Origin: an uncultured bacterium | GTDB taxonomy: Bacteria > Patescibacteriota > Minisyncoccia > Phycocordibacterales > UBA9973 | NCBI GenBank assembly: GCA_903894565.1 | Contig: CAITQP010000007.1 | Span: forward strand, 28,213 to 92,212 | DNA length: 64,000 bases | Reading direction: 5' to 3' | The notes under the pieces: generated by a model | Databases searched by the model: none | Seen by the model: the letters and a program-made list of their open reading frames with translations, nothing else | Told to the model about the DNA's origin: nothing | Part shown: positions 1-64,000 of the stretch, piece by piece | Position numbering within the stretch: position 1 is the first letter of the stretch | How the letters are laid out: each line of letters opens with the position of its first letter | Made by a program: the position numbers and the translations under genes

Positions 1-94
1 TCGGTGTAGAAATGGTATTTAATGTTGGTGGAGGAAAACTCCGTAGTTCATCAGAGTTACTTAAGGCATACGAGGACAAAGCATAATGTAAAGT

Positions 95-865
95 ATGAAA
101 ATGCCTGCATCAAAAAAGAACTTAAAACTTGTCGCTTTCGATCTCGACGGAACCCTCGCTGAGAGTAAGTCACAGCTGACAAAAGAGATGGCAGACTTAC
201 TGACTCGCCTACTCGACAAGATGCATGTAGCAATCGTATCAGGCGCTGCGTTTCAACAGTTTGAAAAGCAATTTCTATCCACCTTCAATCCAGAGAGCGA
301 TCATGCCGGGCGCGTGCATATTCTCTCGACCAATGGGGCGAGCTTATATGAATACGATAATTCATGGAACACCCTTCATACAAGTACACTCACGAGTGTC
401 GAAAAGAAAAAAATATTTCAGGCGTTTGACGAGGCGCTCAGTGAAACAGGTTTTGTATACCCAGAAACTATTTACGGAATTTTGATTGAAGACAGAGATT
501 CACAGATTACTTTTTCGGCTTTTGGAAGTGAGGCACCACTTGCACTCAAAGAGGGATGGGATCAGGACCATGCGAAGCGCGAGCGCATCGCGCTCGCGCT
601 TCGCGCCCGTCTCCCTGAATTCTCCGTCCGCATCGGCGGAAGCACCTCGATAGACATCACTGCTCAGGGCGTCGACAAAGCATCTGGTCTCGAACGACTC
701 ATGAACCATCTCGACATCGCCCCGCATGAGCTCCTCTACATTGGTGACGCACTCTTTCCGGGTGGTAACGATGCATCTGTACACAGACTCGGATCACACA
801 CGCTCGAAACGTCAGGACCAGAAGAAACCAAAAAAATTATCAACGATATCCTCAGTGAAGAATAA
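95..865 (+). CDS. HAD-superfamily hydrolase, subfamily IIB (eukaryotic-type phosphomannomutase-like)
   Basis: 256 aa. N-terminal DxDGTL motif (FDLDGTLAES) and C-terminal GDxxxxGGND motif (IGDALFPGGNDA), both typical of HAD-IIB/PMM-type phosphatases. Confidence 0.6.
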   Translation: MKMPASKKNLKLVAFDLDGTLAESKSQLTKEMADLLTRLLDKMHVAIVSGAAFQQFEKQFLSTFNPESDHAGRVHILSTNGASLYEYDNSWNTLHTSTLTSVEKKKIFQAFDEALSETGFVYPETIYGILIEDRDSQITFSAFGSEAPLALKEGWDQDHAKRERIALALRARLPEFSVRIGGSTSIDITAQGVDKASGLERLMNHLDIAPHELLYIGDALFPGGNDASVHRLGSHTLETSGPEETKKIINDILSEE

Positions 866-869
866 CTAT

Positions 870-1217
870 ATGCAATTACATCCAGAAAATACTGAACGAC
901 CATGGGGTATGTTTCGTCTATTTTCCAAAAACACACCTGCGACGATAAAAATAATCTCCGTTAAAAAAGGTGGAGTACTTAGTCTGCAATATCATAATCA
1001 CCGCGAAGAATTTTGGCATATCGTAAGTGGTACACCGCTTGTTGAGATTGGTGAAACAAAAATAACCGCACACAAAGGTGACGAATTTACTATCCAACTC
1101 AAAGAAACACACCGAATCAGTGCTCCCACTGATGATGTCGAGTTTTTAGAAATCTCCCTCGGCGAATTCGACGAGGGAGATATCATTCGCATCAGTGATG
1201 CGTACGGCAGAGCGTAG
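870..1217 (+). CDS. cupin-domain protein, mannose-6-phosphate isomerase type II-like
   Basis: Cupin-type sequence (WG.F......IK...VKKGG.LSLQYH..R.E.W.IV.G). The start was moved to the internal ATG at 870 (MQLHPENTERPWG) because the longer ORF from 726 overlaps the upstream HAD gene. It is adjacent to a PMM-like gene. Confidence 0.5.
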   Translation: MQLHPENTERPWGMFRLFSKNTPATIKIISVKKGGVLSLQYHNHREEFWHIVSGTPLVEIGETKITAHKGDEFTIQLKETHRISAPTDDVEFLEISLGEFDEGDIIRISDAYGRA

Positions 1218-1228
1218 CTCCTACCGAT

Positions 1229-1840
1229 TTATTTCTTTTTCTTTGTAACAGGTTTTGCCTTTGGAGCACTTTTTGCAACTGGCTTTTTTGCGACGATAAC
1301 TACTTTCTTTTTTGCCGGAGCTTTGACTGCAATTTTTTCGATACTTTTTACGGGAGTTTTTTCAACAATTTTTTCAACTGCATCGTACGCCTTTTTCATA
1401 GCAGGAACGACAACTGATTCAACTGATCGAACTGAAGGGTTACTTTCAATCATTTTGATGATGCGCTCAAGTTTTGCGTGCACTGCATTCATCTCTGAAA
1501 CGAGCTTGTCGATACGGCCGTCTGGAGCAGTTGTTTGTGGACGCTGCGCTTGTGTGTGTTCTGCACGTGGAACGAATGCAGGTTTTTCATTGTTACTTGG
1601 GTATGCTCCCTTCTTTTTTCCAAAACAGTCTTTACAGTAAACTGGCTTCGATCCGTTTGGACGAAATGGAACCTCACAGGTATTGTTACATTCTGAACAC
1701 ACGGCACGATGAAGCACTTCACGGCGCTCGCCGCGTTCGCCACTATCGCGATTGCTCGAATACTTGTTGTATCCACCGCCGAACCCTTGTCCTCCGTCAC
1801 GATCACGTCCTTGTCCGCTTGGTCTTCGAAAATCTTTCAT
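1229..1840 (-). CDS. zinc-ribbon protein (CxxC-x17-CxxC type) with Gly/Arg-rich N-terminus and Lys/Ala-rich histone H1-like C-terminal tail
   Basis: Motif CSECNNTCEVPFRPNGSKPVYCKDCF, an RGG/GGY-rich N-terminus, and a C-terminal AKKPVAKSAPKAKPVTKKKK tail. Confidence 0.5.
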   Translation of the reverse strand: MKDFRRPSGQGRDRDGGQGFGGGYNKYSSNRDSGERGERREVLHRAVCSECNNTCEVPFRPNGSKPVYCKDCFGKKKGAYPSNNEKPAFVPRAEHTQAQRPQTTAPDGRIDKLVSEMNAVHAKLERIIKMIESNPSVRSVESVVVPAMKKAYDAVEKIVEKTPVKSIEKIAVKAPAKKKVVIVAKKPVAKSAPKAKPVTKKKK

Positions 1841-1925
1841 AAAACTTCAATAGGTTATATTAGTAGTGTCCCTCGAGCTTAGTGGTTTATGGCCCAAAAA
1901 GCAATAGCTAGAACAGTTTTGTGTC

Positions 1926-2162
1926 CTACGCGCGGAAATTTTCAATACTTCCGCCATCGGTCACACGGGCGAATCCTGCCTGCTCCATGAGCGAGCACGC
2001 CATCATTGAACGATTGCCTGATTCACAAAAAAGCGTGATCTCTGCGTCCTTCGGTACGTCAGGAAATACTCCCTGCATCATGTCCATAATGTCATGATGG
2101 AGCGCTCCGGCGACCGATCCCATATCATGTTCCCCCTTTGTCCGCACATCGATATATACCAT
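1926..2162 (-). CDS. rhodanese-like single-domain sulfurtransferase
   Basis: 78 aa with the active-site loop CESGNRS (CxxGxR) in a rhodanese-fold context. Confidence 0.6.
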   Translation of the reverse strand: MVYIDVRTKGEHDMGSVAGALHHDIMDMMQGVFPDVPKDAEITLFCESGNRSMMACSLMEQAGFARVTDGGSIENFRA

Positions 2163-2190
2163 GATTATGAGTATACACGAGATATAGGAT

Positions 2191-2221
2191 TTGACAAGAT
2201 AGCATTAAGGTGCTTTAATAT
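2191..2221 (+). promoter_or_regulatory. putative sigma70-type promoter (TTGACA ... TAATAT) upstream of the 2260 ORF
   Basis: TTGACA at 2191, then a TTTAAT/TAATAT box 17-19 nt downstream. A GGGG ribosome-binding site sits 6 nt before the ATG at 2260. Confidence 0.3.
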
Positions 2222-2259
2222 ATTTAACCCGAAGATTTAAAACCAAAAAAGGGGCAATT

Positions 2260-2547
2260 ATGGACTACATAGTAGAAACAAACCAACGGTATCGTCTCAA
2301 AACCGCCAGAGAAAAGGTTGAACAGGCCTTTTTAGACAAAGAAAGTATGTGTGCTACACACGTACAATCAAAGCCAGGAACGTTCACGGTTATTCTCCAA
2401 GTTGGGAGTAACTATAAAAAACTTTCTCAAGAGGCCGAGGAAGTGTTCGTGAAGACTTTCAATTGTCCTAAGGGCAGTTTGAAGCCGACACAACACGTCA
2501 ATACGTTTCGTATTGATATAAACTCATGGCTTAGCCAAAAAGTTTAA
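2260..2547 (+). CDS. hypothetical protein (95 aa)
   Basis: ORF with a GGGG Shine-Dalgarno sequence and an upstream promoter-like element. No recognisable domain. Confidence 0.4.
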   Translation: MDYIVETNQRYRLKTAREKVEQAFLDKESMCATHVQSKPGTFTVILQVGSNYKKLSQEAEEVFVKTFNCPKGSLKPTQHVNTFRIDINSWLSQKV

Positions 2548-2630
2548 AAAGTTGAGGGTGATTTATCGCCCTCCTTATCTAGATCAGAATCCAAGATTGT
2601 GATCTGAATAAGGAGTACCACTTCCCCGAG

Positions 2631-3569
2631 CTATGTGTTCGACGCGCGAACAATATCATCGAGTGCTTGATCAGCATTTGAAAATTCGTGGGCGAATCCA
2701 GCATCGTGCAATTTGTGTGAATCAGTATTCTGACTTCCAACGAGCGCTTGAGCGAATTCGCCAATCACAATACGCGCAACAAAATATGGAATCCTCCACA
2801 AGAATGGCGCATGGATTGATTTTTGTAATGCACAAAACAATTCTTTTTGCGTGGGCGTATTTCCCGCACCGACATTCACTGGACCCGAAATCTCCGTATC
2901 GAGCGCAAACAAATACACACGAACAATATCTTTCCAATGAATCCATGGCATGCGCTGTGCGCCACTACCGAAATATCCACCGAGTCCTTTTTTGAAAAGT
3001 GGTGTGAGTGCTGTAAGCAATCCTCCCGGACCAAGTACGTTGGCTGTTCTTATGCAGACGACACGCACTCCAAAAGATTCCGCTTTCAGAGCTTCCGCTT
3101 CCCAGTCACGACAAAGTTCGGCCAAAAAATCCGTTCCGCACTCATGACCTTCCTGAAGTAATTCTTCTTTGCAGTCACCATAGAACCCAGACGCTGAAGC
3201 ATTCACGAGAACTTTTGGTTTCGTCTCAAGTTGTCCAATCAATGCGACAAGTTTTCGAGTCGTCGCTACGCGACTCTCGTACATCACTTTTTTGTACCCG
3301 CGAGTCCAGCGCTTGCTGATTGGAGCTCCGGCAAGATTGATGACAGCATCGCATTCCCGAATGATATGTAAATCAATACTGTCTTTCGCAAAATCCACAT
3401 GAAAATAACCGACACGAGAATCTTTCACTCGAGGCGGTACAATATCGGCGATCACTACATGGCTACCAGCTTGAAGCAAGACTTCAGCTAGCTTTGTGCC
3501 AATGAATCCCGAACCTCCAACAATAAGTACCTGTTTGGGCTCTTTAATCATCATTTTGCTCTTCCCCAC
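2631..3569 (-). CDS. TIGR01777/YfcH-family NAD-dependent epimerase/dehydratase (DUF1731 C-terminus)
   Basis: N-terminal Rossmann GxxGxxG (VGGSGFIGTKL) with the YfcH-type architecture. The start may instead be the internal ATG at 3554 (MMIKEP). Confidence 0.6.
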   Translation of the reverse strand: MGKSKMMIKEPKQVLIVGGSGFIGTKLAEVLLQAGSHVVIADIVPPRVKDSRVGYFHVDFAKDSIDLHIIRECDAVINLAGAPISKRWTRGYKKVMYESRVATTRKLVALIGQLETKPKVLVNASASGFYGDCKEELLQEGHECGTDFLAELCRDWEAEALKAESFGVRVVCIRTANVLGPGGLLTALTPLFKKGLGGYFGSGAQRMPWIHWKDIVRVYLFALDTEISGPVNVGAGNTPTQKELFCALQKSIHAPFLWRIPYFVARIVIGEFAQALVGSQNTDSHKLHDAGFAHEFSNADQALDDIVRASNT

Positions 3570-3816
3570 GTTCGTGTACTGGGCGTGTCTGAGGTACCGG
3601 TGTAATTTTAGGCTTTGTTACAACAGACTTCTTTGCTAATGATGCTGTCTTCGAAGGAAGACTGGTTTTTTGCGATGCAACTGGTAGCGGGGCTTGATAG
3701 ACTGTATCCTGATTTGAATCAGCCAACTGCCGAGCAACGGGGATTCCAATCAAAATACCCAGCATTAATACTGATCCTGTAATAAACACAATTTCTTTTT
3801 TGATGAATGTAAGCAT
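3544..3816 (-). CDS. hypothetical membrane-anchored protein
   Basis: N-terminal transmembrane helix (FITGSVLMLGILIGIPV) followed by a Pro/Thr/Lys-rich tail. Confidence 0.35.
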   Translation of the reverse strand: MLTFIKKEIVFITGSVLMLGILIGIPVARQLADSNQDTVYQAPLPVASQKTSLPSKTASLAKKSVVTKPKITPVPQTRPVHERGEEQNDD

Positions 3817-3819
3817 AAA

Positions 3820-4461
3820 TTATTTTTTTTGAACTCCCCATGTCTCTTTAACAAAAAAATCGACGCCATCTGAAATCATTTGAATGCACGCAGCATTTTG
3901 AATTGATGAAAAAGAAAATTCCCGTCTCTCGATATACCCAATTCGAACCAAAAACATGTATAAACATCCCCCGTGTGTTACTACAGCGACATTCTTCGCA
4001 GGATACGCGAGCGCAATCTCGCGAAGTTGCAAAAGTAGCCGTGTCGTTAATTCTGCGTCATTCTCAATATCAGCAATTCTAAACGTGTCCTGTTCGCTCG
4101 GACACAAAAGATCACGTTCCGCTAATTTGTCTTTCAACTGCTTTTGGTATTCCTCATAATGCACGCCTTCAAAGCTTCCGTGGTTGCGCTCACGTAATAG
4201 CCTCGAAGCTTGCACAACAATTTCTCGATCCAATTTTATAATCTCAGCAGTCTGAACTGCTCGACTAGAATCAGATGAAAAGATAGCATCAAAATGAATG
4301 TCGGCAAGTGTATTCGCTCTCTCTGTTACCTGAGCAATACCAAGAGCTGTAAGTGGCGAATCAGCATGACCTTGTATGAGCTGTTTTACATTCCACTCAG
4401 TCTCACCATGACGAATAAGATACAGAGTGCAGTAGGTGTTCGTATCGAGAGTTTTCTCCAT
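3820..4461 (-). CDS. histidine phosphatase family protein (phosphoglycerate mutase-like)
   Basis: RHGETEWN catalytic motif, and a downstream histidine (VTHGG) typical of the branch-1 histidine phosphatase family. Confidence 0.7.
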   Translation of the reverse strand: MEKTLDTNTYCTLYLIRHGETEWNVKQLIQGHADSPLTALGIAQVTERANTLADIHFDAIFSSDSSRAVQTAEIIKLDREIVVQASRLLRERNHGSFEGVHYEEYQKQLKDKLAERDLLCPSEQDTFRIADIENDAELTTRLLLQLREIALAYPAKNVAVVTHGGCLYMFLVRIGYIERREFSFSSIQNAACIQMISDGVDFFVKETWGVQKK

Positions 4462-4474
4462 GATTGGTATTCTA

Positions 4475-4894
4475 CTACCAACTGCCGATAATTGCCCCCA
4501 TCGCTACCATAACGACGAGCGAACAACCGGCCTCAAAGAGCCACAATCGAATACTGCGACCCATCCAAAGAACCTCGATCGAACTTGATGGCACCAAAAA
4601 ACCGACCCACACCAACACTGCAGTCATGATGCCTGTCCAAACACCTAATCCACCAGAAAGTGGTGACGTCGAGACAAATCGATATATCACGGCAAGCACT
4701 AATGCAGTGACGATATTTGAAACCAAATTCCCCACCATTTGAGGAATCATATCCGACAATTTTTCATTTCCTGTTGGATGGATGTTTGCAAGCTTCATCC
4801 ACAACTTTCCGAGTAGTGGTCCATGAAACATAAATCCAAGAACAAAGGCGACGACCGCTGATACAAGCACTGCAAAAATATTGATTGAAATCAT
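4475..4894 (-). CDS. small multi-pass membrane protein (DUF1761-like)
   Basis: 139 aa with four predicted hydrophobic helices; composition resembles DUF1761. Confidence 0.4.
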   Translation of the reverse strand: MISINIFAVLVSAVVAFVLGFMFHGPLLGKLWMKLANIHPTGNEKLSDMIPQMVGNLVSNIVTALVLAVIYRFVSTSPLSGGLGVWTGIMTAVLVWVGFLVPSSSIEVLWMGRSIRLWLFEAGCSLVVMVAMGAIIGSW

Positions 4895-4909
4895 ATAGTT
4901 ATGAGTATA

Positions 4910-5770
4910 CTATTTCCCCTGTTTTTTCTTAACAGGAGCCAATTTGCGGCTCGTACGTATTTCACGTTTTTCTCCGGTAACTTCTGTTGTGTAGAATTTC
5001 TCGCTGAGAAGACTGATGACTTTGCCGATATCGGTATTGTTTATGAGAGCAATCTTTCCACTTTCAATTTCAAGACCCAAATCATACTGCATCGCATAGG
5101 TGAGATATTTTCCATAGGTCATTGGGTCATTGAGATCAATCGTCTTGTCGAGAACGATAGACACGATCTTGCGTCTATTCCCGAGTCCGATCACATCACT
5201 ACTCATCTCTGCTTGTAGTTCGAACATCGGACTTGAGAGGAAGGCATTCGTGCCTTCCTCAGTAATTTGTTTGTACATTTTGTGAATCCCTGGGAAGAGC
5301 GATCGGATGAATGTGAATTTTTTGAAATAGAGTAGTGATCCGTTCCAGTATGCATCGACTTGTCCAGTAAGCACGAGTGTATTCCCTTGTTGTACGACTT
5401 CAGGTTTCTCGTTGAATGCAATATATTTTTGTGAACGTGCGACCTGACGCGAAGTGACTTTGGTAAACAAAATTTCAACTCCTCCGACCGCATAGAGCGC
5501 TTTGATTTCCGTGTAGTGATCAGGACTAATCATATCGAGGAGAGCGCCGCTACTCTCGGAAACATATCCGCCAAGCATTTCCTCTTTTTCTTCTTCGGTG
5601 AGCACGACAAAATACCACTCACCTTCTGCGAGTGCTCGTGTGTCTACCTCAAACGGTATGGCAAGGGTGATTTTTGGGATTTTGTAGACATCTTTGAGTC
5701 CCTCAATCTCAGCATCCGGAAATACCGTTACATTTTGGTCGTTCTTCAGTTTGGCAATAATTTTTTTCAT
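4910..5770 (-). CDS. hypothetical protein (286 aa)
   Basis: Long ORF with no recognisable motif. First gene of a same-strand three-gene cluster with 5856..6386 and 6431..6913. Confidence 0.5.
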   Translation of the reverse strand: MKKIIAKLKNDQNVTVFPDAEIEGLKDVYKIPKITLAIPFEVDTRALAEGEWYFVVLTEEEKEEMLGGYVSESSGALLDMISPDHYTEIKALYAVGGVEILFTKVTSRQVARSQKYIAFNEKPEVVQQGNTLVLTGQVDAYWNGSLLYFKKFTFIRSLFPGIHKMYKQITEEGTNAFLSSPMFELQAEMSSDVIGLGNRRKIVSIVLDKTIDLNDPMTYGKYLTYAMQYDLGLEIESGKIALINNTDIGKVISLLSEKFYTTEVTGEKREIRTSRKLAPVKKKQGK

Positions 5771-5855
5771 ATTTTTTGTTTTGAAGGCCTATTATATACT
5801 ATCGCATCATCACAAAACAGCACGGCCGATTGGGCGTGCTGTTTTCTCTATTGCA

Positions 5856-6386
5856 CTATTTATTTTTATTTCCTCCACGAAACCATCGTTGCACTACCAT
5901 CTTGCCTTTTAGCACATTGAGGATATCTTGTACTTTTTTTGCTTCGAAAAATCCTTTTTTGTCATTCTCATCAAGAGAATCCCATTGTCCAAGTGATTTC
6001 GAGTTTTGAGCCTCTTCAAAAATTTCCTCGGCATCCATCTTAATCTTGTCAACCTTCAATAATTCAGCCCAGCGCTTCTTGTTAGATTTTTCAACATTTT
6101 CGTGAGCATTGTCATCCTTACCGAGGGTAACATCTCTTTGAAAACGCTTAAAATGCTCATCGTGAATTTCGTTATAAATAGCGTCGATCTCTTCAGGAGA
6201 AACCCCTGCCTCTATGTCCTTTATCTCTCGATGCAAGGAGTCTTCTGCTTCAACATCGCCTAATGTAACATCCTCAACATCTGTAGTCGAATCCGGTACA
6301 AAGGGAACATATTCTGCATTTAATTCATTCGGAGACGCAACATATTTATGCCCTCGCCATATCTTCTGAGGATTTTCATTCATCAT
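5856..6386 (-). CDS. hypothetical acidic protein (176 aa)
   Basis: Asp/Glu-rich ORF with no recognisable domain. Confidence 0.45.
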   Translation of the reverse strand: MMNENPQKIWRGHKYVASPNELNAEYVPFVPDSTTDVEDVTLGDVEAEDSLHREIKDIEAGVSPEEIDAIYNEIHDEHFKRFQRDVTLGKDDNAHENVEKSNKKRWAELLKVDKIKMDAEEIFEEAQNSKSLGQWDSLDENDKKGFFEAKKVQDILNVLKGKMVVQRWFRGGNKNK

Positions 6387-6430
6387 GCCTAAAAGTATAT
6401 CAAATTACACAACAACCTAAAAATCTATCT

Positions 6431-6913
6431 TTATGGTTTGAGGTATCGTTTTGGCACATAATGTTCGCGCACAACGAGCCACAAAATGATGACATCCATC
6501 AGGATGAAGAGCGAGAGTGATAGTGAATAGCTCACGATCACGCAATATATTTCATACAAGAGCAGTCCCCCGAACCCAATGACCGCAACAGGAAACGACC
6601 ACTTTTTCTTAAAGTACAATCCAAAGATGATACCAAGCTTGATGATGCCGTGAGAGAGTAAATAAAATACGATAAAAAATTTGCTTGCTGCGGAGAGCTG
6701 AGTCACACCGCTCATGAGCAGATTCGACATGAAATCTCTCGGCATTTCTGTGAGTTCACCATGAGCAATCGTAAGTACAAACGTCGTTATCGCATTTGTA
6801 CTGATGAAATAAAAGAGAACCCCTGCAACAATCTCCAAAAAAGCCTGTAGGGCTTTCAGGAATAGGCCAATTTCATAAACAACGAATATTCTTTTTTCCT
6901 CGATTATTTTCAT
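6431..6913 (-). CDS. hypothetical integral membrane protein (160 aa)
   Basis: Four hydrophobic segments. Confidence 0.5.
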   Translation of the reverse strand: MKIIEEKRIFVVYEIGLFLKALQAFLEIVAGVLFYFISTNAITTFVLTIAHGELTEMPRDFMSNLLMSGVTQLSAASKFFIVFYLLSHGIIKLGIIFGLYFKKKWSFPVAVIGFGGLLLYEIYCVIVSYSLSLSLFILMDVIILWLVVREHYVPKRYLKP

Positions 6914-7066
6914 TTAATCTAAAATATCTATTTCTTAACGACTTTGCATTACCCCATGAGAGTGCAAGCACCAAAAATATATCCGGCTGTCAGAAGGACA
7001 ATGATCAAAAACGAAAGATAAACCTTTTTCATAGTACGATTATACCAAATTAAAAAAATCATCCCG

Positions 7067-7105
7067 AATAAAAAAGATTGCCAGGTAACATTTGCTACCT
7101 GGCAA
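7067..7105 (-). terminator. rho-independent terminator downstream of the NHL-repeat gene
   Basis: Inverted repeat TTGCCAGGTA / TACCTGGCAA (7078-7105) with an 8-nt loop, followed on the minus strand by TCTTTTTTATT. Confidence 0.5.
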
Positions 7106-7143
7106 TCAATGAACTATCGTACAAATTACTTACTCAAACGAAT

Positions 7144-8406
7144 TTATTTAATTATCGTAATTTGTTTTCGAACAAGCACTCTTCCGGACTTTGTCCCTAC
7201 GAGGGTATAAATATATGCTCCATTCGGAAGATTCTCATCCAAATAGTGATTTTTATTTTCAACCCACACAACCGCGCCCCTGAGGTCATAGACGATTATG
7301 GTACCTTCCTCTGCTGACTCTTGAGGCAGCACGGGGACAGCCGTTGGATCGTGCACGACTTTTCGCACACGATCATTCTCCACATCACAGATGTAGAAGT
7401 CGCCAGCTTCATCATACGCAATACCGCGAACGGCATTTATCCGTGCATCTGTTGCAGGACCTCCGTCTCCACCGTAACCGCTCACGCCAGTACCAACAAA
7501 TGCTGTGATAACACCTGACAGGTGTATCGTCCTGATTTCTGCATTTCCGCCGTCGGAAACAGAAATGTCTCCATTACGTGCGTTATACGCAAGATAGACC
7601 GGAGTCTCAAACTCAGCGCCAGTAGCAGGCCCACCATTGCCACTAGTACCAAATGTACCCGTTCCCGCAAGCGTAGTAATAATGCCATCCGTGCTTACCT
7701 TTCTGATTTTTATGTCACTCAAATCAGCAACGTAGATGTTTCCATTCTGGTCCGCACATAGACCACAGGGAGACATCAACTCTCCGTTCGTCGCAGGGCC
7801 ACCATCTCCGCTCGAACCAAAAACACCGGTCCCAGCAATAGTTGTGATAATTCCAAATGTATCAACTTTCCGGATACGATGGTGTCCGCAATCAGAGATA
7901 AACAAATTTCCCGTGTTATCAAAACACAGGCCGTTAATCGTGTTAAATTGCGCATTTGTTGCAGCTCCACCATCGCCGAGAGTGCTCCCTGGAGCATTCC
8001 CAGCAATAGTTGTGATAATTCCAAATGTATCAATTTTCCTAACTACATTATCGTCAGCAACGACGAGACTCCCCTTAGCATCAACAGTGAGGGTGTAGAT
8101 ATTGCTCATGCCCGCATTTGTTGCGGGGCCACCATCGCCGCTCGATACGCTTGATCCATTCCCAGCAATAGTTGTAACAATTCCAGATCTTGTTATTTTC
8201 CTAATTTTAAATGTGTAGGGATCTGAAAAATATACATTTCCGTTATACACGGAAACATCTCCGGGCGCAGTAATTTTCGCCCGAGTGGCTAGACCTCCGT
8301 CGCCACTGTACCCACGCACGCCGGTACCAGCAATCGTGCTGATATTTTGTGCATTCGCATTAATAGTGGACAAAACAAGGAGCGCCACCATAAGAACTTT
8401 CTTCAT
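7144..8406 (-). CDS. secreted NHL-repeat beta-propeller protein with C-terminal T9SS-type (Por secretion C-terminal) sorting domain
   Basis: Signal peptide MKKVLMVALLVLSTINANAQ. Repeated SGDGGPAT/NHL-like blades (IRKIDTFGIITTIAGN and IRKVDTFGIITTIAGT). The C-terminus IIVYDLRGAVVWVEN...LPNGAYIYTLV...K matches the T9SS C-terminal domain consensus. Confidence 0.65.
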   Translation of the reverse strand: MKKVLMVALLVLSTINANAQNISTIAGTGVRGYSGDGGLATRAKITAPGDVSVYNGNVYFSDPYTFKIRKITRSGIVTTIAGNGSSVSSGDGGPATNAGMSNIYTLTVDAKGSLVVADDNVVRKIDTFGIITTIAGNAPGSTLGDGGAATNAQFNTINGLCFDNTGNLFISDCGHHRIRKVDTFGIITTIAGTGVFGSSGDGGPATNGELMSPCGLCADQNGNIYVADLSDIKIRKVSTDGIITTLAGTGTFGTSGNGGPATGAEFETPVYLAYNARNGDISVSDGGNAEIRTIHLSGVITAFVGTGVSGYGGDGGPATDARINAVRGIAYDEAGDFYICDVENDRVRKVVHDPTAVPVLPQESAEEGTIIVYDLRGAVVWVENKNHYLDENLPNGAYIYTLVGTKSGRVLVRKQITIIK

Positions 8407-8562
8407 AATCCGTTTTTTTTGATTTGCCTACTTTTTGAAAGTTTCGGGTTTCGGCATTTTCCCTTGTGAATGAATTGTTTTTTTCAATTTCCACACTACT
8501 GATTAAATCGTGATCTGTCAACGAATAATTAAAGAAGCCTCAGATTCTGGTATACTAGAAAA

Positions 8563-9255
8563 ATGTGGAAAAAAGGAAATGAGACTCAAACGAGCGACGA
8601 CACCCAACAACTTATCCAATCAGCGGGGCTAACCACGGATCGCATTCAGGCGCTCGGAGACAGCATTTTTGCCTTTGCGATGACACTACTTGTGTTGAAC
8701 TTTCGCCTACCAACGGTAGCTGAGCCACTCGCTACCGCGGGACATGTATTATTCGGACTCATTCCGCAATTCATCATTTATGTACTCTCGTTCATCGGTC
8801 TTGGAGTTTTGTGGGTCGCGCACCACAATCAATACAACTGGATCCAACGATCCAATCGTACTTTTCTTTGGATAAACATTTTCTTTTTCATGTTCATCGT
8901 TCTTGTCCCCTTTTTCACCGACTTACTCGCGACATACCCTGCCGATATTTTGGCGGTCATTTTTTACGGGCTCAATCTCGTTGTGTGTACGAGCATTCTA
9001 TATCTTCATTGGTGGTATGCGACAAACAAACAGACGCTTGTGGTAACAAACGCAACAGAGGCCATCATCTTTCGTTTCAAATCACGTATGAGTTTCTCTA
9101 TCGGAAGCGATCTTTTGGCTTTGATCGTCTCCTTCCTTTCAATTCGTACTGGAGTCTTCATGCTTATCTTGACTCAAATACTCAGCATCGTGCCGTCAGT
9201 CGTGATTGATAAGCTGATCATTGCACGACATTCATTCCGCAAGGAAAATGCCTAG
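8563..9255 (+). CDS. TMEM175/DUF1211-family membrane protein (putative K+ channel)
   Basis: Signature R..ALGDSIFAFAMTLLVL (RxxxFSDGxxAFAxTLLV-type) followed by multiple transmembrane helices. Confidence 0.55.
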   Translation: MWKKGNETQTSDDTQQLIQSAGLTTDRIQALGDSIFAFAMTLLVLNFRLPTVAEPLATAGHVLFGLIPQFIIYVLSFIGLGVLWVAHHNQYNWIQRSNRTFLWINIFFFMFIVLVPFFTDLLATYPADILAVIFYGLNLVVCTSILYLHWWYATNKQTLVVTNATEAIIFRFKSRMSFSIGSDLLALIVSFLSIRTGVFMLILTQILSIVPSVVIDKLIIARHSFRKENA

Positions 9256-9260
9256 AGCGA

Positions 9261-10058
9261 TTATCGAGTGAGCGCATTTATATACGCTCTTGTCAGAGCA
9301 CCGAAATACCCAGTGGCAGGAAGACCAACACTTGCTTGGTATGTTTTGAGAGCGTGTGTAGTCTTTGAACCAAACAGCGTCGAAAGTTTATTGATCGATC
9401 CCCATCCACTCAGCGCAACAGGTGCACCATGCGTATCGAGGAATTGCTCTAAATCAGCTACCGCCGGATCATTCATTCCCTGTTTAAAATTTTTTACAAA
9501 ATGAAAAGCAGTTCCGAGTGGAGCTGAAGCTGAAGGTGAAGGTGAAGCACTATTTTGTGTTTTGTAAATACACTCAGCATTCGCAGCAATTACAAACGAA
9601 CTTGCATTGTAATTACTCGCAAGTGGATCTTTGCAACCAAGGATAATGTTTGCTCCACGACTCGGTGAAACAGGAGCGACTGGAAGCGGACAACCCGTAG
9701 CTCCGGGCGTAATTACGACGGTACCCGTAGTAATCGTAAGTTGTGCGTCAGGTCGACTGCACACGGGTAAACCCGCGTCGTTGTTGAGAATAGTTGTTAT
9801 ATCAGAAGCCTTTACAGTAAGTGAATTGCCCGTACCTGCAACAACCGTCATACTTGTCGTTCCGTATGTCACAGACGAAGCAGTACTACCGGGAAGTATT
9901 GTAAGCGAAACTCCATTGACTGAAATCTGCGTATCGATAGAGTATGTCGATTCACCGACAGCCGATACGTGCGTTGGAGTCCCAAAAACTGCGAGGAAAA
10001 GAATCGCGAAAAATAGTGTCATGAACCCAAGTCCCTTATTTCCGTATTGTATTTTCAT
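9261..10058 (-). CDS. secreted protein with C-terminal peptidoglycan-binding (PG_binding_1-like) domain
   Basis: Signal peptide (MKIQYGNKGLGFMTLFFAILFLAVFGTPTHVSA; start may be the ATG at 10022). The C-terminal LKTYQASVGLPATGYFGALTRAYINAL resembles a PG-binding domain. The longer N-terminal extension to 10208 was rejected. Confidence 0.5.
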   Translation of the reverse strand: MKIQYGNKGLGFMTLFFAILFLAVFGTPTHVSAVGESTYSIDTQISVNGVSLTILPGSTASSVTYGTTSMTVVAGTGNSLTVKASDITTILNNDAGLPVCSRPDAQLTITTGTVVITPGATGCPLPVAPVSPSRGANIILGCKDPLASNYNASSFVIAANAECIYKTQNSASPSPSASAPLGTAFHFVKNFKQGMNDPAVADLEQFLDTHGAPVALSGWGSINKLSTLFGSKTTHALKTYQASVGLPATGYFGALTRAYINALTR

Positions 10059-10080
10059 TCTTTTTATTCGTAGAGACGAA

Positions 10081-10968
10081 TTAGTACTTGATGATGTAAT
10101 TGACGGCGAGATATGGACTGAGCTGATTGAAAGCGTCACCTGATCCAATCGTATTGGTCGTGTACTGCTGTGAGCCAGCAGCAACAACTGCCTGACCAAA
10201 AGCACCAAAGAGATTCAACGTGTCATAGGTGGCAGGCAAATTCACATTAAAGTTATGTGGTGGCAATTCGCCGATAGTCAAAGTATGTGTTTCTTCTCCT
10301 CCGGTCTGACCCAATGTCTTGTTTGAAATTCCAACAACACCAGAACTGACTCCCTCTCCAAAGCGACCTCGCATATCAGGCACCGTAAATGTTCCACTGC
10401 TTCCTCCGTACGTATAGCCGATCACTGCGAAGAGGTCTGGGTATGTTGCTGTTGAGTACGATGAACCATCACAAATCAGATAGCCAGCAGGTGCTGAACT
10501 TCCCGCAAACATATTCATTGATCCAGCTGGGACCAATGCATTCGTGCCATTTTTCGTCACGCCCCCAGAGACATCAAGCGTTCCGTTGACCGATGTAGTA
10601 CCAGTCGATGCAACTTTCAACAAAGAGCTTCCGTTCAATTGGAAGTCCGCGACATTACCAGTAAATCCTGACGCAGCATTCACTCCGAGTCCCGTTCCGT
10701 TCGTAGACCAACTTGCAGATATTGCGCCTGCAGGTTCAACGAGCGCGAGCGGCTTTGTCGTTGTTGACGAACCGCCAGTAAACCAAGAGCCAGAGAGACT
10801 GAGCGCCGGAGTAGAGAGAGTGCCACTCGTTGTATTGTTGATCAATGCACTGATAATAGTATCGGCACGTGCGACACCTCCAGAGACAAAGACGGTGGTA
10901 ACAAGCCCCGCCACAAGTCCAATCATAATTCCACGAGTCAGCACTTCTTTGGTGAGTAATTTCTTCAT
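10081..10968 (-). CDS. phage tail collar domain protein (MdpB-like)
   Basis: Collar-domain hallmarks: GYLICDGSSYSTATYPDLFAVIGYTYGG...FTVPDMRGRF and C-terminal NQLSPYLAVNYIIKY. N-terminal transmembrane/signal segment; start set at MKKLL (10968). Confidence 0.6.
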   Translation of the reverse strand: MKKLLTKEVLTRGIMIGLVAGLVTTVFVSGGVARADTIISALINNTTSGTLSTPALSLSGSWFTGGSSTTTKPLALVEPAGAISASWSTNGTGLGVNAASGFTGNVADFQLNGSSLLKVASTGTTSVNGTLDVSGGVTKNGTNALVPAGSMNMFAGSSAPAGYLICDGSSYSTATYPDLFAVIGYTYGGSSGTFTVPDMRGRFGEGVSSGVVGISNKTLGQTGGEETHTLTIGELPPHNFNVNLPATYDTLNLFGAFGQAVVAAGSQQYTTNTIGSGDAFNQLSPYLAVNYIIKY

Positions 10969-11061
10969 AGATAAATATAAATTAATAACTTTACTAATTT
11001 TAACACAAATCATAAAAGAAAATCGATAAAATCACATCTCGCCGGTATCCTTTTTAAAGAT

Positions 11062-11090
11062 TTGACATATTGAATCAATAATTTTATATT
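11062..11090 (+). promoter_or_regulatory. sigma70-type promoter TTGACA-N17-TATATT
   Basis: TTGACA at 11062-11067, a 17-nt spacer, and TATATT at 11085-11090, lying 30 nt upstream of the ORF at 11121. Confidence 0.4.
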
Positions 11091-11120
11091 TATAACCAAA
11101 CTTTCTAAAACGTTATTTGT

Positions 11121-11468
11121 ATGGCGAAAAAAATATGGTACCTCGACAGTAATCCTGTGAGCGTTTTACTCGCACAAAAATTATGCGAGATATTGAAAAT
11201 TGGATTCGAAGAAGTAAAGGAAGAAAAGATTTTTGAGATATTGTCCCAGTGCAACTTGGGAAAAAGTATCCTGATCATGGATCTAAATTCAGATCCCTAC
11301 CATCATTTGGATTCTTATCCGGAATTGCACAAAAGAACAGAAGTATATATTATTTCTAGTTCACTGAGACAATCTGACGGTGATACTGCCTCGAGCGACC
11401 CGAGAGTGTCCGGTTATCTAACCTTACCACTCACGATAAACGATCTAACAAGAATCGCCTCGCCGTAA
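11121..11468 (+). CDS. hypothetical protein (115 aa)
   Basis: ORF downstream of a good promoter. Weak resemblance to a degenerate receiver-like fold only. Confidence 0.4.
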   Translation: MAKKIWYLDSNPVSVLLAQKLCEILKIGFEEVKEEKIFEILSQCNLGKSILIMDLNSDPYHHLDSYPELHKRTEVYIISSSLRQSDGDTASSDPRVSGYLTLPLTINDLTRIASP

Positions 11469-11510
11469 CAAACGAATTCACGACAATGCAAAACCGGCTG
11501 AGTTTATAAC

Positions 11511-11942
11511 TCAGCCGGTTTCTTCTGGAAAAAACTTTGTGCCGTTTGGTTCAATTATTTCATGAACTCGATTAACAAAAAATTTTATCTCTTTAATTTT
11601 CAGCGTACGTAGCTGATCTCCGGTAATTCGTCTCAAAAAAATAAAGACCTCCCTGTCCAACCTTTGGATATTGAGACGATTTTCATCATTCTCAAACTTA
11701 CCAAATTTTTTGAACCTTTCACCATAGGTGATGGGCTTCCATTTCGTTGCCCGGATAATCTCGCGGCACTCTCTTACGTTGCAACTTTTTGCGATCGTTA
11801 CAATACCAAGTAGGGTGTCGTAATAGATTGTAGATAGACCACTATCCGGATCAATGTGGTCTATTGTCTTCTTCCCTGTCTTCATAACATCGGGATGCTG
11901 CGAAGTAATCTGCACAGTAAGCAATTTGTGTTTGGCTGCCAT
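11511..11942 (-). CDS. hypothetical protein (143 aa)
   Basis: ORF with no recognisable domain. Confidence 0.4.
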   Translation of the reverse strand: MAAKHKLLTVQITSQHPDVMKTGKKTIDHIDPDSGLSTIYYDTLLGIVTIAKSCNVRECREIIRATKWKPITYGERFKKFGKFENDENRLNIQRLDREVFIFLRRITGDQLRTLKIKEIKFFVNRVHEIIEPNGTKFFPEETG

Positions 11943-12018
11943 AGAAAACTATTTTCTTTAATCTAATCCGTATCGCCTCAATATGCAAGACTCAAAAAAA
12001 TAAGTGGGTTATTTATAT

Positions 12019-12047
12019 TTGACATAAATCAAATATTATAGTAATAT
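12019..12047 (+). promoter_or_regulatory. sigma70-type promoter TTGACA-N17-TAATAT
   Basis: TTGACA at 12019-12024, a 17-nt spacer, and TAATAT at 12042-12047, upstream of the HD-domain gene. Confidence 0.4.
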
Positions 12048-12083
12048 GTAAAAAATATTTCATCACTCACAATTCAAAAAACA

Positions 12084-12713
12084 ATGAATATAGAACAAGT
12101 AATTCAGCTCGTTAACAACGAGGGGATCACCTACGAAGGAGATCTGAGGCACTACTTCCGCGTAATTTGGCAAAGCGAGAATGTGGACGTCCCCTACCAC
12201 AACCTGAGGCATATGCTGCACGTGCTGTGGCATACTCATCGTGGTTTAGTGTCAACGGGGATCTCCCCGATTGAAATAAGAAAAACATTAATCGCGGCGA
12301 TATTCCACGATTATAATCATCCGGGGAAACTCGGAAACGATGCTGACAATATCGAAATTGCAGTGCAGGGACTGCGTAATAATATCTTGCCAGAAGATGC
12401 TGTGCATATGGAGGATATTGTCACCTGCATAAAAGCAACTCAGTTTCCCCATATTCAAGGTGAATTCCCTATCAACGCAAAAATTCTGAGGGACGTTGAC
12501 GTTGCATCAACATTAAATAACGTCTGGATGCAGACGGTATTATTTGGTCTTGGAAAGGAGTTTGGTAAAACTCCAAATGAAATGCTAAAAATGCAATTAG
12601 TATTTCTCCCTTTGCTTAAATTTGAAACAATATGGGCCCAAAAAGAATACGGACCCCTGGTCAAAAAACGAATCAAAGAGGTTCAAAAGATGATTGATTG
12701 TCTCAGTATCTAA
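12084..12713 (+). CDS. HD-domain metal-dependent phosphohydrolase
   Basis: H...HD motif (YHNLRHMLHV ... IAAIFHDYNHPG). Confidence 0.55.
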   Translation: MNIEQVIQLVNNEGITYEGDLRHYFRVIWQSENVDVPYHNLRHMLHVLWHTHRGLVSTGISPIEIRKTLIAAIFHDYNHPGKLGNDADNIEIAVQGLRNNILPEDAVHMEDIVTCIKATQFPHIQGEFPINAKILRDVDVASTLNNVWMQTVLFGLGKEFGKTPNEMLKMQLVFLPLLKFETIWAQKEYGPLVKKRIKEVQKMIDCLSI

Positions 12714-12789
12714 TAAACTATTGACTCAATTTTATTTTTTTGGTTCACACGAATTACACCAGGATCTTGCAATGCGAGGTCCTGGTTTC

Positions 12790-13626
12790 TTATTTACCCA
12801 AAGCGGCATAGAACCCACACCAAGAAAAAATTGCCTCAAATATGGCAAACCCTGACAAGAATATCAGAACTAAGCTCCATGTAGTTGTTATTGCCCAGAC
12901 AAGGAGTATCACTCCAATGAACAATCTGATGAGACGACCCTTGGTGCCGATATTTTTGCTCACTCCTCGCTCCGTATTTTTTGCAATTTTTCTCAACACA
13001 AAACGATACACGAGACCGAGAGCACCCGCGAGCACATAGAGCATAAGAACAATCCCCCACCCGAAGGGTGAGAGAATAAAAGATATTGGCGACTCATTAA
13101 AGAACACGCTCTTCAAGTGCGGGACAAGCGTGAGCGCGTTCATTATTTCTGTAAAGTTAAAGTTTTCAATCTCTCCAATCGCAAGAGAATACTTGCTGTC
13201 ATTATTCCCGCTCGTCACAGTCACAACATATGTCCCGGCATCGGCAACAGCTCTGTACTCTGGACCAGTCCAGTAATTGTCATGACCAAACGGCTCAAAC
13301 ATTTTTTGCCATGCAAACTGCGTGCCATCAAGGGCAAGGAATGGTTTGCCGTCTTTTGAAATTGTAGCGGAAACATCTTTCTTTTGACCGGAGATATCAG
13401 GCACCAAAATATTGACGTACAAATTAAAAGGAGCGCTCGCGTGTATTGTATACACGTCAGGCACTCCAGTTAATTTTCCGTAATACGCCTTCGATATCTC
13501 AGGATCGACAACAGCTGTTTGCCTACTTTCAACCATCCGTGGTTGATGAGCAGACGCAGACATTGGAATGAGCACACAGAGAAATAGGAACAATGGAAAT
13601 ACTTTTTTAAACGAGAGTTTTTTCAT
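12790..13626 (-). CDS. hypothetical secreted/membrane protein
   Basis: Signal peptide (MKKLSFKKVFPLFLFLCVLIPMSASA), an extracytoplasmic domain, and three C-terminal transmembrane helices. Confidence 0.5.
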   Translation of the reverse strand: MKKLSFKKVFPLFLFLCVLIPMSASAHQPRMVESRQTAVVDPEISKAYYGKLTGVPDVYTIHASAPFNLYVNILVPDISGQKKDVSATISKDGKPFLALDGTQFAWQKMFEPFGHDNYWTGPEYRAVADAGTYVVTVTSGNNDSKYSLAIGEIENFNFTEIMNALTLVPHLKSVFFNESPISFILSPFGWGIVLMLYVLAGALGLVYRFVLRKIAKNTERGVSKNIGTKGRLIRLFIGVILLVWAITTTWSLVLIFLSGFAIFEAIFSWCGFYAALGK

Positions 13627-13676
13627 GCTCTCATTGTATCACCTTCTTGCGTCCTTCGAGCTCTTTTATGGCACAA

Positions 13677-14078
13677 TTATTTTTTTGCGAACAATTGAGA
13701 ATACGTTGCGCGTTGTTGCCACAAGAAGTATCCGTTAAGCACTGCGAATACAACGCCAGGAACTGATCCTGAAGTAAACAATCCCCCGTCAAGGAACGCA
13801 TGGAAAGCAACAATATTGACTGTGATCGGCAATACCAAAAGCGCAGCGAGCGCCATGCGATTTGTCCAAACAAGGACAAATGACAGCGCAAACACAATAG
13901 CCATAATATAATTTATGTACGAGGCAGAATCCATGAGCATTTGAATGAATGCGAACGACTGCGGATTGTTGTACATAGCCTGTGTTGGTGCCGGAAATAC
14001 ATGCACAGCTCCCAATATTGGAATGAGCATTATCGCACTAAATATAATTTTGAGAAAAACATTCGTATATTTTTTCAT
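13677..14078 (-). CDS. hypothetical integral membrane protein
   Basis: Four hydrophobic helices. Start chosen at MKKYTNVFL. Confidence 0.45.
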   Translation of the reverse strand: MKKYTNVFLKIIFSAIMLIPILGAVHVFPAPTQAMYNNPQSFAFIQMLMDSASYINYIMAIVFALSFVLVWTNRMALAALLVLPITVNIVAFHAFLDGGLFTSGSVPGVVFAVLNGYFLWQQRATYSQLFAKK

Positions 14079-14120
14079 ATTTTTTACATTCATTATTTTT
14101 TACAAACCTTATAAAAATAG

Positions 14121-14492
14121 TTAGACCTGTTTCAGAGAAAACTCTGGATTATAAATAAGTCCGATAAGATTATTCCATGGATCTTTTACCGTAGCAACCA
14201 TAACCTCACCACCCACGTTCATCGGCTTTTCGATAGCTGTAGCATCTTGTTCCAAAAATCTTTTGTACTCTTTGTTGATGTCTTCTACTCCCCAGAAAAC
14301 AGCAACATTCTCACCATGTACCACTTCTTCAGGTTGGAGCCCAAGCTCATACCCACCAACATTGAACCCAACATAAAAGGTCTCATCAAAGTATGGTTGG
14401 GTTTGAAATACATTGGTATACCACTCTTTCGCCTGACCCAAATCACTGACCTTGTAAATAACGGTTCTCAATCCAAGAATTGGTGTTTTCAT
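14121..14492 (-). CDS. VOC-family protein (glyoxalase/bleomycin-resistance fold)
   Basis: 123 aa with a typical glyoxalase-like beta-alpha-beta-beta-beta sequence pattern (LGLRTVIYKVSDL ... VGFNVGGYELGLQP). Confidence 0.6.
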   Translation of the reverse strand: MKTPILGLRTVIYKVSDLGQAKEWYTNVFQTQPYFDETFYVGFNVGGYELGLQPEEVVHGENVAVFWGVEDINKEYKRFLEQDATAIEKPMNVGGEVMVATVKDPWNNLIGLIYNPEFSLKQV

Positions 14493-14597
14493 ATTTGGTG
14501 ATTATAACAGAAATTTAAAACTAATCGTTTGACTTAAATAAAATTATGTGTTATTGTCAATAATGATATATTCTTCCATAACTTAATAAAATAGCTG

Positions 14598-15380
14598 ATG
14601 AAAAAAATAACAATATTTATCGTACTCACCTGCGCATTCGTGAGCGCCTACGGACAAAAGATCCAGTATCAAATGTCAAACCCCCTCCCAGACAGCCTTC
14701 GAAGGGTCTTAAAAAGTACTTTGCAGGACTTCCAAAAGAAGTATGGGAGCCTTGGGACCATTGTAGTTCGGGATACAACCGAACAGAACATTTATGCGAA
14801 CGATGGGACCACCTGTACGCTCGCAAGGGCGCACCATGGAAGCGTAAGTATAAATGTATTCGCCCTCAAGCGGTACAATCTGACCAAAATTGATTTTAGG
14901 AATACGATTGCCCATGAGGCGAAACACATGTTGATCCCCGAAGGAATTCGTTTGACCAAGCCATTCAAATTGGCTGACGGACATACAATTATCGGATTTA
15001 GAGGATTGAATTTGATAGTTGATTCCGTCAACGACGTCAAATTCGCAAAAATTGAGGAAGGTTCGGCGGAAGCACTCGCCTCATTGTTATACAGTGATTA
15101 CACGTGCTTTGATTCGATGGATGTTCCCTTGGGAACATTGGTTCGGTGCTGTATCCAAGCAAAATGGATCACAACAACTGACCTGATAAGAACAACCAAG
15201 GAGAGCGATGTGCCAGGCTTGGTTGGCCTCATTCTGGGAATACCGACAAACAAAGTTACCGCGAGTGACATCGTTTGTGTGGTAAATGCATTTAACTATG
15301 CATACCAAAAAAGTGATTACAAACTCCCCTTTTTAGCTTTACAACAAAAACGCGGAGGAGTGCAAAAATTTAAATTTTGA
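14598..15380 (+). CDS. secreted protein with HExxH motif (putative zinc metallopeptidase)
   Basis: Signal peptide MKKITIFIVLTCAFVSAYG. HEAKH motif with a downstream Glu (EEGSAE). Confidence 0.4.
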   Translation: MKKITIFIVLTCAFVSAYGQKIQYQMSNPLPDSLRRVLKSTLQDFQKKYGSLGTIVVRDTTEQNIYANDGTTCTLARAHHGSVSINVFALKRYNLTKIDFRNTIAHEAKHMLIPEGIRLTKPFKLADGHTIIGFRGLNLIVDSVNDVKFAKIEEGSAEALASLLYSDYTCFDSMDVPLGTLVRCCIQAKWITTTDLIRTTKESDVPGLVGLILGIPTNKVTASDIVCVVNAFNYAYQKSDYKLPFLALQQKRGGVQKFKF

Positions 15381-15436
15381 ACAAATAGTAAGTTAGGGGC
15401 AGGAATATATATTTCTGCCCCTAATTTTTTTATAAC

Positions 15437-16126
15437 TTACCGCTGAGAACAAAGACGAGACTGATGACCCCAAACAGAAATGCCCACACTAGGATAATTA
15501 CTGCACCCGAGGAATCGGCCGAATTTGCCGGATCGCTCGACGAGCTGTCCGCCGCACTTTGGACAGACCGAACTGGCGGTGCCAACCGAAACATCGATTT
15601 TGGCGAGGCGCAGATAGTCCATGAGTTTGAATCTGTCAACGAGTTCAATCGGCTTTTCTGCGGCGAATTTCTCGGCGTCTAAAGTGAAGACGTTGGTCGT
15701 AATGAAGTAACCCTTTCCTCCGTCGAGCTTGTCGGCAATTGCGCCATAGAAGTCGCGCACCGCACCGACAGACACTTGGCGCGTGATGAACTTCTTGCAT
15801 TGTATGTAGTGGACGACTCCATCCTTCTCGGCTTCGACATCTATTCCGCCGTCCCCGACACCACCGACCACTCGCGTCTTGTATCCAAGAGCGCGAAAAA
15901 GTTCGGCTGTGTACGATTCAAACTCAGACGGAGTGAGTCGCTGTAAATCTAAAATCTTTTTCTTACTGAAGAACCAACGGATACGACTTTTACGGTTGAG
16001 CAGATCAGTCAGCACTTGCAACGCGAGTGCGAGAATTACAACACCTCCTGCCAGAAGCCAGAGTTTTTTAACAGCCCATATTGCTTGTAAAATCTCAAAA
16101 AGAAAGTTACTTGTTCCAAAGTTCAT
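15437..16126 (-). CDS. membrane-anchored Mrr-cat family restriction endonuclease-like protein with C-terminal topoisomerase-type C4 zinc ribbon
   Basis: N-terminal transmembrane helix. Mrr_cat core GDGGIDVEAEKDGVVHYIQCKK (D...ExK). C-terminal CPKCGGQLVERSGKFGRFLGCSNYP; the final Cys of the ribbon appears missing, so a frameshift or truncation near the C-terminus is possible. Confidence 0.6.
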   Translation of the reverse strand: MNFGTSNFLFEILQAIWAVKKLWLLAGGVVILALALQVLTDLLNRKSRIRWFFSKKKILDLQRLTPSEFESYTAELFRALGYKTRVVGGVGDGGIDVEAEKDGVVHYIQCKKFITRQVSVGAVRDFYGAIADKLDGGKGYFITTNVFTLDAEKFAAEKPIELVDRFKLMDYLRLAKIDVSVGTASSVCPKCGGQLVERSGKFGRFLGCSNYPSVGISVWGHQSRLCSQR

Positions 16127-16149
16127 ATATCTAAGTAAATAAACTGCTC

Positions 16150-17934
16150 CTAACTTTGTTTGACTGGAGACATAGTGATTCGAGGCTCCCCGTTTGCATC
16201 CAGATACGGCGAGACCCTTCGGAACCCGTCCTGAATGCGCGTTCCAAAATTGTCATTTCCGGAAAGGAATTTCTTGAAATTGTTATATACCGCGTTTAAG
16301 AGAGTGTTACTTTTTTCGCCGTACTCGCTCGTTTCTGAGCCCGGAATATCCGCAGCAATTTTATCCGCCTGCTCCTGATGAGATTTTTCCGTTAGAACAT
16401 ATGTCAGAAATTCATAAGTATTGAGCCATCGCTCCTGCTCCGGACGATCAGCTTTTTGCATGAAGAAATCGAACTGCGCCTTCAGATTCTTATAGAAATC
16501 TTTTTCTGCGTCGTTCAGCAAATAATCATGCTCTTTGTTATTCTCGTCTTCCAACAGCAAAATGATGTGATTCGTCAAATAGTGTAATGATTCATGTAAA
16601 ACCGTCTCATTATAGCCTTCTTTTGATGTGTATAGCTCAGGTTCGGAAATAATGAAATCGTTCGTTGATTTTAACTCTCCGTTTTCGAGGGCGATGTTCG
16701 TCTGGGCTGTTCCGAGGTGCTTGTGAGGATTCTCTCCTTCAAAAAGAGCGACATCCAAATTTTGTGTCCCTTGTAAAAGTAAGCTCGCGAGTGTTTTCTG
16801 TCTCAGGTCGGTTGTCGTGTCTTCGATTCCCCGAAGAACTTTTGCGAGCTCTTTCTTTTCCAAGCCGAGGTATTGCTGCCATTCACCGAATTGTTCCTTG
16901 AAGTTATCCGTTCGCACTACCCTCCACGCATGCTCATCTAGATTCGACTGAGGTCCGCCTTTATAGGCGAGCAAACTGCCATGCTCGTCTTTGTCTTCAT
17001 CGGAAACATGAATCACCTCGGCCTGCTCTTCCGCTTCCTGCGTCAGAGAAAAAGCATAGCTCAATGATGCATTTTCCAGCTTTCCACCCGCAACAAATTC
17101 TTTGAATCTTTTAGTATCTGACTCTGAACCGAGAATATGAATTTGGGATGGATCGAAAACGATGATCCATTTTTTCTCTCCTTCCAATCCGCTTTTTCTT
17201 ACGATCTCGCTGCCGTCATCAATGACAGCATCATAGCCCATGGATTTTAGAGGCTTAATCTGATACTCGTTCAGATTACCAATGAAATTCATATTATGAC
17301 TTAAATCTATAACGAGGTTATTATCGCTATTGAAAAGGCCAATTTCTTTTTCCATTCTCGGGGGCTTAGTGACAATAAGTTTATCGTCTTCGATGCGATG
17401 TTTCCATCCTATGGTTGCCCATCTCTCTAGCACGCCTTCGGTACTCAACACCGTGTCTATTTCTTGTTGCCCCTCTGCCAAGACCTTATCGTCAATTTTC
17501 GAAATTTCTTTCTCTCCAGTCATTACTGGATTCTTTATATCAACAACGGAAGGAATTATTCTTTTAGCTTGATTTTCTACACTTCCACTACCCCGAGTTT
17601 TCGCATCTTCTAGACTAGAAGTAAAAAATACACCTCCATGTTTTTTGAACCCGAAGCTCGATTCTTTCTCCACATCGAATTCAGAAAATTCCTCTTCGGA
17701 AGTAGTCCCGTGCCAAACAATGTCTTTTACCTTGCTTTCAGGGAAAATAGTTTCAAGATATTTTTTGTACAACTGAACAGCCTCGGGTGAAGTTCCCCCT
17801 GCCACCCTAGCTAAGTCAGGGCTAAGCTTAAAAATTTCGTGAATGTTATTTTCCTGCACGGAAATAAAACCTTCTGACTCCTTATGACCAGGGTCTCGTT
17901 GCATATTTTCCATCGGGTTCATGTTTCCAAACAT
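16150..17934 (-). CDS. large hypothetical protein (594 aa) with possible PARP-like ART-fold N-terminus and an HExxH motif
   Basis: VWHGTTSEEEFSEF and GGVFFTSS resemble the PARP/diphtheria-toxin-type H-G-[ST] and G-x-[IV]-[YF]-F motifs. HESLH motif lies in the C-terminal half. 23-nt gap to the downstream Mrr-like gene. Confidence 0.5.
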   Translation of the reverse strand: MFGNMNPMENMQRDPGHKESEGFISVQENNIHEIFKLSPDLARVAGGTSPEAVQLYKKYLETIFPESKVKDIVWHGTTSEEEFSEFDVEKESSFGFKKHGGVFFTSSLEDAKTRGSGSVENQAKRIIPSVVDIKNPVMTGEKEISKIDDKVLAEGQQEIDTVLSTEGVLERWATIGWKHRIEDDKLIVTKPPRMEKEIGLFNSDNNLVIDLSHNMNFIGNLNEYQIKPLKSMGYDAVIDDGSEIVRKSGLEGEKKWIIVFDPSQIHILGSESDTKRFKEFVAGGKLENASLSYAFSLTQEAEEQAEVIHVSDEDKDEHGSLLAYKGGPQSNLDEHAWRVVRTDNFKEQFGEWQQYLGLEKKELAKVLRGIEDTTTDLRQKTLASLLLQGTQNLDVALFEGENPHKHLGTAQTNIALENGELKSTNDFIISEPELYTSKEGYNETVLHESLHYLTNHIILLLEDENNKEHDYLLNDAEKDFYKNLKAQFDFFMQKADRPEQERWLNTYEFLTYVLTEKSHQEQADKIAADIPGSETSEYGEKSNTLLNAVYNNFKKFLSGNDNFGTRIQDGFRRVSPYLDANGEPRITMSPVKQS

Positions 17935-17973
17935 ATGTAAAAGAATTATAGCAGAGTTAATGACCTAAAGCAG

Positions 17974-18148
17974 AAAACACCCGTCTTGGACTCGAACCGA
18001 TACGAACAGCAAAAATACCTTCCAATAGAAAGGTATTTTTGCGAATTCACGCACATTTTGAATTTTTGAGGCCTCTCGGACTCGAACCAAAATTTTGCGA
18101 ACAAACTTGCAAAATAAGGCGTCTCGGTCGGTCTCACTGTTTTGCTGC
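17974..18148. repeat. direct repeat copy A (~175 bp) containing tRNA T-arm-like motif and AT-rich hairpin
   Basis: About 80% identical to 19408..19581. Contains CTTGGACTCGAACC (17985-17998, a reverse-complement tRNA T-arm), the hairpin AGCAAAAATACCTT-N9-AAGGTATTTTTGC (18008-18042), and TCGGTCGGTCTCACTGTTTTGCTGC. Confidence 0.6.
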
Positions 18149-18247
18149 CGCACTGCGACTCGAACTTTTCTTGAAAATACGTTGCTAAATATAGACTTCG
18201 GTTTTCAATTTCTTTGAAATTCTTGGTTCGAGTCCGAGCAGGGTCAG

Positions 18248-19369
18248 TTATTTCTTAATCCCAAGAAGAGGCAGGACCGCGCCCTCGCCGCCGTTATCAC
18301 CAACAAGGGCATTCCCTGATCCATCCTTGTTAATTGAATACATCAGATGCTCTCCGAAATCTCCACCCTTTGAGGAATCGATACTCTCATATGCCAACTT
18401 GTCGCTTGATAGCCAAGCAATCGGCTGAACTATCACCTTTCCGTTCTGCGAAAGCATCTTAGATGTTTGCAGGCTAGCAATATCAGCAAGGTAAATGCCT
18501 CCCGTTGTACTGTTCGCAAAACTGTAAGCAAGGTTTTTTCCATCTGGCGACCAAATGAGATTTACGTAAGAATCCGTATTGCTCTGGATAACAGTCTGGT
18601 TAGAAGAGCTATCGAGGTTAGTAATCCCAATAGTGTACGGAGACTTCCAGTCGGTATAATACTCGCCCGGAACAAATGTAATGTATGCTACTTTGCTTTT
18701 ATCAGGAGAGAACGTGACGTTATTGATGCTGACGACATTTGGAACGGCAGTCTTTTCGATAGCGCCGCTTGTCATATTGATTGCAATCATGCCTCCGGAA
18801 GTCGCTCCATGATCACGCCCGGGGAGAACAAGAACATACATTTCTGAACTATCAGCCGACCATGCGACAGGCTTCAGCGGGAATAGTCCGTACTGCGTCA
18901 GAGAATATTTCCCCGTCAGATCTGCGATCATTTTTTGATCAGTGCCGTCATTATTAACTGTCCATAATTGGATAGAGGGATTGGGATTAAAGGTATTCGG
19001 AGCTTTTGAAAGAAATTGGGTATTCTTGAAATATGCGATCCGCTTTCCATCTGTAGAAATAGAAGGATAGGTGTAATCGCCGTCAGCTGGAAGATTGGCA
19101 ACTTTTTTTGGATCCTGACCATTTCCAACGATTGACAAGACACCGTCTTTTATTACGGCGAATTCTCCAGCGTCAGAGTAAGTAGTGTACCCCGCATAGA
19201 ACCCGCTATTTACGGAAAAAGGCGTAACACTTTTTGAAGAAGGCGTTTTTTCTGATGTTGAAGGCAAGTCCTGAACGGAGTCTTTTTGAGCATGCTTAAG
19301 AACGAAAGCATACATGGCAAGTGCTACGACTAAAACAGCGAGAATTCCTATAACGATATTCTTTTTCAT
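18248..19369 (-). CDS. membrane-anchored PD40/TolB-like beta-propeller protein
   Basis: N-terminal transmembrane helix. Repeated PD40 signatures SPDGKRIAY, SPDKSKVAY and SPDGKNLAY. Confidence 0.6.
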   Translation of the reverse strand: MKKNIVIGILAVLVVALAMYAFVLKHAQKDSVQDLPSTSEKTPSSKSVTPFSVNSGFYAGYTTYSDAGEFAVIKDGVLSIVGNGQDPKKVANLPADGDYTYPSISTDGKRIAYFKNTQFLSKAPNTFNPNPSIQLWTVNNDGTDQKMIADLTGKYSLTQYGLFPLKPVAWSADSSEMYVLVLPGRDHGATSGGMIAINMTSGAIEKTAVPNVVSINNVTFSPDKSKVAYITFVPGEYYTDWKSPYTIGITNLDSSSNQTVIQSNTDSYVNLIWSPDGKNLAYSFANSTTGGIYLADIASLQTSKMLSQNGKVIVQPIAWLSSDKLAYESIDSSKGGDFGEHLMYSINKDGSGNALVGDNGGEGAVLPLLGIKK

Positions 19370-19407
19370 ATAACTAAATTTTATCACACATCATGCTTAA
19401 AATCTCC

Positions 19408-19581
19408 AAACACCCGGCCTGGATTCGAACCAACTCAATTAGCAAAAATACCTTCGCACTAGAAGGTATTTTTGCTAATCCACGCACATTTTGAATTTTT
19501 GACGCTTCTCGGTCTATAACCAACATTTCCTAAAATACGTTGGTAATTAAGGCCTTTCGGTCGGTCTCACTGTTTTGCTGC
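19408..19581. repeat. direct repeat copy B (~174 bp) containing tRNA-Gln-like T-arm fragment and AT-rich hairpin
   Basis: CCTGGATTCGAACCAA (19418-19433) is identical to 16 nt of the tRNA-Gln 3' half at 31886-31901. Hairpin AGCAAAAATACCTT-N10-AAGGTATTTTTGC at 19441-19476. Confidence 0.6.
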
Positions 19582-19712
19582 GGGGACTAGACCAAGTTAG
19601 AACCGCACTAATGACAATTTCGGACCTAAATCGATTCGCAATTGTGGCAAAATGGCAGACAATTATTTAATTAAAACGCCATTCTTGAGCTAACGTATTT
19701 TGAGGAATTTAC

Positions 19713-19740
19713 TTGACAAAGTATATATATTGTGTATAAT
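19713..19740 (+). promoter_or_regulatory. sigma70-type promoter TTGACA-N16-TATAAT
   Basis: TTGACA at 19713-19718, a 16-nt spacer, and TATAAT at 19735-19740, about 110 nt upstream of the ORF at 19851. Confidence 0.4.
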
Positions 19741-19850
19741 ACATACCGTTCATTGAACTATAGCGGGAATGGAGAAGTCCGCAGAAAGCCATCAAGGAAA
19801 CAATTGATCTCGGTCGCACTGACGTACAGGGCACAAACGCACATTTACAA

Positions 19851-20360
19851 ATGAAAAGCGTTAAACTAACACTCACAAAGCTTGGCATCGCCGCTTGTGA
19901 AAGAATGTTCAAACCAGGCATCGAAACAATCGAATTGCCAGGAATCGGAGAAATGAAGGTGGTGACAATCCTCACGCACGAGGATGAAGCCATTGACGTA
20001 ATGAGGCTCGAAGCAGAGCTACACCCAACCAGTTCTCGTGGCTGGATCAAGCAATGCCTCATGTGGGGAGTGAAGCTTGGACAGGAAGTTCTCCCAGAAT
20101 CAAATAATGGAGAGAGCATCATGAGCCTCATCGTCCGCACATTGGTCGCCCTCGACACCGAACATGTGCCGTGTAATTTTATCCTCATGCGGTCGCACGT
20201 CCGTGATGAGGGTGCCGTACAGCACAGGAGTGATTGTTACTACAACTATCACATCGCCCAGCCACAGCAGGAATTGATTGCCGTCGCCGTGCGGAACGCA
20301 AAAATCGCGGGGCATCACCCAGACCATGCGCTCATGCTGATACCTGGCGCACTTAGTTAA
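19851..20360 (+). CDS. hypothetical protein (169 aa)
   Basis: Preferred over the overlapping antisense ORF 19709..20188, which is low-complexity. A strong upstream promoter is present. Confidence 0.4.
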   Translation: MKSVKLTLTKLGIAACERMFKPGIETIELPGIGEMKVVTILTHEDEAIDVMRLEAELHPTSSRGWIKQCLMWGVKLGQEVLPESNNGESIMSLIVRTLVALDTEHVPCNFILMRSHVRDEGAVQHRSDCYYNYHIAQPQQELIAVAVRNAKIAGHHPDHALMLIPGALS

Positions 20361-20479
20361 AGAAAACAAATTGAAGTAACAGCCGTCCATCACAAGTGGG
20401 CGGCTTTATTTTTTATAGAATAAAAAAGAGGCTCTCAAAAAATGAAAGCCTCATAAAAATCTGTTTTGCACAATAGAAA

Positions 20480-21019
20480 TCAGGCAGTTGCCTTTTTAAA
20501 GATAAACCTCTCATGAATGGGAATCTTGTGCTTTATTCCGTCTGGCTCAAACAGTTTCAAAATCTCGGATTCAAGAATCCCTCCGAATGTCTCAACGGGG
20601 TAGCCTGCGTCCTCGACCAGTTGCCCGAACTGTATCTTTTTCTTCCGCACTGGAAGGTCTTTTCGGTGAACACCGAAAATAATTTCCCGTATGCCAGTCT
20701 GAAAAATGACAGAACTGCACATTTGGCAGGGTTCGGCAGTCGTGTAAATTGTGCATCCTTCGAGACGCTCACTGCGCTGTTCCTTGCACGCCTTGCGTAT
20801 CGCCACGATCTCAGCGTGATTGGTCGGGTCACAGGTATGCTTGTCTTTGGCATGACCCCTACCGATGACTTCGCCATTTCGCACGACGACCGCACCGATG
20901 GGAAGCTGATTTTTCTTTACTTTCTTGGCTTGCTTGATCGCCTCACGCATGAAATGCTCATCATACGGATTGTTCGCCCCGTGATTTGCTGGAGGGGGGG
21001 GTAACTCTTTTCTAACCAT
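20480..21019 (-). CDS. CDA-fold nucleoside/nucleotide deaminase (TadA-like) with ~50-aa C-terminal extension
   Basis: Zinc-binding motifs HAEIVAI and PCQMC. N-terminal DEHFMREAIKQAKK aligns with TadA. Confidence 0.7.
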   Translation of the reverse strand: MVRKELPPPPANHGANNPYDEHFMREAIKQAKKVKKNQLPIGAVVVRNGEVIGRGHAKDKHTCDPTNHAEIVAIRKACKEQRSERLEGCTIYTTAEPCQMCSSVIFQTGIREIIFGVHRKDLPVRKKKIQFGQLVEDAGYPVETFGGILESEILKLFEPDGIKHKIPIHERFIFKKATA

Positions 21020-21207
21020 GTCTATATTTTTTAGTGGGTTACCTGAAACTCCGAAAGCCAGAGGCTCGGGTAACCCACGAAAATCCTGTCAAAGAGCGAT
21101 GTATAATTTTACATTAACACGAATTGCATTTTTTGACAATCAAACTAAATCGTGTTATTTTTAAACCGAAAAAGCAAATTCATCACAATTCAAAAATATG
21201 ATCAATC

Positions 21208-22044
21208 ATGCAAACAGAAACACTTACTCGCCCAAAGAGCGAAGTCATGAAAGAGCTTCGCTCGGCACTCATAGCCGCATTTGAAATCATTGGCTACAAG
21301 AATTTCGTACACTACAGAATATCCAAGGAAAATCACCTCACATCGTATTTCGACATCACCATCTTGGGCGATGAGAATGCGGACAAGAGGAAGCTGAAAT
21401 GGGATGCCCTGCTGGATTCTATTATCAGGGAGTTCGAGACGGAAGCGAACTTCAAGGTGCTGGACGACCAGAACGAGCAGATCCGCTTGTGGGTCGGACA
21501 GGAATGCGAACTGCGCCAGAGCCAGCCGAAGAAAGAGATCGTCATCGCGGTTGAAGAAATTGTCGAGGAAGTGATTGAACAGTTGTCATTTTTTTCTCCA
21601 CTGATTCCCGTCAAAAAGGAAGAGAAGCCGAAACCCGTGCCCGTCGCACAAGCACCCAAAGCAAAGGTCATGGTCAAGCCGAGCATGTTTCTCAAATCAC
21701 ACAAGAAAGGCAAGGCGATCTACGACAAGAGGATTCTGGCGGACATGTACATGACAATCTATATGTCACTACAGAAAGAAGCCAAGCTGAAACTTGGAAG
21801 CGACTTCAGCCTGAGCAATCCCGATGGCTCGTCGCTTGAGCTAAAGTTCGTCCCGAGCCAGAGCAACGCTGGGCTGTCTGTCGCAGAGAGAGTTTCAAGA
21901 GCGCGCACGCATTTTGAGACCAAGTTCAACAACGATACGACCAATCCTTATTTTCCCATTACGCTCGGCAAGGATTCCGTGCATGAGGAGATTATCGTTT
22001 TGAACGTCGCCGAGGAATATCACAGGCGATGCGAGACAAAGTAA
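21208..22044 (+). CDS. hypothetical protein (278 aa)
   Basis: ORF in a region that looks GC-richer than the flanks by eye, followed by a terminator. No recognisable domain. Confidence 0.5.
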   Translation: MQTETLTRPKSEVMKELRSALIAAFEIIGYKNFVHYRISKENHLTSYFDITILGDENADKRKLKWDALLDSIIREFETEANFKVLDDQNEQIRLWVGQECELRQSQPKKEIVIAVEEIVEEVIEQLSFFSPLIPVKKEEKPKPVPVAQAPKAKVMVKPSMFLKSHKKGKAIYDKRILADMYMTIYMSLQKEAKLKLGSDFSLSNPDGSSLELKFVPSQSNAGLSVAERVSRARTHFETKFNNDTTNPYFPITLGKDSVHEEIIVLNVAEEYHRRCETK

Positions 22045-22059
22045 TTGCATTTTTATTTT

Positions 22060-22097
22060 AGGGCTACCCGCTGAACGCTGGTAGCCCTATTTTTTTC
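22060..22097 (+). terminator. rho-independent terminator
   Basis: AGGGCTACC ... GGTAGCCCT hairpin followed by ATTTTTTT. Confidence 0.5.
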
Positions 22098-22129
22098 TAA
22101 AAATAAGAATCGGTGCGTTCTCAAAGAAA

Positions 22130-24475
22130 TCAGAATGAATCTTTCAAAGAATCCCAGCCAGTAAATGAGTCTGAATGCGAATATTTTTCATTAGTGTTAA
22201 TCTTCCATCCATTCGGACCGTCCTGCACAGCTATACCTCCATCAAAACCTTTTTTGCTTTTGAGCCATACCCGAAGTGCTTCCGCTTTGTAGGTCGTGTC
22301 CGGCATCTCGGCTGTCGAGCCCTTCTTGGTGTCAATGACCCAAACCGCGCTTTTCGTCTTTACGATCCAGTCAGGATAAAAGAGCTTCTCCTTGTTCTCG
22401 TCGGGATTGAAATACGAGATCGAGAAGTATTCACTTCCGGCGTCGCCGTTCTTGTACCACCAAAGAACACTCTTGTGTGCTTCGAGGAATGAGATGAACT
22501 CCTTTTCGTTATCTTCGCCTTTATATTCCTTTTCGATGTAGAACGGCTGTAGCGCCGATTTTTCGGCTTTGATCTTTGCCTCCTTGGCTGTGTGGTAGGC
22601 ATCAGTGAAAAAGAGCGTCTGGCGCGGGATTTCAATCGTCTCCGTGCGCTTGGACCGCTCGGATTTTTTGTTCACCTCGCGCTCGCGGATCGGGCGATAG
22701 GTGGCTAGGGCGTCGCCGACGACGGGAGCAAGGACGCTCGCCGGATTGAGCAGATCGGCCACCACGATCCGGTAGATCGTCTGGCGCGTTTCGCCGATCC
22801 GGTTCAGGAGCCAAACATTTAGAGCCGTCTTCAGCTTGCCCCAGGAACGTTCGGGAGCGAACTTCTTATTCTCGTCCACTTGCTTGGAGATAAGCGCAAA
22901 GCATCGGAGATTATAGAGACGTTCAAGGTCGTACTGTGACATCTCCTGATCGTGCTCGCTTCCCTCGGAGAGAAGCTCCCTGGTGAAGTTGTCATAGTCG
23001 TCGATTTCAACGCCAACAATGATACCGTTGGTCACTATCGGTTCTGGCTCAAGGTTCTTGGCGGCGAGCTTTTTGAGGGCCACTTGCTTGCTATCATTTT
23101 TGGAGATGCCGAAGTATTTATCGGCCGCTTTGGAGAACGTCTCTTGAAAGCTGTCACCAAGGTCATTGTAGTCTGTGCGGCTCATGAAGATTGACTCAAG
23201 CTCGACCGGCTCGACGTCCTCCCTGCGGTGGCTCGGGAAAATAGCCGGACGATTATCGGACTTTGATTTGGCATATTCCGCGAGAACTTCGTTGCGCTTG
23301 TAGTTCGTGTAGAGATAGCCCACGTTCAGCTCCGGCCGCGCGAAATGGACACCGAGCGGCATACGGAGGATACGTCCGACCGTCTGGATGGCGAACGTCG
23401 GGTTCTTGATCTCACGAAACATGACGAGCACTCCCGCGCGTGGGCAATCCCATCCAGTCGCGGCGGCTTGCTTGAACAGGAGGAATGACTTGGGCGAGTT
23501 ATTTTTCTCGATGTCCTGTAAATTAACCTTGTCATCCGAGAGCCAAACGGCGATTTCGTCTTCGAGAACGCCTTTCTGCTTCAAGAAGTTGAGAACTATA
23601 TTCTGTTTGTTGACTGTAGCCGTGTCCTTGCTGGCCTGGTCGTCATTCGGAAGCTGTATAAGGACGAGCGGATTGATGTCTTTGCCGAGCGATTTGTAGT
23701 GTACGGCAAGCTCGCGCCGCTTGTCGAAAGCGAGGGCAAGGAGGATGTCGTCCTGGTCCATGCTCTTGAACTCCTTACGATTAAGGTCTTCTTCTGTCTG
23801 AAAAATGATTTTCTCTTTAATAAGTCCTGCCTCCACGACGTCGTCCCGCTTGGCCTGGACGAAGCCACCGCGCCGCTCGCCAATCTCCTCGGCGTTCGGG
23901 ATATACTTCGGCGTAGCCGAGACGCGGATCGTGATTTTCGGCTGAATGAGGCCGTCCACGATCTCCATGGCAAGGTCCGTGTCGGACCCGATGTGTTCCT
24001 CGTCGATGATAACCACGAGCTTGCGTCCGTCCTCGTGAGTACGGTTGATGACGTTGTCGAACGTGAAGCCCCACTCGTTCTCTTTGCGGAGCTTGCGACT
24101 CTCTTTGCTCTTGCCTTTAATCTTCTGCCAGTTGATGAAAAAGACCGAGTTCTTTGAAAGCTTGCCTCGTGTCAGATCGTTGAGATCAAGCAGGTCGAGT
24201 TCGGATGCGCCGCCGTAGTATTCAAAGAGTTTGTTCTTGCTCTGGACATACGAGTCCTCGCTGAACGTAAGCCAAAGAAAGGCAACATCGTTTCCCTGGA
24301 AGCGCGGATCGCCGACAAGGTCCCGAAGGAACTGCGCGATCATGATCGTTTTGCCCGAGCCGGTAGGCGATTTGAAAACGAGCGGGATGTTCTGGTGCGG
24401 CGATTTCCAGAGCGAAAGGAATTCATCCTTGAGCTTCGCTACGGTCGTTTCTTGGAATGGTTTGAGTGCAAACAT
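22130..24475 (-). CDS. res: Type III restriction-modification system restriction subunit (Res)
   Basis: Helicase motif I SPTGSGKTIM and motif II IIDEEH. C-terminal PD-(D/E)xK (YPDWIVKTKSAVWVIDTKKG). The ATG at 24475 directly follows the mod stop codon (TAATATG). Confidence 0.8.
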   Translation of the reverse strand: MFALKPFQETTVAKLKDEFLSLWKSPHQNIPLVFKSPTGSGKTIMIAQFLRDLVGDPRFQGNDVAFLWLTFSEDSYVQSKNKLFEYYGGASELDLLDLNDLTRGKLSKNSVFFINWQKIKGKSKESRKLRKENEWGFTFDNVINRTHEDGRKLVVIIDEEHIGSDTDLAMEIVDGLIQPKITIRVSATPKYIPNAEEIGERRGGFVQAKRDDVVEAGLIKEKIIFQTEEDLNRKEFKSMDQDDILLALAFDKRRELAVHYKSLGKDINPLVLIQLPNDDQASKDTATVNKQNIVLNFLKQKGVLEDEIAVWLSDDKVNLQDIEKNNSPKSFLLFKQAAATGWDCPRAGVLVMFREIKNPTFAIQTVGRILRMPLGVHFARPELNVGYLYTNYKRNEVLAEYAKSKSDNRPAIFPSHRREDVEPVELESIFMSRTDYNDLGDSFQETFSKAADKYFGISKNDSKQVALKKLAAKNLEPEPIVTNGIIVGVEIDDYDNFTRELLSEGSEHDQEMSQYDLERLYNLRCFALISKQVDENKKFAPERSWGKLKTALNVWLLNRIGETRQTIYRIVVADLLNPASVLAPVVGDALATYRPIREREVNKKSERSKRTETIEIPRQTLFFTDAYHTAKEAKIKAEKSALQPFYIEKEYKGEDNEKEFISFLEAHKSVLWWYKNGDAGSEYFSISYFNPDENKEKLFYPDWIVKTKSAVWVIDTKKGSTAEMPDTTYKAEALRVWLKSKKGFDGGIAVQDGPNGWKINTNEKYSHSDSFTGWDSLKDSF

Positions 24476-24476
24476 A

Positions 24477-26216
24477 TTAGAGTCGGTTAATTTCCTTGTA
24501 AACCTCAATGATCGGCTCGGGAATATCCTCGACTCGGATATGGTCTGTTGAGTACTCGTTTTTGTATTCGTTCTTACCCCAACTGAAAGCGTAAAGGACG
24601 ACAGGGGTGTTCTTCTTTTCGAGCAATTTTATGAGTTCGGGAAGCTTGGTTTTGTCCTCCTTGAAGTAGATGGCGGTCAGCTTGCCGTTGCCCTCGAAAA
24701 TCTGCCACCAATCGGTACGCTCGATTTCGCTGAGCGTATCCTCACGGAGTGCGATCATCTCTCCGGCTTGATGGGATATTTTAACCCTTGCTTCGTCCGA
24801 AATTTTCTGGAGCTTGTCGATGTTCACGAGATCGGTCTTGTAGTACGAGAGATTGCCGCCGAGACCGGAAACGGCCTCGCCCTTCTTGTTCTTGTAGCCT
24901 TTCATGACGCGCTTGATGCGTTCGTAGGTCACTTCCTCGCAAATCTTGTTCTCGTTATTGGTACAAAGAATGAAGCGACGGTTGCCGCCGTCTTGCTTGT
25001 TGAGTTCGAGAACTGCGTGGCCGGTCGTGCCCGAACCGGCGAAAAAGTCAAGGACCGTGGCGTTTTTATCTTCCGACAAAACAAGTATCGAGTCTATAAG
25101 CGCATGAAGTGATTTCGGGTAGTCAAACTTTTTTTCTCCAAGTAGAGATGTTAGTAAGTTCGCACCCATTGATGAGGCAGAGTAATCGGGCTTATCCCAA
25201 ATCGTATAAGGCAACATCCATTCATCACGCATTCTGCCTTTGTAGTAGACCGAGGGATTTTTGTCTTTGTCTAAACGAACGCCCATCTCGGTATTTTTTA
25301 CCGCTTCAACAGTATCGATTGACCATTTCCACGTTCTCTCGCGCCCGTTCGGGTCTACAGGGATTGAAATTACTTCGGAAGCATTAGGCTTTTCTAAAAG
25401 GTCATAAGATTGCCTCTCCGTATTCCATTTTAATTTTGGTATCCGAAAGCCCGAGCAATCCTTCTTTACGAAGATAGGATACTTCATTCTTGGTGACTCA
25501 GTACTGTATTGAGCGCGGAAGTTTCTCCACTCAAACGGACCATTAGCATCGGATTGTTTATAGCGATCGATCTGTTCCTGAGTTCTTGGAAGCCTACCAA
25601 TTTTTGCTTTCGACGAACGACCGTAAAAAAGTGCATACTCGTGAGAAACCTGAAAACCAGAAACACTAGAGCGTCCTTGCGGATTGTTTTTTATTACAAC
25701 TGTCCCAAGATGATTTTCTTCTCCAAATATTTCATTCATCAAAAGCGTCAAGGTGGCAATCTCGTAATCGTCGATGGTTACGAGAATTATTCCTTCATCT
25801 TTTAAGAGCGAACGTGCCAGGCGTAATCGCTTTTCCATAAAGCTAAGCCATTTACTGTGACGAAAAGCGTCGTTGCCATCGACGTAGTCATTGTTATAAA
25901 TCCAGTTTTTTGCTCCTGTGTTGTATGGCGGATCAGCGTATATTGCATCAACTTTTCCTGAATGAGTATAGTTTAAAACTGAAAGCGAATGATAATTGTC
26001 TCCCTCTATTAAAATGTTTTTCGGTAAGCAATCATTATTGACGATTTTCCTACTCTGGACCTCCTTCAAAAGTGGCACGTTCTCCGCGCATTGCAAAACA
26101 ACATCCTCCGGTTTGTGTTCCCAAACCAAGCCGTATTTTTTCTGGTTCTTTAATTTTTTGATCTCGGATTGTAAATCGGAGATGCGAGCCAGTAGCTCTT
26201 TTGTATTTTCTGACAT
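24477..26216 (-). CDS. mod: Type III restriction-modification system N6-adenine methyltransferase (Mod)
   Basis: DPPY motif (YADPPYNTG) and SAM-binding FFAGSGTTGHAV. Sits immediately upstream of res on the same strand. Confidence 0.8.
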   Translation of the reverse strand: MSENTKELLARISDLQSEIKKLKNQKKYGLVWEHKPEDVVLQCAENVPLLKEVQSRKIVNNDCLPKNILIEGDNYHSLSVLNYTHSGKVDAIYADPPYNTGAKNWIYNNDYVDGNDAFRHSKWLSFMEKRLRLARSLLKDEGIILVTIDDYEIATLTLLMNEIFGEENHLGTVVIKNNPQGRSSVSGFQVSHEYALFYGRSSKAKIGRLPRTQEQIDRYKQSDANGPFEWRNFRAQYSTESPRMKYPIFVKKDCSGFRIPKLKWNTERQSYDLLEKPNASEVISIPVDPNGRERTWKWSIDTVEAVKNTEMGVRLDKDKNPSVYYKGRMRDEWMLPYTIWDKPDYSASSMGANLLTSLLGEKKFDYPKSLHALIDSILVLSEDKNATVLDFFAGSGTTGHAVLELNKQDGGNRRFILCTNNENKICEEVTYERIKRVMKGYKNKKGEAVSGLGGNLSYYKTDLVNIDKLQKISDEARVKISHQAGEMIALREDTLSEIERTDWWQIFEGNGKLTAIYFKEDKTKLPELIKLLEKKNTPVVLYAFSWGKNEYKNEYSTDHIRVEDIPEPIIEVYKEINRL

Positions 26217-26475
26217 AGGCGATACTATGTCAGGCGGTTCTTATTGAAATTGAAGCTCAAAAAGGGGGACGCCTGATGATCGCCACATAGTACATAGGCC
26301 GAGGCCGTCGCTCATGTGCATCAGGTGTTGCCCCCTTGTTGCTCACGAACGACAGCCCGGCCCCTTTTGAAGGGCTTGGTCCAATACTATGTGGCGATAA
26401 GTATAGCTTAACAGAAAAACCAATTTTTTACACTAAACGTGGTAAAATGACTATTCATAAAACAAAAAAAACGCC

Positions 26476-27846
26476 ATGAATGATTATCAGCCCGAATGGA
26501 AAATCTACCTTTGGAGAAAAATGCTTGTCGGACACAGCGATGAGACCGTTCTTCACTCTATTCGAGATTTTATCTATTTTGACGAGTCCGAGCAGAGGGA
26601 TTTGATGCTCAAAGAAGCTCAAGGTTCAATCGATGCGATCAATACGTCATACACCAAAGCAATCAGCACCAAAACACCAATGGAAGTCGATAGCGGCGAC
26701 GCTCTCAGCCACACTGAACGTTTTTATAATTCCAATGTCGAGAACGCATTTTTAGGTTTGCTCGGGTTGAACAGTGAGACTCCGGCGGGGCTCACTTTGA
26801 GTGAACTATATATTACGCCCAAATATATCGAAAAATATCAGCAAGATGTCCGACGACGCGCCGCACAGGAAGAAAAGAAAAGGATCGCATCGATCAGTGG
26901 CGGGCACGCATACCGAAGCGAGAAAGCTGACGCGTATTTGAGAGATAAATTTTGCGGGTTGGGTTCAACCATTTTCAATAAGGTCCAAAACTCTCAATTT
27001 TTGACGATTACCGATCTGGTGACTCTGATGCAAATTAACGACCCTCTGATATGGCAAAATCTCACGTTCAAAATTGAAATCCACGAAACCGCCCTCCGAA
27101 AAATCTTATCGGACTACCTCGACGAGTTTCGGACTGGCGACCTACTCGGCGCTCCGAAGATGCGATATTTCAGCTATCCCAAGCAACGGGAAAAATTGAT
27201 AGAGGCGATCAAAGTCCTAACTGAAAAATACGACTCAAAAAATCTTCGGGTTACATTTGAAGAATTGGCCAGAGCGGGAGGATGGTACTTGAAGGATGAA
27301 AATCATTTTCGTTTCTACGAGACGATGTTCTCGCTTGAAAAAGAGAATGTGATAAAAATCATTGACTTGGTCAAAGAGGAAATAATTATCTCCCTCACCC
27401 GAGATTTCATGATGGATCAGCAAGCCATCGATGAAGGCAATCACCCTTTCAGTGGGACCGCTGCCGAAACTGCGTACTTCCTTGATTTTGATCCAAAAAC
27501 GAGAGAGCTTGTTCTTAACAAGGAGTACATTCTCTCTACTCCTAATTTTTCCAGCGAGAACCACAATTTCATCGAGTATGTTTTTGCGCGGCCAAACGAA
27601 AAAATCACCAAGGAGGAAATAGAGACTGCGATAAAAAAATCTCTGGGAAAGAGCTTTCATCAAATCCTAAACGACCTTGGTTTCAAGGGCGAATTGAGGA
27701 AAATGTTTTTTCCGAGCGTTTCAAAAGACGGCATCATTTTTGAAAACAGCATTTCATATAAAGATTTTGAGGATCGAAAGATTGATACTAAAAAATTAGC
27801 TTTGGATATAAAAAAATTACACAAATTAAGAAGTAGTAAGAAATAG
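26476..27846 (+). CDS. hypothetical protein (456 aa)
   Basis: Long ORF with no recognisable motif. First gene of a plus-strand block that ends with the integrase and recombinase. Confidence 0.5.
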   Translation: MNDYQPEWKIYLWRKMLVGHSDETVLHSIRDFIYFDESEQRDLMLKEAQGSIDAINTSYTKAISTKTPMEVDSGDALSHTERFYNSNVENAFLGLLGLNSETPAGLTLSELYITPKYIEKYQQDVRRRAAQEEKKRIASISGGHAYRSEKADAYLRDKFCGLGSTIFNKVQNSQFLTITDLVTLMQINDPLIWQNLTFKIEIHETALRKILSDYLDEFRTGDLLGAPKMRYFSYPKQREKLIEAIKVLTEKYDSKNLRVTFEELARAGGWYLKDENHFRFYETMFSLEKENVIKIIDLVKEEIIISLTRDFMMDQQAIDEGNHPFSGTAAETAYFLDFDPKTRELVLNKEYILSTPNFSSENHNFIEYVFARPNEKITKEEIETAIKKSLGKSFHQILNDLGFKGELRKMFFPSVSKDGIIFENSISYKDFEDRKIDTKKLALDIKKLHKLRSSKK

Positions 27847-28030
27847 TCAGAAAGACATTGAACTAACAAGATAACGGCTATGGAATAGTGGCGACATGGG
27901 ATGCTCAAATTGAGCTCCTTTTTGTTTTGCTCAACTAAATGCCATGGAAAAAATCCGAGCAGGTTCTCTGTTTGCTTGGTCTGTCTGTTCATGGCGTTCG
28001 GACGGATCAAGCAAAGAGTGAGCCTGCACT

Positions 28031-28213
28031 ATGTTACCAGAACAGGCCATTGACGAATATATCAAGATGTTCCGAAAGAAGTTCGGAGTCACGCTTTCCA
28101 GACAGGAAGCGTCATTTCGTGCTAACCATTTGGTCAATCTGTATAAGGCGGTCCTTGGCCCAGAGTCATCTGGGGAAGTAAAAAAGGTCGAGAAACCAAA
28201 CGATAGCCGTTAA
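28031..28213 (+). CDS. hypothetical small protein (60 aa)
   Basis: Short ORF in the same orientation within the element. Confidence 0.3.
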   Translation: MLPEQAIDEYIKMFRKKFGVTLSRQEASFRANHLVNLYKAVLGPESSGEVKKVEKPNDSR

Positions 28214-28217
28214 TCCT

Positions 28218-28562
28218 ATGACAAGGATCAACGGCCAAAAAATCATCGGTTCGACAAGTTATACAATCAAAGAACTTGCGAGAGATGCGGATGTGAATGA
28301 GAAAACTTGCTTGCGTTGGATCGAACAGGGGCTCCCGACCGTTCCTGGCGGGAAAAATCCGATCCTCATGCGCGGCTTTGAGATCAAAGATTTTTTGAGA
28401 AAAAAAGACTCAAAAAAGAAAATAAAATTGAAGCGACACGAGTTTTATTGTCTCAGATGCAAGGCCGCGCGGAGCGCAAAGCGAAACACGATCAAGAAGC
28501 TAAACGGGCGAAAAACAGGCGAATGTCGTGTCTGCAACGGGAAAATGAGCCGGACAATCTAA
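28218..28562 (+). CDS. HTH (excisionase/MerR-like) DNA-binding protein with C-terminal CxxC zinc ribbon
   Basis: YTIKELARDADVNEKTCLRWIEQG helix-turn-helix. C-terminal CLRCK...CRVCNGK. Confidence 0.5.
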   Translation: MTRINGQKIIGSTSYTIKELARDADVNEKTCLRWIEQGLPTVPGGKNPILMRGFEIKDFLRKKDSKKKIKLKRHEFYCLRCKAARSAKRNTIKKLNGRKTGECRVCNGKMSRTI

Positions 28563-28703
28563 CCCTGCCAAAAGGACTAAATGATATTCTCTCTCCCAAC
28601 TTAAATGTCCGTTTAGAGCGAGAAACGCGCGTATCGATTCGGTAACAAAAAGAACCCTAAAAAAGCAGGCAATTATCAAACTAAAAAACACTAAATTAAT
28701 TCT

Positions 28704-28937
28704 ATGGAAACACCATCAAACGAAGAAAAAATCGAGCTAAAAATCAGCCTCAGAAATATACCGTATGTTGTCTCTGCTCTTGAATCGGAAATAGAGCATC
28801 TGAAAAAAATCCAGAAAGCCTGTACTAAGAAAAAGCAATTCCAAGCGGCAAACGATCTCCTACCCGGAATTATGCTCTTAGAAAAAATGGCAAAACACTT
28901 GAAGCCCATGAAGCCGACCCCATTACCTCTTACCTAA
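28704..28937 (+). CDS. hypothetical small protein (77 aa)
   Basis: Short ORF immediately upstream of the integrase. Confidence 0.3.
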   Translation: METPSNEEKIELKISLRNIPYVVSALESEIEHLKKIQKACTKKKQFQAANDLLPGIMLLEKMAKHLKPMKPTPLPLT

Positions 28938-28949
28938 CCATTCTTAGTC

Positions 28950-30062
28950 ATGAAAACACCTTACGAAAACGAGCAGATAAAGAGGCAATTCTTTGAGCAG
29001 TTAAAAGGCGCTCGGGGGTTTGCCAAAAGCTCGGTGCGTACTCACGCCGACGCCATCACACAATGGGATACCTTCAATCAGAACGAGGACTATTCCACCT
29101 ACGATAAATCAAAAGCTGCCGCCTTTACGGAGTGGCTCAGCACGAGACCCGCCAAATCAAAATCCGGCAAAGTTTCCCTTGTTACCCAGTCGAACTATAT
29201 TCGCCGCATAAAGAAGTTCTTTGAGTGGCTTTGCGAACAGCCCGGCTACAAGAGCAAGATACAAAAAAACGATGTGGACTACTTACGCCTCTCAAAAGCG
29301 GATGCCCAAATCGCACGTTTGGGAACCACCAAAAAAATGCCTACCTTTGAGGACGCTAAAAAGATAATCGAGGGCATTGATGGCAAGTCCGAAATCGACA
29401 TGCGCGACCGTGCCCTCATCTCTTTTGCGCTCATCACGGGTGCTCGCATCAATGCCATCATTTCCTTGAAGATGAAAAGCTTTGACAAAGAGAAGAAACA
29501 AATCGACCAGAACCCAGGTGACGGAGTGAAGACCAAAAACACGAAACGAATACTTACCACATTCTTCCCAATTGGTTGGGACGATCCAGAAAAATATTTC
29601 ATGGAATGGTATGAGTACTTGGAGTCAAAGGGTTTTGGACCTGATGAGCCGATCTTTCCGATGACATCCCATTCTTTTGGCGGAGGAGAAAATAGCTACA
29701 GTAAAGAAGCCATTGGGCAAGATGCTTGGGTTGGCACAGGCGCGGCACGCAAGATTTTTGAAAAGCGATGCAAAAGTGCCTACCTTCAGTATTTCCACCC
29801 GCACTCCTTTCGCCATTTGGTTGTAAGCATCCTTAGCAAGAAACGCCTTACCGAGGAAGAGAAGAAAGCGATCAGCTTAAATCTGGGACACGAGAATGTC
29901 ACGACCACATTTGGATCATATGGATATGGCGCTATGAGCAATACGGATGCCGTCAAAATCGTTCAGAAATTGAAGGATATTCAAGAAGGTTCGAGCGATA
30001 CTCTGGCACTCACCGACCAAGAAAGGGCCGTTTTCGAGAAAATAGCTAAGCGTATCTTGTAG
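28950..30062 (+). CDS. int: tyrosine-type site-specific recombinase/integrase
   Basis: Catalytic Arg in ALITGARINAI, box II HPHSFRHLVV (HxxR), and LGHENVTTTFGSYGYG containing the catalytic Tyr region. Confidence 0.8.
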   Translation: MKTPYENEQIKRQFFEQLKGARGFAKSSVRTHADAITQWDTFNQNEDYSTYDKSKAAAFTEWLSTRPAKSKSGKVSLVTQSNYIRRIKKFFEWLCEQPGYKSKIQKNDVDYLRLSKADAQIARLGTTKKMPTFEDAKKIIEGIDGKSEIDMRDRALISFALITGARINAIISLKMKSFDKEKKQIDQNPGDGVKTKNTKRILTTFFPIGWDDPEKYFMEWYEYLESKGFGPDEPIFPMTSHSFGGGENSYSKEAIGQDAWVGTGAARKIFEKRCKSAYLQYFHPHSFRHLVVSILSKKRLTEEEKKAISLNLGHENVTTTFGSYGYGAMSNTDAVKIVQKLKDIQEGSSDTLALTDQERAVFEKIAKRIL

Positions 30063-30091
30063 ACTTGCAATGTAAACAATAGTAAAGTAAA

Positions 30092-30274
30092 ATGAAAGAC
30101 ATGGAACAAGATTTTTACACCGCCCGAGATTTGGCCGACAGGCTCGGCCTGAACATTATGACGATCTACCGCTGGATCGGAGCGAAGAAGCTCAAAGCGT
30201 ATAAGCTCGGCAAGGAATTCAGAATTGAGAAAAAGGATTTCGATGCTTTCTTAAAGAAGGCAAGCAATAAATAA
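30092..30274 (+). CDS. excisionase-family HTH DNA-binding protein (Xis/AlpA-like)
   Basis: 60 aa with YTARDLADRLGLNIMTIYRWI, the HTH_17 pattern. Confidence 0.6.
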   Translation: MKDMEQDFYTARDLADRLGLNIMTIYRWIGAKKLKAYKLGKEFRIEKKDFDAFLKKASNK

Positions 30275-30278
30275 CATT

Positions 30279-31925
30279 ATGCAAACAGAAGCACCACAAA
30301 AACTCAAATACGGCATGTACGGCCGAAAATCTAGCGAGACCGAAGATCGCCAGGTCCTTTCGATTGACTCCCAGATCGATAGCGCAAAAGCTATCTGCAA
30401 AAACCTCAATATCCGTATTGCGGATGAGGATGTTTTAACCGAGTCAAAATCAGCAAAGACCACAAACCATCGCCCGCTATTCAAGGAGATGCTCGACCGA
30501 CTAGAGCATGGCAAGATCAACGCCATCGTCGCGTGGCACGCTGACCGCCTCTCGCGTAACGCCATCGACTCCGCACTCCTCGTCGATATGATGGATCGCG
30601 GCAAGCTGATCGAAATTGTTACTCCTGGGCAAACGTATCGAAATACGCCATTTGATAAGTTCATGTTCACTCTCGCTTGTACCCAAGCAAAAATGGAAAA
30701 CGACAAGAAAGGTATCGACGTTACGCGAGGGCTTACAAAGAAAGCGACTATGGGTATGTTCCCTGGCCCTGCGCCGTTCGGCTATCTGAATGATAAGTTT
30801 ACAGAGAAAGGAAATAAAAAAATCATCACCGACAAAGTGCGTCTCCCTCTTATCCGCAAAATGATGGAGCTGATGCTAACCGGCACATACGGACCACTTC
30901 AAATCCGAGAGATTGCAACGAACGAGTGGGGCTACCGAACTCCCAAAGGCAAGAAGATGGGTCGAAGCACGATCTATCGCATCTTCACAAATACCTTTTA
31001 CTACGGCATGTACGAGTACCCACTCGGAAGCGGTCGTTGGTATCGTGGAACGCACGAGACGATCATCACCGAGGAGGACTACGACAAAATCCAAGCACTC
31101 CTCGGTCGTAAGGGCCGTCCTCGTCCGAAGACCCATATCTTTGATTTCGTAGGAATGATGAAGTGCGCCGACTGCGGCGCGTCTATTACAGCCGAAACAA
31201 AGTTCAAGAAACTCGCCAATGGCGATGTGAACACTTACGTTTACTATCACTGCACCAAGAAGCTCAATCCGAACTGCACGCAAGGATCAATAGAGGAAAA
31301 GGAACTTAAAAAGCAGATCGTCCGCGAGATCGACAAAATCGAAATACCAACCGAGTTCCACGCCTTTGCCATGAAATGGTGGAAGACCGAAAACGAGAAG
31401 GAAGTCGACGACCGCAACACTATCGTCGAAGCCCAACAGAGGGCCTATAAGGCTTGCCTTGCGAAGATAGACGGCCTGACCAATATGAGAGCGGGCGGCG
31501 AAATCGAGGGGGACGAATTTATCCGACGCCGAGAGCCGCTTCTTGAAGAAAAGAAGCGTTTGGAGAAACTATTTGAAGGCACGGGTAAACGCGTTGATGC
31601 CTGGATGAAGACCGGCGACGAAATGTTTACTTTCATCGAGCGAGCAATAAACCGCTTCACTTACGGTACACTTGAAGACCGCCGAGCCATACTTGCGGCT
31701 CTCGGCTCGAACCTACTCATAAAAGACAAAATACTCAGTATTGATATAGAGAATTGTCTATTCCCAATACAAAATATTTCAGGCACTGTCCGAGACATAA
31801 AAGAACGGCTCGAACCAATAAATACCCTGGAAAAACAAGGACAGTTTGAGCAAATGTGCTCTAACAGTCCAGTAGTGCTGCCAGACCTGGATTCGAACCA
31901 AGATACACTGCTCCAGAGGCAGTAG
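30279..31925 (+). CDS. large serine recombinase (resolvase domain plus recombinase domain plus zinc ribbon)
   Basis: N-terminal YGMYGRKSSETEDRQ...SIDSQ (catalytic Ser) and a resolvase fold. Zinc ribbon CADCGAS...YYHC. The 3' 48 nt overlap the tRNA-Gln on the opposite strand. Confidence 0.85.
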   Translation: MQTEAPQKLKYGMYGRKSSETEDRQVLSIDSQIDSAKAICKNLNIRIADEDVLTESKSAKTTNHRPLFKEMLDRLEHGKINAIVAWHADRLSRNAIDSALLVDMMDRGKLIEIVTPGQTYRNTPFDKFMFTLACTQAKMENDKKGIDVTRGLTKKATMGMFPGPAPFGYLNDKFTEKGNKKIITDKVRLPLIRKMMELMLTGTYGPLQIREIATNEWGYRTPKGKKMGRSTIYRIFTNTFYYGMYEYPLGSGRWYRGTHETIITEEDYDKIQALLGRKGRPRPKTHIFDFVGMMKCADCGASITAETKFKKLANGDVNTYVYYHCTKKLNPNCTQGSIEEKELKKQIVREIDKIEIPTEFHAFAMKWWKTENEKEVDDRNTIVEAQQRAYKACLAKIDGLTNMRAGGEIEGDEFIRRREPLLEEKKRLEKLFEGTGKRVDAWMKTGDEMFTFIERAINRFTYGTLEDRRAILAALGSNLLIKDKILSIDIENCLFPIQNISGTVRDIKERLEPINTLEKQGQFEQMCSNSPVVLPDLDSNQDTLLQRQ

Positions 31926-31948
31926 TCCTACCATTAGACGATCTGGCA
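31878..31948 (-). tRNA. tRNA-Gln (anticodon CTG)
   Basis: Cloverleaf folded by hand: acceptor TGCCAGA/TCTGGCA (U1-A72 as in bacterial tRNA-Gln), D arm GTCT/GGAC, anticodon stem ACTGC/GCAGT with loop CTCTGGA, T arm CTTGG-TTCGAAT-CCAGG, discriminator G. CCA is not encoded. Confidence 0.8.
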
Positions 31949-32048
31949 ATATTTCACACGGGCACACTTCGCCCGTATAACTCCCCAACAATAGCTTAAA
32001 TATGGGCTTTTTTCAAGTATTCGAGACCCGTGGTATGATAATCTGCAT

Positions 32049-32783
32049 ATGACAGACGAACAACAACACGTAGACAAGAGTGGACACCGACACCTCACGC
32101 TCGATGAAATCAAGCAGGGATGTGTCGAAGTAGCCGGCGACAATCCAGACGGCGTACGCATTTGTCGCATCAACGAAGAACTCAAACAAGGCATAACAGA
32201 AATGGAGACGATCGAACGCTCCGTCACTTTTTATGGCTCAGCACGTTTCAAAGAAGGCGATGAATTCTATGACAAAGCTCGTCATCTTGGAGGCCGTATC
32301 GCCAAAGAACTCGGCTTCACTGTCGTGACTGGCGGAGGTCCTGGCATCATGGAAGCTGGCAACCGCGGTGCTTTTGAATCGGGTGGCAAATCTGTTGGCC
32401 TCTCGATCAAACTTCCGATGGAACAGCACAACAACGAATATGTCACAGACGATGTTCCCTTCTACTTCTTCTTTGCTCGCAAAGTCGCACTCTCGTTCTC
32501 GTCGGAAGTGTTCGTCTTCTTCCCTGGAGGATTCGGCACAATGGATGAAATGTTTGAAGTACTCACGCTCGTACAGACAGGCAAACTCAAACCAATTCCC
32601 CTCGTCTTTTACGGCGTCGAATTCTGGACACCGCTCATCAATTTCTTCAAATTAACAATGCTTGAGAAATATCAGACCATTAGTCCAAAAGACATGGATC
32701 TCTTCACCGTCACAGACGACGACAATCTCGTCATCGACATCGTCAAAAACGCAAAGTCTCGCGAAGGCAACCACTTAGATTAG
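32049..32783 (+). CDS. LOG-family protein (cytokinin riboside 5'-monophosphate phosphoribohydrolase / TIGR00730 Rossmann-fold)
   Basis: GGGPGIMEA and PGGFGTMDE motifs. Confidence 0.8.
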   Translation: MTDEQQHVDKSGHRHLTLDEIKQGCVEVAGDNPDGVRICRINEELKQGITEMETIERSVTFYGSARFKEGDEFYDKARHLGGRIAKELGFTVVTGGGPGIMEAGNRGAFESGGKSVGLSIKLPMEQHNNEYVTDDVPFYFFFARKVALSFSSEVFVFFPGGFGTMDEMFEVLTLVQTGKLKPIPLVFYGVEFWTPLINFFKLTMLEKYQTISPKDMDLFTVTDDDNLVIDIVKNAKSREGNHLD

Positions 32784-32923
32784 CCGCCACAAAATAAAAA
32801 TAGCAAAAATACCTTTTGGAAGCACTCTCGGAGCGCGACGGCGAGAGAGAGAGGCGAAATTTCTTCAGAAATTTACGCCGGTGCTTCTGAAAGGTATTTT
32901 TGCTATTTTTATTTTATGGCGGC
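32783..32923. repeat. long imperfect palindrome (stem ~40 bp) enclosing conserved 55-nt loop - copy 1 of structured element
   Basis: Arms CCGCCACAAAATAAAAATAGCAAAAATACCTTTTGGAAGCAC and GTGCTTCTGAAAGGTATTTTTGCTATTTTTATTTTATGGCGG. The loop at 32826-32880 has about 85% identity to the reverse complement of 36366-36420. Confidence 0.6.
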
Positions 32924-32943
32924 TACTAAAAGTAGTTTTTTGT
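32923..32943 (+). terminator. rho-independent terminator (CTACTAAAAGTAG + T-run)
   Basis: Short hairpin followed by TTTTTTGTG, sitting between the convergent LOG and pyrG genes. Confidence 0.4.
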
Positions 32944-32948
32944 GCGCG

Positions 32949-34619
32949 CTATGCGCGTTTTGCTCGTGTAGCTGCTGCCTCAGCAAAAGCCTTGAAGAGT
33001 GGATGTGGTGCAAGTGGTCGTGATTTGAATTCTGGATGGAATTGTGTGCCAAGGAAGAATGGATGAACGTCTTTTGGAAGTTCAGCGATCTCCATGAGCT
33101 CGCCGTCAGGCGAGCGTCCTGAGAACACAAGTCCTGCCCCCTCGATATCCTTGATATACGCAGGATTCACCTCGTAGCGATGACGGTGGCGCTCACTGAT
33201 GGTGTCTTTGGCATATGCTGTACGCGCCATTGTGCCCGTACCGAGATATGCATCGTACGCGCCGAGACGCATGGTACCTCCATAGTCATGAGCATCGAGC
33301 TTCCCTTTCTGAGATTCCATAATATCGATCACAAGACGTGATGAATCTGGATTGATCTCTCGAGTATTCGCATCTTTCCATCCGAGTTTGTGACGAGCAT
33401 ATTCAATCACCGCAAGTTGCATTCCGTAACACAACCCAAAATATGGAATTTTGTTTTCACGCGCAAACTGAATTGCAGAAATAATTCCTTCGATACCACG
33501 CGCTCCAAATCCTCCAGGAACAATGATGCCATCGTATTGCGCGAGATCTTTGATACGCTCAGGATGCTGTTCAAAATCAACTGAGTTTATCCATGTGAGC
33601 ACCGGCTTCTGATTGATAGCGTAACTCGCATGACGAATCGCTTCAATCACTGAGATATATGCATCTGAAAGAACATAGTTTCCCGTATCAAAATATTTTC
33701 CAACCACCGCAATCTTGAGTTCACCTTTTGCTGTTGCAATACGATGGGTAAACATATCCCAAAGCTCTGCACTCTCAACGCGATTCTTTTTGCATGAGAG
33801 AAAGAGAATATCACACAAAATATCTGAAAGTCCTTCCTTTTCAAAATTTGCTGGAATGTCGTAAATACTGTCAACGTCAGGAGCACTGATCACACGACCT
33901 TCAGGAACGTTACAAAAGAGTGAGAGCTTTTCTTTGCGCTTCTCGTCGAGAGGATCATTACTACGAGCAACCAGAATGTCTGGCTGAATTCCAGAACCAT
34001 TCAGTGTACGGACTGCATGCTGAGTTGGCTTGGTCTTCATCTCCCCAACCTTACTTGGTACAGGAAGATACGAGACCATAACAACAGCAACATCTTTTGG
34101 ATTCTTGAGCTTCATCATACGTGCAGCCTCAAGGAAGAGAATATTTTCGTATTCACCAATCGTTCCTCCGACTTCAATCACGACGATATCGGCCCCAGCT
34201 TTTTTCTGAGCAGTCTCGATTCGGTCGATAACCTCAAGTGGGATATGTGGCACAACTTGTACGCATTTTCCTGCGTAATCAAGATTGCGCTCTTTGTTGA
34301 TGACGGTCTGATACACACGTCCAGTCGTCATGTAGTTTACGCGTGTAAGGTCGATGTTCAAGAATCGTTCGTAGTTGCCCATGTCCTGATCGGTCTCATC
34401 GCCATCATCAAGCACAAACACCTCTCCGTGTTCAGTCGGATTCATCGTACCCGCATCAACGTTGATGTATGGATCAATCTTTATTGCCGTTGCACGAAGA
34501 CCGCGATCTTGCATGATCTTGGCAATAGAACTAGCGGTGATCCCCTTGCCCACTCCGGAAATGACACCTCCTACGACAAACACATATTTTGGATTTTCTG
34601 CGGTCTTTTTGTTGAACAT
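32949..34619 (-). CDS. pyrG: CTP synthase
   Basis: 556 aa with an N-terminal synthase domain (VVGGVISGVGKGI) and a C-terminal glutamine amidotransferase domain (GGTMRLGAY). Confidence 0.9.
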   Translation of the reverse strand: MFNKKTAENPKYVFVVGGVISGVGKGITASSIAKIMQDRGLRATAIKIDPYINVDAGTMNPTEHGEVFVLDDGDETDQDMGNYERFLNIDLTRVNYMTTGRVYQTVINKERNLDYAGKCVQVVPHIPLEVIDRIETAQKKAGADIVVIEVGGTIGEYENILFLEAARMMKLKNPKDVAVVMVSYLPVPSKVGEMKTKPTQHAVRTLNGSGIQPDILVARSNDPLDEKRKEKLSLFCNVPEGRVISAPDVDSIYDIPANFEKEGLSDILCDILFLSCKKNRVESAELWDMFTHRIATAKGELKIAVVGKYFDTGNYVLSDAYISVIEAIRHASYAINQKPVLTWINSVDFEQHPERIKDLAQYDGIIVPGGFGARGIEGIISAIQFARENKIPYFGLCYGMQLAVIEYARHKLGWKDANTREINPDSSRLVIDIMESQKGKLDAHDYGGTMRLGAYDAYLGTGTMARTAYAKDTISERHRHRYEVNPAYIKDIEGAGLVFSGRSPDGELMEIAELPKDVHPFFLGTQFHPEFKSRPLAPHPLFKAFAEAAATRAKRA

Positions 34620-34667
34620 GATGATACTTACAATACGAAAAATACTAATAATTGAAAATCCGAAACA

Positions 34668-35594
34668 TTACACTTTTAAATACTTTCTACTCGCCAAAAC
34701 ACTTGAAAGCGCTCCAAGTCCCGTCCCGAACACGAGCAAGATTCCTGCAAACGAAAGGATATTGCCGAGATAATAGCGGAACAAATTTACACCCCCAAAG
34801 AAATCCGTCATGTGACTTCCAAACCAAAATGTAATTGGAAGGAAAAGGACGAGGGTGAGGAGCGTAGCGACGAACCCGTACAATGCTCCTTCAACAATAA
34901 AAGGGCCTTGCACATGGGAGCGCGACGCACCGACGAGACGCATTACTGAGATCTCTTCACGTGCAAAATAAATAGCGAGACGCATTGTGTTAAACGTAAC
35001 GATGATCGAGATGAGCATCAGAATGAGGGTCATCACGAGACCGAGACGACGCCCGTTTGAAAGAATATTTTGAATCGCCTCGATGTCTGCCTTGTTCTTG
35101 CTGTAATCGACATGGTCAATAATAGATTGTGATCCAGTGCCGAGGGTTCCTGTATTATCAAAAAACTTTGCGATACTTTCATACTGTGAAATATCTTTCG
35201 CTTTAATATTAAGCATTGCCCCGATTGGATTTTGATCAAGCTCATCAAGCGCCTGAAGTGTTGTCTGGTCATCGGCATGACGCGCGCGAAAATCAGCGAG
35301 TGCCTGATTCTCAGAAACGTAATCAACACTCGCGACTTCAGGAACATCGGCAACTTTGTCTTTGAGCGTAAGTATTGATGTCTCGTCAGTACCAGGAACA
35401 ACATACACAGTCACATCAACTTTATTTTCTACGTTCACGAGTGTTGTCTCGAGTACGTGTTGAAAGAGTAATACTCCCCCGAGCACACAGAGGGTAATCG
35501 TCATTACGAGAACTGAAGAGAGGGAGACAAGACTATTCCTTGAAAAATTAAGGAATCCTGTGCGGAACGTACGCTTGAAATTGACCATTGCCAT
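34668..35594 (-). CDS. ftsX: cell division ABC transporter permease FtsX
   Basis: FtsX topology (N-terminal transmembrane helix, large extracytoplasmic loop, three C-terminal helices), immediately downstream of ftsE. Confidence 0.7.
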   Translation of the reverse strand: MAMVNFKRTFRTGFLNFSRNSLVSLSSVLVMTITLCVLGGVLLFQHVLETTLVNVENKVDVTVYVVPGTDETSILTLKDKVADVPEVASVDYVSENQALADFRARHADDQTTLQALDELDQNPIGAMLNIKAKDISQYESIAKFFDNTGTLGTGSQSIIDHVDYSKNKADIEAIQNILSNGRRLGLVMTLILMLISIIVTFNTMRLAIYFAREEISVMRLVGASRSHVQGPFIVEGALYGFVATLLTLVLFLPITFWFGSHMTDFFGGVNLFRYYLGNILSFAGILLVFGTGLGALSSVLASRKYLKV

Positions 35595-35600
35595 ATCTTA

Positions 35601-36281
35601 TTAAATCATATATCGCCCATCCTTGTCATCTCGAACAACACGGCCCTTTTCGAGTGTGATGACACGTTTCCCAATCGAGTCGACAACTCCACGATTGTGC
35701 GTAGTGAGAATAATCGTCGTGCCTAATTCGTTGATTTTTTTGAGAATCTGCACTATCTCGTAGGTACTGATGGGGTCGAGGTTCCCTGTTGGCTCATCAG
35801 CAACAATGATCTCTGGCTGATTGATGATGGCGCGCGCAATCGCGAGACGCTGTTTCTCTCCGCCAGAAAGTTGTCCAGGAAAATGGTCCTTCAATTCAAG
35901 TAGGTTTACAAGGTCAAGCACATGAGGAACATCGGCGGCGATTTCTTCGTCGCTTTTGCCAGCGGCCTCCATTGCAAACGAAATATTTTCAAATGCAGTC
36001 TTGTTTGGGAGTAATTTAAAATCCTGAAACACAGTCCCGATGCGTCGGCGGAGACGCGTCAAATCACGACCACTCAAACGGTTGACATCGAGCGACTCAA
36101 ACATGACAGTACCTTCGGTTGGTTCTTCTTCTGCGATAATGAGTTTAACGAGTGTGGTTTTGCCGGCTCCAGAGTGGCCGACGACGGAGACGAATTCCCC
36201 TGCATTTATCGAAATGGTGACTTCTTCAAGAGCTACTGACCCTTGGGGGTATTCTTTTTTGACTCCTTTGAAATAGATCAT
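35601..36281 (-). CDS. ftsE: cell division ATP-binding protein FtsE
   Basis: Walker A GHSGAGKTT, ABC signature LSGGEKQR, and Walker B IIVADEPT. Confidence 0.85.
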   Translation of the reverse strand: MIYFKGVKKEYPQGSVALEEVTISINAGEFVSVVGHSGAGKTTLVKLIIAEEEPTEGTVMFESLDVNRLSGRDLTRLRRRIGTVFQDFKLLPNKTAFENISFAMEAAGKSDEEIAADVPHVLDLVNLLELKDHFPGQLSGGEKQRLAIARAIINQPEIIVADEPTGNLDPISTYEIVQILKKINELGTTIILTTHNRGVVDSIGKRVITLEKGRVVRDDKDGRYMI

Positions 36282-36334
36282 TGGTAACGGGGTCTAGTAT
36301 ATCATATTTCACGAAACCTTAAAGCTCAGACCCA

Positions 36335-36451
36335 CAAGATTGGGCACACGCCCTCTCAAAAGGACCAGCGTAAAATCCCGAAGGATTTTCGCCTCCCTCT
36401 CGCGCCGTCGCGCTCCGAGAGTCCTTTTGAGAGGGCGTGTGCCCAATCTTG
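36335..36451. repeat. long palindrome (31-bp stem) enclosing conserved 55-nt loop - copy 2 of structured element (opposite orientation)
   Basis: Arms CAAGATTGGGCACACGCCCTCTCAAAAGGAC and GTCCTTTTGAGAGGGCGTGTGCCCAATCTTG. The loop at 36366-36420 is the reverse complement of the copy-1 loop with compensatory changes in an internal hairpin. Confidence 0.6.
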
Positions 36452-36455
36452 CGAT

Positions 36456-37238
36456 TTGTACTTTCGTGATGAAATCTTGATATACTGGACATATATGCAT
36501 GAAACAATACTGTTTATTGCGACTTTTGTTGTAGGAGTAATCGCAAGTACTATTGGTACACTCGTTGGTGGTGGAAGTCTCATATCTATCCCCTTTCTTA
36601 TTTTTCTCGGACTACCACCCCAAATGGCGATAGCTACTGATCGATTCGGTGGACTCGGCCAACTAACGGCACTCTACAAATTCTGGAAATCTAAAAAAAT
36701 TATCTGGAAGTTTGTTTTCCTGTTCTCAGTTTTGAGTCTTGCTGGATCTCTCATCGGCTCTCATCTTCTCCTCCAAATAAATCCTTCAATTTTAAAAAGT
36801 GTCATCGGAGCACTCATGCTCATCCTCCTCCCAGTTATTTTTTTGAAACGAAATATCGGTGTACAGCCAAGTGAAGTACACGGAATTAAAAAAATCCTTG
36901 GTTGTATCATCTATTTCTGTGTACAAATTTACGCAGGATTTTTTGGCGCTGGCTCTGGGACACTTATCTTTTACACAATGATGAGCTTCTTTGGTCTCAC
37001 AATCACTGAAGCAAGCGCAACTCAAATCATCCCTGTCACAATCCTCGATATTGCCTCACTTATTGTTTTCGCCTCACACGGACTCATCAATTACAAAATT
37101 GGATTCTTGTTTCTTGCTGGAACAGCGACGGGTGGATATATCGGCTCTCACATTGCACTCAAAAAAGGCGACAAATGGATCAAGCAACTTTTTGCCTTTA
37201 TTGTTATCGCACTTGTCATAAAATTGCTCTTTTTCTAA
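36456..37238 (+). CDS. TauE/SafE-family (DUF81) membrane transporter
   Basis: Multiple transmembrane helices with Gly-rich LVGGGSLISIPFLIFLG and FFGAGSGTLIFYTMM repeats typical of TauE/SafE. The true start may be the ATG at 36495. Confidence 0.6.
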   Translation: MYFRDEILIYWTYMHETILFIATFVVGVIASTIGTLVGGGSLISIPFLIFLGLPPQMAIATDRFGGLGQLTALYKFWKSKKIIWKFVFLFSVLSLAGSLIGSHLLLQINPSILKSVIGALMLILLPVIFLKRNIGVQPSEVHGIKKILGCIIYFCVQIYAGFFGAGSGTLIFYTMMSFFGLTITEASATQIIPVTILDIASLIVFASHGLINYKIGFLFLAGTATGGYIGSHIALKKGDKWIKQLFAFIVIALVIKLLFF

Positions 37239-37239
37239 T

Positions 37240-38118
37240 TTAGAGTTTTTGTTCAGCTTCAATGAAAATGTCGAGGTTGCCTTCGTCGAGGACGCCTTTG
37301 GTGTCTGAGGTTTCGACTCCGGTGCGGAGGTCTTTGACGAGCTTGTAGGGATGCAGGACATAGTTGCGGATCTGATTCCCCCATTCGATTTCTGTGCCTT
37401 TGGTACTCTGCATACTTTCGACGAGACTTTTGTGTTCGTCTTCAGCTTTCTTGTAGAGTTTGCCACGCAAAATTTCCATTCCGCGTTCGCGATTTTGTTC
37501 CTGACTACGTTCTTCGCGCACGAGAATACTGATGCCCGTTGGCTTGTGCATGATTCGCACCGCAGTCTCGCGCTTGTTCACATTCTGTCCACCTGGACCA
37601 CCAGCACGTGCAAAATCAACTTCGACATCACCTTCATTCAGTTCGGGCATGGCTTGTTTTGGCACTTTTGGGATGACTTCGACGAGCGCAAAGCTCGTGC
37701 TTCGTTTGCCTTTTGAATTAAACGGACTTGTTCGCACGAGACGATGCACCCCACTCTCGTGTTTGAGCAGACCATGCGCTCCACGACCAGTCACTTCGAG
37801 CGAAATATTTTTGTAACCATTCTGATCATTTTTGCTTTCGTGGATCACCGCGTACGAAAGATTTTTGCGTGCAAAGAATTTCACGTACATATCAAAGAGC
37901 ATGCGCGCAAAATCTTCGGCATCATCTCCACCCGCCCCTGAAATGATTGTCATAATTGCATTGCCTTTATCAAAAGCAGCTGCACCTTCTTTCTTTTGTT
38001 TGAGCTCGCCGAGTTCACGAATCATTGTCTGAGCCTTGTCTTTGTCGGCCCAAAAATCCGCCCCGCTCATCGCGGTTTCGATTTCAACAATTCTATTGTC
38101 TACGTTGCCATTGTCCAT
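37240..38118 (-). CDS. prfB: peptide chain release factor 2
   Basis: SPF tripeptide (RTSPFNSKG) and GGQ motif (GPGGQNVNK). At 292 aa it lacks the N-terminal region that carries the programmed frameshift in many bacteria. Confidence 0.85.
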
Positions 38119-38148
38119 AATTTTGATTATAACAGAGCCACCAATTTA

Positions 38149-38754
38149 CTAAGCAAAAATACTGTAACATCGCCAAGCCAAAAAGAGAATGAGGCAAAAC
38201 GTGACCAACACAAACAAGCCGTCCTTGTAATGATGTTTGCCGTACCACGATGGTCTCACAATCTCAAGCACGAGATGGTTCGAGAGAAGAACATGAACGA
38301 TAATAAGTACTGACGTGAGGATGAACGAAACATATGAAAGCATCGGAGTAAAGAAATAGTACAAGCATAGAACCATCATCGCCCCAGTCATATAAACAAA
38401 ATGTACCCACCCCGCACGAGTGAGTCTGCCGTTACGTACATGCGACTCTGGTATCTCGATTTTTGTATACAAATAATGGAGCACGGCACTTGTACCGAAC
38501 CCCACAATAAACGCGACACCATATTGGTGAATATCCCAATACAGAGCGTAAGTCAAAAGTATGTATGCGATGAGTGGAGAAACCAAAATAAAATCTCCCC
38601 ACATACCCGCGTGTGCGAGAAACGGTAGCCCTTGTGTAATCCCGTGCCGCTTCATCTCTCCGACGGTCAAAAAATGATCGCGGTATGCATACCATGCACC
38701 AAGAACAACAAGTAATTCCGCAAAAATGAATGTGAATAAAAAAAGAGAATTCAT
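38149..38754 (-). CDS. hypothetical integral membrane protein (201 aa)
   Basis: Five to six hydrophobic helices. Confidence 0.5.
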   Translation of the reverse strand: MNSLFLFTFIFAELLVVLGAWYAYRDHFLTVGEMKRHGITQGLPFLAHAGMWGDFILVSPLIAYILLTYALYWDIHQYGVAFIVGFGTSAVLHYLYTKIEIPESHVRNGRLTRAGWVHFVYMTGAMMVLCLYYFFTPMLSYVSFILTSVLIIVHVLLSNHLVLEIVRPSWYGKHHYKDGLFVLVTFCLILFLAWRCYSIFA

Positions 38755-38755
38755 A

Positions 38756-39277
38756 TTATGTGGTCGGTACCCAAAAGCGAAGACTCACCAGACCCTCATC
38801 GTTTGTAACTTCGTTTTCAAATATTCCACCATTCTTTTCGATAATGCGACGTGAAGCTTCGTTCGTTTTAAGACACGTGAGAAGTGCTTTCTCTATTCCG
38901 AGCTCATGAACTTTTGGGAGCACGAGTCCGAGTGCGATACTTCCATAGCCTTTGTGTCGTTCGCTCGGACGAATTGAATATCCGACGTGTCCACCAATAT
39001 GCATGAGTGCCTCATTCAATCGGTGGCGAATCGAAATGCGCCCGATGAATTTTTCTCCGTCAATAATCCAGTACACCGTCTGTGGAACACGCCCTTCGAG
39101 TAAATTCTTTCCTTCACGCTCATCGCTCAAATACGCGAGAAACGCCTCAAAATCTCCGTTGAATCGTTTGTAGCTTTCACCTTCAAGCGGATTCATTTGT
39201 CCTGGATCTTGTTCAGCGAGCGCTTCTAAAAAACTCTCTTTATATTTTTCCGACGGCAATACAAGAATCGGATTCAT
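38756..39277 (-). CDS. GNAT-family N-acetyltransferase
   Basis: Acetyl-CoA-binding motif (HKGYGSIALGLVLPKVHELG) in a GNAT fold. Confidence 0.65.
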   Translation of the reverse strand: MNPILVLPSEKYKESFLEALAEQDPGQMNPLEGESYKRFNGDFEAFLAYLSDEREGKNLLEGRVPQTVYWIIDGEKFIGRISIRHRLNEALMHIGGHVGYSIRPSERHKGYGSIALGLVLPKVHELGIEKALLTCLKTNEASRRIIEKNGGIFENEVTNDEGLVSLRFWVPTT

Positions 39278-39278
39278 G

Positions 39279-39352
39279 AGCCACCTCTCGGGATTGAACC
39301 GAGGACCTTCTCGCTACGAGTGAGATGCTCTACCAACTGAGCTAAGGTGGCG
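39279..39352 (-). tRNA. tRNA-Thr (anticodon CGT)
   Basis: Hand-folded: acceptor GCCACCT/AGGTGGC, D arm GCTC-AGTTGGTA-GAGC, anticodon loop CTCGTAG, T arm CTCGG-TTCAATC-CCGAG. 74 nt, no encoded CCA. Confidence 0.85.
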
Positions 39353-39371
39353 TATATATTTATACTTTACA

Positions 39372-39824
39372 CTAAACTTTTTTACTCGCAAGAATCCGCG
39401 CATCTTTAATTCTTTTACTTACGCTCCGGTTCGTTCTTCCGTTTCCTTTATTAGCACCTGCATATGTAGGAGTTAATGAGTCGCAATTCGGGCAAAGTAA
39501 CCGTAGATTGCTTTCAACATTGTTATGCCAGTTACCATCAATGTGGTCAGCAACAACGGGAACTTTCCCTGTCTTTTGATTTATCTGCGACCAGCCACAC
39601 AAACAACACTTATCTCCGTACTTTTCCCGCAAATATATTTTGATCGCAGTTGAAACGACACCGATACTTTGTAGTCCTTGAATCTTTCCCGACTTCCATT
39701 TTTCGATGTACACAGCGCGTTGATATGCACCCTGACATGCGTTGCTACAATATTTATACTTTGCACTTGCTGGCTCCTTACCACAGTACAAACATGGTGT
39801 CCTGAATTTTTTAGGATTCGGCAT
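39372..39824 (-). CDS. HNH endonuclease (free-standing, homing-endonuclease-like)
   Basis: HNH motif CCLCGWS...VADHIDGNWHNNVESNLRLLCPNCDS. N-terminal CxxC pair (CLYCG...CSNAC). Begins 46-82 nt 3' of the intron-containing tRNA. The ORF could extend to 39860 only with a TTG start. Confidence 0.6.
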   Translation of the reverse strand: MPNPKKFRTPCLYCGKEPASAKYKYCSNACQGAYQRAVYIEKWKSGKIQGLQSIGVVSTAIKIYLREKYGDKCCLCGWSQINQKTGKVPVVADHIDGNWHNNVESNLRLLCPNCDSLTPTYAGANKGNGRTNRSVSKRIKDARILASKKV

Positions 39825-39905
39825 AACCTTATTGTAAGTGAACAATCGTTCACATGTCAAACATCTTCTTGTTGAAACAAGACTAAAACATTATTGTTTC
39901 AGTGA

Positions 39906-40159
39906 GCCGTTGTCCGGGATCGAACCGGAGACCTCATTCTTCGCTTACACCTCCTTTTTATATATAGAAGAGGGCTAGACTGTATATTTCTCCTCTTTCG
40001 AGGAAACCCTTGTCAGTCGTTCGGGCGAAACAATTTCGCCACGGTCTTGGCCAATCTGGCTATTAACCGTTATTCGGGATTCACCCAAAGATTACTCTCT
40101 GAGTGGGCAGGAACTGCGTTCCACCATGAATGTGCTCTACCAACTGAGCTACAACGGCT
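39906..40159 (-). tRNA. intron-containing tRNA (probable tRNA-Arg, anticodon region xCG; ~181-nt intervening sequence in the anticodon loop)
   Basis: The 5' exon (40127-40159, GCCGTTGTAGCTCAGTTGGTAGAGCACATTCAT) gives acceptor strand, D arm and the 5' anticodon stem CATTC. The 3' exon (39906-39945, ...GCGAAGAATGAGGTCTCCGGTTCGATCCCGGACAACGGCT) gives the 3' anticodon stem GAATG, the T arm CCGG-TTCGATC-CCGG and acceptor CAACGGC, which pairs perfectly with the 5' exon. The two halves are separated by ~181 nt. Confidence 0.6.
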
Positions 40160-40209
40160 TCTGTAATTTTCAATCAGTCAAAAGTGACCAACTTCGCAAT
40201 ACTACTAGA

Positions 40210-40791
40210 TTACGAGGCTTTTTTCAATCTCCCACGAAGGACCAAGAAACACATGACTCCTCCACACACAGTCAAATATGCAGGAAAAAGTACTACTCCA
40301 TATGAAAATCGTGGAATCGTGGCGACAAGCGATGTGATGTAGCTCAAAAGAAAGAGCAACCACGTCGCAAGATTCTCAGTAGAAGCATCGAGATACGTTT
40401 TACGCATTGTCGGAAGAAACGCAACTGCATCGGCGCACAAGCTCAGTGTAAGAGAAAAGTTTGCCGAGTGAAACATCACATACGTCACGATCGCAAGCAG
40501 TGAAAACCCGAGACAAAAATAATCAAATAGTGAAAAATCACCTTTCCAATTTCGGAAAGAAACACACATTATAATAAACGGCAGAATCGTCCCTGCAAAC
40601 GCAAATGGAAGTGTTTCGCGCGCGCCAACCTGTACATACAAATACGCACTAATAATTCCAATAAGTGTCCAAAGCATCCAACTGAACGGGTGCGGTTTCG
40701 TCTCCCCTCTCACAATCGAAAAGATGTATGGAATATATGCGATTATAAAAATGAATGCGGAGAGAATACCGAAAAATTGGTACAACGTCAT
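40210..40791 (-). CDS. hypothetical integral membrane protein (193 aa)
   Basis: Six hydrophobic helices. ATG start at 40791 (the listed 40809 start is not an ATG). Confidence 0.5.
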   Translation of the reverse strand: MTLYQFFGILSAFIFIIAYIPYIFSIVRGETKPHPFSWMLWTLIGIISAYLYVQVGARETLPFAFAGTILPFIIMCVSFRNWKGDFSLFDYFCLGFSLLAIVTYVMFHSANFSLTLSLCADAVAFLPTMRKTYLDASTENLATWLLFLLSYITSLVATIPRFSYGVVLFPAYLTVCGGVMCFLVLRGRLKKAS

Positions 40792-40810
40792 GCAAGAATG
40801 ATAACACAAA

Positions 40811-40841
40811 AGGCCACGCGTACGCGTGGCCTTTTGTGTTT
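40811..40841 (-). terminator. rho-independent terminator after tRNA-Asp
   Basis: Perfect palindrome GGCCACGCG-TA-CGCGTGGCC flanked by A-run and T-run (AAAAGGCCACGCGTACGCGTGGCCTTTTGTGTT). It can terminate transcription in both directions. Confidence 0.55.
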
Positions 40842-40844
40842 CTG

Positions 40845-40918
40845 CGCAGTCGACGGGGGTCGAACCCGCAACCTCTCCCGTGACAGGGGAGTGCTCTAAC
40901 CAGTTGAGCTACGACTGC
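40845..40918 (-). tRNA. tRNA-Asp (anticodon GTC)
   Basis: Hand-folded: acceptor GCAGTCG/CGACTGC, D arm GCTC-AACTGGTTA-GAGC, anticodon stem CTCCC/GGGAG with loop CTGTCAC, T arm GCGGG-TTCGACC-CCCGT. Confidence 0.85.
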
Positions 40919-40947
40919 ATCTATTTTCTCGGACGTGAGTCCGATTG

Positions 40948-41021
40948 TGTCGGCGGGAGGGATCGAACCTCCGACCTTGGGCTTATGAGTCCCACGCTCT
41001 AACCAACTGAGCTACGCCGAC
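40948..41021 (-). tRNA. tRNA-Met (elongator-type, anticodon CAT)
   Basis: Acceptor GTCGGCG/CGCCGAC fully paired, anticodon loop CTCATAA, T arm GGAGG-TTCGATC-CCTCC. Could alternatively be tRNA-Ile2 (lysidine). Confidence 0.75.
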
Positions 41022-41257
41022 ATCTCTATAAGTTCCAACTTCTTCGTTCGACTGAGTTTTTTAATCTCAGCTTCCCGTCGAAGCGCGTTTCCGCGCGTCC
41101 CGCACGATTCACTATATACGCACGCAGTAACAGGGTGGCTCTTCGTGTAGCGCGCGCCTCTACCCTCTTTGTGTGCAGTAAACCTTCTATCCAAGTCGTT
41201 GGTACTTCCTGTATAAAGGCTCCCGTCTTCACATTGTAGAATATAGACGAACCACAT
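41012..41257 (-). CDS. GIY-YIG nuclease superfamily protein (YhbQ/UPF0213-like)
   Basis: WFVYILQCEDGSLYTGSTNDLDRRFTAHKEG...YTKSHPV matches the GIY-YIG core. Stop codon TAG lies inside tRNA-Met (10-nt overlap). The N-terminal extension to 41359 was rejected. Confidence 0.6.
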   Translation of the reverse strand: MWFVYILQCEDGSLYTGSTNDLDRRFTAHKEGRGARYTKSHPVTACVYSESCGTRGNALRREAEIKKLSRTKKLELIEMSA

Positions 41258-41302
41258 AGTGCATGCAACCCTTGTCACTTGCACGCATCCGTAGGATGCT
41301 TG

Positions 41303-41373
41303 TTGCGGGGCCCGGAATCGAACCGGGGTCTCAAGGTTATGAGCCTTACGAGATACCACTTCTCCACCCCGCG
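41303..41373 (-). tRNA. tRNA-fMet (initiator, anticodon CAT)
   Basis: Acceptor CGCGGGG/CCCCGCA with unpaired C1-A72, the bacterial initiator hallmark. Anticodon loop CTCATAA with G-C pairs next to the loop, T arm CCCGG-TTCGATT-CCGGG. 71 nt. Confidence 0.75.
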
Positions 41374-41458
41374 CGTAATCAATCTAGCCTTACGGCAAAA
41401 ATGAAAATGCGCCTTGTGACGCAGATGCATTGTACTAAAAAAGCGCGAAAAAGCAACC

Positions 41459-42067
41459 TTATGACAAAAAGCCTAGTTCGCGGAAGACCACTTCGTAGAG
41501 CTGGATCGTGCGACGAGCATCGCGTTGGCTCAGGGAAAATTCACTTCCTTCGTGGGCGATTCTGTTACGAACGAGGTGTGCTTCCCATGCTGCTTGAATA
41601 CTACCGAGATCACCTGGTGGTATATTCTTGAGACGTTCTCCAATCCCCGCTCCTGGTATATCCCGAGCCTCGAGAAGGCCTTCGAGAACACTATCAGCCT
41701 CCATAACTGCAATCCTCCACTCCGCACTTGATGGTGCGTTGAGTAATTCTTGAATATGTTCCCAACGTACGTTGCGTCCGGAATTCGCGCGATCATTGTG
41801 ACGATCCTGATATTCATGAATCGCGTGTTTCAAGTGTTCATCTTCCTCATATGCAATCTCCACCATGCGCACGAGACAATAGATGATCATTGTTATACCA
41901 AATAGCGAAAGAACGTAGGAGACAAAATAGACCGGTCCACCTGCGTGAATACCCTTGAACCAATTAACGATGACGAGTACTTTGCCGAACCAATAATCGA
42001 GGTTCAAAAAACTCGGGTCAAAGAGTGGCTTGGTGAGAAGTTGTGTACCGATTGCGTTCGGATCCAT
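41459..42067 (-). CDS. hypothetical membrane-anchored protein with possible HEPN-like Rx4H motif
   Basis: Two N-terminal transmembrane helices. C-terminal region contains RNRIAHE (R-x4-H). No secure family assignment. Confidence 0.4.
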   Translation of the reverse strand: MDPNAIGTQLLTKPLFDPSFLNLDYWFGKVLVIVNWFKGIHAGGPVYFVSYVLSLFGITMIIYCLVRMVEIAYEEDEHLKHAIHEYQDRHNDRANSGRNVRWEHIQELLNAPSSAEWRIAVMEADSVLEGLLEARDIPGAGIGERLKNIPPGDLGSIQAAWEAHLVRNRIAHEGSEFSLSQRDARRTIQLYEVVFRELGFLS

Positions 42068-42087
42068 ACTATCTTTTTATTGTAGCA

Positions 42088-43515
42088 TTATTTCGATTGA
42101 TTCGTACGCTCAAATTCTTTTCCAACAGCAAAGAGGGTGTCGTCTTCCCATCGTGGAGCAGTAATTTGTACGGCAGTTGGAAGTCCGGTCGCAGTGAGTC
42201 CAATTGGAAGGGCGATTGAGGGAGCACCTGAGAGGTTTGCTGGAGCAGAAAATACGTCGGCAAGATACATGGCAACAGGATCAGTCAATTTCTCACCAAG
42301 CTTAAACGGAAGCATCGGTGCGACAGGAGTGACCACAAAATCATATTTCGTAAAAGTCTCATCGAGTTCTTTGGTTATTGCATCACGCAAACGGAGCGCT
42401 CGACGATAGTACTCACCATCATTTGAAAGCACATAGGAACCAAGAATAATACGTCGGCGAGATTCGCGACCAAATCCTTCACCACGAGTTTTCATATAAA
42501 ATTCGTTTAGATCTTTCGCTTCTTTTGCATGGTATCCATAGCGAATACCGTCGAGACGTTCAAGGTTTGTTGAAACTTCGGCTGGCATGACAATGTAATA
42601 CACGGCAAGCGAATACGGCATGAGCGGGAATGAAACTGTTTCGATTGTATAGCCCATTGCACGGAACGTATCGAGCGATTTCAAAAATGCCTCGTGCAAT
42701 TCTGTATCGATACCTTCCCCTTTCATACATTCTGCGGGAACGGCGATTTTCTTTGTGAGTGTTCGTGGCGCAGGTACACGCTTTTCCATTGGTACTGTCG
42801 TTCCATCAAGCTCAGGATCATAACTCACAAGTGCTTTGTGAATGATTTCAGCATCACGCACTGTGTGTGCAAGCGGACCAACTTGGTCGAGCGAATTACC
42901 CATGGCGATAATCCCGCTTCGAGATACTGCTCCGTAGGTTGGTTTAAATCCAACAAGTCCACAAAACGATGCGGGCTGACGAATCGAACCACACGTCTCG
43001 CTACCAAGTGATGCGAGTGCTCCGTACATCGCGACGGCAGCAGCTGGACCACCACTTGATCCACCTGGAACGCGTTCACGATCGAGTGGATTACGCGTCA
43101 CTCCATAAGCACTCGTCTGTGTTGAACTTCCCATAGCGAACTCATCCATGTTTGTACGTCCGAGAAAAACGACTCCTTGGTCGATGAGATTTTGGAGTGC
43201 CGTCGCCGTATACGAAGCAGTATATCCTTCAAGAATTTTTGATGCAGCACTCGCATGCTTGCCCTTGATGAGCATGTTGTCTTTCATCGCAAGCGGAATA
43301 CCAGTCAGCAATGTGGCCGTTCCATTTTTGAATTTGTCTTGCGCCTTGTCTGCTTGGTCCATGACATCGGCAAATATTTCGAGGTATGCATTGATATCAG
43401 GATTCTTTTCTTTGATCACGTCGAGATATGCTTGGCACAATTCACGAACAGTATACTCACCTTTGGTGAGCGCATCATGAGCTTTTTCGATTGTGAGATC
43501 TTTTATATCAATCAT
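42088..43515 (-). CDS. gatA: Asp-tRNA(Asn)/Glu-tRNA(Gln) amidotransferase subunit A
   Basis: Amidase signature GGSSGGPAAAVA with the catalytic Ser-cisSer-Lys triad context. Immediately downstream of gatC. Confidence 0.9.
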   Translation of the reverse strand: MIDIKDLTIEKAHDALTKGEYTVRELCQAYLDVIKEKNPDINAYLEIFADVMDQADKAQDKFKNGTATLLTGIPLAMKDNMLIKGKHASAASKILEGYTASYTATALQNLIDQGVVFLGRTNMDEFAMGSSTQTSAYGVTRNPLDRERVPGGSSGGPAAAVAMYGALASLGSETCGSIRQPASFCGLVGFKPTYGAVSRSGIIAMGNSLDQVGPLAHTVRDAEIIHKALVSYDPELDGTTVPMEKRVPAPRTLTKKIAVPAECMKGEGIDTELHEAFLKSLDTFRAMGYTIETVSFPLMPYSLAVYYIVMPAEVSTNLERLDGIRYGYHAKEAKDLNEFYMKTRGEGFGRESRRRIILGSYVLSNDGEYYRRALRLRDAITKELDETFTKYDFVVTPVAPMLPFKLGEKLTDPVAMYLADVFSAPANLSGAPSIALPIGLTATGLPTAVQITAPRWEDDTLFAVGKEFERTNQSK

Positions 43516-43519
43516 ATGA

Positions 43520-43798
43520 TTAGAGAATTTTCTTTACCTTTACAAAACCATCCATTTGCGATGGCGCCTGAGCGAATACATCAGCTGCTACAGATCCTGT
43601 TGGATTCGATACGACATCATCTCGCACAGCGTTACGATTGAGAGGAACGACAACCTCCTCCGGTGGAAGAGGGGCCGAATTGACTTGATTGATATAGACG
43701 AGCGTTGCGTCGAGGTCCTTGGCAAGGCCTTCTGCCTCCTCGTCGCTCATCGAAATACGAGCTGTTGAGGCGAGTTTTTTGATATCGGAAAGTTGCAT
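43520..43798 (-). CDS. gatC: Asp-tRNA(Asn)/Glu-tRNA(Gln) amidotransferase subunit C
   Basis: 92 aa with GatC-like sequence (LARISMSDEE...L.....YINQ), positioned upstream of gatA. Confidence 0.75.
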   Translation of the reverse strand: MQLSDIKKLASTARISMSDEEAEGLAKDLDATLVYINQVNSAPLPPEEVVVPLNRNAVRDDVVSNPTGSVAADVFAQAPSQMDGFVKVKKIL

Positions 43799-43815
43799 GT
43801 CTTATTTATACCACG

Positions 43816-45843
<2,028 letters not shown>

Positions 45844-46758
45844 TTAAGGACAAGCCACATTAGCATTTCCGGTGGCACTATATCCAGTACCTACTGCATT
45901 TCTCGCCCACGACCTCATATATATGGTTGAACATGAAGTGATTGGAAAATCTGGGTAACCAAATGTACTAAATGAATGTCCGACCAAGATACTAAATCCT
46001 GCGTCAATATTCCGATCATAGGTACCTGGAAAAGGCTGGGTAACCCCAAGAGTTGTTGGAATGATCGTGTACTCAAATCCTGCTTGGAGAAGTGGAGAAC
46101 CTCCGTCAGAAGTAACAACACCTCCAGTCGTCCCAACGGTCGGATCAATATCTGCGGTAACAACTGGCACCGTAGGTCCAGTACCACCCCCTCCGGTCGT
46201 GCTACTTGTTCCTGAATTTGGATACTGCAAGAACAAACGGCGAGTAACGACACGAAGTCCAGGTGTACCGCTGACACAGACAGTAGGATCAGTCCTGCTT
46301 GCTTCAACATTGTATCCAACGGAAGAGATCGAGGTGTAATCACTCGCTCCCGTACCAAGTGCATCATATGCCTTGTTCACATTCACGAGCGCACACGAAC
46401 GTGGACCAAGTGGAAGTACGAATTGAAATGTTGGGGATGTATCTACGAGGTAGGGTGAAATCGGAGGATTGCCACAGGTATAACTACCCATACCTGATCC
46501 ACTAAATACTCCACGTACTGGTGCGTCGAGATACAGTGCGCATTCGATTCCAGTGTCAGCTGCAAAAAATGCTCGATCTGATTCTTGGGCTTCAAACGAA
46601 AATGTTGTTTCTCGGTATGAAATATTCGTAATACCAATCGAAACCAACAGCAACACGCTCGTCAGTAAAATAACGAACAAGAGAGCTACTCCCCGCTCAG
46701 GTGTCTTACGGCTATTCAAGGTAGGTCGTGAGAAAAACTGTTTCATATCTAGTACCAA
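45844..46758 (-). CDS. PilX-like pilus assembly protein / large minor pilin
   Basis: N-terminal ERGVALLFVILLTSVLLLVSIGI resembles the PilX_N hydrophobic segment. Last gene of the pilus cluster. Confidence 0.45.
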   Translation of the reverse strand: MVLDMKQFFSRPTLNSRKTPERGVALLFVILLTSVLLLVSIGITNISYRETTFSFEAQESDRAFFAADTGIECALYLDAPVRGVFSGSGMGSYTCGNPPISPYLVDTSPTFQFVLPLGPRSCALVNVNKAYDALGTGASDYTSISSVGYNVEASRTDPTVCVSGTPGLRVVTRRLFLQYPNSGTSSTTGGGGTGPTVPVVTADIDPTVGTTGGVVTSDGGSPLLQAGFEYTIIPTTLGVTQPFPGTYDRNIDAGFSILVGHSFSTFGYPDFPITSCSTIYMRSWARNAVGTGYSATGNANVACP

Positions 46759-47342
46759 TTAAAAAGTTCTTCCGTGTGAGTAATCGACTCTGGGGTAATA
46801 CCATCTTTCCATGTTACGGTCGATGTGACCGTAACCTCATCTGTTGAAAGCGACACGGCATCAACGGTAATTTTTCGCGTGAACACAGAAGAAGGCGGGA
46901 TACCTGCTGACCAAGTGTCTTTATAAAAACCGCTCGAAGTATCGTAATACAATGGACAACCAGAGACTGGACACGAAACGATATTCGTAACGTTTGGAAA
47001 AATAGTTGCTCCTGCTGAGTTCGTTGCGTCTATATCACACGAAACTGAAGTACTCGTTGTACAAAGAGCGATCCCCGTCATAAACGACGCCCATCCCGTA
47101 CCGCGAGAACCAGCAGATACACCAGCAACATTCGTATCGCGAAATCCACGAACCAATTCAACTCCTTCATCGGCAAGATACGTTGCGACTAGTTTGTTTC
47201 GAGCAATATTAATAGTAAGCCCACCTTGTGAGGCAACAGTAATAACTCCGGCAACCGCAATTGAAAAAATAGTAAGCGCAATAAGCACTTCTACAATAGT
47301 AAATCCTCGTTCTGTGTGATTATAAGTGTGAGAAAATTGCAT
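46749..47342 (-). CDS. type IV pilus minor pilin (prepilin-type N-terminal cleavage/methylation domain)
   Basis: ERGFTIVEVLIALTIFSIAV matches the prepilin G/FT(L/I)(I/V)E motif. Confidence 0.6.
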   Translation of the reverse strand: MQFSHTYNHTERGFTIVEVLIALTIFSIAVAGVITVASQGGLTINIARNKLVATYLADEGVELVRGFRDTNVAGVSAGSRGTGWASFMTGIALCTTSTSVSCDIDATNSAGATIFPNVTNIVSCPVSGCPLYYDTSSGFYKDTWSAGIPPSSVFTRKITVDAVSLSTDEVTVTSTVTWKDGITPESITHTEELFNWY

Positions 47343-47354
47343 AGTGAGTATGTA

Positions 47355-47984
47355 TTACGAATCGAGCGCACGCTGTGATGCCGTTGTTTCGATTGCAAAC
47401 TTAGAATTTATTCCTTTGTAATGAATCGTTCCCGCAAGCCGGATCACCACTGTTGGCTGTGCACCATCACCTGCTTCTGCACCACGTACGGTGAATCCAG
47501 AATTCGCCCAATCCATTTCAACTTCATTCGGAGTGATCACTTGAGGTATCCCCGCCCCCTTTTGCTTCACAATGGTGCTTGGAGTACTGCCACTCGCGGG
47601 CATGATTTCATATGTTATCACAGTGCCATCTTGAGAGTTAAATGAAATAATGTTGTGTGGGTCAGAAGGAAGTGGACATGATAGTGGATCCACAATCCCG
47701 CTCGTACCACCAGTGCCCGGAGCACCACAGTGTGGTGGTGTCCCCAATCGAATGTTTCGCGCCATATCTTCCATCACGTAATTGAGACTATCCATTACTG
47801 TACGCAAATTTTGTGTCGCGTAATGCTGATTGATTGCATCGAGGACACTACCAATACCGATCGTAACGATAACCGTAAAGATTGCCATCGCAATCATGAC
47901 TTCAATAATCGTGAAGCCTCTTGAATCGAGAGTAGTTGCTATTTGATTTTTGTTCATACGAGAATACATCATATCGATTAGCAA
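47355..47984 (-). CDS. type IV pilus minor pilin (PilW/FimT-like)
   Basis: SRGFTIIEVMIAMAIFTVIV prepilin motif. Confidence 0.6.
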   Translation of the reverse strand: MLIDMMYSRMNKNQIATTLDSRGFTIIEVMIAMAIFTVIVTIGIGSVLDAINQHYATQNLRTVMDSLNYVMEDMARNIRLGTPPHCGAPGTGGTSGIVDPLSCPLPSDPHNIISFNSQDGTVITYEIMPASGSTPSTIVKQKGAGIPQVITPNEVEMDWANSGFTVRGAEAGDGAQPTVVIRLAGTIHYKGINSKFAIETTASQRALDS

Positions 47985-48700
47985 GAAGTACCAACAAGAT
48001 CACACGCGGGTCCGTTGTGTACACTAATTTCGCCCAAACCAGTAATCACTATCGTTCCAGCAAGCGCAGTATTCACGGCTGAACGAAGTTCGATGTATCC
48101 TGTTCCAGCAGGAGTACAGGTTCCTCCGCCTACACACATTTCGATTGTTGCATCCGGAAAAGGTCGAACAAACGTAATGTTCGCAGACATTGCACCAGCA
48201 CTACAGCCTTGTGTTCCATCAAGAGCAACCCAACACACTTTGCTTACGTATTCACCACTTGTTATGGATGTTGTGGCGATACATTCATTTCCTACGGTTG
48301 GAGTACTTGGACAACCAGTTGTTGGATCGTAGACGCCATTTCCACGAGTAGTTCCAAGAAGTGGGATATCAGTAAAATAAGTAAACTGATGTGTCAGCGG
48401 GTCCGCAGTTGGATCAGATGCAGATGTCTGAAAAAACATTCCATACGATGGTGGATTGTTCGTATCAGTAAAATTTGGATTCAGAGTTCCTGAGATTGCT
48501 GATTTTTGTGCCTGCACAATGTGCAGAGCAACATCTTGAATGAGGTTATCAAATGCAGTTTTTGCACCAAAATCTTTGAATCGAAAAAGAACAATCGATG
48601 CCATAACTGCGAAAATAGTAATCACGAAAGAAACTTCAAGCAACGTGAATCCTTTTTCTTCTTTCCATTTTGACTGTGTATGCGTAAAAAGTGAAATCAT
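47978..48700 (-). CDS. type IV pilus minor pilin / pseudopilin (GspH/FimT-like)
   Basis: EKGFTLLEVSFVITIFAVMA prepilin motif. Confidence 0.6.
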   Translation of the reverse strand: MISLFTHTQSKWKEEKGFTLLEVSFVITIFAVMASIVLFRFKDFGAKTAFDNLIQDVALHIVQAQKSAISGTLNPNFTDTNNPPSYGMFFQTSASDPTADPLTHQFTYFTDIPLLGTTRGNGVYDPTTGCPSTPTVGNECIATTSITSGEYVSKVCWVALDGTQGCSAGAMSANITFVRPFPDATIEMCVGGGTCTPAGTGYIELRSAVNTALAGTIVITGLGEISVHNGPACDLVGTSC

Positions 48701-48703
48701 TTT

Positions 48704-49525
48704 TTAACGTGCAAAAAATTGCGTTATGCTTTCAATATTTACCGAAAAAAGAAATACGAGCAACGTGCCAAATGCAAGAAACGGGCCAAACGGAATCGCT
48801 GTTTTGAGAGATACGGCTTTCTGCTTCGCAAACAAGGCAAGTCCAAGAATACCAAGAATACTTACACCGGCACCAATCCAGAACGAAAGGAGAATTGCAG
48901 CAGTCCCCGCCGACAACCCAAGCATAAACCCAATTCCAATCATGAGTTTTGCGTCACCGAGTCCCATCCATTTTCCTTTTGAAACAAGCCACAAAAGTGA
49001 AAATGGTGCAGGCAAAAGCAAACCAGCAACACAATCCCACCCACTTGGAATATGAAGGATGAGAGCATCGCCTTTGAAGAGAAACATTCCGATCAAGGCG
49101 ACCGAAGCAAAGAGCATCGTCATGCCGTCAGGTAAAATCTTATGTTTCAAATCGTACACCGACATGACTAATAACAAACAAAAAATAAAACCATAATATC
49201 CAAAGAGTACTGCGAATAATAACGGGATTTGAGTTAGGAGGTACGCGAATCGAATATAGAGAGCGACAAACAAAAATCCAGTAACCGCCTCGATTATTGG
49301 ATACTGCCATGAGATGTGAGTTCCGCATCCTGCGCACTTCCCTTTTTGGGTAACAAAACTACCGATTGGCACAAGCTCAAACCAAGTGAGTGTTTTGCCA
49401 CACGAAAAACACATCGATCTACCTTGAAGCGTACGTCCGCTTCGGTATCGCAAGATAACAACGTTTAAAAAACTTCCAATAATAGTACCGAACAAGAAAA
49501 ATATAATCATGAGTGCCGTGTTCAT
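48704..49525 (-). CDS. pilD: prepilin peptidase (A24 family)
   Basis: N-terminal Cys tetrad (CFSCGKTL...CAGCGTHI) and a multi-transmembrane peptidase A24 domain. Confidence 0.8.
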   Translation of the reverse strand: MNTALMIIFFLFGTIIGSFLNVVILRYRSGRTLQGRSMCFSCGKTLTWFELVPIGSFVTQKGKCAGCGTHISWQYPIIEAVTGFLFVALYIRFAYLLTQIPLLFAVLFGYYGFIFCLLLVMSVYDLKHKILPDGMTMLFASVALIGMFLFKGDALILHIPSGWDCVAGLLLPAPFSLLWLVSKGKWMGLGDAKLMIGIGFMLGLSAGTAAILLSFWIGAGVSILGILGLALFAKQKAVSLKTAIPFGPFLAFGTLLVFLFSVNIESITQFFAR

Positions 49526-49580
49526 TTCTACTAGTAGTATACTACAGCTTATCCATAAAAATCATTGATATTCTGTGTAC

Positions 49581-49616
49581 AAAAAAGCTCGCGCCCATTG
49601 GGCGCGAGCTTTTTTA
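49581..49616 (-). terminator. rho-independent terminator downstream of pilA
   Basis: AGCTCGCGCCC-ATTG-GGCGCGAGCT hairpin flanked by A6 and T6 runs. Confidence 0.6.
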
Positions 49617-49628
49617 AGAACAAAACGA

Positions 49629-50105
49629 TTATGACTTGAGGCAAAGACCGTCAGTAACACTGAGTGTTGAAAGTGAAACACCTTCAGTGCCTGAAAGCAT
49701 CTGACCAGTACTGTCAGCACACCATTCAGCCATAGTTGTAGTATTTTCAGACTTAACTGCCCAAGCACTCGCGTTCCCCGATGAAGGAGTATTGGTATAA
49801 CATGTCGTTGTGTAACCAGATGGAATACCGTCGAGCAAACCTTTGAGTGTGTTTGTTCCAGTCGCAAACAATGAGCCCGCGCTACAATCAACCGTACCAC
49901 TCGTAAGTGTACCGTAATCACCTGAACCAGTATAAAAGAGCTCTGCCTGAGCACGCATTGAAGAAAGTTCAGCCTGAACCTTGGCATCGTTTGCCTTTAC
50001 ACGAGCACTACCAAGAGAGGTGAGGACGATTGTTGCGAGAATCCCGATGATGGCGATAACGACCAAAAGTTCGATAAGCGTAAAACCTGCTTGTTTATTT
50101 TTCAT
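49629..50105 (-). CDS. pilA: type IV major pilin
   Basis: Class III signal peptide MKNKQAGFTLIELLVVIAIIGILA. C-terminal Cys pair for a disulfide-bonded D-region. Confidence 0.8.
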   Translation of the reverse strand: MKNKQAGFTLIELLVVIAIIGILATIVLTSLGSARVKANDAKVQAELSSMRAQAELFYTGSGDYGTLTSGTVDCSAGSLFATGTNTLKGLLDGIPSGYTTTCYTNTPSSGNASAWAVKSENTTTMAEWCADSTGQMLSGTEGVSLSTLSVTDGLCLKS

Positions 50106-50207
50106 ACTTTAATATTGGCTAGTAATAATATTGCATTCCTGTAATACCTCCGATTATAGCACTTTTACTCCTCCCCCATGAGCAAAGCGGGTTGTGGAAA
50201 ACAAATA

Positions 50208-51413
50208 CTATTGAATACTTGAAGCAATGTTGTAAATTGGCACCAAGATCGAAGTAAGCAATACTCCAACTCCAAGTCCGAGCACCACGATCATAACAGG
50301 CTCGATCAGTCCGACAAGTGTATCAACAGCATCGTCAACTTCTCGCTTATAAAACTGAGCAAGAGTTTTGAGAATATTTGAAAGGTTTCCTGTTTCTTCC
50401 CCCACTCGCACCATTTGAATCATGATTTGCGGTACACGTTCCCCGTTTTTGGCAAGGGCATCAGAGAGAGAACTACCCGCTTTGACCGCCTCCCCTGCTT
50501 CTTCAAGAACACTCTGATATACACGACTTCCGACAACTTTACTCGTAATTTCAATTGTACGAACAATTGAAACACCAGACGTAAGCATCGTACTCATGTT
50601 GTCTGAAATACGCGAAAGGTAGAGCTTCGTATACAATCGTCCAAGTACAGGAAGAGAAAGGCTCATTGTTCCAAGGTATGTTTTGCCTCTTTCAGTTCGA
50701 GACAAACGCCAAATATACATCCCGGCGATCACGATAAAGATAAGTACGAACAATCCATAATTAACAAAAAACTGAGAAATCCCAATAACCACCTTCGTAT
50801 AGAGAGGGATCGCTTGCCCACTTGATTCGATGATTGCAGACAATTTTGGGATCACCAATATAAACATGAGCACCATCACGATGATAAATACTCCGATAAC
50901 GAAAGCTGGATAAATAAGCGCGTTTTTTGTTTTTGAGTTCAGCTCGTATTGACGATCCAAATATTCAGCCAAATAATCAAACACCTGGTTTAATTTTCCA
51001 GACTCTTCACCGGCTTTTACCATGTTCACATAAAAATCAGTAAAGATATCTGGATGTTTCGCGAGCGCCGCTGAAATAGCACTTCCCGCCTGAATATCAT
51101 CAGTGACCGCAGTCAGCTTTCGCTTCAAGAGTGGATTTTCAGCATTTGAAGCAAGAAGACTGAACGCCTTCAATGCAGAAACTTGCGCGTCGAACAAAGT
51201 CGAAACCTGTCGTGACAAAATCACGATATCGCGAGGTGGAATACGCTCAAAGATATCTCTCTTTAAAAAAGTTTTTTCTCCATCTTCATTCACGGAGACA
51301 ACAATAAACCCGCGTCGCTGCAATGCAGCAATGGCAAGATCCTTGTTTGGAGCATCAATTGCTCCCTCTTTTTTTTCACCCGTATCAGTGACAGCTTTGT
51401 AGGTAAAATTCAT
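50208..51413 (-). CDS. pilC: type IV pilus inner-membrane platform protein (GspF/PilC family)
   Basis: 401 aa with two GspF-type repeats, each with transmembrane segments. Confidence 0.85.
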   Translation of the reverse strand: MNFTYKAVTDTGEKKEGAIDAPNKDLAIAALQRRGFIVVSVNEDGEKTFLKRDIFERIPPRDIVILSRQVSTLFDAQVSALKAFSLLASNAENPLLKRKLTAVTDDIQAGSAISAALAKHPDIFTDFYVNMVKAGEESGKLNQVFDYLAEYLDRQYELNSKTKNALIYPAFVIGVFIIVMVLMFILVIPKLSAIIESSGQAIPLYTKVVIGISQFFVNYGLFVLIFIVIAGMYIWRLSRTERGKTYLGTMSLSLPVLGRLYTKLYLSRISDNMSTMLTSGVSIVRTIEITSKVVGSRVYQSVLEEAGEAVKAGSSLSDALAKNGERVPQIMIQMVRVGEETGNLSNILKTLAQFYKREVDDAVDTLVGLIEPVMIVVLGLGVGVLLTSILVPIYNIASSIQ

Positions 51414-51428
51414 ACTATGTTCAAAAAA

Positions 51429-52487
51429 TTAGAGAATACGTTCTAGCGCCTTCGGGTTCATAGAATACAAATACGCACTTTCCATCGTAATCTCACCTGA
51501 ACGAACAAGTTCGAGCAAACTTCGATTCATATCTACCATGCCGTGTTCAGTACCAGTTTCGATAACAACATCGATCTCATGAGTTCGCTTTTCACGAATA
51601 AGGTTTGCGACTGCGTTGTTGTTGATGAGCAATTCGTATGCTGGCACCAATCCTCCAGTAATTCGAGGAATTAAACGCTGAGAAAAAATACCGAGCAAGC
51701 TTTCAGCGAGCTGTGAGCGAATCTGATCTTGTTGATCTCCCGGAAAACTATCGATAATACGATCAATTGTTTGTGCTGCATTATTTGTATGGAGTGTGGA
51801 AAGGACGAGGTGTCCTGTCTCAGCGGCAGTAACAGCAGTAGAGATCGTCTCAGGAGAACGCATCTCGCCAATCATAATGACGTTTACATCTTCGCGGAAA
51901 ATAGAACGGAGTCCTGTTGGAAAATCCTTTGTATCAATACCAACTTCACGTTGATCTATGATTGAATGCTTTTCTTCGAACACATACTCGATTGGATCTT
52001 CGATTGTAAGAATGTGCTCTGCTCGTTCACTATTGATGAAATCAACCATCGCAGAAAGAGTCGTGCTCTTCCCTTGCCCCACAGGGCCCACTACCAAGAA
52101 AAATCCTTGCTTCTTGCGAGCGAATTCTTTGAGAGATTCTGGGAGTTTTAATTCTGGAAGCGTGCGCACTTGTGGAATAAGTCGGAGTGCAATCGAAACA
52201 GAACTCTTGTGGTAGAACGCATTGCCACGAAGACGAGCTTGGCCTTTGTGGTCATAAGAAAAATCAACTTCTTGAGTCGCAAGAAAACGTTCGTACTTTG
52301 TTTTGTCGAGAATCGCCCCAAGAATACCAAGCATGTTTTCCTGAGTGAGCGCAGGCTGGTTTACGAGCTGGATGAGCTGAGTAGAAACACGAATCGAAGG
52401 GAGACGACCAGCTGAAATGTGGAGGTCCGAACCTCCTTCTTTGATAACAGTATCAACAAGTGATTCAATCAGTGCTCGTGGATCCAT
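51429..52487 (-). CDS. pilT: twitching-motility retraction ATPase PilT
   Basis: 352 aa. Walker A GPVGQGKST, Asp box, Walker B and His box (HLVLSTLHT), all typical of PilT. Confidence 0.85.
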   Translation of the reverse strand: MDPRALIESLVDTVIKEGGSDLHISAGRLPSIRVSTQLIQLVNQPALTQENMLGILGAILDKTKYERFLATQEVDFSYDHKGQARLRGNAFYHKSSVSIALRLIPQVRTLPELKLPESLKEFARKKQGFFLVVGPVGQGKSTTLSAMVDFINSERAEHILTIEDPIEYVFEEKHSIIDQREVGIDTKDFPTGLRSIFREDVNVIMIGEMRSPETISTAVTAAETGHLVLSTLHTNNAAQTIDRIIDSFPGDQQDQIRSQLAESLLGIFSQRLIPRITGGLVPAYELLINNNAVANLIREKRTHEIDVVIETGTEHGMVDMNRSLLELVRSGEITMESAYLYSMNPKALERIL

Positions 52488-52492
52488 AGTAA

Positions 52493-52885
52493 TTATTTTT
52501 TCTCAACTTTTGAAATAATGTCGGCAACCTGTGTGATCACTTCGGCTGGAGTCGTCGAAGCTTTCACGATATATCCTGCAGCGCCGAGTTCTTTGCCACG
52601 TGCAATATCTGCTTCTTGACCACGGTTAGAGAGGACGATACGAATCGCACCAAGCGCAAGCTTCTCTGCGCGCATCTTTTCGAGAAATTCAAATCCATCC
52701 ACAACAGGCATGACGATGTCGAGCAAGATGATCTCAGGATCGTACGTTCCGCCACGGAGTTTTTCAAGTGCGGGAAGGGCTCCAAGTGCTGTCGTCACAT
52801 CATATCCCGATTGCGAGAATTTGAGTGCGTACATATCGAGGAGAAAGCTGTCGTCATCTACGATGAATATCTTTTTATTTTGCAT
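52493..52885 (-). CDS. single-domain response regulator (CheY/PilH-like receiver)
   Basis: Receiver-domain residues: DD in IFIVDDDSF, phospho-acceptor Asp in ILLDIVMP, T/K positions. Confidence 0.75.
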   Translation of the reverse strand: MQNKKIFIVDDDSFLLDMYALKFSQSGYDVTTALGALPALEKLRGGTYDPEIILLDIVMPVVDGFEFLEKMRAEKLALGAIRIVLSNRGQEADIARGKELGAAGYIVKASTTPAEVITQVADIISKVEKK

Positions 52886-52949
52886 ACTATTATTAGGTGT
52901 CAGAGACTATTATAGTATAGCACAACCGCCTTGCATAGAGTGGAAAGCT

Positions 52950-54722
52950 TTATACATTATAAATCTCTTGGAATGGAATCTTACCTTCGATACACTTAAG
53001 AATAGCGTCCTCACGCATAGTGAGGTACCCCTTCTCTCGAACCAATTTATAGATATCCGTCTCAACTGGCTTCTTCAATATAAGTGCTTGTAAATCCTTG
53101 TCGTTTTGGTACATCTCAAAGACAGCCAAGCGTCCACGCGTGCCTCCTGGACATTCGGCGGAAGGTATCGCATCGGTAAACATCCCGTTTGGAAGCTTTG
53201 CTTTAAATTCATCAGGCAAATCAGAAAACTGTTTGGTTGCCATTTCTTTAAGACTGTCTTGATTGTCTGCTTGGTGACGACTTGAGACACAGGTCATACG
53301 AACAAGACGTTGCGCGATCGCGAGAGTCAACGTTGGTGCAATCAAATAGGGATCAATACCCATATCAATCAATCGAGGTACGATACCAATCGCGTTATTG
53401 GTGTGTAATGTTGAGAGCACAATGTGTCCAGTCAACGCCGCTTGAATAGCGAGCTGTGCTGTCTCCGCGTCACGAATTTCTCCCACCATGATCACGTCTG
53501 GGTCCTGACGAAGAATCGAACGAAGTCCTGAGGCAAACGTATACCCAATTTCAGGCATGACCTGCGATTGATTCACATCAGGAATATGATATTCAACCGG
53601 ATCTTCAAGCGACACAATATTGTATTTTTCCTTATCAAGCTCGTTGAGAATCGAATAAATAGTCGTAGATTTTCCAGACCCAGTCGGACCAGTCACCAAA
53701 ATCAACCCGTATGGTCGAGCAAGCGCCTCTCGAATCATCGCCATATGCTCCACTGAAAGACCGATGGTATCAAGCGCCTTTACCCCTTTGTCGGTATCAA
53801 GAATACGAAGTACGACTTTTTCTCCATAATAGGAAGGAAGTGTCGAGACACGAAAATCAATCTTGCGCGCGCTGATTGTCGCAGAAAATCCCCCATCTTG
53901 TGGTTTACGCTTTTCATCGAGACGAAGCTTTGACAAGATTTTGATACGAGCAACGACGCCCGCGTACACAGTCATAGGAAGTACGAGTGATGTGTGCAAA
54001 ATACCATCAACACGAAAACGAACTTTTACTTTTTCACCAGTATTCTCGATATGAATGTCAGAAGCATTGCCCTCAACAGCATTATTAAGAATCACGGCAA
54101 CAATTTTAATAATTGGTGCTTCCTCAACAATCTTTTCTTCTTCACCTGGCTTGAGTTTTTCTTGTGCAGTTCGGGGGTCATCAATTGTAATATCAGTATT
54201 TTGCCCCGACTCATTGCCGTAATCAGTCAGCGCCTTATCAACCTGGCCACTCATCCCACTATAGTTTTGCAAAATGGCTTTAAATACTCGTTCAGAAATA
54301 ACAAAAAGCTTAAACGGCATTCCTCCGTGTCCATCCGTAATAAACTGGAGCGCGTCACCAGCCTGGGTTTCTTCGGGGTTTGTGATACCGACAAGCAACG
54401 CTCCTGCTTCGATACCAAGTGGCACAAAGTGATAATGCTGTGCGGCATCTTCAGGAATATATTTGAGGATATCTCCTCGTACTGTCTTTGGATCTACTGG
54501 GCGAGCTGGCAAATTGTAGTATGAACTTTTTTCTGCAAGGAGTGTATTTTCTGGAACACCATGAGCGATAATTGATTCCTCGAGATTGCCTCCATATTTC
54601 TCACTTGCGACACGTAAAATATCCCCTACTTGATCTTGGGCGACAAGTCCTCGTTGTACTAATTCCTCAATGAATGTCATGTATGTTTGATTCGTACGCG
54701 TTACTTCAAAGCCGTCTTCCAA
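52950..54722 (-). CDS. pilB: type IV pilus assembly ATPase PilB (GspE family)
   Basis: N-terminal GSPII_E_N domain. Walker A GPTGSGKST and His box LSTLHTNNA. 590 aa. Confidence 0.85.
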   Translation of the reverse strand: MEDGFEVTRTNQTYMTFIEELVQRGLVAQDQVGDILRVASEKYGGNLEESIIAHGVPENTLLAEKSSYYNLPARPVDPKTVRGDILKYIPEDAAQHYHFVPLGIEAGALLVGITNPEETQAGDALQFITDGHGGMPFKLFVISERVFKAILQNYSGMSGQVDKALTDYGNESGQNTDITIDDPRTAQEKLKPGEEEKIVEEAPIIKIVAVILNNAVEGNASDIHIENTGEKVKVRFRVDGILHTSLVLPMTVYAGVVARIKILSKLRLDEKRKPQDGGFSATISARKIDFRVSTLPSYYGEKVVLRILDTDKGVKALDTIGLSVEHMAMIREALARPYGLILVTGPTGSGKSTTIYSILNELDKEKYNIVSLEDPVEYHIPDVNQSQVMPEIGYTFASGLRSILRQDPDVIMVGEIRDAETAQLAIQAALTGHIVLSTLHTNNAIGIVPRLIDMGIDPYLIAPTLTLAIAQRLVRMTCVSSRHQADNQDSLKEMATKQFSDLPDEFKAKLPNGMFTDAIPSAECPGGTRGRLAVFEMYQNDKDLQALILKKPVETDIYKLVREKGYLTMREDAILKCIEGKIPFQEIYNV

Positions 54723-55363
54723 GTCAGTACGTTCCCAAGCACTGTTGCACCTCCAATCAATGCATCTGCTCGAACATAATATGTTGTGTTCGGAAGCAAT
54801 TTTGAAACTACTTCTGTAAATGCTCCCTGAGTAGCCTGAGGCTTCGGCGTAGTCATTGAGCCAAGTGAACTTGTTGTTCCAAACTCAAACCATCGTGTCG
54901 TTGTTGCGTCTCCTGCGAGAAGAGTTCCGTTCAACGTCGCCGAGGTGCCTGTCACTGAAGAGGGGCTACTTGTCGAGACTTGTACTGTCGCGGCAATACC
55001 GTCTGAGCCAATTGGAGCAAATGGATTCGTGCGTCCAGGATTCTGGTCGGCAGGAATAGGGCGATTAAAATCTTGGAGAACGGTGAACTCTTTGCTTGTA
55101 AAGAGTGAGTCGTCAAGCGAAATTGATTCGATCGAAAGTAATGTATTCAGAAAATCTGTTCCGATTGTTCCTGCATCAGCTGTTGAAGAAGGATTAACCG
55201 CTGCGATTTGTGGACTTGCTGAAGTACCCGCTCCAACTCCAGCAGTTGTCTTTAAGCCGCTTGTAGGCGTGCTTGTTGTACTACTGAAAAACATCTTGTA
55301 GCCCACGACAGCTAACCCGAGTACAACCGCAATAATGATGATGTTACGAATAATAGATTTCAT
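54701..55363 (-). CDS. hypothetical membrane-anchored pilus-locus protein (possible PilP-like)
   Basis: N-terminal transmembrane helix, a Ser/Thr-rich linker, and a C-terminal beta-rich domain. Located between pilO and pilB. Confidence 0.4.
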   Translation of the reverse strand: MKSIIRNIIIIAVVLGLAVVGYKMFFSSTTSTPTSGLKTTAGVGAGTSASPQIAAVNPSSTADAGTIGTDFLNTLLSIESISLDDSLFTSKEFTVLQDFNRPIPADQNPGRTNPFAPIGSDGIAATVQVSTSSPSSVTGTSATLNGTLLAGDATTTRWFEFGTTSSLGSMTTPKPQATQGAFTEVVSKLLPNTTYYVRADALIGGATVLGNVLTWKTALK

Positions 55364-55367
55364 AGTG

Positions 55368-55943
55368 TTATCCTTTGAGCCAATAGGTGCGCAATTTTAC
55401 GGTGTATATTGTTGTACCCTTCAATGGATCTGCTGCGGTGAAGTCGATGGATTGAATGTCAGTGAGACGAAGACTCGACTCAACATCCTTCAAGAAACTT
55501 TGGAAATTGGCATAAGTAGCAGTCGTCGTAAACTGAAGGTTGAAAATACCATAATCCTTCGATGCCTGAGTCGCATCGAGTGTCGTCACCGCAGCAAGCT
55601 GACCGGGTGTAGCTGAAGCTCCGTTTGCTGAATCAAATTTGATTGAGTTGAGTGACATACCATAACTCTGTGCCATCTGTTGGATATCAATGATGAGACG
55701 AATGTTATCAGCATTGTCAGGGAGTAACTTTGAAAGTCTTGCGAGTGAGTCTTCAGAAAGAGCACGATACTTTTGGTTGAGCGCATCTCGTTCCTCGGTA
55801 AGTTTGCGAGCATTTGTAAGCGCAGTATCATATTTGGTTGCGAGTGCGCGTTGTGCAGAAAGTGACTGGTACGCAGGATTTGTGTACTCGAAGAATAATC
55901 CGAGAGACAATGCGAGCAAAATAATTGGAAGAATAAATCTCAT
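55368..55943 (-). CDS. pilO: type IV pilus assembly protein PilO-like
   Basis: N-terminal transmembrane helix plus a coiled-coil, with size and position (after pilN) matching PilO. Confidence 0.5.
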   Translation of the reverse strand: MRFILPIILLALSLGLFFEYTNPAYQSLSAQRALATKYDTALTNARKLTEERDALNQKYRALSEDSLARLSKLLPDNADNIRLIIDIQQMAQSYGMSLNSIKFDSANGASATPGQLAAVTTLDATQASKDYGIFNLQFTTTATYANFQSFLKDVESSLRLTDIQSIDFTAADPLKGTTIYTVKLRTYWLKG

Positions 55944-55948
55944 ATAAT

Positions 55949-56674
55949 TTATTGTGTTGGAGAAACAGGCGGTACCGAAGATCCTGATGCAGGAATGCCG
56001 GTTGTTACAGGAGTAGTCTGGACGGCTGTTTGCTGCGTCATGTCTATAGTACCACTTGATTGCTGTGCAGAAAAATCATCCAAGTGATTCTTGAAACGAA
56101 CAAGGTCAGCATCAACAGTAAACTCAAGGTCGAACGACACTGTCCCCGTCTGAGCATCAAGTGCGAGATTTGAAAAGAGTGAATTGTGAATATTGCTGTT
56201 CTTCGCAAGTTGATCTGATTGAAGCGCGATCGAACTATAGTCGCGAGCTTTACCACTCATATGAATAGTAATCGGAGCTGAAGGATCGACAGGAGTCGTA
56301 TATGAAAATTTTGTAAACTGAATACTCTTAAGTGTATTGATTTGAAGCGCATCAAATACAGGAGAAACCATGATGTGATTTCCGAGTAGCGATTTTGCAT
56401 CGGTGATACGACGGTCAAGCTTTTCGAGTGTTTTAATCAGTGTAGGCTGAAATGAATTTCGCGCAGCGGTAATTTGAGCACTCTTGTCAGCATTCGTCTT
56501 CAGAAGATTCGCTTGATAGAAATAAATTGCTCCGGCAGACGCAAGTGAACCAAAGAAAATCAGCGTTGCAAAAAATGAAAAGATCGAAGTATGACGCGGA
56601 GCAACAACCCGCTCTTCAGCAAGTGGCTTCTTCGGAATGAAAGATGTTTGAAAGCTAGCGTTTGTGTTATCCAT
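55949..56674 (-). CDS. pilN: type IV pilus assembly protein PilN-like
   Basis: Single transmembrane helix (IFSFFATLIFFGSLASAGAIYFY) followed by a periplasmic-type domain, positioned between the prsW-like gene and pilO. Confidence 0.45.
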   Translation of the reverse strand: MDNTNASFQTSFIPKKPLAEERVVAPRHTSIFSFFATLIFFGSLASAGAIYFYQANLLKTNADKSAQITAARNSFQPTLIKTLEKLDRRITDAKSLLGNHIMVSPVFDALQINTLKSIQFTKFSYTTPVDPSAPITIHMSGKARDYSSIALQSDQLAKNSNIHNSLFSNLALDAQTGTVSFDLEFTVDADLVRFKNHLDDFSAQQSSGTIDMTQQTAVQTTPVTTGIPASGSSVPPVSPTQ

Positions 56675-56744
56675 ACAAGCTATGCACTCTCTCTATTGTA
56701 GTACAACGAACGCAAGGTGTATAGAGCAAAAGGCTGTGGATGTC

Positions 56745-57770
56745 CTATTTTTTCAAAACTGAAAAAATTCCCGTAATCGCGCGAGGTGGAGCGGTGTCTG
56801 GAATCAATGTTTGTGTTGCTCGACGTGCGTCCTCTTTCTTTGCGCCTTGATTCATAAGATACATACTATATGCCTCTCTCAATGCGGTTAACAGTTGAGT
56901 GAGTTCAGCATGCAAGGGTCCATCGGGAGCAACTCCTTTTTTTGTAAGACCTGCAAGTATCGCCTCGGTATCATTTTCGTGCATTTCTGTATTTTGAAGC
57001 AAGTCAGTAAATGAATGCTCGAGTGCAGCAATCGCCTCATTCTTTCGTCGCTGGAGATTCTCTGCACTGCCATTCGCACGTAGTCGCTCAAACGAGATCA
57101 TGATAATGATCGTCGCAAGCCAAACGCAAGCGAGAATAGTGAAAAATGTCACATCCGGTTTTTCGGTAATAAAAAGATTAAACAAGCTATGCCCCGCGAT
57201 CGCAAGCGAAAGTCCAAAAATTGCGAAAATTATTTTGGTCGTACGCTTCTTAAAAAAGGCAAACCCGAGCGCGATACCAGGCAAACAACTAACAACTGCA
57301 TGCATTAATGTTGTTCCAAGAAAACGCATTGAGCCAGCGAGAATAAGTATATTCGTTGTTCCTGTTTGTAACGGCTGCAAAAAATACAAAGAATTTTCAA
57401 ACCCAGAAAACCCGAGCGCAACAATCATCATGTACACTGGGTAATCAATCGGTGATTCAACTGCAGACGACATAAACAGGACAAGTAAAAATGCAATAAA
57501 CTTGAGCACCTCCTCACTCCCCGCCCAGAGTACCGTTAATGTATTTGGATTATTTGAAAACACGAGCATGAATTTCTCGACAGGAAGCGCCATCACTACC
57601 ATAAAAACACCGCCGAGAAATGCGAAGAAAAAAGAACTAAACGAACGTGGTCGCTCACGTGTTTCGCGGATCCAGAAAAAAATCCAAATAAGTGCGGGAA
57701 TCACACCGGCGATCAACGCAAGTGAAAGTGTATTTGGATCCTGTGCGAATGAAAGGTCTATATTTTGCAT
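56745..57770 (-). CDS. PrsW-family intramembrane metalloprotease
   Basis: PrsW signature motifs EExxK (GSEEVLKF), FxxxENxxY (GFSGFENSLY) and HxxxN (HSLFN) across multiple transmembrane helices. Confidence 0.65.
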   Translation of the reverse strand: MQNIDLSFAQDPNTLSLALIAGVIPALIWIFFWIRETRERPRSFSSFFFAFLGGVFMVVMALPVEKFMLVFSNNPNTLTVLWAGSEEVLKFIAFLLVLFMSSAVESPIDYPVYMMIVALGFSGFENSLYFLQPLQTGTTNILILAGSMRFLGTTLMHAVVSCLPGIALGFAFFKKRTTKIIFAIFGLSLAIAGHSLFNLFITEKPDVTFFTILACVWLATIIIMISFERLRANGSAENLQRRKNEAIAALEHSFTDLLQNTEMHENDTEAILAGLTKKGVAPDGPLHAELTQLLTALREAYSMYLMNQGAKKEDARRATQTLIPDTAPPRAITGIFSVLKK

Positions 57771-58901
57771 TTATCCAAGTTTTCGAAGTGCGAGACCAAG
57801 AGCGACAGCAAACTCTGGACCAGTTTCGGCAAGAACTTTTGCTACGAACTCTGGTACCTGAACTTTATCAAAAGGATTACCATAGACAACTTCAGTACGA
57901 AATACATCAGACGCATGTTCACGAAAACCAGGGAGCAACGAACCTGCGCCAGTAAGGATCACTTTTGAAATTGGCTTCTCGTATTTACGCTCAAACGCTT
58001 GGATCACAGTCTGCGTTTCAGACAAAATATAATCAACAACAAGTTTCGCAACATCAGATGCTGCTCGGTTGTTACCGTTACCGACTATTCCAATATCACG
58101 TTTCATATCTTCAGCTTTCGCAAAAGATACGGCAAGCGAATTGGCGATATTGGAAGTAATATCAAATGATCCTTTGTTAACAATGTGAAAACTACGCACG
58201 ATGCCGTACTCAACAACTGCGAGTTTCGTTTTTGATGCACCAAAATCAACCAACAGTACCGCTGAAAGTTCGTGAGCAAACGTTGAACGAATCGAAGAGA
58301 AAACCTCGATCTCAAAAACATCACAATTGAGTCCTGAAATTTTCGTAAGGTCACGATATTTTGATAAGGTATCGTTATGTATTGCCGCAGTCAATACCTC
58401 AGATTTTGCAGGAAGTATCTCCGCCTTACTTCTCTCGTCTTCATAAAAACCTTCTTGACGATGTGGAATAACCCAGTAATCAAGTGTCACTTCTGAGATA
58501 GGTACTGGAATAAATTTGCGTGCTTCTGTAGGAACAATATTTGGTAAATCTCGTTCCGTGATTGTCGCTGGAATTTCAAGCAAAAAAACAAGCGAAGCAG
58601 AGGAAGGAATCGAGAGGGCTGCTTCTCGAGTACTGATTGAACCTTCCTTCAATGCATCCCCGATCGCCTTTGCAAGCAGGTCAGAAGAAAGATTGGTGGT
58701 TGCACCAACGTCAAGATTCGCATACGGACCAAGGGCCAGCGTGCTATATGTCCCAAGTACCGCGCGTCCATTCATTTTTTTTAGCTCGACGAGCTTAATA
58801 CTTGAAGTACCAATATCGACGCCAACGGCAATCTCGACTGAAGGGGTCCCGCGCAAAGCGTTTAGGTTGAATTCGGCCATGATTTTTTTAAACAGGTTCA
58901 T
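57771..58901 (-). CDS. pilM: type IV pilus assembly protein PilM (actin-like ATPase fold)
   Basis: N-terminal VGVDIGTSSIKLVELKK phosphate-1 motif of the actin/FtsA/PilM fold. 376 aa. Confidence 0.8.
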   Translation of the reverse strand: MNLFKKIMAEFNLNALRGTPSVEIAVGVDIGTSSIKLVELKKMNGRAVLGTYSTLALGPYANLDVGATTNLSSDLLAKAIGDALKEGSISTREAALSIPSSASLVFLLEIPATITERDLPNIVPTEARKFIPVPISEVTLDYWVIPHRQEGFYEDERSKAEILPAKSEVLTAAIHNDTLSKYRDLTKISGLNCDVFEIEVFSSIRSTFAHELSAVLLVDFGASKTKLAVVEYGIVRSFHIVNKGSFDITSNIANSLAVSFAKAEDMKRDIGIVGNGNNRAASDVAKLVVDYILSETQTVIQAFERKYEKPISKVILTGAGSLLPGFREHASDVFRTEVVYGNPFDKVQVPEFVAKVLAETGPEFAVALGLALRKLG

Positions 58902-58933
58902 GAATTATTAGGATGTAGAGATAGTATAGCTCC

Positions 58934-60007
58934 CTACTGTAAAAAAGCCAGTCCGTCGGGGCGAGCTCGCATCGCGATAATGTCGCTCCATACTCGGTCG
59001 TCCTCTTGACCAAGAGCCCATGCAGAAAATCCTCGAAGATTCTTGTCAGTAACCAACGCGAGCTTGGTTTGAAAACTTCGCTGATCTTCGTACCACGCTA
59101 TATATTGTCTATTCTGCTTTACATAGGTTACATACGATACACCGAGGTCATCAGACCATCCCTTCGTCTGGTATGCACCACTCGAAAGCAACTTCGCGAC
59201 AGAGCCGTACGTAACGATATGATCGAGCTTGCCTGTTTTTACACGATCTACCCAGGTATAAAACGCTACACCAAGGGAGACCTTGTTCGCTGGGATTCGA
59301 GCAAGCGTGTAATCAACGACCTGCTTTACCCATGGAAGCGCTGCGGTTGGACCAACGGAACGTGAATCGTCATATGCCATCACCGAAACAAAATCAACTG
59401 ATTTTCCGATTGCCGTGTAATCAAATGCTCCAGTCCAATTCTCGTATGATCCACCACCATAATCTGCGATCGCGTCCGAATGACGCGGAGCAAGGGCAAC
59501 CGACAATTGCAAACCTGCTGCGTGAAAATATGGAGCACTCTTTGCGACAAATGCTGAGTACAAATCTCTGTCGCTCGCCATCATATGTTCGAAATCATAT
59601 TGAAATCCAATGTATCCCCTCAGTTTTGCCTCAGCAATCAAATCAATAATCAATTTATTTTCGGCAGTATCGTTTTGCAAAAATGCATGCACATCATTTT
59701 GGCTGAAATATTGATTCACAACAAGCGGCATCACTTGTGCACCTGCATCACTCGCGATTTTGAGGATCGTTTGACTTGGCGAACCAAGTAATTTTCCTGT
59801 TTTTGTCGCAGCGTACGTTTGTGGCGCAACAATATCCATAGCCGTAACATGTTTTCGTAATGAATCGATGCCACTCTTTGTTGCAGTCACATACAATAGT
59901 GCGTGCGGAGTCGCGGAAGAAGGAGTGTCAGCAAAGACAGTTGTCGAAACACCACAAAAAAGAATCACTGAAAAAATGATTGAGGAAAAAATGCGCAAGC
60001 TATGCAT
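58934..60007 (-). CDS. secreted glycoside hydrolase family 18 (chitinase-like) protein
   Basis: Signal peptide. GH18 catalytic motif GFQYDFEHM (DxDxE-type). The start at 60007 gives an 8-nt ATGCATAG overlap with the upstream ATPase gene; alternative start at 60031. Confidence 0.6.
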   Translation of the reverse strand: MHSLRIFSSIIFSVILFCGVSTTVFADTPSSATPHALLYVTATKSGIDSLRKHVTAMDIVAPQTYAATKTGKLLGSPSQTILKIASDAGAQVMPLVVNQYFSQNDVHAFLQNDTAENKLIIDLIAEAKLRGYIGFQYDFEHMMASDRDLYSAFVAKSAPYFHAAGLQLSVALAPRHSDAIADYGGGSYENWTGAFDYTAIGKSVDFVSVMAYDDSRSVGPTAALPWVKQVVDYTLARIPANKVSLGVAFYTWVDRVKTGKLDHIVTYGSVAKLLSSGAYQTKGWSDDLGVSYVTYVKQNRQYIAWYEDQRSFQTKLALVTDKNLRGFSAWALGQEDDRVWSDIIAMRARPDGLAFLQ

Positions 60008-62564
60008 GTTTTTTTGAGTGCGTTTTTGCATGTGGTGCGATGAGATCTTCTCCATTGTGATTCCAAAAGTGATAATACGCAAGTTTGAGTGCTTCACTCG
60101 TCACAAAATACAAACAAACAATCGCGACGATAGTACAGATATTAAAGAACGACGGACTCACGAATCGGAAAAATGTGTGGCCAAACGTAGTAAACGGAAT
60201 TCCAACCGCGATACCAACGCAACAAACTGAAAGAATCATCAGCGCACGAGAAGGCATCTTTGCCTTCCAAAATGGTTCACGAGTACGAATAGAGTACACG
60301 AGCGCAAGTTCAGTCAAAACACTTCCGATAAACCAACATGTTTGCAGTGTTTGTTCACTTGAGTGATAGAACGTTGCGAAGAAAATAAAATCAAACAATG
60401 TTGACACAAGACCGAGAATGATCGCGATGAGCACAATTTCATGAACACTATATCGTCGAGGCTTTTTGATATCACGGGAAGCAACCGTATCGGTGGCAAT
60501 TGCAAGCATCGGAGAATCAGAAATGAGGTTGAGCAACAAAATCTGAATCGGAAGCATCGGAAGATATGGCAAAATAAGTTGCGCGATCGCAATCGTATAA
60601 AAATTTCCGAATGTAGAGATAAGACTCGTCTTCAAATACTTCACCGTATTTTCAAATACGGCACGACCACTCTTGATGCCTCCAATGATCACATGGAGTG
60701 ATCGATTCAGCAAAACAACATCAGCTGCATCGCGCGCAATATCAGACGCATTTGAAACAACAAGTCCAACCGAGGCAATCTTGAGCGCAGGCGCATCGTT
60801 GATACCATCGCCGAGATACCCGACAGATTTGTCTTTGGAAAGTATCTCAATCACACGATACTTCCCTGCAGGCGACATCCGCGCAAACACGTGATATTCG
60901 TGAACCGCTTCATTTTGTTCCGCGGGCGAAAGTGCAAGAAGTTGTGCTTCGGTGATGACCTTAGATGCATCAGTGACAATGCCGACTTCGCGGGCGACGG
61001 CGCCGGCTACGTCGGCGCCGTCGCCCGTCAAAATAACAATAGATACTCCAAGATTCTCAGCTTCGAGAATAGCACCTTTTGTCGTCGTCTTTACTGGGTC
61101 ACTAAATGAAACACATCCAACATAAGTTAGTTTTTTCTCGTCTTTGTCACAAGCCTTTGGATGAGTACAAACGCCACGCGCAACAGCAAGTGTACGGTGA
61201 CCTGCCTTACCCTGAGAAGCAACCCACTCCATGATTTTTTCGATCTCTTCTTTTGAAAGTGTGGTCAGTGCAAGAATTGTTTCAGGTGCACCACGAACAA
61301 CAACTTCGCTGGTATTTTCTGTGCCATGTTTTACTGCGACAGACACGCGACGACGGTTGGGATCAAACGGAATTGATGACACTCGACTATATATCTTGAG
61401 TGCCTCGCGTTCTGGTCGAGTCATCTTTTGGAACACAGCGAGATCAAATGCATCCACCGGCTCTTTGTCGGATGAGATCACTTCGTTTGAAGCAAGCGCA
61501 GCATACCCGAGACATTCAGATTGATCGACGGCGTTGATCGTTTGAATAGAAAGATGATTTTCGGTGAGGGTTCCCGTCTTGTCGGTACAAAGTATTTCGA
61601 TGCTTCCAAGATCCTCTACTGCGGAGAGACGTTTAACGACGACATGCTCTCGTGCAAGTCTGAGCGCTCCACGAGAAAGTGACAATGTCGTTACCATCGG
61701 CAACGCTTCCGGAATCACAGAGATCGCAAGAGCAACGGCGAAGAGTAAAAGCTCCACAATGTTATGTGTTCCTTTGATAATAAGATTCACGGCAAGGAGA
61801 ATAATCAGAATCACTGACACCATTTTCATGATGAACTCTGCAAACATTCTGATTGATAACTCAAATGCAGACAAATGATCTGTCTCCACCGTCAATGTCG
61901 CGATTCCTCCAATTTCAGTATTCTTCCCAGTTGCAACAACAACACCGACGCCACGGCCACTCGTTACGGTCGTTCCAGAATACGCCATATTTACCGCACT
62001 TCCGATATCAAGCGCTTCTGTTTTTTGAGCATCGCCGATTTTGGTTGCAGGAGCTGATTCCCCAGAAAGAACTGATTCATCTATTGAAAGACCTGTTGTT
62101 TCGATAAGGCGAACATCGGCGTCGATGATATCCCCTGTTTCAATAATAATGATGTCACCAGGAACAAGTGCTCCGGCATCAATTACAAGTTCTTCACCAT
62201 TACGACGTACTCGTGCGTGTGGATTCATGAATCGCTTTAAAAGAAGAAGCGAGCGAGCAGAGTGATATTCCTGAAAGAATGAAATACATACGTTCACGAG
62301 AACGAAAATAGTAACGATCACTCCATCTGAAACCTGACCGAGAAGGAGCGCGAGTACTGCTGTCGCAACAAGTATATAGACAAACGGAGACTTAACCTGA
62401 CGAACAAGAATGGAAAACCATGACACCGCGTGAGCCTCAAGTTCGTTGGGGCCAACCTCAGAAAGACGCTTTGTGGCTTCAGCGGACGTGAGTCCGCCCT
62501 CCCGGGTTTTCATTTCAGCAAACAAATCGCTCGTGCTTTGTGTTGTGTGTGTTCCAATTGCCAT
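60000..62564 (-). CDS. cation-transporting P-type ATPase (Mg2+/Ca2+-type, P2/P3 family)
   Basis: Phosphorylation motif CTDKTGTLT, hinge GDGINDAPALK, TGES-like and PEALP motifs. Ten transmembrane helices. 854 aa. Confidence 0.85.
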   Translation of the reverse strand: MAIGTHTTQSTSDLFAEMKTREGGLTSAEATKRLSEVGPNELEAHAVSWFSILVRQVKSPFVYILVATAVLALLLGQVSDGVIVTIFVLVNVCISFFQEYHSARSLLLLKRFMNPHARVRRNGEELVIDAGALVPGDIIIIETGDIIDADVRLIETTGLSIDESVLSGESAPATKIGDAQKTEALDIGSAVNMAYSGTTVTSGRGVGVVVATGKNTEIGGIATLTVETDHLSAFELSIRMFAEFIMKMVSVILIILLAVNLIIKGTHNIVELLLFAVALAISVIPEALPMVTTLSLSRGALRLAREHVVVKRLSAVEDLGSIEILCTDKTGTLTENHLSIQTINAVDQSECLGYAALASNEVISSDKEPVDAFDLAVFQKMTRPEREALKIYSRVSSIPFDPNRRRVSVAVKHGTENTSEVVVRGAPETILALTTLSKEEIEKIMEWVASQGKAGHRTLAVARGVCTHPKACDKDEKKLTYVGCVSFSDPVKTTTKGAILEAENLGVSIVILTGDGADVAGAVAREVGIVTDASKVITEAQLLALSPAEQNEAVHEYHVFARMSPAGKYRVIEILSKDKSVGYLGDGINDAPALKIASVGLVVSNASDIARDAADVVLLNRSLHVIIGGIKSGRAVFENTVKYLKTSLISTFGNFYTIAIAQLILPYLPMLPIQILLLNLISDSPMLAIATDTVASRDIKKPRRYSVHEIVLIAIILGLVSTLFDFIFFATFYHSSEQTLQTCWFIGSVLTELALVYSIRTREPFWKAKMPSRALMILSVCCVGIAVGIPFTTFGHTFFRFVSPSFFNICTIVAIVCLYFVTSEALKLAYYHFWNHNGEDLIAPHAKTHSKKHA

Positions 62565-62715
62565 ATGTGGATATAATTATAGCCTATTTTGAAATGTGAT
62601 ATACTGTTTGAGTCGATTTTTTTAGTGGTTTACTTAGAACACTACTATGCTCGGAGGACACTAATACGGCGAGGAAAGGGGCGAGCGTAAGCTCGCCCCT
62701 TTCCGTACTTATTTT

Positions 62716-63936
62716 ATGACCACACATACTCTCAAAAAAAATCCGTGTGCCGCTTGCGGTACAAGCCCCGTCAATCATCCCCGTTTTTATCTCGGGTCAG
62801 TACTTGAAAGTACCATCGAAACAACCATGGGTTTCCTTTTTGGATGGATCCGTGTCCCCCGCGAAGGAAGAATCTCAAACATCATCACCGCGGGACTTGT
62901 TGGTTTTTTTCGAATCATAGGACTCGCACATTTTGATACCGATACAGAAAAAGCAATCAGCGGAAGATCAAAACTTATTTGGGAGGAAGCCAACCGTCGA
63001 AAAATCCCGATGCAACAGATCGTTATGTTTGGAAAACACCTTGAACAATACCGCGCAAAGGTTGGTGGCTCATGGGTGTACTTTCAAAGTATCCCTATTC
63101 CTTTCTGGCTTCCTCAAAAAGGCTACGACTGGATGGATGACAAATTTAAACTCGGAGCACATCTTGAAAAAGCAGGGATCCCAACACCGAAAGTAATGCA
63201 TGGATGGAGCTGGTTTAAGATTCGTAGAGCATTTGCTGACTTTAAGAAACCAGTTATTATCAAACCACGTTCTGGTTCACGAGGCAGACACACTACAACA
63301 AACATTCACACCGAGGCCGAGCTTCGCTCGGCCTACAAACTCGCGCGAATGATTGCTCCCGAACTCGTCATGGAAGAACACCTCTATGGTTCGGTGTACC
63401 GAGCGACGATAGTTGAGAGCAAGCTTGTGGGATTCTTTCGTGCCGATCCCCCACAGATCACCGGTGACGGAGAACATACAACCAAAGAACTTATTGAAAG
63501 AAAAAATCTCCAAAAAAATACTGATCCCCTCAAAAAAGAAAAGCTTGGTGACATAGCGATCAATGAAGATTTAATTTCATTCATCGCTCGACTCGGATAT
63601 ACGCTCGAAAGTATTGTCCCCAGCAATCTCACACTCGACCTCTCTGCCAAAACCGGCCGCCTCTATGGTGGATATACTCGTGAGATGATTTCCGAGGTCC
63701 ACCCCAAAATGCACGAGATTTTTGCCAAAGCAGGAAAAGCGATACAAGCTCCCATTGTCGGTTTTGATCTCATTATCGAGCGACCGACTGAAGATCCCGA
63801 CACACAGACATGGGGCATCATCGAAGCAAACTCGCTTCCCTTCATTGATCTCCATTATTTTGCACTCGAAGGTACGCCAAATAATATCGCCATTCCAATA
63901 TGGGATGTGTGGGAAGACCACTACAAAGTATTCTAA
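62716..63936 (+). CDS. ATP-grasp domain protein (cyanophycin-synthetase-like/RimK-like ligase fold)
   Basis: ATP-grasp-type VIIKPRSGSRGRHTT and surrounding pattern. N-terminal CAAC motif. Function unclear. Confidence 0.45.
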   Translation: MTTHTLKKNPCAACGTSPVNHPRFYLGSVLESTIETTMGFLFGWIRVPREGRISNIITAGLVGFFRIIGLAHFDTDTEKAISGRSKLIWEEANRRKIPMQQIVMFGKHLEQYRAKVGGSWVYFQSIPIPFWLPQKGYDWMDDKFKLGAHLEKAGIPTPKVMHGWSWFKIRRAFADFKKPVIIKPRSGSRGRHTTTNIHTEAELRSAYKLARMIAPELVMEEHLYGSVYRATIVESKLVGFFRADPPQITGDGEHTTKELIERKNLQKNTDPLKKEKLGDIAINEDLISFIARLGYTLESIVPSNLTLDLSAKTGRLYGGYTREMISEVHPKMHEIFAKAGKAIQAPIVGFDLIIERPTEDPDTQTWGIIEANSLPFIDLHYFALEGTPNNIAIPIWDVWEDHYKVF

Positions 63937-64000
63937 CTATCATGTACGAACAAATCACCGAACAAGAACAAAAGGAACAGAACCCATTCCGAACAATGGA

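Follow-up and report, generated by a model that had tools for sequence, protein, structure and literature searches.

The closest described counterparts of this locus are the polyvalent proteins of phages and conjugative elements, which include architectures combining ART-PolyVal, an ADP-ribosyltransferase (ART) domain, with a zincin-like MPTase, and whose most frequent theme is an ART paired with an HExxH peptidase (Iyer, Burroughs, Anand, de Souza, and Aravind 2017, PMC5512222). The ART-PolyVal active site consists of a His in strand 1, a Tyr in strand 2, and an Asp in strand 5, and the metallopeptidase region of the N4 virion RNA polymerase (vRNAP) occupies aa 2130–2448 (PMC5512222).

In the window (the whole 64,000-nt stretch of DNA analyzed here), the gene pair singled out in an earlier note was present at 15437–17934, with both genes on the minus strand and 23 nt between them. 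The host is a candidate-phyla-radiation (CPR) bacterium, probably Nomurabacteria-like. We place at approximately 85% the probability that the locus is a mosaic from mobile-DNA insertions at a tRNA-Gln hotspot, made up of a polyvalent-type ART fusion and a separate Mrr insertion. Both proteins belong to known kinds, and the larger one is not of an undescribed type: its combination of ART and HExxH peptidase is that most frequent polyvalent theme. The 594-aa protein has the multi-domain composition of a polyvalent protein (an ART, a linker module, and an HExxH domain, with DANGEPRI near the C-terminus), and it shares with those proteins the ART family PF18760, the pairing of ART with an HExxH domain, and the linker motifs NGxxSxL...FKxWFGxW and DxNGEP. 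It differs from them in having approximately three modules only, in being chromosomal in a CPR bacterium rather than encoded by a phage or conjugative element, in its apparent origin from a recent cassette-to-resident-gene fusion, in its active site (H-F-W/D instead of H-Y-D), and in its HExxH domain, for which relatives are very few and the Pfam MPTase-PolyVal score falls short of the cutoff. The features of the pair are as follows.

15390–15427, no strand: 17-bp hairpin followed by a T run, terminator-like and common to convergent genes (hairpin scan)
15437–16126, minus: gene for a 229-aa membrane-anchored Mrr-type nuclease (ORF call and profile matches)
15440–15490, minus: 17 foreign residues at the end of the Mrr ORF (SVGISVWGHQSRLCSQR), what remains of the 3′ end of a diacylglycerol-kinase gene, read out of frame
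16127–16149, minus: 23-nt spacer, left junction of the Mrr insertion (alignment, blastn)
16150–17934, minus: 594-aa chimeric ORF, ART module (aa 1–284) joined in frame to a resident linker-plus-HExxH gene (aa 285–594) (ORF call, junction mapping)
16177–16200, minus: C-terminal DANGEPRI motif, aa 579–586
16252–16857, minus: HExxH domain, probable zincin-like metallopeptidase, aa 360–561 (phrog_2206 match, invariant columns)
16873–17055, minus: linker module, aa 294–354 (...GSLLAYKGGPQSNLDEHAWRVVRTDNFKEQFGEW) (phmmer)
17084–18127, minus: inserted cassette of approximately 1.04 kb, 215-nt leader plus first 284 ORF codons, absent from the related locus L206 (blastn, alignments)
17140–17721, minus: ART-PolyVal domain, aa 72–265 (Pfam PF18760, structure model)
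17722–17862, minus: helical N-extension specific to the ART subfamily, aa 25–71

The N-terminal region of the 594-aa protein folds as an ART of the H-Y-[acid] (PARP/diphtheria-toxin) type, specifically as an ART-PolyVal domain. Pfam ART-PolyVal (PF18760) matched aa 72–265 above its cutoff (39.3 bits, E = 1.4e-9, cutoff 31.2), with an insertion of approximately 110 aa (aa 136–250) inside the domain. When a confident structure model of the region was compared with known folds, it matched PARP, diphtheria-toxin, and RES folds as well as phage ART-PolyVal proteins, in agreement with the PARP-like fold first suspected from the sequence. All motifs reported for the 594-aa protein lay at the positions first given. 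Those of the ART region (WHGTT, aa 74–78, with FSEF, aa 83–86; GGVFFTS, aa 100–106; and KKWIIVFDPSQIHIL, aa 254–268) correspond to strand 1, which carries the His; strand 2, with its aromatic residue; and strand 5. Four residues are candidates for the active site: H75, F103 (in place of the usual Tyr), W256 (in place of the usual Glu/Gln), and D261. H75 is present and invariant. The catalytic Glu, described earlier as not evident, is indeed absent in its PARP-type form, and W256 stands at the equivalent position; of 90 relatives, 30 had Glu there, 17 Gln, and 5 Asp. D261 fell at the most conserved acidic position of the subfamily (E in 52/90, D in 12/90).

The H-Y-hydrophobic PARPs, including the mono-ADP-ribosylating PARP10 and PARP16, are active mono-ARTs. 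The window ART differs from them in that its strand-2 Tyr is also replaced, by Phe, and sequence identity to them was only 8–16%. By analogy, the clade of the window ART, with H75, a strand-2 Phe, and a Trp at the PARP-Glu position, would be at best a mono-ART or an NAD-binding variant. Its subfamily (YLxTIFPES...QIHILGS) had 138 relatives in IMG/VR, where the median length of the ORFs that contain them is 2,100 aa or more. The giant ORFs of viral contigs contrast with the small genes of CPR and DPANN genomes: in 23 of 32 genome loci, small polyvalent-type ART proteins were chromosomal in episymbiotic CPR bacteria and DPANN archaea. A literature search found nothing on ART-PolyVal in CPR. Searches with the 594-aa protein gave no match among NCBIfam profiles and none among PDB sequences (phmmer). 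The conserved N-terminal "leader" EQEKNIQEVFKLSPEL was considered as a CPR-specific targeting signal and rejected; it is part of the helical N-extension of the subfamily, because viral relatives match from residue 25–31 onward.

A phmmer search of 1.84e9 representative sequences returned approximately 55 matches that covered the linker stretch (aa 294–354) only. Many of these were in proteins of 1,000–7,000 aa with several ART-PolyVal copies, which also carry MuF_C, LPD23, ddrB-ParB, InPase, or PBECR3. Judged by these matches, the linker is the same short module that is found next to ART domains in the giant polyvalent proteins of phages. In such proteins, a DANGEPRI-type motif directly precedes strand 1 of the ART domain (VVDENGEPLVVYHGT). 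The standalone relatives of the C-terminal half (P0139 and P0200–P0203) have the same ending as the 594-aa protein.

A zincin of the polyvalent-protein type is the probable identity of the HExxH half, an assignment that draws on sub-threshold or marginal profile matches and on motif-level evidence. The HESLH motif noticed earlier in the C-terminal half was found at aa 447–451 (nt 16582–16596), and E477 (in AEKDFY), 25 residues past its second His, was invariant in the four aligned family members. Positions 2025–2223 of phrog_2206 (N4-type vRNAP) matched aa 360–561 (E = 6.5e-4), a span of approximately 200 profile positions; the independent ART-HExxH protein P0005 matched the same positions, and the motif ET[ILV][LI]HE[LS][LV]H..T was common to N4 vRNAP and the HExxH half. 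Unlike N4 vRNAP, the 594-aa protein carries no RNA polymerase module. Pfam MPTase-PolyVal (PF18818; 12.9 bits, E = 0.12, cutoff 27.5) and SprT-like (13.1 bits, E = 0.09, cutoff 25.6) both scored below cutoff on this half, and Pfam called no MPTase in N4 vRNAP aa 2000–2500 either. When the C-terminal family was aligned by hhalign with N4 vRNAP aa 2000–2500 (probability 11%) and with P0005 (probability 4%), the HExxH helix alone was aligned. An AF2 model of aa 291–594 built from four sequences was unusable (pLDDT 54), and an hmmsearch of the C-terminal profile against the PDB gave chance matches only (Pur-alpha, MmpL5). Full-length relatives numbered 3 among 1.84e9 representative proteins, and a later profile search gave 7 proteins at E ≤ 0.01. 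Scanned against IMG/VR, the C-terminal-half alignment gave no relative, and an HMM of the HExxH domain run over approximately 3,300 ORFs and proteins from the loci compared found nothing new. The domain family is now defined and, with a handful of relatives among billions of proteins, merits a proper structural assignment.

Related genomes located the joint within the 594-aa ORF. The C-terminal half (aa 285–594) was a standalone gene beside tRNA-Gln in these genomes, and standalone relatives of approximately 319 aa were 77–83% identical to aa 275–594. In L204 and L205, the order FtsE-FtsX-CTP synthase-LDcluster4-tRNA-Gln, syntenic with 31.9–36.3 kb of the window, was followed after 62 nt by the standalone gene. 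In L206, blastn matched 6822–6952 to window 18256–18128 and 7027–7929 to window 17083–16180; the intervening window segment, 17084–18127, was missing from L206–L208. The same three loci had DUF2726 and diacylglycerol-kinase (DAGK) genes at the position of the window's Mrr gene. Homology to related genomes ended a few nucleotides past the stop codon of the 594-aa ORF, and homology to the Mrr family started at Mrr codon 5.

Comparison with related genomes shows the history of the locus, although the order and mechanism of insertion are derived from three such genomes, not from a phylogeny. In the ancestral arrangement, tRNA-Gln was followed directly by a standalone gene of approximately 319 aa (the polyvalent "linker" module plus the HExxH domain). 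The innermost insertion is a cassette of approximately 1 kb (the 215-nt leader plus an ART-PolyVal ORF) that entered right after a tRNA remnant and replaced the promoter and first 9 codons of the resident gene, so that an in-frame fusion, the 594-aa protein, resulted. The Mrr gene is a separate insertion that starts a few nucleotides past the resident gene's stop codon and replaced a DUF2726 gene and most of a DAGK gene; at its right junction the Mrr gene was cut short by 8 codons, among them the one for the fourth zinc-binding Cys. This clean, junction-resolved, in-frame fusion of a mobile ART-PolyVal cassette with a resident linker-first gene bears on the assembly of the highly shuffled polyvalent proteins.

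Were it expressed, the 594-aa protein would act as a compact "polyvalent" effector of the phage/conjugative-element kind: its ART domain would use NAD+ to modify a target, either protein or nucleic acid, and its zincin-like peptidase would either cleave the 594-aa chain itself, at the linker, or work on target molecules. A different account, to which we give a real if minority chance, is that both ORFs, the chimeric 594-aa one and the truncated Mrr one, look intact but are nonfunctional debris of serial integrations and are not under selection. In favor of debris, the ART clade has lost both the strand-2 Tyr and the Glu-equivalent, and a nearby acidic position varies (D, D, K, K, N); against it, PARPs of the H-Y-hydrophobic type are active mono-ARTs. 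Decay of the resident gene has a precedent in L206-type relatives, where it is frameshifted into P0204 (234 aa) and an 81-aa ORF (22 contigs), whereas a stop-free ORF of 594 codons across a fusion joint is unlikely to last long by chance, and the leader supplies it with a TATAAT-like box and an ATG. The Mrr protein, short of one zinc ligand and with an out-of-frame tail, also fits debris. Against debris as an account of the fusion, ART-HExxH fusions occur independently elsewhere, as in P0005.

The insertion mosaic that we prefer has its own described counterpart in tRNA-gene-targeted genomic islands mobilized by serine or tyrosine recombinases. The window likewise has a tRNA-Gln gene abutted by two recombinase genes, and, as in such islands, the tRNA 3′ end recurs farther inward as degenerate direct repeats and the defense cargo varies. 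The features of the hotspot are as follows.

17935–18148, minus: 215-nt leader repeat, copy 1, directly 5′ of the ART start codon
19368–19581: 215-nt leader repeat, copy 2, directly 5′ of a beta-propeller gene (18248–19387)
28950–30062, plus: tyrosine integrase
30279–31925, plus: large serine recombinase
31877–31948, minus: tRNA-Gln, complete

Approximately 14.8 kb separate tRNA-Gln from the resident gene in the window, and this interval holds the serine and tyrosine recombinases, a Type III restriction-modification system, a deaminase, the beta-propeller gene, and tRNA-3′-end remnants. The tRNA-Gln site was empty in L204, and in L206 it held different cargo (an OLD-type ATPase and a UvrD helicase). 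The tRNA-like integration scars that had been noticed upstream of the pair are real fragments: GGTTCGAGTCC, allowing at most one mismatch, occurred 6 times against 0.9 expected, with 4 of the 6 within 17988–19431. No recombinase belongs to the ART cassette itself, which sits beyond the last recognizable tRNA remnant. Among related loci, ART relatives lay directly downstream of serine recombinases in L003 and L201–L203, and in L004 a distance of 1.8 kb separated the Mrr relative from a recombinase that shares 84% identity with the L003 one. Within 10 kb of the 594-aa gene there were no genes for virion or conjugation functions.

The window differs from tRNA-targeted islands in its innermost pieces, which are single-gene cassettes with a common 215-nt leader; we know of no described island with this feature. 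The leader holds tRNA-like pieces and a TATAAT-like box. No tRNA, tmRNA, or Rfam family was called in it, its two copies showed no covariation, and it was not found in any other locus compared. It is conceivable, although we think it unlikely, that the tRNA-Gln hotspot of these CPR bacteria gathers single-gene cassettes under this leader, with its tRNA-like pieces and promoter, that one of them added an ART module in frame to the resident linker-plus-peptidase gene, and that the small ART proteins might be effectors against the symbiont's host or its phages rather than virion cargo. If true, the locus would be a snapshot of domain accretion by polyvalent effectors.

The earlier note had proposed that the two genes form a sensor/effector system. 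As a lineage-specific conflict module (defense or toxin), the ART/peptidase protein would sense or modify a target and the membrane Mrr protein would be the effector, a proposal that we now judge very improbable. The genes are on the same strand and 23 nt apart, with no terminator-like site between them and a strong hairpin only after the second gene, but the 23-nt spacing is an insertion junction, and co-transcription, which may occur, would be accidental, a by-product of the insertions and not a sign of designed pairing. The core residues of Mrr_cat are preserved, but the Mrr gene is truncated at its other junction and the ART half is itself a recent fusion. The pair was not found in other genomes: a relative of the Mrr protein was present within approximately 6 kb at 0/114 ART loci (34 genomic and 80 viral), and a relative of the ART or C-terminal domain was present at 0/83 Mrr loci (tblastn and ART HMM). 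Related genomes carried one gene of the pair without the other. The region is rich in defense and mobile genes, yet PADLOC found no system match for the 594-aa protein (nothing better than E = 0.027) and gave generic Mrr-domain matches only for the 229-aa protein (PDC-S02, ZorD, mREase_IV); no described ART-plus-Mrr system was found in the literature. The comparative data leave room for lineage-specific coupling after insertion, because the exact arrangement was seen in one population only. Two independent insertions made the adjacency, and a false lead, the ART-plus-nuclease "system," is removed; adjacency and short spacing within an integration hotspot are poor evidence of functional pairing.

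Neighborhoods of the two families were also compared. No neighbor was conserved across the ART-relative loci, except that serine recombinases turned up now and then and three DPANN loci were syntenic with one another. At Mrr-family loci, a DUF2779 protein (16/83) and a 233-aa protein (13/83) recurred; the window Mrr gene differs from these subsets of the family in having neither neighbor.

The partner gene encodes, as the earlier note had read it, an Mrr_cat nuclease anchored by a transmembrane segment, with a zinc ribbon of the topoisomerase type from which the last Cys is missing, a reading that profiles and a family alignment both uphold. The 229-aa protein has a single hydrophobic segment at aa 22–43 (nt 15998–16063; Kyte-Doolittle maximum 2.27), Mrr_cat (PF04471) at aa 61–170 (nt 15617–15946; 91.8 bits, E = 4e-26, cutoff 21), and Zn_ribbon_Top1 (PF01396) at aa 187–212 (nt 15491–15568; 48.5 bits, E = 7e-13, cutoff 32), the last covering model positions 3–28 of 39. 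The Mrr motif GDGGID...IQCKK is intact, and D92, D96, Q109, and K111 were invariant in the family alignment. The ribbon has three of four Cys (C188, C191, and C208), the fourth being lost at the junction after P212. Eleven Mrr family members end in ...GCSNYPKC[DS]YTxKL and a stop codon, in contrast to the window Mrr, which reads ...GCSNYPSVGISVWGHQSRLCSQR before its stop, so that 17 unrelated residues replace the last 8 codons with the fourth Cys. DNA homology to the Mrr relative in L004 stopped at nt 15492, window 15407–15489 was 83% identical to the end of the L206 DAGK gene, and nt 15430–15486 read VWAFLFGVISLVFVLSGKL and a stop codon in the kinase frame.

A frameshift had been suspected in the ribbon. 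The fourth Cys is instead missing, with no sequencing frameshift, because a recombination junction removed the last 8 Mrr codons, and the DNA downstream is a DAGK remnant. A single-base frameshift restoring the ribbon was tried as a candidate and rejected, as the other frame yields a Cys and no family-like end in DNA that comes from the DAGK gene. Sequencing or assembly error as the source of the missing Cys, the fusion, or both is the least credible account, for although a shifted frame gives a Cys at the right spacing (YPxCGHF...), it runs 31 codons through the terminator, the DNA past the YP codons is homologous to the DAGK gene of a related genome (so that this is a junction, not an indel), the identical 594-aa protein is recorded on several contigs (the longest 95 kb), and a second assembly, L001, perhaps built from the same reads, agrees with the window at 100% identity across 17 kb.

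With the junction in place, the DNA-binding zinc ribbon of the window copy appears to be damaged, and the Mrr protein would be a PD-(D/E)xK DNA nuclease in its own right, tethered to the membrane and drawn from a family that is common among these bacteria. The same membrane-anchored layout occurs in the Mrr/type IV restriction endonuclease family of CPR, named "restriction endonuclease" in Candidatus Nomurabacteria. The window Mrr was 86% identical to a Nomurabacteria protein, and at least 717 relatives at E ≤ 1e-10 had the same arrangement of transmembrane segment, Mrr_cat, and zinc ribbon.

The earlier note had proposed that a 594-aa protein with ADP-ribosyltransferase (ART) and HExxH motifs forms a novel two-gene system with a membrane-anchored Mrr nuclease. 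The pair and an adjoining gene remnant were located as follows:

16150-17934, minus strand: 594-aa ORF
15437-16126, minus strand: 229-aa ORF (Mrr protein), 23 nt from the 594-aa ORF
15430-15486, minus strand, in a frame other than that of Mrr: diacylglycerol-kinase remnant, last ~19 codons (VWAFLFGVISLVFVLSGKL, then stop)

All motifs named for the large protein were found (WHGTT, aa 74-78; GGVFFTS, aa 100-106; KKWIIVFDPSQIHIL, aa 254-268; HESLH, aa 447-451). No terminator-like site was found between the two ORFs, a 17-bp hairpin with a T run was observed 3′ of the second (229-aa) gene, and both genes may be on one transcript. The window is chromosomal DNA, and its right part codes for type IV pilus genes, DNA ligase, GatCA, a release factor, FtsEX, and CTP synthase. 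A convergent neighbor (14598-15380, plus strand; 260 aa) stands outside the gene pair; its N-terminus carries a hydrophobic, signal-like segment, it contains an HExxH motif of its own (IAHEAKHM), and Pfam gave no match.

Searching with a profile of only the HExxH domain returned standalone 319-aa proteins (P0200-P0202) that were 77-83% identical to aa 275-594, and a truncated copy (P0204) that was 94% identical. In two related genomes (L204 and L205), the gene order was FtsE, FtsX, CTP synthase, LDcluster4, tRNA-Gln, 62 nt, and the standalone gene; their tRNA was 97% identical to the tRNA-Gln of the window (31877-31948), and the flanking genes aligned to window 32.0-36.3 kb. In the window, 14.8 kb lie between tRNA-Gln and the homologous coding sequence. 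Closer relatives (L206-L208) showed 85.6% identity over 16180-17083 and also matched 18128-18256, with 17084-18127 absent. The alignments diverged directly after a tRNA remnant (...GTTCGAGTCGCAGTGCGGCAGC) and resumed where codon 285 of the 594-aa ORF corresponds to codon 10 of the standalone gene; the absent piece consists of a 215-nt leader and 284 ART codons. Leader and ART codons are missing from these relatives and homology resumes in frame, which identifies the 594-aa ORF as an inserted ART cassette fused in frame to a resident linker and HExxH gene, whose own stop codon ends the ORF. In L206 and L207, the resident gene was broken into two ORFs of 234 and 81 aa, the longer of which is on record for 22 contigs.

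Homology to the relatives stopped a few nucleotides past the 594-aa stop codon, and DNA homology to the Mrr family (L004, 84% identity) was limited to 15492-16114. Window 15407-15489 shared 83% identity with the 3′ end of the L206 diacylglycerol-kinase gene, with the kinase end residues (VWAF.FG.I.LVFVLSGK., then stop) still readable at 15430-15486; L206 has DUF2726 and diacylglycerol-kinase genes in place of Mrr. Together, the homology breaks on both sides, the kinase remnant, and the L206 arrangement show that Mrr arrived by an insertion of its own, distinct from that of the ART cassette. The left junction of this second insertion produced the 23-nt spacer and the right junction the loss of the last eight Mrr codons, including the fourth Cys, and an accompanying deletion left the kinase remnant behind.

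The stretch from tRNA-Gln to the resident coding sequence contained the following features:

31877-31948, minus strand: tRNA-Gln
30279-31925: large serine recombinase, overlapping tRNA-Gln by 49 nt
28950-30062: tyrosine integrase
22130-26216: Type III restriction-modification pair
20480-21019: deaminase
17935-18148 and 19368-19581: 215-nt direct repeat, two copies, 75-79% identical

A beta-propeller gene and degenerate tRNA 3′-end copies were also present, as was a 16-nt T-arm copy (TTGGTTCGAATCCAGG) at approximately 19416-19431. Positions 19400-31948 form a genomic island at tRNA-Gln; several of its ORFs had no match in Pfam. The repeat copies lie directly 5′ of the ART start codon and of the beta-propeller gene start, and both begin at a tRNA-remnant junction (GCAGC|AAAACAGTGAG...). 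Each copy has two tRNA T-arm/acceptor-like pieces, a TATAAT-like box approximately 10 nt ahead of the ATG, and a perfect 13-bp hairpin whose loop differs between copies. Rfam gave no match to the repeat, and no further copy turned up in approximately 210 other loci; it looks like a shared leader of two single-gene cassettes. The same hotspot in the GROS21 metagenome scaffolds L206 (1834-5409) and L207 contained genes for an OLD-type AAA_15/TOPRIM ATPase and a UvrD helicase, a putative Gabija-like pair; L207 additionally contained an N6_N4 methyltransferase.

In L003 (4004-6490), a gap of 37 nt separates a large serine recombinase gene from an ART relative downstream of it; in L201-L203 (L201, 2830-5496), the gap has the same length and the upstream ORF is partial and recombinase-like. 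This position, directly downstream of a recombinase gene or ORF, suggests that small CPR ART-PolyVal genes are moved as the terminal cargo of elements that carry a recombinase. L031 provided a further example of such a gene directly downstream of a recombinase gene or ORF. The Mrr relative in L004 was separated by 1.8 kb from a recombinase that shares 84% identity with the one in L003, and both families occur elsewhere as cargo beside large serine recombinases.

The two families were not found together. No Mrr relative was present within approximately 6 kb of the ART relatives in 32 loci from species-representative genomes (20 CPR, 3 DPANN, 9 others), 80 IMG/VR loci (kept from 138 matches), or two metagenome contigs. 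Reciprocally, tblastn with 21 queries and the ART HMM on six-frame translations detected no ART or C-terminal-domain relative at any of 83 Mrr loci (80 metagenomic and three others), and PADLOC returned no system-level match. The proposed new two-gene system is not supported, and nothing suggests that the two genes act jointly. Both proteins belong to known kinds. Other neighbors of Mrr recurred, namely, a DUF2779 protein of approximately 490 aa directly upstream with an overlap of a few nucleotides (16 of 83 loci; e.g., L124, 1793-3265) and an uncharacterized protein of approximately 233 aa directly downstream (13 of 83; e.g., L121, 5654-6355). L005 and L006 had Mrr operons that also encode an HSP70-like protein and an AAA ATPase.

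The Mrr protein has one N-terminal hydrophobic helix, an Mrr_cat core with intact D...QxK residues, and a topoisomerase-type zinc ribbon. The family gave 717 matches at E ≤ 1e-10, mostly of approximately 220 aa, with source names including Nomurabacteria; the best relatives were from Candidatus Nomurabacteria. Together with the chromosomal gene content, this makes the organism a probable CPR (Patescibacteria) bacterium. The Mrr protein is a predicted membrane-tethered nuclease of a common CPR family, and the basic stretch after its helix makes a cytoplasmic location of the C-terminal domains probable. All aligned members end in ...GCSNYPKC[DS]YTxKL, whereas the window copy ends in ...GCSNYPSVGISVWGHQSRLCSQR, and its zinc ribbon appears impaired. 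Either gene may be functional or merely not yet decayed; under a rival explanation, both ORFs would be non-functional debris of serial integrations.

The ART fold of the N-terminal half, proposed earlier from motifs, was upheld: aa 72-265 matched ART-PolyVal in Pfam (PF18760; 39.3 bits vs. a cutoff of 31.2 bits), and an AlphaFold2 model of aa 1-300 (18-sequence alignment) had a mean pLDDT of 83.7. Foldseek gave no significant match in PDB and 14 matches at E ≤ 1e-3 among viral models, several labeled ART-PolyVal-like. The ART-PolyVal active site consists of His (strand 1), Tyr (strand 2), and Asp (strand 5) (Iyer et al. 2017, PMC5512222). The 594-aa protein retains H75 and has F103 in strand 2. 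W256 is the gap-free aligned counterpart of the PARP/diphtheria-toxin "E-Y-I" Glu (E in 30, Q in 17, and D in 5 of 90 relatives), and D261 is the most conserved acidic position of the subfamily (E in 52, D in 12). The four closest relatives share F and W, with D, K, K, or N at position 261. Because these active-site residues deviate, it is uncertain whether the protein has ADP-ribosyltransferase activity. Replacement of the Glu by a hydrophobic residue still leaves PARPs with mono-ART activity.

A full HMMER scan of aa 291-594 against 1.84 billion representative proteins gave 61 matches, approximately 55 of them restricted to aa 294-354. Many of the latter were giant proteins that Pfam identified as true polyvalent proteins, with up to seven ART-PolyVal copies together with MuF_C, LPD23, ddrB-ParB, InPase, PBECR3, or NUDIX domains. 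In the giant proteins, the motif ...FKxWFGDWE...VVDENGEPLVVYHGT leads directly into ART strand 1. This sharing points to aa 294-354 as a polyvalent-protein linker module and to the C-terminal end DANGEPRI as the same boundary motif that precedes ART strand 1.

The HExxH region (aa 355-575) had very few relatives, and its Pfam matches to MPTase-PolyVal (E = 0.12) and SprT-like (E = 0.09) were both under cutoff. Residues 360-561 matched positions 2025-2223 of a PHROG family of N4-type virion RNA polymerases (E = 6.5e-4), and in P0005, another ART-HExxH protein, it was the unrelated-looking C-terminus that matched the same positions (E = 1.5e-4). These positions probably correspond to the zincin region at aa 2130-2448 of the N4 polymerase (Iyer et al., PMC5512222). 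A Glu 25 residues past the second His was invariant in the family. The model of this half had a pLDDT of only 54, and profile-profile alignments were confined to the HExxH helix. The region is a probable zincin-like peptidase.

The fused product would follow the logic of a small polyvalent effector, with an ART, possibly NAD+-binding or NAD+-transferring, tethered through a polyvalent linker to a putative zincin. In the published polyvalent-protein model, the zincin processes the polypeptide or attacks targets. Of interest are the junction-resolved ART fusion at an integration hotspot, the rare HExxH domain, and the distribution of the ART subfamily (YLxTIFPES...QIHILGS), which occurred as small chromosomal ORFs on genome contigs (median approximately 390 aa; n = 32, including 20 CPR bacteria and 3 DPANN archaea), whereas on viral contigs the ORFs were giant (median stop-to-stop length at least 2,100 aa; n = 80). 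The CPR ART relatives P0002-P0018 carried varied additional modules placed after the N-terminal helices and ahead of the ART, one with a GNAT-like Q/RxxGxG motif and another starting YRIENKNI...PDGITSHKDLKGQWF; a C-terminal module of approximately 300 aa was common to P0004 and P0010. Their architectures are small, shuffled, and polyvalent-like.

Follow-up and report, generated by a model that had tools for sequence, protein, structure and literature searches.

Displaced copies of the tRNA-Gln flank as the probable origin of two direct repeats in a Patescibacteria genome

What kind of sequence was duplicated on either side of a PD40/Tricorn-like beta-propeller gene (373 aa; 18248..19369, minus strand) in this Patescibacteria genome, and what placed the copies there? 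The window (by which we mean the whole 64-kb stretch of DNA analyzed) contains at this point two direct repeats with pieces resembling the T arm of a tRNA. An earlier note had taken the pattern for stacked att-site scars left by successive site-specific integrations at one tRNA locus.

Two direct repeats and the native flank of tRNA-Gln

The repeat search of the window paired positions 17935-18148 with 19368-19581 (214 nt, 75% identity, gapless), and BLASTN of one repeat against the other gave 82% identity over 176 nt (E=7e-45). Both agree with the earlier description of two direct repeats of about 80% identity in the same orientation, the identity ranging from 75 to 82% in ungapped alignment. 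The two copies read in tRNA sense on the minus strand, the register of their conserved blocks is exact throughout, and they are the only two copies of the element within the 64-kb window. The length of ca. 175 bp first given had to be extended: the repeats are real but reach further, with a degenerate tRNA-Gln 3' end on the tRNA-proximal side of each.

Copy A, an A-type version of the tRNA-Gln 3' flank element, was located at 17970..18142 (minus strand; nhmmer E=1.7e-58), with block 1 at 18124-18148 and block 2 at 18048-18069 on the same strand and hairpin arms at 18030-18042 and 18009-18021. The full repeat 17935-18148 is made up of this element, the core GCAGCA and a less similar stretch of ca. 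35 nt that reaches the downstream start codon. Copy B, a B-type allele of the flank element, lies at 19403..19575 (minus strand) within the repeat 19368-19581 and contains, on that strand, block 1 (19557-19581), the hairpin (19438-19479) and T-arm-like motif #2 (19418-19433). Its identity is 78% both with copy A and with the copy at locus L012; the latter also has the segment ACCAACGTATTTTAGGAAAT in common with it. A Logan contig (L001), from a separately built assembly of run ERR4193932, whose reads may also be those behind the window's own assembly, was 100% identical across both copies, and an assembly artefact, which the earlier note had allowed for, is therefore unlikely.

In four related Pacebacteria-like lineages (L005, L015, L018-L023, and L028), an intact tRNA-Gln(CUG) is followed immediately by the element of ca. 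175 nt, the native junction reading ...TCTGGCAGCA followed by AAACAGTGAGACC...; all of these unoccupied sites have A-type flanks. Most of each repeat corresponds to this native 3' flank, and for this greater part of the 175 bp the reading as scars of successive elements is not supported. Copy A was 86.5 to 90.4% identical to the native flanks of L005, L018, and L028, and copy B was 74 to 79% identical to the native copies and resembled the L012 copy most. By these alignments, each repeat appears to be a copy of the stretch that natively follows tRNA-Gln(CUG) in a Pacebacteria-like CPR lineage, with copy A as the apparent older, orthologous flank and copy B as an apparent second allele.

The element was well conserved: the first 82 nt were ca. 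95% conserved among A-type copies, and overall conservation (ca. 90%) was above that of core genes (72 to 75%), of the LOG gene (72 to 75%), and of the tRNA-LOG spacer (42 to 62%). High identity could mean function; however, the DNA of the neighboring Cu-oxidase gene was equally conserved (91%), which points to recent transfer instead. The perfect conservation of block 1 is partly a matter of ascertainment, since this block was the search query, and L011, L012, and L015, found otherwise, differ in it. The locus as a whole is hypervariable between close relatives (L011, L014, and L027). In relatives, contigs frequently end here (L005, L010, and L015).

Two copies within 1.4 kb, together with these contig breaks, could be taken as the mark of a dispersed miniature mobile repeat (MITE or REP-like) or of faulty assembly. 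We give this explanation next to no weight: the block-1 20-mer had 1 match among 185,579 species genomes, at tRNA-Gln, and the metagenome scan gave two real matches, both of them displaced-tRNA junctions, while there are no terminal inverted repeats and no target duplications, and L001 reproduces both copies exactly. Two further matches of the metagenome scan, L006 and L007, were discarded as GC-rich chance hits. All other block-1 matches were tRNA-Gln linked; the dispersal over unrelated loci that the earlier note had named as evidence against itself was thus not seen. Viral contigs scanned with block 1, blocks 1 and 2, and the hairpin gave no match. An integron cassette array with attC sites was also considered and rejected, since two copies in 64 kb form no array and the unit is a tRNA flank in relatives.

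The genes that follow the copies suggest another origin, namely, that the repeats are duplicated promoters or 5' leaders of the PD40 gene and of the ART-PolyVal-domain gene (16150..17934, minus strand) that starts 51 nt after copy A. Indeed, the copies end 49 to 51 nt before a same-strand ATG, with the -10-like boxes TATAAT and TAAAAT just upstream. We consider this very improbable, however, given that what comes after the element in native loci is the 3' terminus of a convergent gene rather than a start codon, and that different genes come after the element in L008, L012, and L028. Furthermore, the only PD40 homolog found (P0002, 54%) lies in an unrelated chromosomal context where the element is absent; its 64-nt upstream spacer does not contain it, and the repeat was rejected as a conserved PD40 leader.

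Hairpin and tRNA-like motifs within the element

The most stable feature of the element is a hairpin, whose arm GCAAAAATACCTT occurs 6 times in the window (0.14 expected): as both arms in copy A, as both in copy B, and at 32803 and 32891, so that the recurrence of the stem near 32801-32908 was rightly noticed. In copy A (18008..18043, no strand assigned), an A-tract, the stem ACCTT/AAGGT, and a T-tract fold at -23.3 kcal/mol (z=-6.9), and the hairpin copies range from -23 to -26 kcal/mol (z about -7). Across 8 copies, 12 of the 15 stem pairs are invariant and the loops variable. The order A-tract, stem, U-tract of bidirectional intrinsic terminators is matched by AGCAAAAATACCTTC-loop-GAAGGTATTTTTGCT. 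As such terminators do at convergent gene ends, the hairpin stands in native loci between the convergent tRNA-Gln and Cu-oxidase genes, and in the window and in L014 the LOG gene, convergent with pyrG, is likewise followed by a hairpin that has this stem. A terminator consensus scan did not flag the element hairpin. In its layout, folding, and position between convergent genes, it has the architecture of a bidirectional terminator, and we propose that it may act as one. The idea that it is a preferred insertion or target structure found no support: it is intact, with an unbroken loop of 4 to 8 nt, in 13/13 element copies, and every breakpoint lies elsewhere.

The second recurrent feature is the T-loop-like motif GGTTCGARTCC, with 5 occurrences in the window against 0.06 expected, 4 of them within 17988-19431 and the fifth inside tRNA-Gln. 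The 16-mer of copy B, CCTGGATTCGAACCAA (19418-19433), is identical in 16/16 positions to tRNA-Gln 31886-31901, as the earlier note had stated. A further T-arm-like 14-mer that it had placed at 18067, CTCGGACTCGAACC, exists, although its true position is 18075-18088. It belongs to motif #1, internal to copy A (the TTTTGGTTCGAGTCCGAGAGGCCTC region, 18075..18096, minus strand), whose stem shows no covariation and has disrupted pairs in L012 as well as in L028, a native copy. Motif #2 of copy A, GGTTCGAGTCCAAGACGGGT (17979..17998, minus strand), matches over 14 nt the GAGTCCAAG allele of tRNA-Gln found in L012 and L018 and marks where, distally, the unit shared among genomes stops. The sequence diverges right past it in L005, L008, L012, and L028 and differs beyond it in almost every genome; therefore, the element's distal end is a breakpoint too, a point against our reading, which accounts for it only by older events.

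Other pieces have the same appearance. On the tRNA-proximal side, copy A is preceded by PsiA, read from the sequence as a degenerate tRNA-Gln 3' end extending from the T loop to the discriminator plus CA (AGTTCGAGTCGCAGTGCGGCAGCA, 18143-18166, minus strand). PsiA is identical to tRNA-Gln in 17/24 positions, shares with it the core GGCAGCA (18143-18149), and forms a junction that is 90% conserved in L008. PsiB, also a degenerate tRNA-Gln 3' end, precedes copy B in the same way (19576-19596). An inverted tRNA-like relic on the plus strand (18194..18245), composed of a short hairpin, a T arm, and an acceptor-like 3' strand, matches element positions 37-83 (nhmmer, E=4e-4), forms an inverted repeat with 18075-18096, and is kept in L008; its mascRNA-like Rfam match (E=0.11) reached 23.5 bits against a gathering score of 42.5 bits. 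Together with the L012 counterpart of the motif, which reads GTTCGAGTCCAGGTCTGGTGC and is almost a whole tRNA-Gln 3' end, these pieces look like tRNA-derived relics, and their relation to tRNA 3' ends is as had been supposed. A third element copy downstream of tRNA-Gln (31650-31877) was considered and dropped, since its two T-loop-like matches lie inside the coding region of the recombinase and cannot be aligned to the element.

T-loop modules and high conservation could also signal a functional RNA, that is, a 3' trailer transcribed together with tRNA-Gln, carrying one or two tRNA-like (T-loop) modules and processed by RNase P/Z; the repeats would then be duplicated RNA genes. Besides the ca. 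95% identity of the first 82 nt and the conservation of the element above the LOG gene and the tRNA-LOG spacer, a structure can be drawn that has an acceptor-like helix of 7 bp (UGAGACC/GGCCUCA) plus a hairpin and a T stem of 6 bp each, with 88% of cells paired. Nevertheless, neither ARAGORN nor Rfam found a tRNA in the repeats, whether by gathering score or at E<=10, and neither a covariance model nor a cloverleaf identified a tRNA or tRNA-like gene, in line with the earlier view that the fragments cannot be completed. Covariation support is absent: the RNAalifold covariation term was unfavorable (+1.17), the covariation score was 0.077 against 0.079 in shuffles (301/500 at least as high), and one pair was changed on both sides, in a setting of low overall variation. 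Moreover, native copies break the pairs (GAGACC has become GAGAGT in L015, and T stem #1 of L028 contains CCAGGA), and a D-arm-less cloverleaf at element positions 14-83, which the same two loci disrupt, was rejected as being without covariation support. The fold of the 77-nt module was inconsistent (z from -3.5 to +0.4), and single-sequence folds of both strands of the repeats (z of -3 to -4.8) were driven by one big hairpin. Given also that the adjacent protein-coding DNA is equally identical, we regard an RNA gene as unlikely.

Island 1 and its probable attachment site

The intact tRNA-Gln(CUG), which we take as the candidate attachment target, lies at 31877..31948 on the minus strand (ARAGORN and Rfam, 57 bits). 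Core comparison and a reconstruction of the recombinase tail delimit, between this tRNA and copy B, a 12.3-kb island (island 1; 19582..31875, no strand assigned), whose cargo comprises a 169-aa ORF, a deaminase, a ResIII helicase, an N6/N4 methylase, a 456-aa ORF, a tyrosine integrase, an HTH_17 protein, and a large serine recombinase (LSR). The last three, all on the plus strand (28950-30062, 30092-30274, and 30279..31925), form a conserved three-gene module that is also found in L026 and is absent from the L012 island. The LSR (548 aa) has the Pfam domains of its class, Resolvase (PF00239, E=2e-21), Recombinase (PF07508), and Zn_ribbon_recom (PF13408). Its gene overlaps the intact tRNA that bounds the island and reads into it, so that the last 16 codons are antisense to tRNA-Gln and the translation ends in ...VLPDLDSNQDTLLQRQ and a stop. 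The same arrangement is present in L012, L013, and L026.

Island 1 has at its distal (attR-type) junction the core GCAGCA (19576..19581, minus strand), which recurs at the tRNA-Gln end (31876-31881), and CAGCA is the corresponding core in the L012 and L026 islands. This core of 5 to 6 bp is the only att identity shared by the junctions, the arms being merely similar, a pattern consistent with the short att sites of serine integrases. The distal junctions all have only CAGCA in common, and an alignment of the P arms of five junctions found nothing else. A manual search for an attP dyad found an outer pair TCTAAC/GTTAGA centered on GC and an inner pair AGTCC/GGACT 3 nt off, with incompatible centers.

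The left end of island 1 (P arm; 19582..19680, plus strand) encodes RGLDQVRTALMTISDLNRFAIVAKWQTII and a stop in frame after the LSR gene. Joining the island ends in silico (31881 to 19582) gives VLRGLDQVRTALMTISDLNRFAIVAKW, and the joined tail, LDxVRT...F.IV..W, aligns with the real C termini of 12 database homologs. Among the 120 best LSR homologs, LDxVR-type tails were flagged in 13, one of which (P0177) was a regex false positive, and 58 have the [DEG]SN tail that corresponds to the antisense translation of the T loop. The recovery of a conserved tail argues that attP lies inside the LSR gene and that the junction is the core GCAGCA at the block-1 end, and not the T-arm end.

This placement bears on the proposal that a tyrosine integrase integrated repeatedly into the T loop of tRNA-Gln, with the far-end T-arm 14- and 16-mers (17985 and 19418) as the att cores of these events and the hairpin as preferred target. 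Several observations are in its favor: copy B matches tRNA-Gln in 16/16 positions, nearly all of the tRNA-Gln 3' end survives at this position in the L012 copy, the flanks switch right after the motif in different genomes, and a tyrosine integrase is present. However, the tail reconstruction fixes the ends of island 1 at GCAGCA, at the opposite end of the repeats (18143-18148 and 19576-19581), and the acceptor part past the motif (CCGGGTG in copy B, or ACGGGTG) cannot pair with the tRNA 5' strand UGCCAGA. In addition, native loci free of islands carry a degenerate motif (AGCTCGAGTCCAG in L018), and the motif therefore predates the present insertions; the hairpin, for its part, is never interrupted in the element. 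For the current islands, this proposal is largely refuted by the evidence in hand, and we consider it improbable.

What survives of the earlier reading is a recombination hot spot at tRNA-Gln, at which the enzyme would be an LSR with a 5- to 6-bp core in place of a classical tRNA-targeting tyrosine integrase with a long direct repeat. The presence of a tyrosine integrase in the window and L026 islands speaks against an LSR as the catalyst; in its favor are the 5.5-kb island between tRNA-Gln and the element in L012/L013, which has an LSR and no tyrosine integrase, and the tRNA-antisense tails of 58/120 homologs. From these comparisons, an LSR would most likely be the integrating enzyme. Although the LSR of the window shares only 27% identity with that of L012, the frame in which each terminates within the tRNA is the same, and in L012 a B-type copy likewise lies beyond the LSR island. 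The L026 LSR (71% identical) belongs to the same module inserted in tRNA-Gln(UUG), with the same tail as that of the window's P arm encoded at the distal end (ALDEVRTNLMTISDLQKFAFVRSW) and the core CAGCA. L024 has an LSR with an uninterrupted tail, no tRNA nearby, and TrwB and relaxase genes.

Proposed history and relation to known systems

Taken together, we consider it probable that the flank copies were displaced by 12 to 14 kb by mobile DNA inserted at the end of tRNA-Gln via a serine recombinase. The LSR would recombine an attP situated in the 3' end of its gene with an attB whose left half is the acceptor/T-stem of tRNA-Gln and whose right half is block 1 of the flank. The predicted attP surrounds GTTCTAACTTGGTCTAGTCCCCGCAGCACTACTGGACTGTTAGAGC, and the predicted restored attB, from tRNA-Gln to copy B, reads ...TCTGGCAGCA followed by AAACAGTGAGACCGACCGAAAGG. 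A crossover in or next to GCAGCA would leave the tRNA intact and move the flank to the distal junction (attR). The LSR gene ends in tRNA-antisense codons in the integrated state and regains the conserved family tail in the reconstructed circle.

An earlier insertion may have introduced the PD40 gene along with a tRNA end and flank of a foreign, B-type allele, so that the 3' end already in place (PsiA) and its flank (copy A) were moved outward. The tRNA-plus-flank junction left behind would still have been attB-like and may have been used later by island 1. No island-free site with a B-type flank beside tRNA-Gln was found, and this two-step history is therefore inferred. The strong hairpin in the flank would act as a bidirectional terminator, and the T-arm-like motifs would be decayed tRNA 3'-end relics of still older events.

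On this reading, the duplicated flank is a familiar kind of genomic-island scar and constitutes neither a new element nor a new class. As in tRNA 3'-end islands that grow by tandem accretion, there is an intact tRNA with an adjacent recombinase gene at one end, tRNA-3'-like sequence and the original flank at the far end, and a locus that is hypervariable between close relatives; the recombinase-less PD40 segment, bracketed by repeated att-flank modules, resembles CIME-type remnants. Unlike in those islands, the repeated unit is mostly chromosomal flank (175 bp) and not a tRNA 3' end, the identity core is only 5 to 6 bp, and the likely enzyme is a serine and not a tyrosine recombinase. SSV1-type archaeal virus integrases also have attP inside the integrase gene and target a tRNA, and their integration alters the ORF. 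They are, however, tyrosine recombinases whose gene is split in two on integration, whereas here the last ca. 30 codons would be swapped and the catalytic domains left intact.

Closer in enzyme type are the Streptococcus ICE serine integrases that target rumA, in which a direct repeat lies inside the integrase gene and integration swaps the 3' parts, so that both the length and the sequence of the integrase C terminus are altered (Ambroset et al. 2016, PMC4701971). The attachment repeat in the integrase gene and the C terminus exchanged on integration would be shared with the present case, which differs in its CPR host and in having as target, instead of a protein gene, a tRNA gene that is read antisense. 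In that Streptococcus survey, the tRNA-targeting ICE integrases were all tyrosine recombinases (PMC4701971).

A broader reading, which we put forward only as a tentative possibility, is that a CPR-wide LSR family at tRNA-Gln 3' ends toggles its C terminus between a free form (LDxVRT...W) and an integrated, tRNA-antisense form, with the repeats as its chromosomal half-sites. The tail swap might then be a sensor of the integration state that sets directionality or stability, and the flank might persist as the B' half of a reusable landing pad. Such a family, equally tentative as part of the same reading, would break two habits of serine integrases by targeting the extreme tRNA-Gln 3' end and by carrying attP in its own coding end.

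The odd repeats with tRNA fragments thus become a delimited integration hot spot, with the tRNA-Gln 3' end as putative attB, a 12.3-kb island, and a small PD40 segment bracketed by flank copies. The natural attP/attB pairs on a conserved tRNA target may be of interest for recombinase engineering. Mobile elements of CPR/Patescibacteria are poorly charted, and the last LSR codons (...DSN...), antisense to the tRNA T loop, offer a signature; in fragmented metagenome assemblies, a DSN-type LSR tail could reveal which elements are integrated and exactly where their junctions lie.

Two direct repeats and the native flank of tRNA-Gln

Copy A (17970 to 18142) and copy B (19403 to 19575) lie in minus-strand orientation. 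A repeat search aligned 17935 to 18148 with 19368 to 19581 over 214 nt without gaps (75% identity), BLASTN gave 82% identity across 176 nt (E=7e-45), mean column identity in a MAFFT alignment was 79%, and every conserved block had the same offset in both copies, bearing out the two direct repeats of the earlier note. A separately built assembly (L001) was 100% identical across both. The motif GGTTCGARTCC occurs five times in the window (0.06 expected), four within 17988 to 19431 and one in tRNA-Gln(CUG) (31877 to 31948, minus strand), and the hairpin arm GCAAAAATACCTT six times (0.14 expected). The internal T-arm motif noted earlier is present, at 18075 rather than 18067 (8 nt off), and CCTGGATTCGAACCAA of copy B (19418 to 19433) is identical to tRNA-Gln positions 31886 to 31901; neither ARAGORN nor Rfam called a tRNA in either repeat. 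A minus-strand ORF begins ca. 50 nt past the end of each copy, coding for an ART-PolyVal protein downstream of copy A (16150 to 17934) and a PD40 protein downstream of copy B (18248 to 19369). The host is a CPR bacterium; homologues of neighbouring genes are labelled Candidatus Pacebacteria or Paceibacterota in their sources, and the GC content is 44.6%. Defence-like or mobile-element-like cargo flanks the repeats on both sides (15437 to 17934, minus strand, and 20480 to 26216); left of copy A, an Mrr-type nuclease with a Top1 zinc ribbon accompanies the ART-PolyVal protein, which has an ADP-ribosyltransferase domain.

When the 20-mer AAAACAGTGAGACCGACCGA was scanned against 185,579 species genomes, the single match was the contig L005, which is syntenic with window positions 31876 to 41368 (72 to 77%). 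There, an intact tRNA-Gln(CUG) is followed directly by the element (...GGTTCGAATCCAGGTCTGGCAGCA joined to AAACAGTGAGACCGACCGAGACGCC...), and the same arrangement was found among the contexts of LOG-protein homologues in L015, L018 to L023, and L028. Past the element lies a convergent Cu-oxidase gene, its 3' end first, in L005, L009, and L018 to L023, and a same-strand 501-aa gene in L028; the L015 contig stops within the element. Since the element adjoins an intact tRNA-Gln in all these empty loci, the kind of uninterrupted locus with which the earlier note had proposed a comparison, the 175 bp are the native tRNA-Gln 3' flank, and each repeat is almost certainly a displaced copy of it. The end touching the tRNA in relatives is block 1 (18148 and 19581), with the T-arm motifs at the opposite end; degenerate tRNA-Gln 3' ends precede copy A (PsiA, AGTTCGAGTCGCAGTGCGGCAGCA, 18143 to 18166) and copy B (PsiB, CTTGGTCTAGTCCCCGCAGCA, 19576 to 19596). 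The idea of tRNA-Gln-linked recombination scars was thus right in spirit, but the junction had been placed at the wrong (T-arm) end, and most of what had been taken for a scar is native flank.

Hairpin, T-arm motifs and exchange of the flank

The hairpin folds at -23 to -26 kcal/mol (z about -7), with nearly constant stems (12 of 15 pairs without any change) and differing loops. Its A-tract/stem/T-tract layout and its position between convergent genes at native loci are read as a putative bidirectional terminator. It had been proposed as an insertion target, which is wrong: no interruption was seen in any element copy. A structured RNA in the element was unsupported (no Rfam match; alifold covariation term, +1.17), the covariation score equalling that of shuffles and the native L015 and L028 copies breaking proposed pairs. 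The stem AGCAAAAATACCTT is also common to the first of two long perfect hairpins (32769 to 32937 and 36335 to 36451) whose loops hold inverted, 84% identical copies of a 75-nt sequence (32820 to 32894 and 36352 to 36426). This first hairpin lies downstream of LOG, with its shared stem arms separated by ca. 88 nt; of the loci fetched, only the window and its closest relative, L014, have it.

T-arm motif #2 is nearly a whole tRNA-Gln 3' end in L012 (GTTCGAGTCCAGGTCTGGTGC) and degenerate in the native L018 (AGCTCGAGTCCAG), and flanks differ directly past it in most genomes; it would be an old tRNA-Gln-derived relic as well as an old breakpoint. T-arm motif #1 and the hairpin preceding it are homologous to an inverted relic at 18194 to 18245 (nhmmer E=4e-4).

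Element identity is about 90%, against 72 to 75% for core genes. Adjacent Cu-oxidase DNA is equally conserved (91% between genomes with 72% identical core genes), which points to recent lateral spread rather than special constraint. The Cu-oxidase gene end, element, and tRNA-Gln together are 91% identical (L005 1 to 365 versus L018 9604 to 9972; L009 1 to 856 versus L018 9009 to 9867), with core genes at 72 to 74%, and this side of tRNA-Gln appears to have been exchanged laterally. Copper-resistance genes (CsoR, CopA-like ATPase) lie further out in L018 and directly past the element in L008; the L005, L010, and L015 contigs stop in or beside tRNA-Gln or the element. The tRNA-Gln locus is hypervariable at strain level, the DNA past it being wholly different in the close relatives L014 (LOG 98% identical), L011 (87%), and L027 (80%).

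Elsewhere in the window, ca. 185 nt interrupt tRNA-Thr(GGU) (39896 to 40160, minus strand) just past the anticodon, between GCCGTTGTAGCTCAGTTGGTAGAGCACATTCATGGT and AAGAATGAGGTCTCCGGTTCGATCCCGGACAACGGCTCA; ARAGORN missed this gene, and Rfam gave nothing at E<=1. The L005 ortholog (6647 to 6720) is continuous; the extra nucleotides may represent either an insertion or a small intron. In L012, L015, and L017, the same tRNA cluster also holds LAGLIDADG and GIY-YIG genes. At 7662 to 8201, a unit of ca. 168 nt is repeated four times in tandem (62 to 98% identity).

Island 1 and its serine recombinase

Island 1 (19582 to 31875; 12.3 kb) carries two recombinase genes, one for a tyrosine integrase and one for a 548-aa large serine recombinase (LSR; 30279 to 31925, plus strand), along with genes for an HTH_17 protein, a cytidine/dCMP-type deaminase, a ResIII helicase, and an N6/N4 methylase, the last three belonging to the cargo at 20480 to 26216. 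The LSR ORF enters tRNA-Gln antisense, ending in ...VLPDLDSNQDTLLQRQ before the stop. In L012 and L013, the LSR is only 27% identical, yet its position and frame match exactly; there, the element lies 5.5 kb off, past an island without a tyrosine integrase. The L026 LSR (71% identical), accompanied by the same Int/HTH_17 module, enters tRNA-Gln(UUG). Tails with [DEG]SN, the T loop read antisense, were found in 58 of the 120 best LSR homologues, and LDxVR-type tails, of the form LDxVRT...W, in 12 (13 were flagged by regex; P0177, a false positive, was removed).

Joining 31881 to 19582 in silico, as upon excision, lengthens the LSR to ...VLRGLDQVRTALMTISDLNRFAIVAKWQTII before the stop, which aligns with the 12 LDxVR tails; the L026 island codes for ALDEVRTNLMTISDLQKFAFVRSW and a stop at its distal end, and L024, which carries TrwB and relaxase genes with no tRNA nearby, has this tail uninterrupted. 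The LSR gene therefore contains attP at its 3' end, and the island really begins, on the left, at 19582; we regard its boundaries as very probably correct. All distal junctions have only the core GCAGCA (CAGCA in L012 and L026) in common. The recombinase class in the earlier note is probably wrong, and we propose the LSR instead. Its C terminus depends on integration state, reading ...LPDLDSNQDTLLQRQ and a stop when integrated (tRNA antisense), and ...LRGLDQVRTALMTISDLNRFAIVAKWQTII and a stop in the predicted circle (30279 to 31925 with 19582 to 19680; homologues P0123 to P0242). T-loop-like GGTTCGAGCCGAGAG and GGTTCGAGCCGTTC lie inside the LSR C-terminal coding region (31700 to 31716 and 31803 to 31822, minus strand), where the residues are ...LGSNLL... 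and ...RLEPIN..., RLEPxN being conserved across family tails. Within the island, close to its left boundary, a 169-aa ORF without a Pfam match is preceded by a sigma-70 promoter that fits the consensus perfectly (19713 to 19740, plus strand; TTGACA, 16 nt, TATAAT; 12/12). In Streptococcus ICEs inserted in rumA, the serine integrases also swap their C termini upon integration (PMC4701971), but the target here is a tRNA gene.

Origin of the second copy

Identity to native copies is 86.5 to 90.4% for copy A and 74 to 79% for copy B, which has the same replaced segment, ACCAACGTATTTTAGGAAAT, as the L012 copy. One insertion at a tRNA end displaces one flank only. A second one takes a duplication, or else an incoming element with its own tRNA end and flank. 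The sequences would favour the incoming element, because the allele of copy B is distinct and occurs in a second lineage (L012), that of copy A is orthologous, with an acceptor-like tail (AGACGGGTGTTTT) matching its L028 counterpart (AGAGGGGTTATTTT), and PsiA is a tRNA 3' fragment starting in the T loop. The unit at 17985 to 18246 (inverted tRNA-like relic, PsiA, and element) has a 90% match in L008 between entirely different genes, so the PD40 segment was apparently carried in by a small or decayed element. An earlier insertion would have brought this segment with its own tRNA end and flank (copy B); tRNA-Gln plus copy B would still have resembled attB, so that island 1 could insert. We rate this history in two steps, the role of the hairpin as a terminator, and the reading of the T-arm motifs as relics each as an even bet or somewhat better.

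The finding adds another case to a known phenomenon, the accretion of islands at a tRNA gene. Less common here are the serine recombinase, an attP inside its own gene, the tRNA target, and the CPR host.

What the first reader, a model, noticed from the sequence alone, without database searches (positions are those of the whole stretch)
19408..31948. ~12.5-kb mosaic integrated element at tRNA-Gln carrying two recombinase types, Type III RM, a deaminase and unknown cargo
Right boundary: an intact tRNA-Gln (minus strand). The 3' end of the large serine recombinase ORF extends 48 nt into its 3' half, so the element supplies part of the tRNA.

Left boundary candidate: the 16-nt tRNA-Gln-identical fragment in repeat B.

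Content, from left to right:
- a promoter-driven 169-aa unknown protein;
- a CDA-fold deaminase with a C-terminal extension;
- a 278-aa unknown protein;
- Type III res (22130-24475) and mod (24477-26216);
- a plus-strand operon: 456-aa unknown, 60-aa, HTH-plus-zinc-ribbon protein, 77-aa, tyrosine integrase, Xis-like HTH, large serine recombinase.

The 19.7-26.3 kb block appears GC-richer than both flanks by eye, which suggests at least two origins.

Carrying a tyrosine integrase and a serine recombinase side by side is unusual.
Basis: partly seen in the sequence, partly recalled or inferred. Interest (0 to 1): 0.65.

Follow-up and report, generated by a model that had tools for sequence, protein, structure and literature searches.

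The report
Integrase gene split by its own integration
This is a real 12.3-kb mobile element inserted at the very end of a tRNA-Gln gene in a Patescibacteria-like genome; the attachment site lies inside its own large serine recombinase gene, so insertion swaps the enzyme's last ~30 amino acids for ones read off the tRNA.

Summary

**Boundaries.** The element spans 19576-31880 (12,300 bp) between two copies of TGCTG(C). The 16-nt T-arm match at 19418 is a relic inside the native flank downstream of the tRNA, not an att site. The element supplies about 5 nt of the tRNA, not half of it.

**Split recombinase gene.** The conserved part of the large serine recombinase (LSR) ends exactly at the tRNA 3' end. 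The remaining codons are antisense tRNA. The true last ~30 codons (..LDQVRTALMTISDLNRFAIVAKW..) lie detached at the left end, 19581-19670.

**Supporting evidence.**
- Homologues carry this tail fused in one ORF, including one on a 9,885-bp circle assembled in five separate runs.
- Three further integrated elements show the same split.
- The att half-sites show the LSR signature: an inner TGGAC, and an outer motif shifted 5 bp between attP and attB.

**The family.**
- The backbone (tyrosine recombinase, excisionase-like HTH, LSR) is conserved across Patescibacteria elements. Cargo varies, though Type III RM recurs.
- Element proteins are 90-95% identical between hosts whose housekeeping proteins are 74-82% identical.
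- Many relatives have an empty site.

**Unknown.** The function of the tail swap and the role of the tyrosine recombinase.

The parts
19408..19575 (.). It is not part of the element and serves as the B arm of attL.
   Evidence: It is 82% identical to repeat A at 17975-18148. Repeat A is about 70% identical over 114 nt to the DNA across and just downstream of the tRNA-Gln 3' end in the empty-site relative L150, and repeat B matches that flank by inspection. The TCGGTC..TCAC motif also sits next to tRNA-Gln in L189.
19576..19581 (+). attL core TGCTGC. The inferred crossover dinucleotide is TG at 19579-19580.
   Evidence: The same hexamer occurs at 31876-31881. TGCTG is the only sequence shared by the left and right junctions in the window, L086 and L088. 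It lies at the centre of the dyad GTCCA-N16-T(A/G)GAC.
19581..19670 (+). Detached 3' end of the LSR gene: the P' arm of attP followed by the tail codons RGLDQVRTALMTISDLNRFAIVAKWQTII and a stop.
   Evidence: It is in frame with the LSR when joined at the core. It matches an HMM of tails from full-length homologues at E = 1e-15. Homologous pieces lie at the distal ends of L086, L088 and L220. The motif F-x-hydrophobic-V-x-x-W is kept through synonymous codons.
19713..19740 (+). Consensus sigma-70 promoter upstream of the 169-aa ORF.
   Evidence: TTGACA-16-TATAAT, 12 of 12 positions matched.
19851..20360 (+). 169-aa cargo protein of unknown function.
   Evidence: No hit in Pfam, PADLOC, NCBIfam or PHROGs. 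Absent from sister elements.
20480..21019 (-). CDA-fold zinc deaminase (179 aa) of unknown substrate; cargo.
   Evidence: dCMP_cyt_deam_1 at 1.3e-30 and MafB19-deam at 5e-28. The TadA model scores 86.7 bits, below its 150-bit cut-off. PHROG dCMP deaminase at 8.7e-21.
21208..22044 (+). 278-aa cargo protein of unknown function.
   Evidence: No family hits.
22130..24475 (-). Type III restriction subunit (res).
   Evidence: ResIII at 1.6e-13 and REase_III at 9e-17. It is 90% identical to res in L084 and 78% to res in L085.
24477..26216 (-). Type III methyltransferase (mod).
   Evidence: N6_N4_Mtase at 2.2e-33 and MTase_III at 3.5e-92. It is only 58% identical to mod in L084 although res is 90% identical. 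Swapping of the target-recognition domain is my inference.
26476..27846 (+). 456-aa protein in the hypervariable slot between mod and the backbone. It may carry a C-terminal winged-helix DNA-binding domain.
   Evidence: Only 3 homologues in the 5.8-billion-protein search. Proteins in this slot are mostly not alignable between elements. The AF2 model has pLDDT 68, and its best fold matches are weak: ToxR/OmpR wHTH at E = 0.03.
27959..28027 (.). Long hairpin (27-nt arms) just upstream of the backbone operon.
   Evidence: Arms are 81% complementary with a 15-nt loop.
28031..28213 (+). 60-aa backbone protein.
   Evidence: 54-85% identical in seven other loci, including L216, which has no tyrosine recombinase.
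28218..28562 (+). 114-aa backbone protein with an HTH and CxxC..CxxC motifs.
   Evidence: 49-85% identical in six other elements. The HTH matches mad1 and PHROG excisionase/regulator models weakly.
28571..28610 (+). Conserved non-coding element AAAGGACTA-N24-AATGTCC upstream of the recombinase genes. It is a candidate promoter/operator or tyrosine-recombinase site.
   Evidence: Present with identical spacing in 7 elements, although the neighbouring proteins are only 49-66% identical in the more distant ones.
28704..28937 (+). 77-aa protein, present in some elements only.
   Evidence: 78-95% identical in L084, L085 and L087. No homologue was detected in L086, L088 or L212.
28950..30062 (+). Tyrosine recombinase, Xer-like (370 aa); backbone.
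   Evidence: Phage_integrase at 4.4e-13 plus SAM-like N-terminal domains. The best NCBIfam hits are XerA/XerC/XerD, all below cut-off. It is 59-95% identical in six sister elements and is kept in the 3.8-kb minimal element L220.
30092..30274 (+). Excisionase-family HTH (60 aa). Its stop lies 4 nt before the LSR start.
   Evidence: HTH_17 at 1e-12. TIGR01764 'excise' scores 49.8 bits, above its cut-off. In L087, L210 and L218 its ORF overlaps the LSR start.
30279..31925 (+). Large serine recombinase, integrated form (548 aa). Codons up to 31880 are element DNA; the last 15 codons and the stop are antisense tRNA-Gln.
   Evidence: Resolvase, Recombinase and Zn_ribbon_recom domains. The conserved ..EKQxQFEQxCxxSPVVL motif ends at the tRNA 3' end in six loci, and the tails beyond it vary from 13 to 61 nt.
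31876..31881 (+). attR core TGCTGC. It covers the last acceptor-stem bases, the discriminator and the first trailer bases of the tRNA.
31877..31948 (-). tRNA-Gln(CTG), the host attB target. It remains intact.
   Evidence: ARAGORN and Rfam. The same tRNA lies next to CTP synthase-FtsX-FtsE, with no LSR beside it, in many relatives.

Best explanation
The window carries the integrated form of a small integrative element, 12,300 bp long (19576-31880), from a family widespread in Patescibacteria.

**Shown by sequence**
- The element's attP lies inside the 3' end of its own large serine recombinase (LSR) gene.
- Recombination with the extreme 3' end of tRNA-Gln separates the last ~30 LSR codons from the rest of the gene. 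The core is TGCTG and the central dinucleotide is TG, at the end of the acceptor stem.
- The detached codons now lie at the far (left) end of the element, 19581-19670.
- The LSR ORF instead runs antisense into the host tRNA until it meets a stop codon.
- The tRNA is left intact. Only about 5 nt are shared between the junctions.

**Inferred**
- The LSR, not the tyrosine recombinase, catalyses integration and excision at this site.
- The excisionase-like HTH that sits directly upstream of the LSR start is its directionality factor or regulator.
- The free form is a circle on which the full-length LSR is made.
- The swap of the C-terminal peptide (conserved F-x-hydrophobic-V-x-x-W-COOH) makes LSR activity or stability depend on integration state.
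- The conserved Xer-like tyrosine recombinase has a separate role, most plausibly resolving multimers of the circular form.
- The Type III RM system, the deaminase and the unknown ORFs are exchangeable cargo.
For: 1. **The LSR ends at the tRNA.** In the window and in L084-L088 the conserved LSR sequence ends exactly at the tRNA 3' end. The codons after it are antisense tRNA of variable length, 13-61 nt. Of the 120 best homologues, 59 end in antisense T-loop peptides such as ..DSNQ/P...
2. **The detached tail.** Window 19581-19670 continues the LSR frame when joined at TGCTGC. It matches the tails of full-length homologues at E = 1e-15.
3. **Full-length forms exist.** At least nine homologue clusters carry the tail in one ORF (P0013, P0016, P0032, P0036, P0062, P0102, P0104, P0106, P0111). 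P0016 lies on a 9,885-bp circle: five assemblies gave 9,915-nt contigs with 30-nt terminal repeats that are exact rotations of one another. This circle has the same gene order as the window element would have if circularised.
4. **Independent attL/attR pairs.** L086, L088 and L220 each carry a detached tail 3.8-9.3 kb upstream of the LSR.
5. **The tail is a selected peptide.** F, V and W are invariant. All four Val codons are used, and Arg-Ser is written as AGA AGC, CGG AGT and CGC TCT.
6. **LSR-type att architecture.** Numbering from the central TG, TGGAC occupies 9-13 in P, P' and B'. GTTAGAACC occupies 17-25 in P', while the tRNA T-loop (A/C)TCGAACC occupies 13-20 in B'. This is the 5-bp shift of the zinc-ribbon-domain motif described for LSRs (PMC3783163).
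7. **The LSR is the common factor.** A 43%-identical LSR sits at the same tRNA-Gln junction in L206 with no tyrosine recombinase found in the 5.7 kb of contig beyond the LSR gene. That element carries a Prim-Pol/AAA_25 protein instead. L216 has the in-gene attP with no tyrosine recombinase within 10 kb.
8. **Mobility.** Against L084, LSR and tyrosine recombinase are 95% identical and res 90%, whereas CTP synthase is 76%, FtsX 74%, FtsE 82% and LOG 79%. Many related loci have the same tRNA-Gln next to CTP synthase-FtsX-FtsE with no LSR beside it. Composition is atypical.
9. **The reconstructed empty site matches real ones.** The flank left of attL abuts the tRNA-Gln 3' end in L150 and L189.
Against: - No experiment and no read-level evidence shows that this particular copy excises.
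- Tyrosine integrases are the classical tRNA-targeting enzymes. One is conserved 1.8 kb from the junction, together with an excisionase-family HTH whose nearest solved relative (4j2n, Gp37) I recall, without checking, to be the Xis of a tyrosine-integrase phage. A 5-6 nt core would not by itself exclude a tyrosine recombinase.
- The B half-site in the host flank shows no clear motif.
- The AF2 model gives the tail low confidence (pLDDT 36-50), so nothing supports a specific structural role.
- Codon-position statistics over the whole tail are underpowered.
- No replication or transfer gene was recognised in the element, so calling it a plasmid-like replicon is inference.
Confidence: 0.8

Rival explanations
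1. This is a classical tRNA island. The tyrosine integrase, with its excisionase-like HTH, integrates and excises the element at tRNA-Gln. The serine recombinase is a passenger acting as a resolvase or invertase, and its ORF merely happens to abut the junction.
For: Tyrosine integrases dominate tRNA sites: 44.5% of Y-Int elements use them, against 4.9% of S-Int elements (PMC7192596). The tyrosine recombinase and an excisionase-family HTH are conserved in the backbone. The HTH's nearest solved relative is 4j2n (Gp37), which I recall, without checking, to be a tyrosine-integrase Xis.
Against: - No copy of the tRNA 3' segment lies at the distal end. Only TGCTG is shared, and no repeat of 12 nt or more was found in L084-L089.
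- The att half-sites follow the LSR pattern, including the 5-bp shift.
- The LSR ORF crosses the junction in every member.
- LSR-only elements use the same junction (L206).
- The in-gene attP exists without any tyrosine recombinase nearby (L216).
Confidence: 0.1
2. The region is two or more independent islands stacked at the tRNA: a recombinase module plus a separately acquired GC-rich RM/deaminase block. In that case 19.6-31.9 kb is not one mobile unit.
For: GC and tetranucleotide content differ between res (0.52) and the backbone and p456 (0.42-0.46). The left cargo (169 aa, deaminase, 278 aa) is unique to this element. An older single-gene insertion flanked by repeats A and B lies directly to the left.
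Against: - A single attL/attR pair brackets the whole block, and the split LSR gene ties the two ends together.
- Type III res/mod occupies the same position in L084 and L085, in the free circle L212 and in L218, so RM travels with the backbone.
- No internal att-like sequence was found; the P' motif occurs once per integrated element.
- Cargo mosaicism within one element fits all of this.
Confidence: 0.07
3. The block is an immobile, vertically inherited remnant, effectively core genome in this lineage, and the split ORF is decay.
For: The element occupies the same chromosomal position in the window, L084, L085 and L088. All contigs holding the identical LSR carry the element.
Against: - Element proteins are much more similar than host proteins.
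- Many relatives have an empty site.
- Sister elements lie in other neighbourhoods and at tRNA-Ser.
- A circular form exists.
- Both halves of the LSR, both recombinases and the tail ORF are intact.
Confidence: 0.03

Closest known systems
Large serine recombinase (serine integrase) elements: SPbeta SprA/YokA, Listeria A118/LI, Bxb1, phiC31, TP901-1
   Same: The domain set is the same: Resolvase, Recombinase and zinc ribbon, followed by long helices. The nearest solved relative is the SPbeta integrase, E = 1e-12. The int gene sits at the element end. attP is dyad-symmetric, about 50 bp, around a non-palindromic central dinucleotide. The outer motif is 5 bp closer to the centre in attB than in attP.
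   Different: The target is the 3' terminus of a tRNA gene. In 2020 S-Int use of tRNA genes was described as not previously reported (PMC7192596). attP lies inside the integrase ORF, so integration replaces about 30 C-terminal residues. The LSR is always partnered with a Xer-like tyrosine recombinase. The hosts are Patescibacteria.
Integration-dependent immunity of mycobacteriophages (BPs, Brujita; Broussard 2013, reviewed in PMC9262239)
   Same: attP lies inside a coding sequence next to the integrase. attB overlaps a tRNA 3' end. Integration swaps the protein's C-terminus, with the stop codon supplied by host DNA, and this changes the protein's stability.
   Different: There the recombinase is a tyrosine integrase with a common core of about 35 bp that rebuilds the tRNA end, and the split gene is the repressor. 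Here the recombinase is a serine integrase, the core is 5 nt, and the split gene is the integrase itself. No degradation tag has been shown here.
SSV1-type archaeal integrases, whose int gene is partitioned on integration into a tRNA gene (from my own knowledge; not checked here)
   Same: attP lies within the integrase gene, the target is a tRNA gene, and the integrated form carries a disrupted or altered int.
   Different: Those are tyrosine recombinases of archaeal viruses. The gene is cut into two large parts and presumably inactivated. Here only the C-terminal peptide is exchanged and all catalytic and DNA-binding domains stay intact.
Small integrative plasmids and AICEs at tRNA genes, such as pSAM2 and SLP1 (PMC2440964)
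   Same: They are elements of about 10-17 kb that exist both as free circles and as forms integrated in a tRNA gene.
   Different: Those use a tyrosine integrase with Xis and have recognisable replication and transfer genes. Here no Rep or transfer gene was recognised, and the junction has serine-integrase architecture.

Membership tests
Large serine recombinase (serine integrase) | N-terminal resolvase catalytic domain with the conserved R-x-S nucleophile motif | tested here: met
   PF00239 at 2.2e-21. Y14, R16, K17 and S18 are invariant among 14 and 41 homologues.
Large serine recombinase (serine integrase) | Recombinase domain plus zinc-ribbon domain with an embedded coiled coil | tested here: met
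   PF07508 at 7.4e-11 and PF13408 at 1.1e-9. The AF2 model of homologue P0016 shows long helices at 358-462 after the zinc ribbon.
Large serine recombinase (serine integrase) | attP and attB share only a short core around a non-palindromic central dinucleotide, with the outer (ZD) motif 5 bp closer to the centre in attB | tested here: met
   The core is TGCTG and the centre is TG. TGGAC lies at 9-13. GTTAGAACC lies at 17-25 in P', against TCGAACC at 14-20 in B', in three elements. The reference model is in PMC3783163. Only the tRNA-side half-site of attB shows the motif clearly.
Large serine recombinase (serine integrase) | Catalyses attP x attB recombination; excision needs a directionality factor | not testable with these tools
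   Indirect evidence only: a free circle carrying intact attP and four integrated elements with attL/attR pairs (window, L086, L088, L220).
Tyrosine-integrase tRNA island | A direct repeat of the tRNA 3' segment at the distal end, typically 15 bp or more, rebuilding the tRNA | tested here: not met
   Only 5-6 nt are shared. No repeat of 12 nt or more occurs in L084-L089. The 16-nt T-arm match in the window lies in the native flank and has a non-matching acceptor stem.
Tyrosine-integrase tRNA island | A tyrosine integrase encoded next to the tRNA-proximal junction | tested here: inconclusive
   A Phage_integrase gene lies at 28950-30062, 1.8 kb from the junction, but the LSR gene sits between them and crosses the junction.
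Type III restriction-modification | A mod methyltransferase and a res helicase-nuclease encoded as adjacent co-oriented genes, mod first | tested here: met
   MTase_III at 3.5e-92, REase_III at 9e-17 and ResIII at 1.6e-13. mod occupies 24477-26216 and res begins 2 nt after the mod stop.
Type III restriction-modification | A C-terminal endonuclease motif in Res, and cleavage activity | not tested
   Only a weak C-terminal PADLOC match (PDLC03648, E = 0.0028) was seen.
Integration-dependent gene alteration (as in mycobacteriophage BPs) | attP lies inside an ORF, so the free and integrated forms encode different C-termini | tested here: met
Integration-dependent gene alteration (as in mycobacteriophage BPs) | The lost C-terminus is a degradation tag that controls protein level | not testable with these tools
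   The tail ends in F-x-hydrophobic-V-x-x-W. It has no ssrA-like LAA ending, and its function is unknown.
tRNA adenosine deaminase TadA (for the 179-aa deaminase) | Score above the NCBIfam equivalog cut-off | tested here: not met
   86.7 bits against a cut-off of 150. It can only be called a generic CDA-fold deaminase.

The most novel reading that the evidence does not exclude
A large, uncharacterised clade of serine integrases (1,963 homologues at E <= 1e-20, mostly from Patescibacteria) targets the 3' terminus of tRNA genes, using the tRNA T-arm as one attB half-site. These enzymes carry attP inside their own ORF, so each integration or excision rewrites the enzyme's C-terminal peptide. Under this reading the rewrite is a built-in switch: it senses integration state and sets directionality, activity or stability. 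The always-linked Xer-like tyrosine recombinase would maintain the circular form.
Probability: 0.35. Interest if true: 0.85.

Novelty: new variant of a known kind. Interest (0 to 1): 0.72.

Why it matters
- **tRNA genes as serine-integrase targets.** tRNA genes are regarded as the territory of tyrosine integrases. A 2020 survey called S-Int use of tRNA genes previously unreported and in need of proof. This family offers many natural attP/attB/attL/attR sets in which the tRNA T-arm serves as a half-site.
- **A recombinase that changes with integration state.** A recombinase whose own C-terminus depends on whether the element is integrated suggests a self-contained way to control directionality, which is an open problem for serine integrases and matters for their use as genome-engineering tools.
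- **A recurrent Patescibacteria element.** The work defines a mobile element of ultra-small Patescibacteria that carries defence cargo (Type III RM) and exists as a circle of about 10 kb. It could be a starting point for genetic tools in a group that has almost none.
- **A practical rule.** An LSR ORF ending in ..DSN(Q/P).. marks an integration at a tRNA. The detached ..LDxVRT..VxxW ORF fragment marks the other end of the element.

Tried and rejected
- **IMG/VR scan with the LSR.** No relatives were found.
- **GTDB scan with the neighbouring LOG protein.** The best hits were only about 50% identical and had no tRNA-Gln synteny, so it gave no empty site.
- **Exact-protein look-ups of the window's LOG and LSR.** They returned only the same strain, with the element present.
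- **Search for direct repeats of the tRNA 3' segment.** Nothing beyond the 16-nt T-arm relic turned up.
- **AF2 model of a full-length LSR (P0016).** The tail has low confidence and no docking could be inferred.
- **AF2 and Foldseek for the 456-aa protein.** The model has pLDDT 68 and gave only weak wHTH matches.
- **Synonymous versus non-synonymous counts over the whole tail.** The sequence is too short and the register differs between elements. I used the terminal motif instead.
- **P0039 and P0081, first counted as intact-tail forms.** L220 showed that P0039 is an integrated 3.8-kb minimal element at a non-tRNA site that resembles attP. It has its own detached tail.
- **A Xer/loxP-like inverted-repeat site for the tyrosine recombinase.** None was found. 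There is only a conserved 40-nt non-coding element upstream of its gene.
- **Literature searches.** I found no description of this family or of a serine integrase with an in-gene attP.

Full report
**1. What is in the window**

ARAGORN and Rfam place an intact tRNA-Gln(CTG) at 31877-31948 on the minus strand. The 548-aa ORF at 30279-31925 has the Resolvase, Recombinase and Zn_ribbon_recom domains of a large serine recombinase (LSR). It runs 49 nt, stop codon included, into the 3' part of the tRNA on the opposite strand.

- a CDA-fold deaminase at 20480-21019 (below the TadA cut-off);
- Type III res at 22130-24475 and mod at 24477-26216 (PADLOC MTase_III, 3.5e-92);
- a Xer-like tyrosine recombinase at 28950-30062;
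- an excisionase-family HTH at 30092-30274;
- proteins of 169, 278, 456, 60, 114 and 77 aa with no or only weak family matches.

A perfect TTGACA-16-TATAAT promoter lies at 19713-19740.

Composition is atypical. GC over res is 0.52, against 0.441 +/- 0.017 in host 2.5-kb windows. Tetranucleotide distance reaches z = 7 over 21-25 kb.

The flanking genes (LOG-family protein, CTP synthase, FtsX, FtsE), their closest database relatives and the source names of the LSR homologues point to a Patescibacteria (CPR) genome with no close species representative.

**2. The proposed left boundary fails**

The 16-mer CCTGGATTCGAACCAA at 19418 is real and non-random. But it is only the T-arm. The adjoining acceptor-stem bases differ from those of tRNA-Gln: CACCCGG against TGCCAGA.

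The 16-mer lies inside a 176-nt direct repeat, 17975-18148 and 19408-19581, 82% identical. Its copy A is about 70% identical over 114 nt to the DNA across and just downstream of the tRNA-Gln 3' end in L150, a relative with an empty site, and copy B matches that flank by inspection. A similar motif sits next to tRNA-Gln in L189.

Repeat B is therefore the native flank of the tRNA, displaced by the insertion. The T-arm-like pieces within it are old relics.

**3. The family and the key observation**

The LSR has 1,963 homologues at E <= 1e-20. Where a source names them, the names are Paceibacterota, Minisyncoccia, Bacteroidota or simply 'bacterium'.

In every context I fetched (L084 to L089) the LSR gene is preceded by a ~370-aa tyrosine recombinase, in most of them with a ~60-aa HTH_17 gene between the two (absent in L088 and L089). 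Its 3' end overlaps a minus-strand tRNA:
- tRNA-Gln(CTG) in L084, L085, L088 and L089;
- tRNA-Gln(TTG) in L086;
- tRNA-Ser in L087.

The conserved LSR sequence (..EKQxQFEQxCxxSPVVL) stops exactly at the tRNA 3' end. The remaining 13-61 nt of ORF are antisense tRNA, read until the first stop codon. Of the 120 best homologue clusters, 59 end in antisense T-loop peptides such as ..DSNQ/P...

So the ORF reads out of the element into host DNA. The element does not donate half a tRNA.

**4. The missing end of the gene**

Directly to the right of repeat B, window 19581-19670 continues the LSR reading frame if joined at the hexamer TGCTGC. That hexamer occurs at both 19576-19581 and 31876-31881. The joined frame reads ..SPVVL|RGLDQVRTALMTISDLNRFAIVAKWQTII*.

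- **Fused in homologues.** At least nine homologue clusters have this tail fused in a single ORF, for example P0016 ..VLRVLDEVRTSIMFNFSTKFSIVNTW and P0111 ..LRALDDVRTSILSITNYALFGMVRSW.
- **HMM match.** An HMM built from such tails (the window's and L086's own tails included) scores the window piece at E = 1e-15.
- **Other integrated elements.** The same HMM finds detached tails at the distal ends of L086 (2559-2640) and L088 (2282-2358). A motif search then found one in L220, a minimal 3.8-kb element holding only the tyrosine recombinase, the HTH and the LSR.
- **A translated, selected peptide.** In six DNA sequences, F-x-hydrophobic-V-x-x-W is invariant. Val uses all four of its codons, and Arg-Ser is written as AGA AGC, CGG AGT and CGC TCT.

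**5. A free circular form**

P0016 lies on 9,915-nt contigs from five separate sequencing runs. Each contig has a 30-nt terminal repeat, and all are exact rotations of one 9,885-bp circle.

Its gene order is: small ORFs, tyrosine recombinase, HTH_17, full-length LSR, a 151-aa ORF, res(-), mod(-). This is the order the window element would have if circularised at TGCTG.

L218 is a second contig, 10.1 kb, with an intact attP, RM cargo and no tRNA. It is not proven to be circular.

**6. Which recombinase acts here**

The junction pairs of the window, L086 and L088 share only TGCTG. The reconstructed or intact attP sites are dyad-symmetric, GTCCA-N16-T(A/G)GAC, with TG at the centre.

Numbering each half-site outward from that centre:
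- TGGAC occupies positions 9-13 in P, P' and the tRNA-side B';
- the outer motif GTTAGAACC occupies 17-25 in P';
- the tRNA T-loop sequence (A/C)TCGAACC occupies 13-20 in B'.

This is the arrangement described for serine integrases. The recombinase-domain motif keeps its position, and the zinc-ribbon-domain motif lies 5 bp closer to the centre in attB than in attP. In the Listeria integrase model the shift is from 16-24 to 11-19 (PMC3783163).

Two further observations point to the LSR:
- A 43%-identical LSR sits at the same junction in L206. No tyrosine recombinase was found in the 5.7 kb of that contig beyond the LSR gene, and a Prim-Pol/AAA_25 protein is present instead.
- L216 has the in-gene attP with no tyrosine recombinase within 10 kb.

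I therefore attribute integration to the LSR with confidence of about 0.8.

The crossover falls on the last acceptor-stem bases, so the mature tRNA sequence is unchanged. Its native downstream flank, however, now lies 12.3 kb away.

**7. Mobility**

A scan of metagenome contigs with the 5' half of this tRNA-Gln returned 120 loci.
- Many have CTP synthase-FtsX-FtsE next to the tRNA and no LSR beside it. These are empty sites.
- A few have an LSR abutting the tRNA: L094, L161, L201, L204 and L206.

Comparisons with occupied relatives show the element is more conserved than the host:

| Comparison | Element proteins | Host proteins |
|---|---|---|
| Window vs L084 | LSR 95%, tyrosine recombinase 95%, res 90% | LOG 79%, CTP synthase 76%, FtsX 74%, FtsE 82% |
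| Window vs L085 | LSR 86%, tyrosine recombinase 78% | CTP synthase 64%, FtsX 48%, FtsE 59% |

The element has therefore moved between hosts more recently than those hosts diverged.

**8. Anatomy of the family**

- **Backbone.** The conserved backbone is 28031-31880: the 60-aa protein, the 114-aa HTH/zinc-ribbon protein, sometimes the 77-aa protein, the tyrosine recombinase, the HTH_17 protein and the LSR.
- **Conserved non-coding element.** A 40-nt sequence, AAAGGACTA-N24-AATGTCC (28571-28610), lies upstream of the recombinase genes in seven elements.
- **Hypervariable slot.** The slot between mod and the backbone varies greatly. The window's 456-aa protein has only three homologues. Its model gives only weak matches to a ToxR/OmpR-type winged helix.
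- **Type III RM.** It recurs in the same position in L084, L085, L212 and L218. mod diverges much faster than res (58% against 90% identity to L084). I read this as exchange of the specificity domain.
- **Unique cargo.** The 169-aa protein, the deaminase and the 278-aa protein are unique to this copy.

**9. What remains inferred**

- **Function of the tail exchange.** It is unknown. The AF2 model is uninformative there. Possible roles are control of stability or of directionality. The nearest analogy is mycobacteriophage integration-dependent immunity, where attP lies inside the repressor gene and integration removes a degradation tag (PMC9262239). Another is the SSV1-type partition of an integrase gene, which I cite from my own knowledge.
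- **Role of the tyrosine recombinase.** It is unknown. It is kept even in the 3.8-kb minimal element, so it is core to the element rather than cargo. Multimer resolution of the circle is my best guess.
- **Replication and transfer.** No replication or transfer genes were recognised.

**10. Novelty**

Serine-integrase elements are a known kind of mobile element. The new aspects here are:
- the target, the 3' end of a tRNA gene;
- attP inside the integrase ORF, with the resulting change of C-terminus;
- the obligate pairing with a tyrosine recombinase;
- the Patescibacteria hosts.

A 2020 survey stated that S-Int use of tRNA genes had not been reported and needed proof (PMC7192596). My literature searches found no description of this family. 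That library is incomplete, however.

Noticed in passing
window 17935-19581: Repeats A (17975-18148) and B (19408-19581), 82% identical, bracket a single 379-aa minus-strand gene at 18248-19387. Repeat A continues into a decayed tRNA-Gln 3' end, GCTGCCGCACTGCGACTCGAAC, at 18144-18165. L150 has the same layout (remnant, one unrelated 327-aa gene, flank, tRNA-Gln). This looks like an older insertion of a different kind at the same tRNA: a single-gene cassette flanked by ~190-bp repeats with no recombinase of its own.
   Followed up: partly
window 17975-18250 and 19408-19600: The native flank downstream of tRNA-Gln is full of T-arm-like fragments: 17980-18000, 18075-18096 and 19413-19433 on the tRNA's own (minus) strand, and 18217-18246 in the opposite (plus-strand) sense. 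Rfam gives a weak tRNA-like (mascRNA) hit at 18194-18245. L163 has two tRNA-Gln genes 90 nt apart. These may be decayed tandem tRNA genes or scars of earlier integrations.
   Followed up: partly
window 28571-28610 (and L084 6581-6620, L085 8318-8357, L086 8591-8630, L087 8321-8360, L088 8809-8848, L212 1857-1896): The non-coding element AAAGGACTA-N24-AATGTCC has invariant ends and spacing in seven elements whose neighbouring proteins are only 49-85% identical. It could be a promoter/operator of the recombinase operon or a binding site for the tyrosine recombinase or the 114-aa HTH protein.
   Followed up: partly
window 27959-28027: A long hairpin (27-nt arms, 81% complementary, 15-nt loop) lies immediately upstream of the first backbone gene. 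It caused spurious miRNA-family hits in Rfam. Its function is unknown; it could be an RNA leader, an origin or a recombination site.
   Followed up: no
L220 7850-11660 (also L221): A minimal 3.8-kb member of the family holds only the tyrosine recombinase, HTH_17 and the LSR, with its own detached tail (..VLDEVRTFIMLNSSTKFSIVNTW*). It is integrated at a site where ARAGORN finds no tRNA. The host-side sequence there resembles attP (TTGAACGAAGTTCGAA).
   Followed up: partly
L206 (tRNA-Gln 1280-1351; LSR 1291-3045): An unrelated element uses the same tRNA-Gln junction. It has an LSR 43% identical to the window's, a Prim-Pol/AAA_25 replication protein and a small resolvase, and no tyrosine recombinase.
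   Followed up: partly
L216 (79-kb contig), LSR 10001-11695: A full-length-tail LSR (49% identical to the window's) sits among conjugation and plasmid-type genes (TrwB-like, Replic_Relax, DUF87, PDDEXK) with no tyrosine recombinase nearby. This LSR clade is therefore not confined to the small elements.
   Followed up: no
window 24477-26216 compared with L084 2142-3953: mod is only 58% identical between two elements whose res genes are 90% identical. DNA similarity is lost from about 25055 up to the backbone at 28030, apart from a ~300-nt patch of about 69% identity near the mod 5' end. This suggests exchange of the Type III specificity region and of the adjacent variable gene.
   Followed up: no
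window 32769-32937: A 57-nt-arm inverted repeat (88% complementary) lies between the convergent LOG and CTP synthase genes. It shares the hairpin motif AGCAAAAATACCTT..AAGGTATTTTTGCT with the hairpins in repeats A and B (18008-18047, 19437-19479). This may be a recurring terminator or repeat family in this genome.
   Followed up: no
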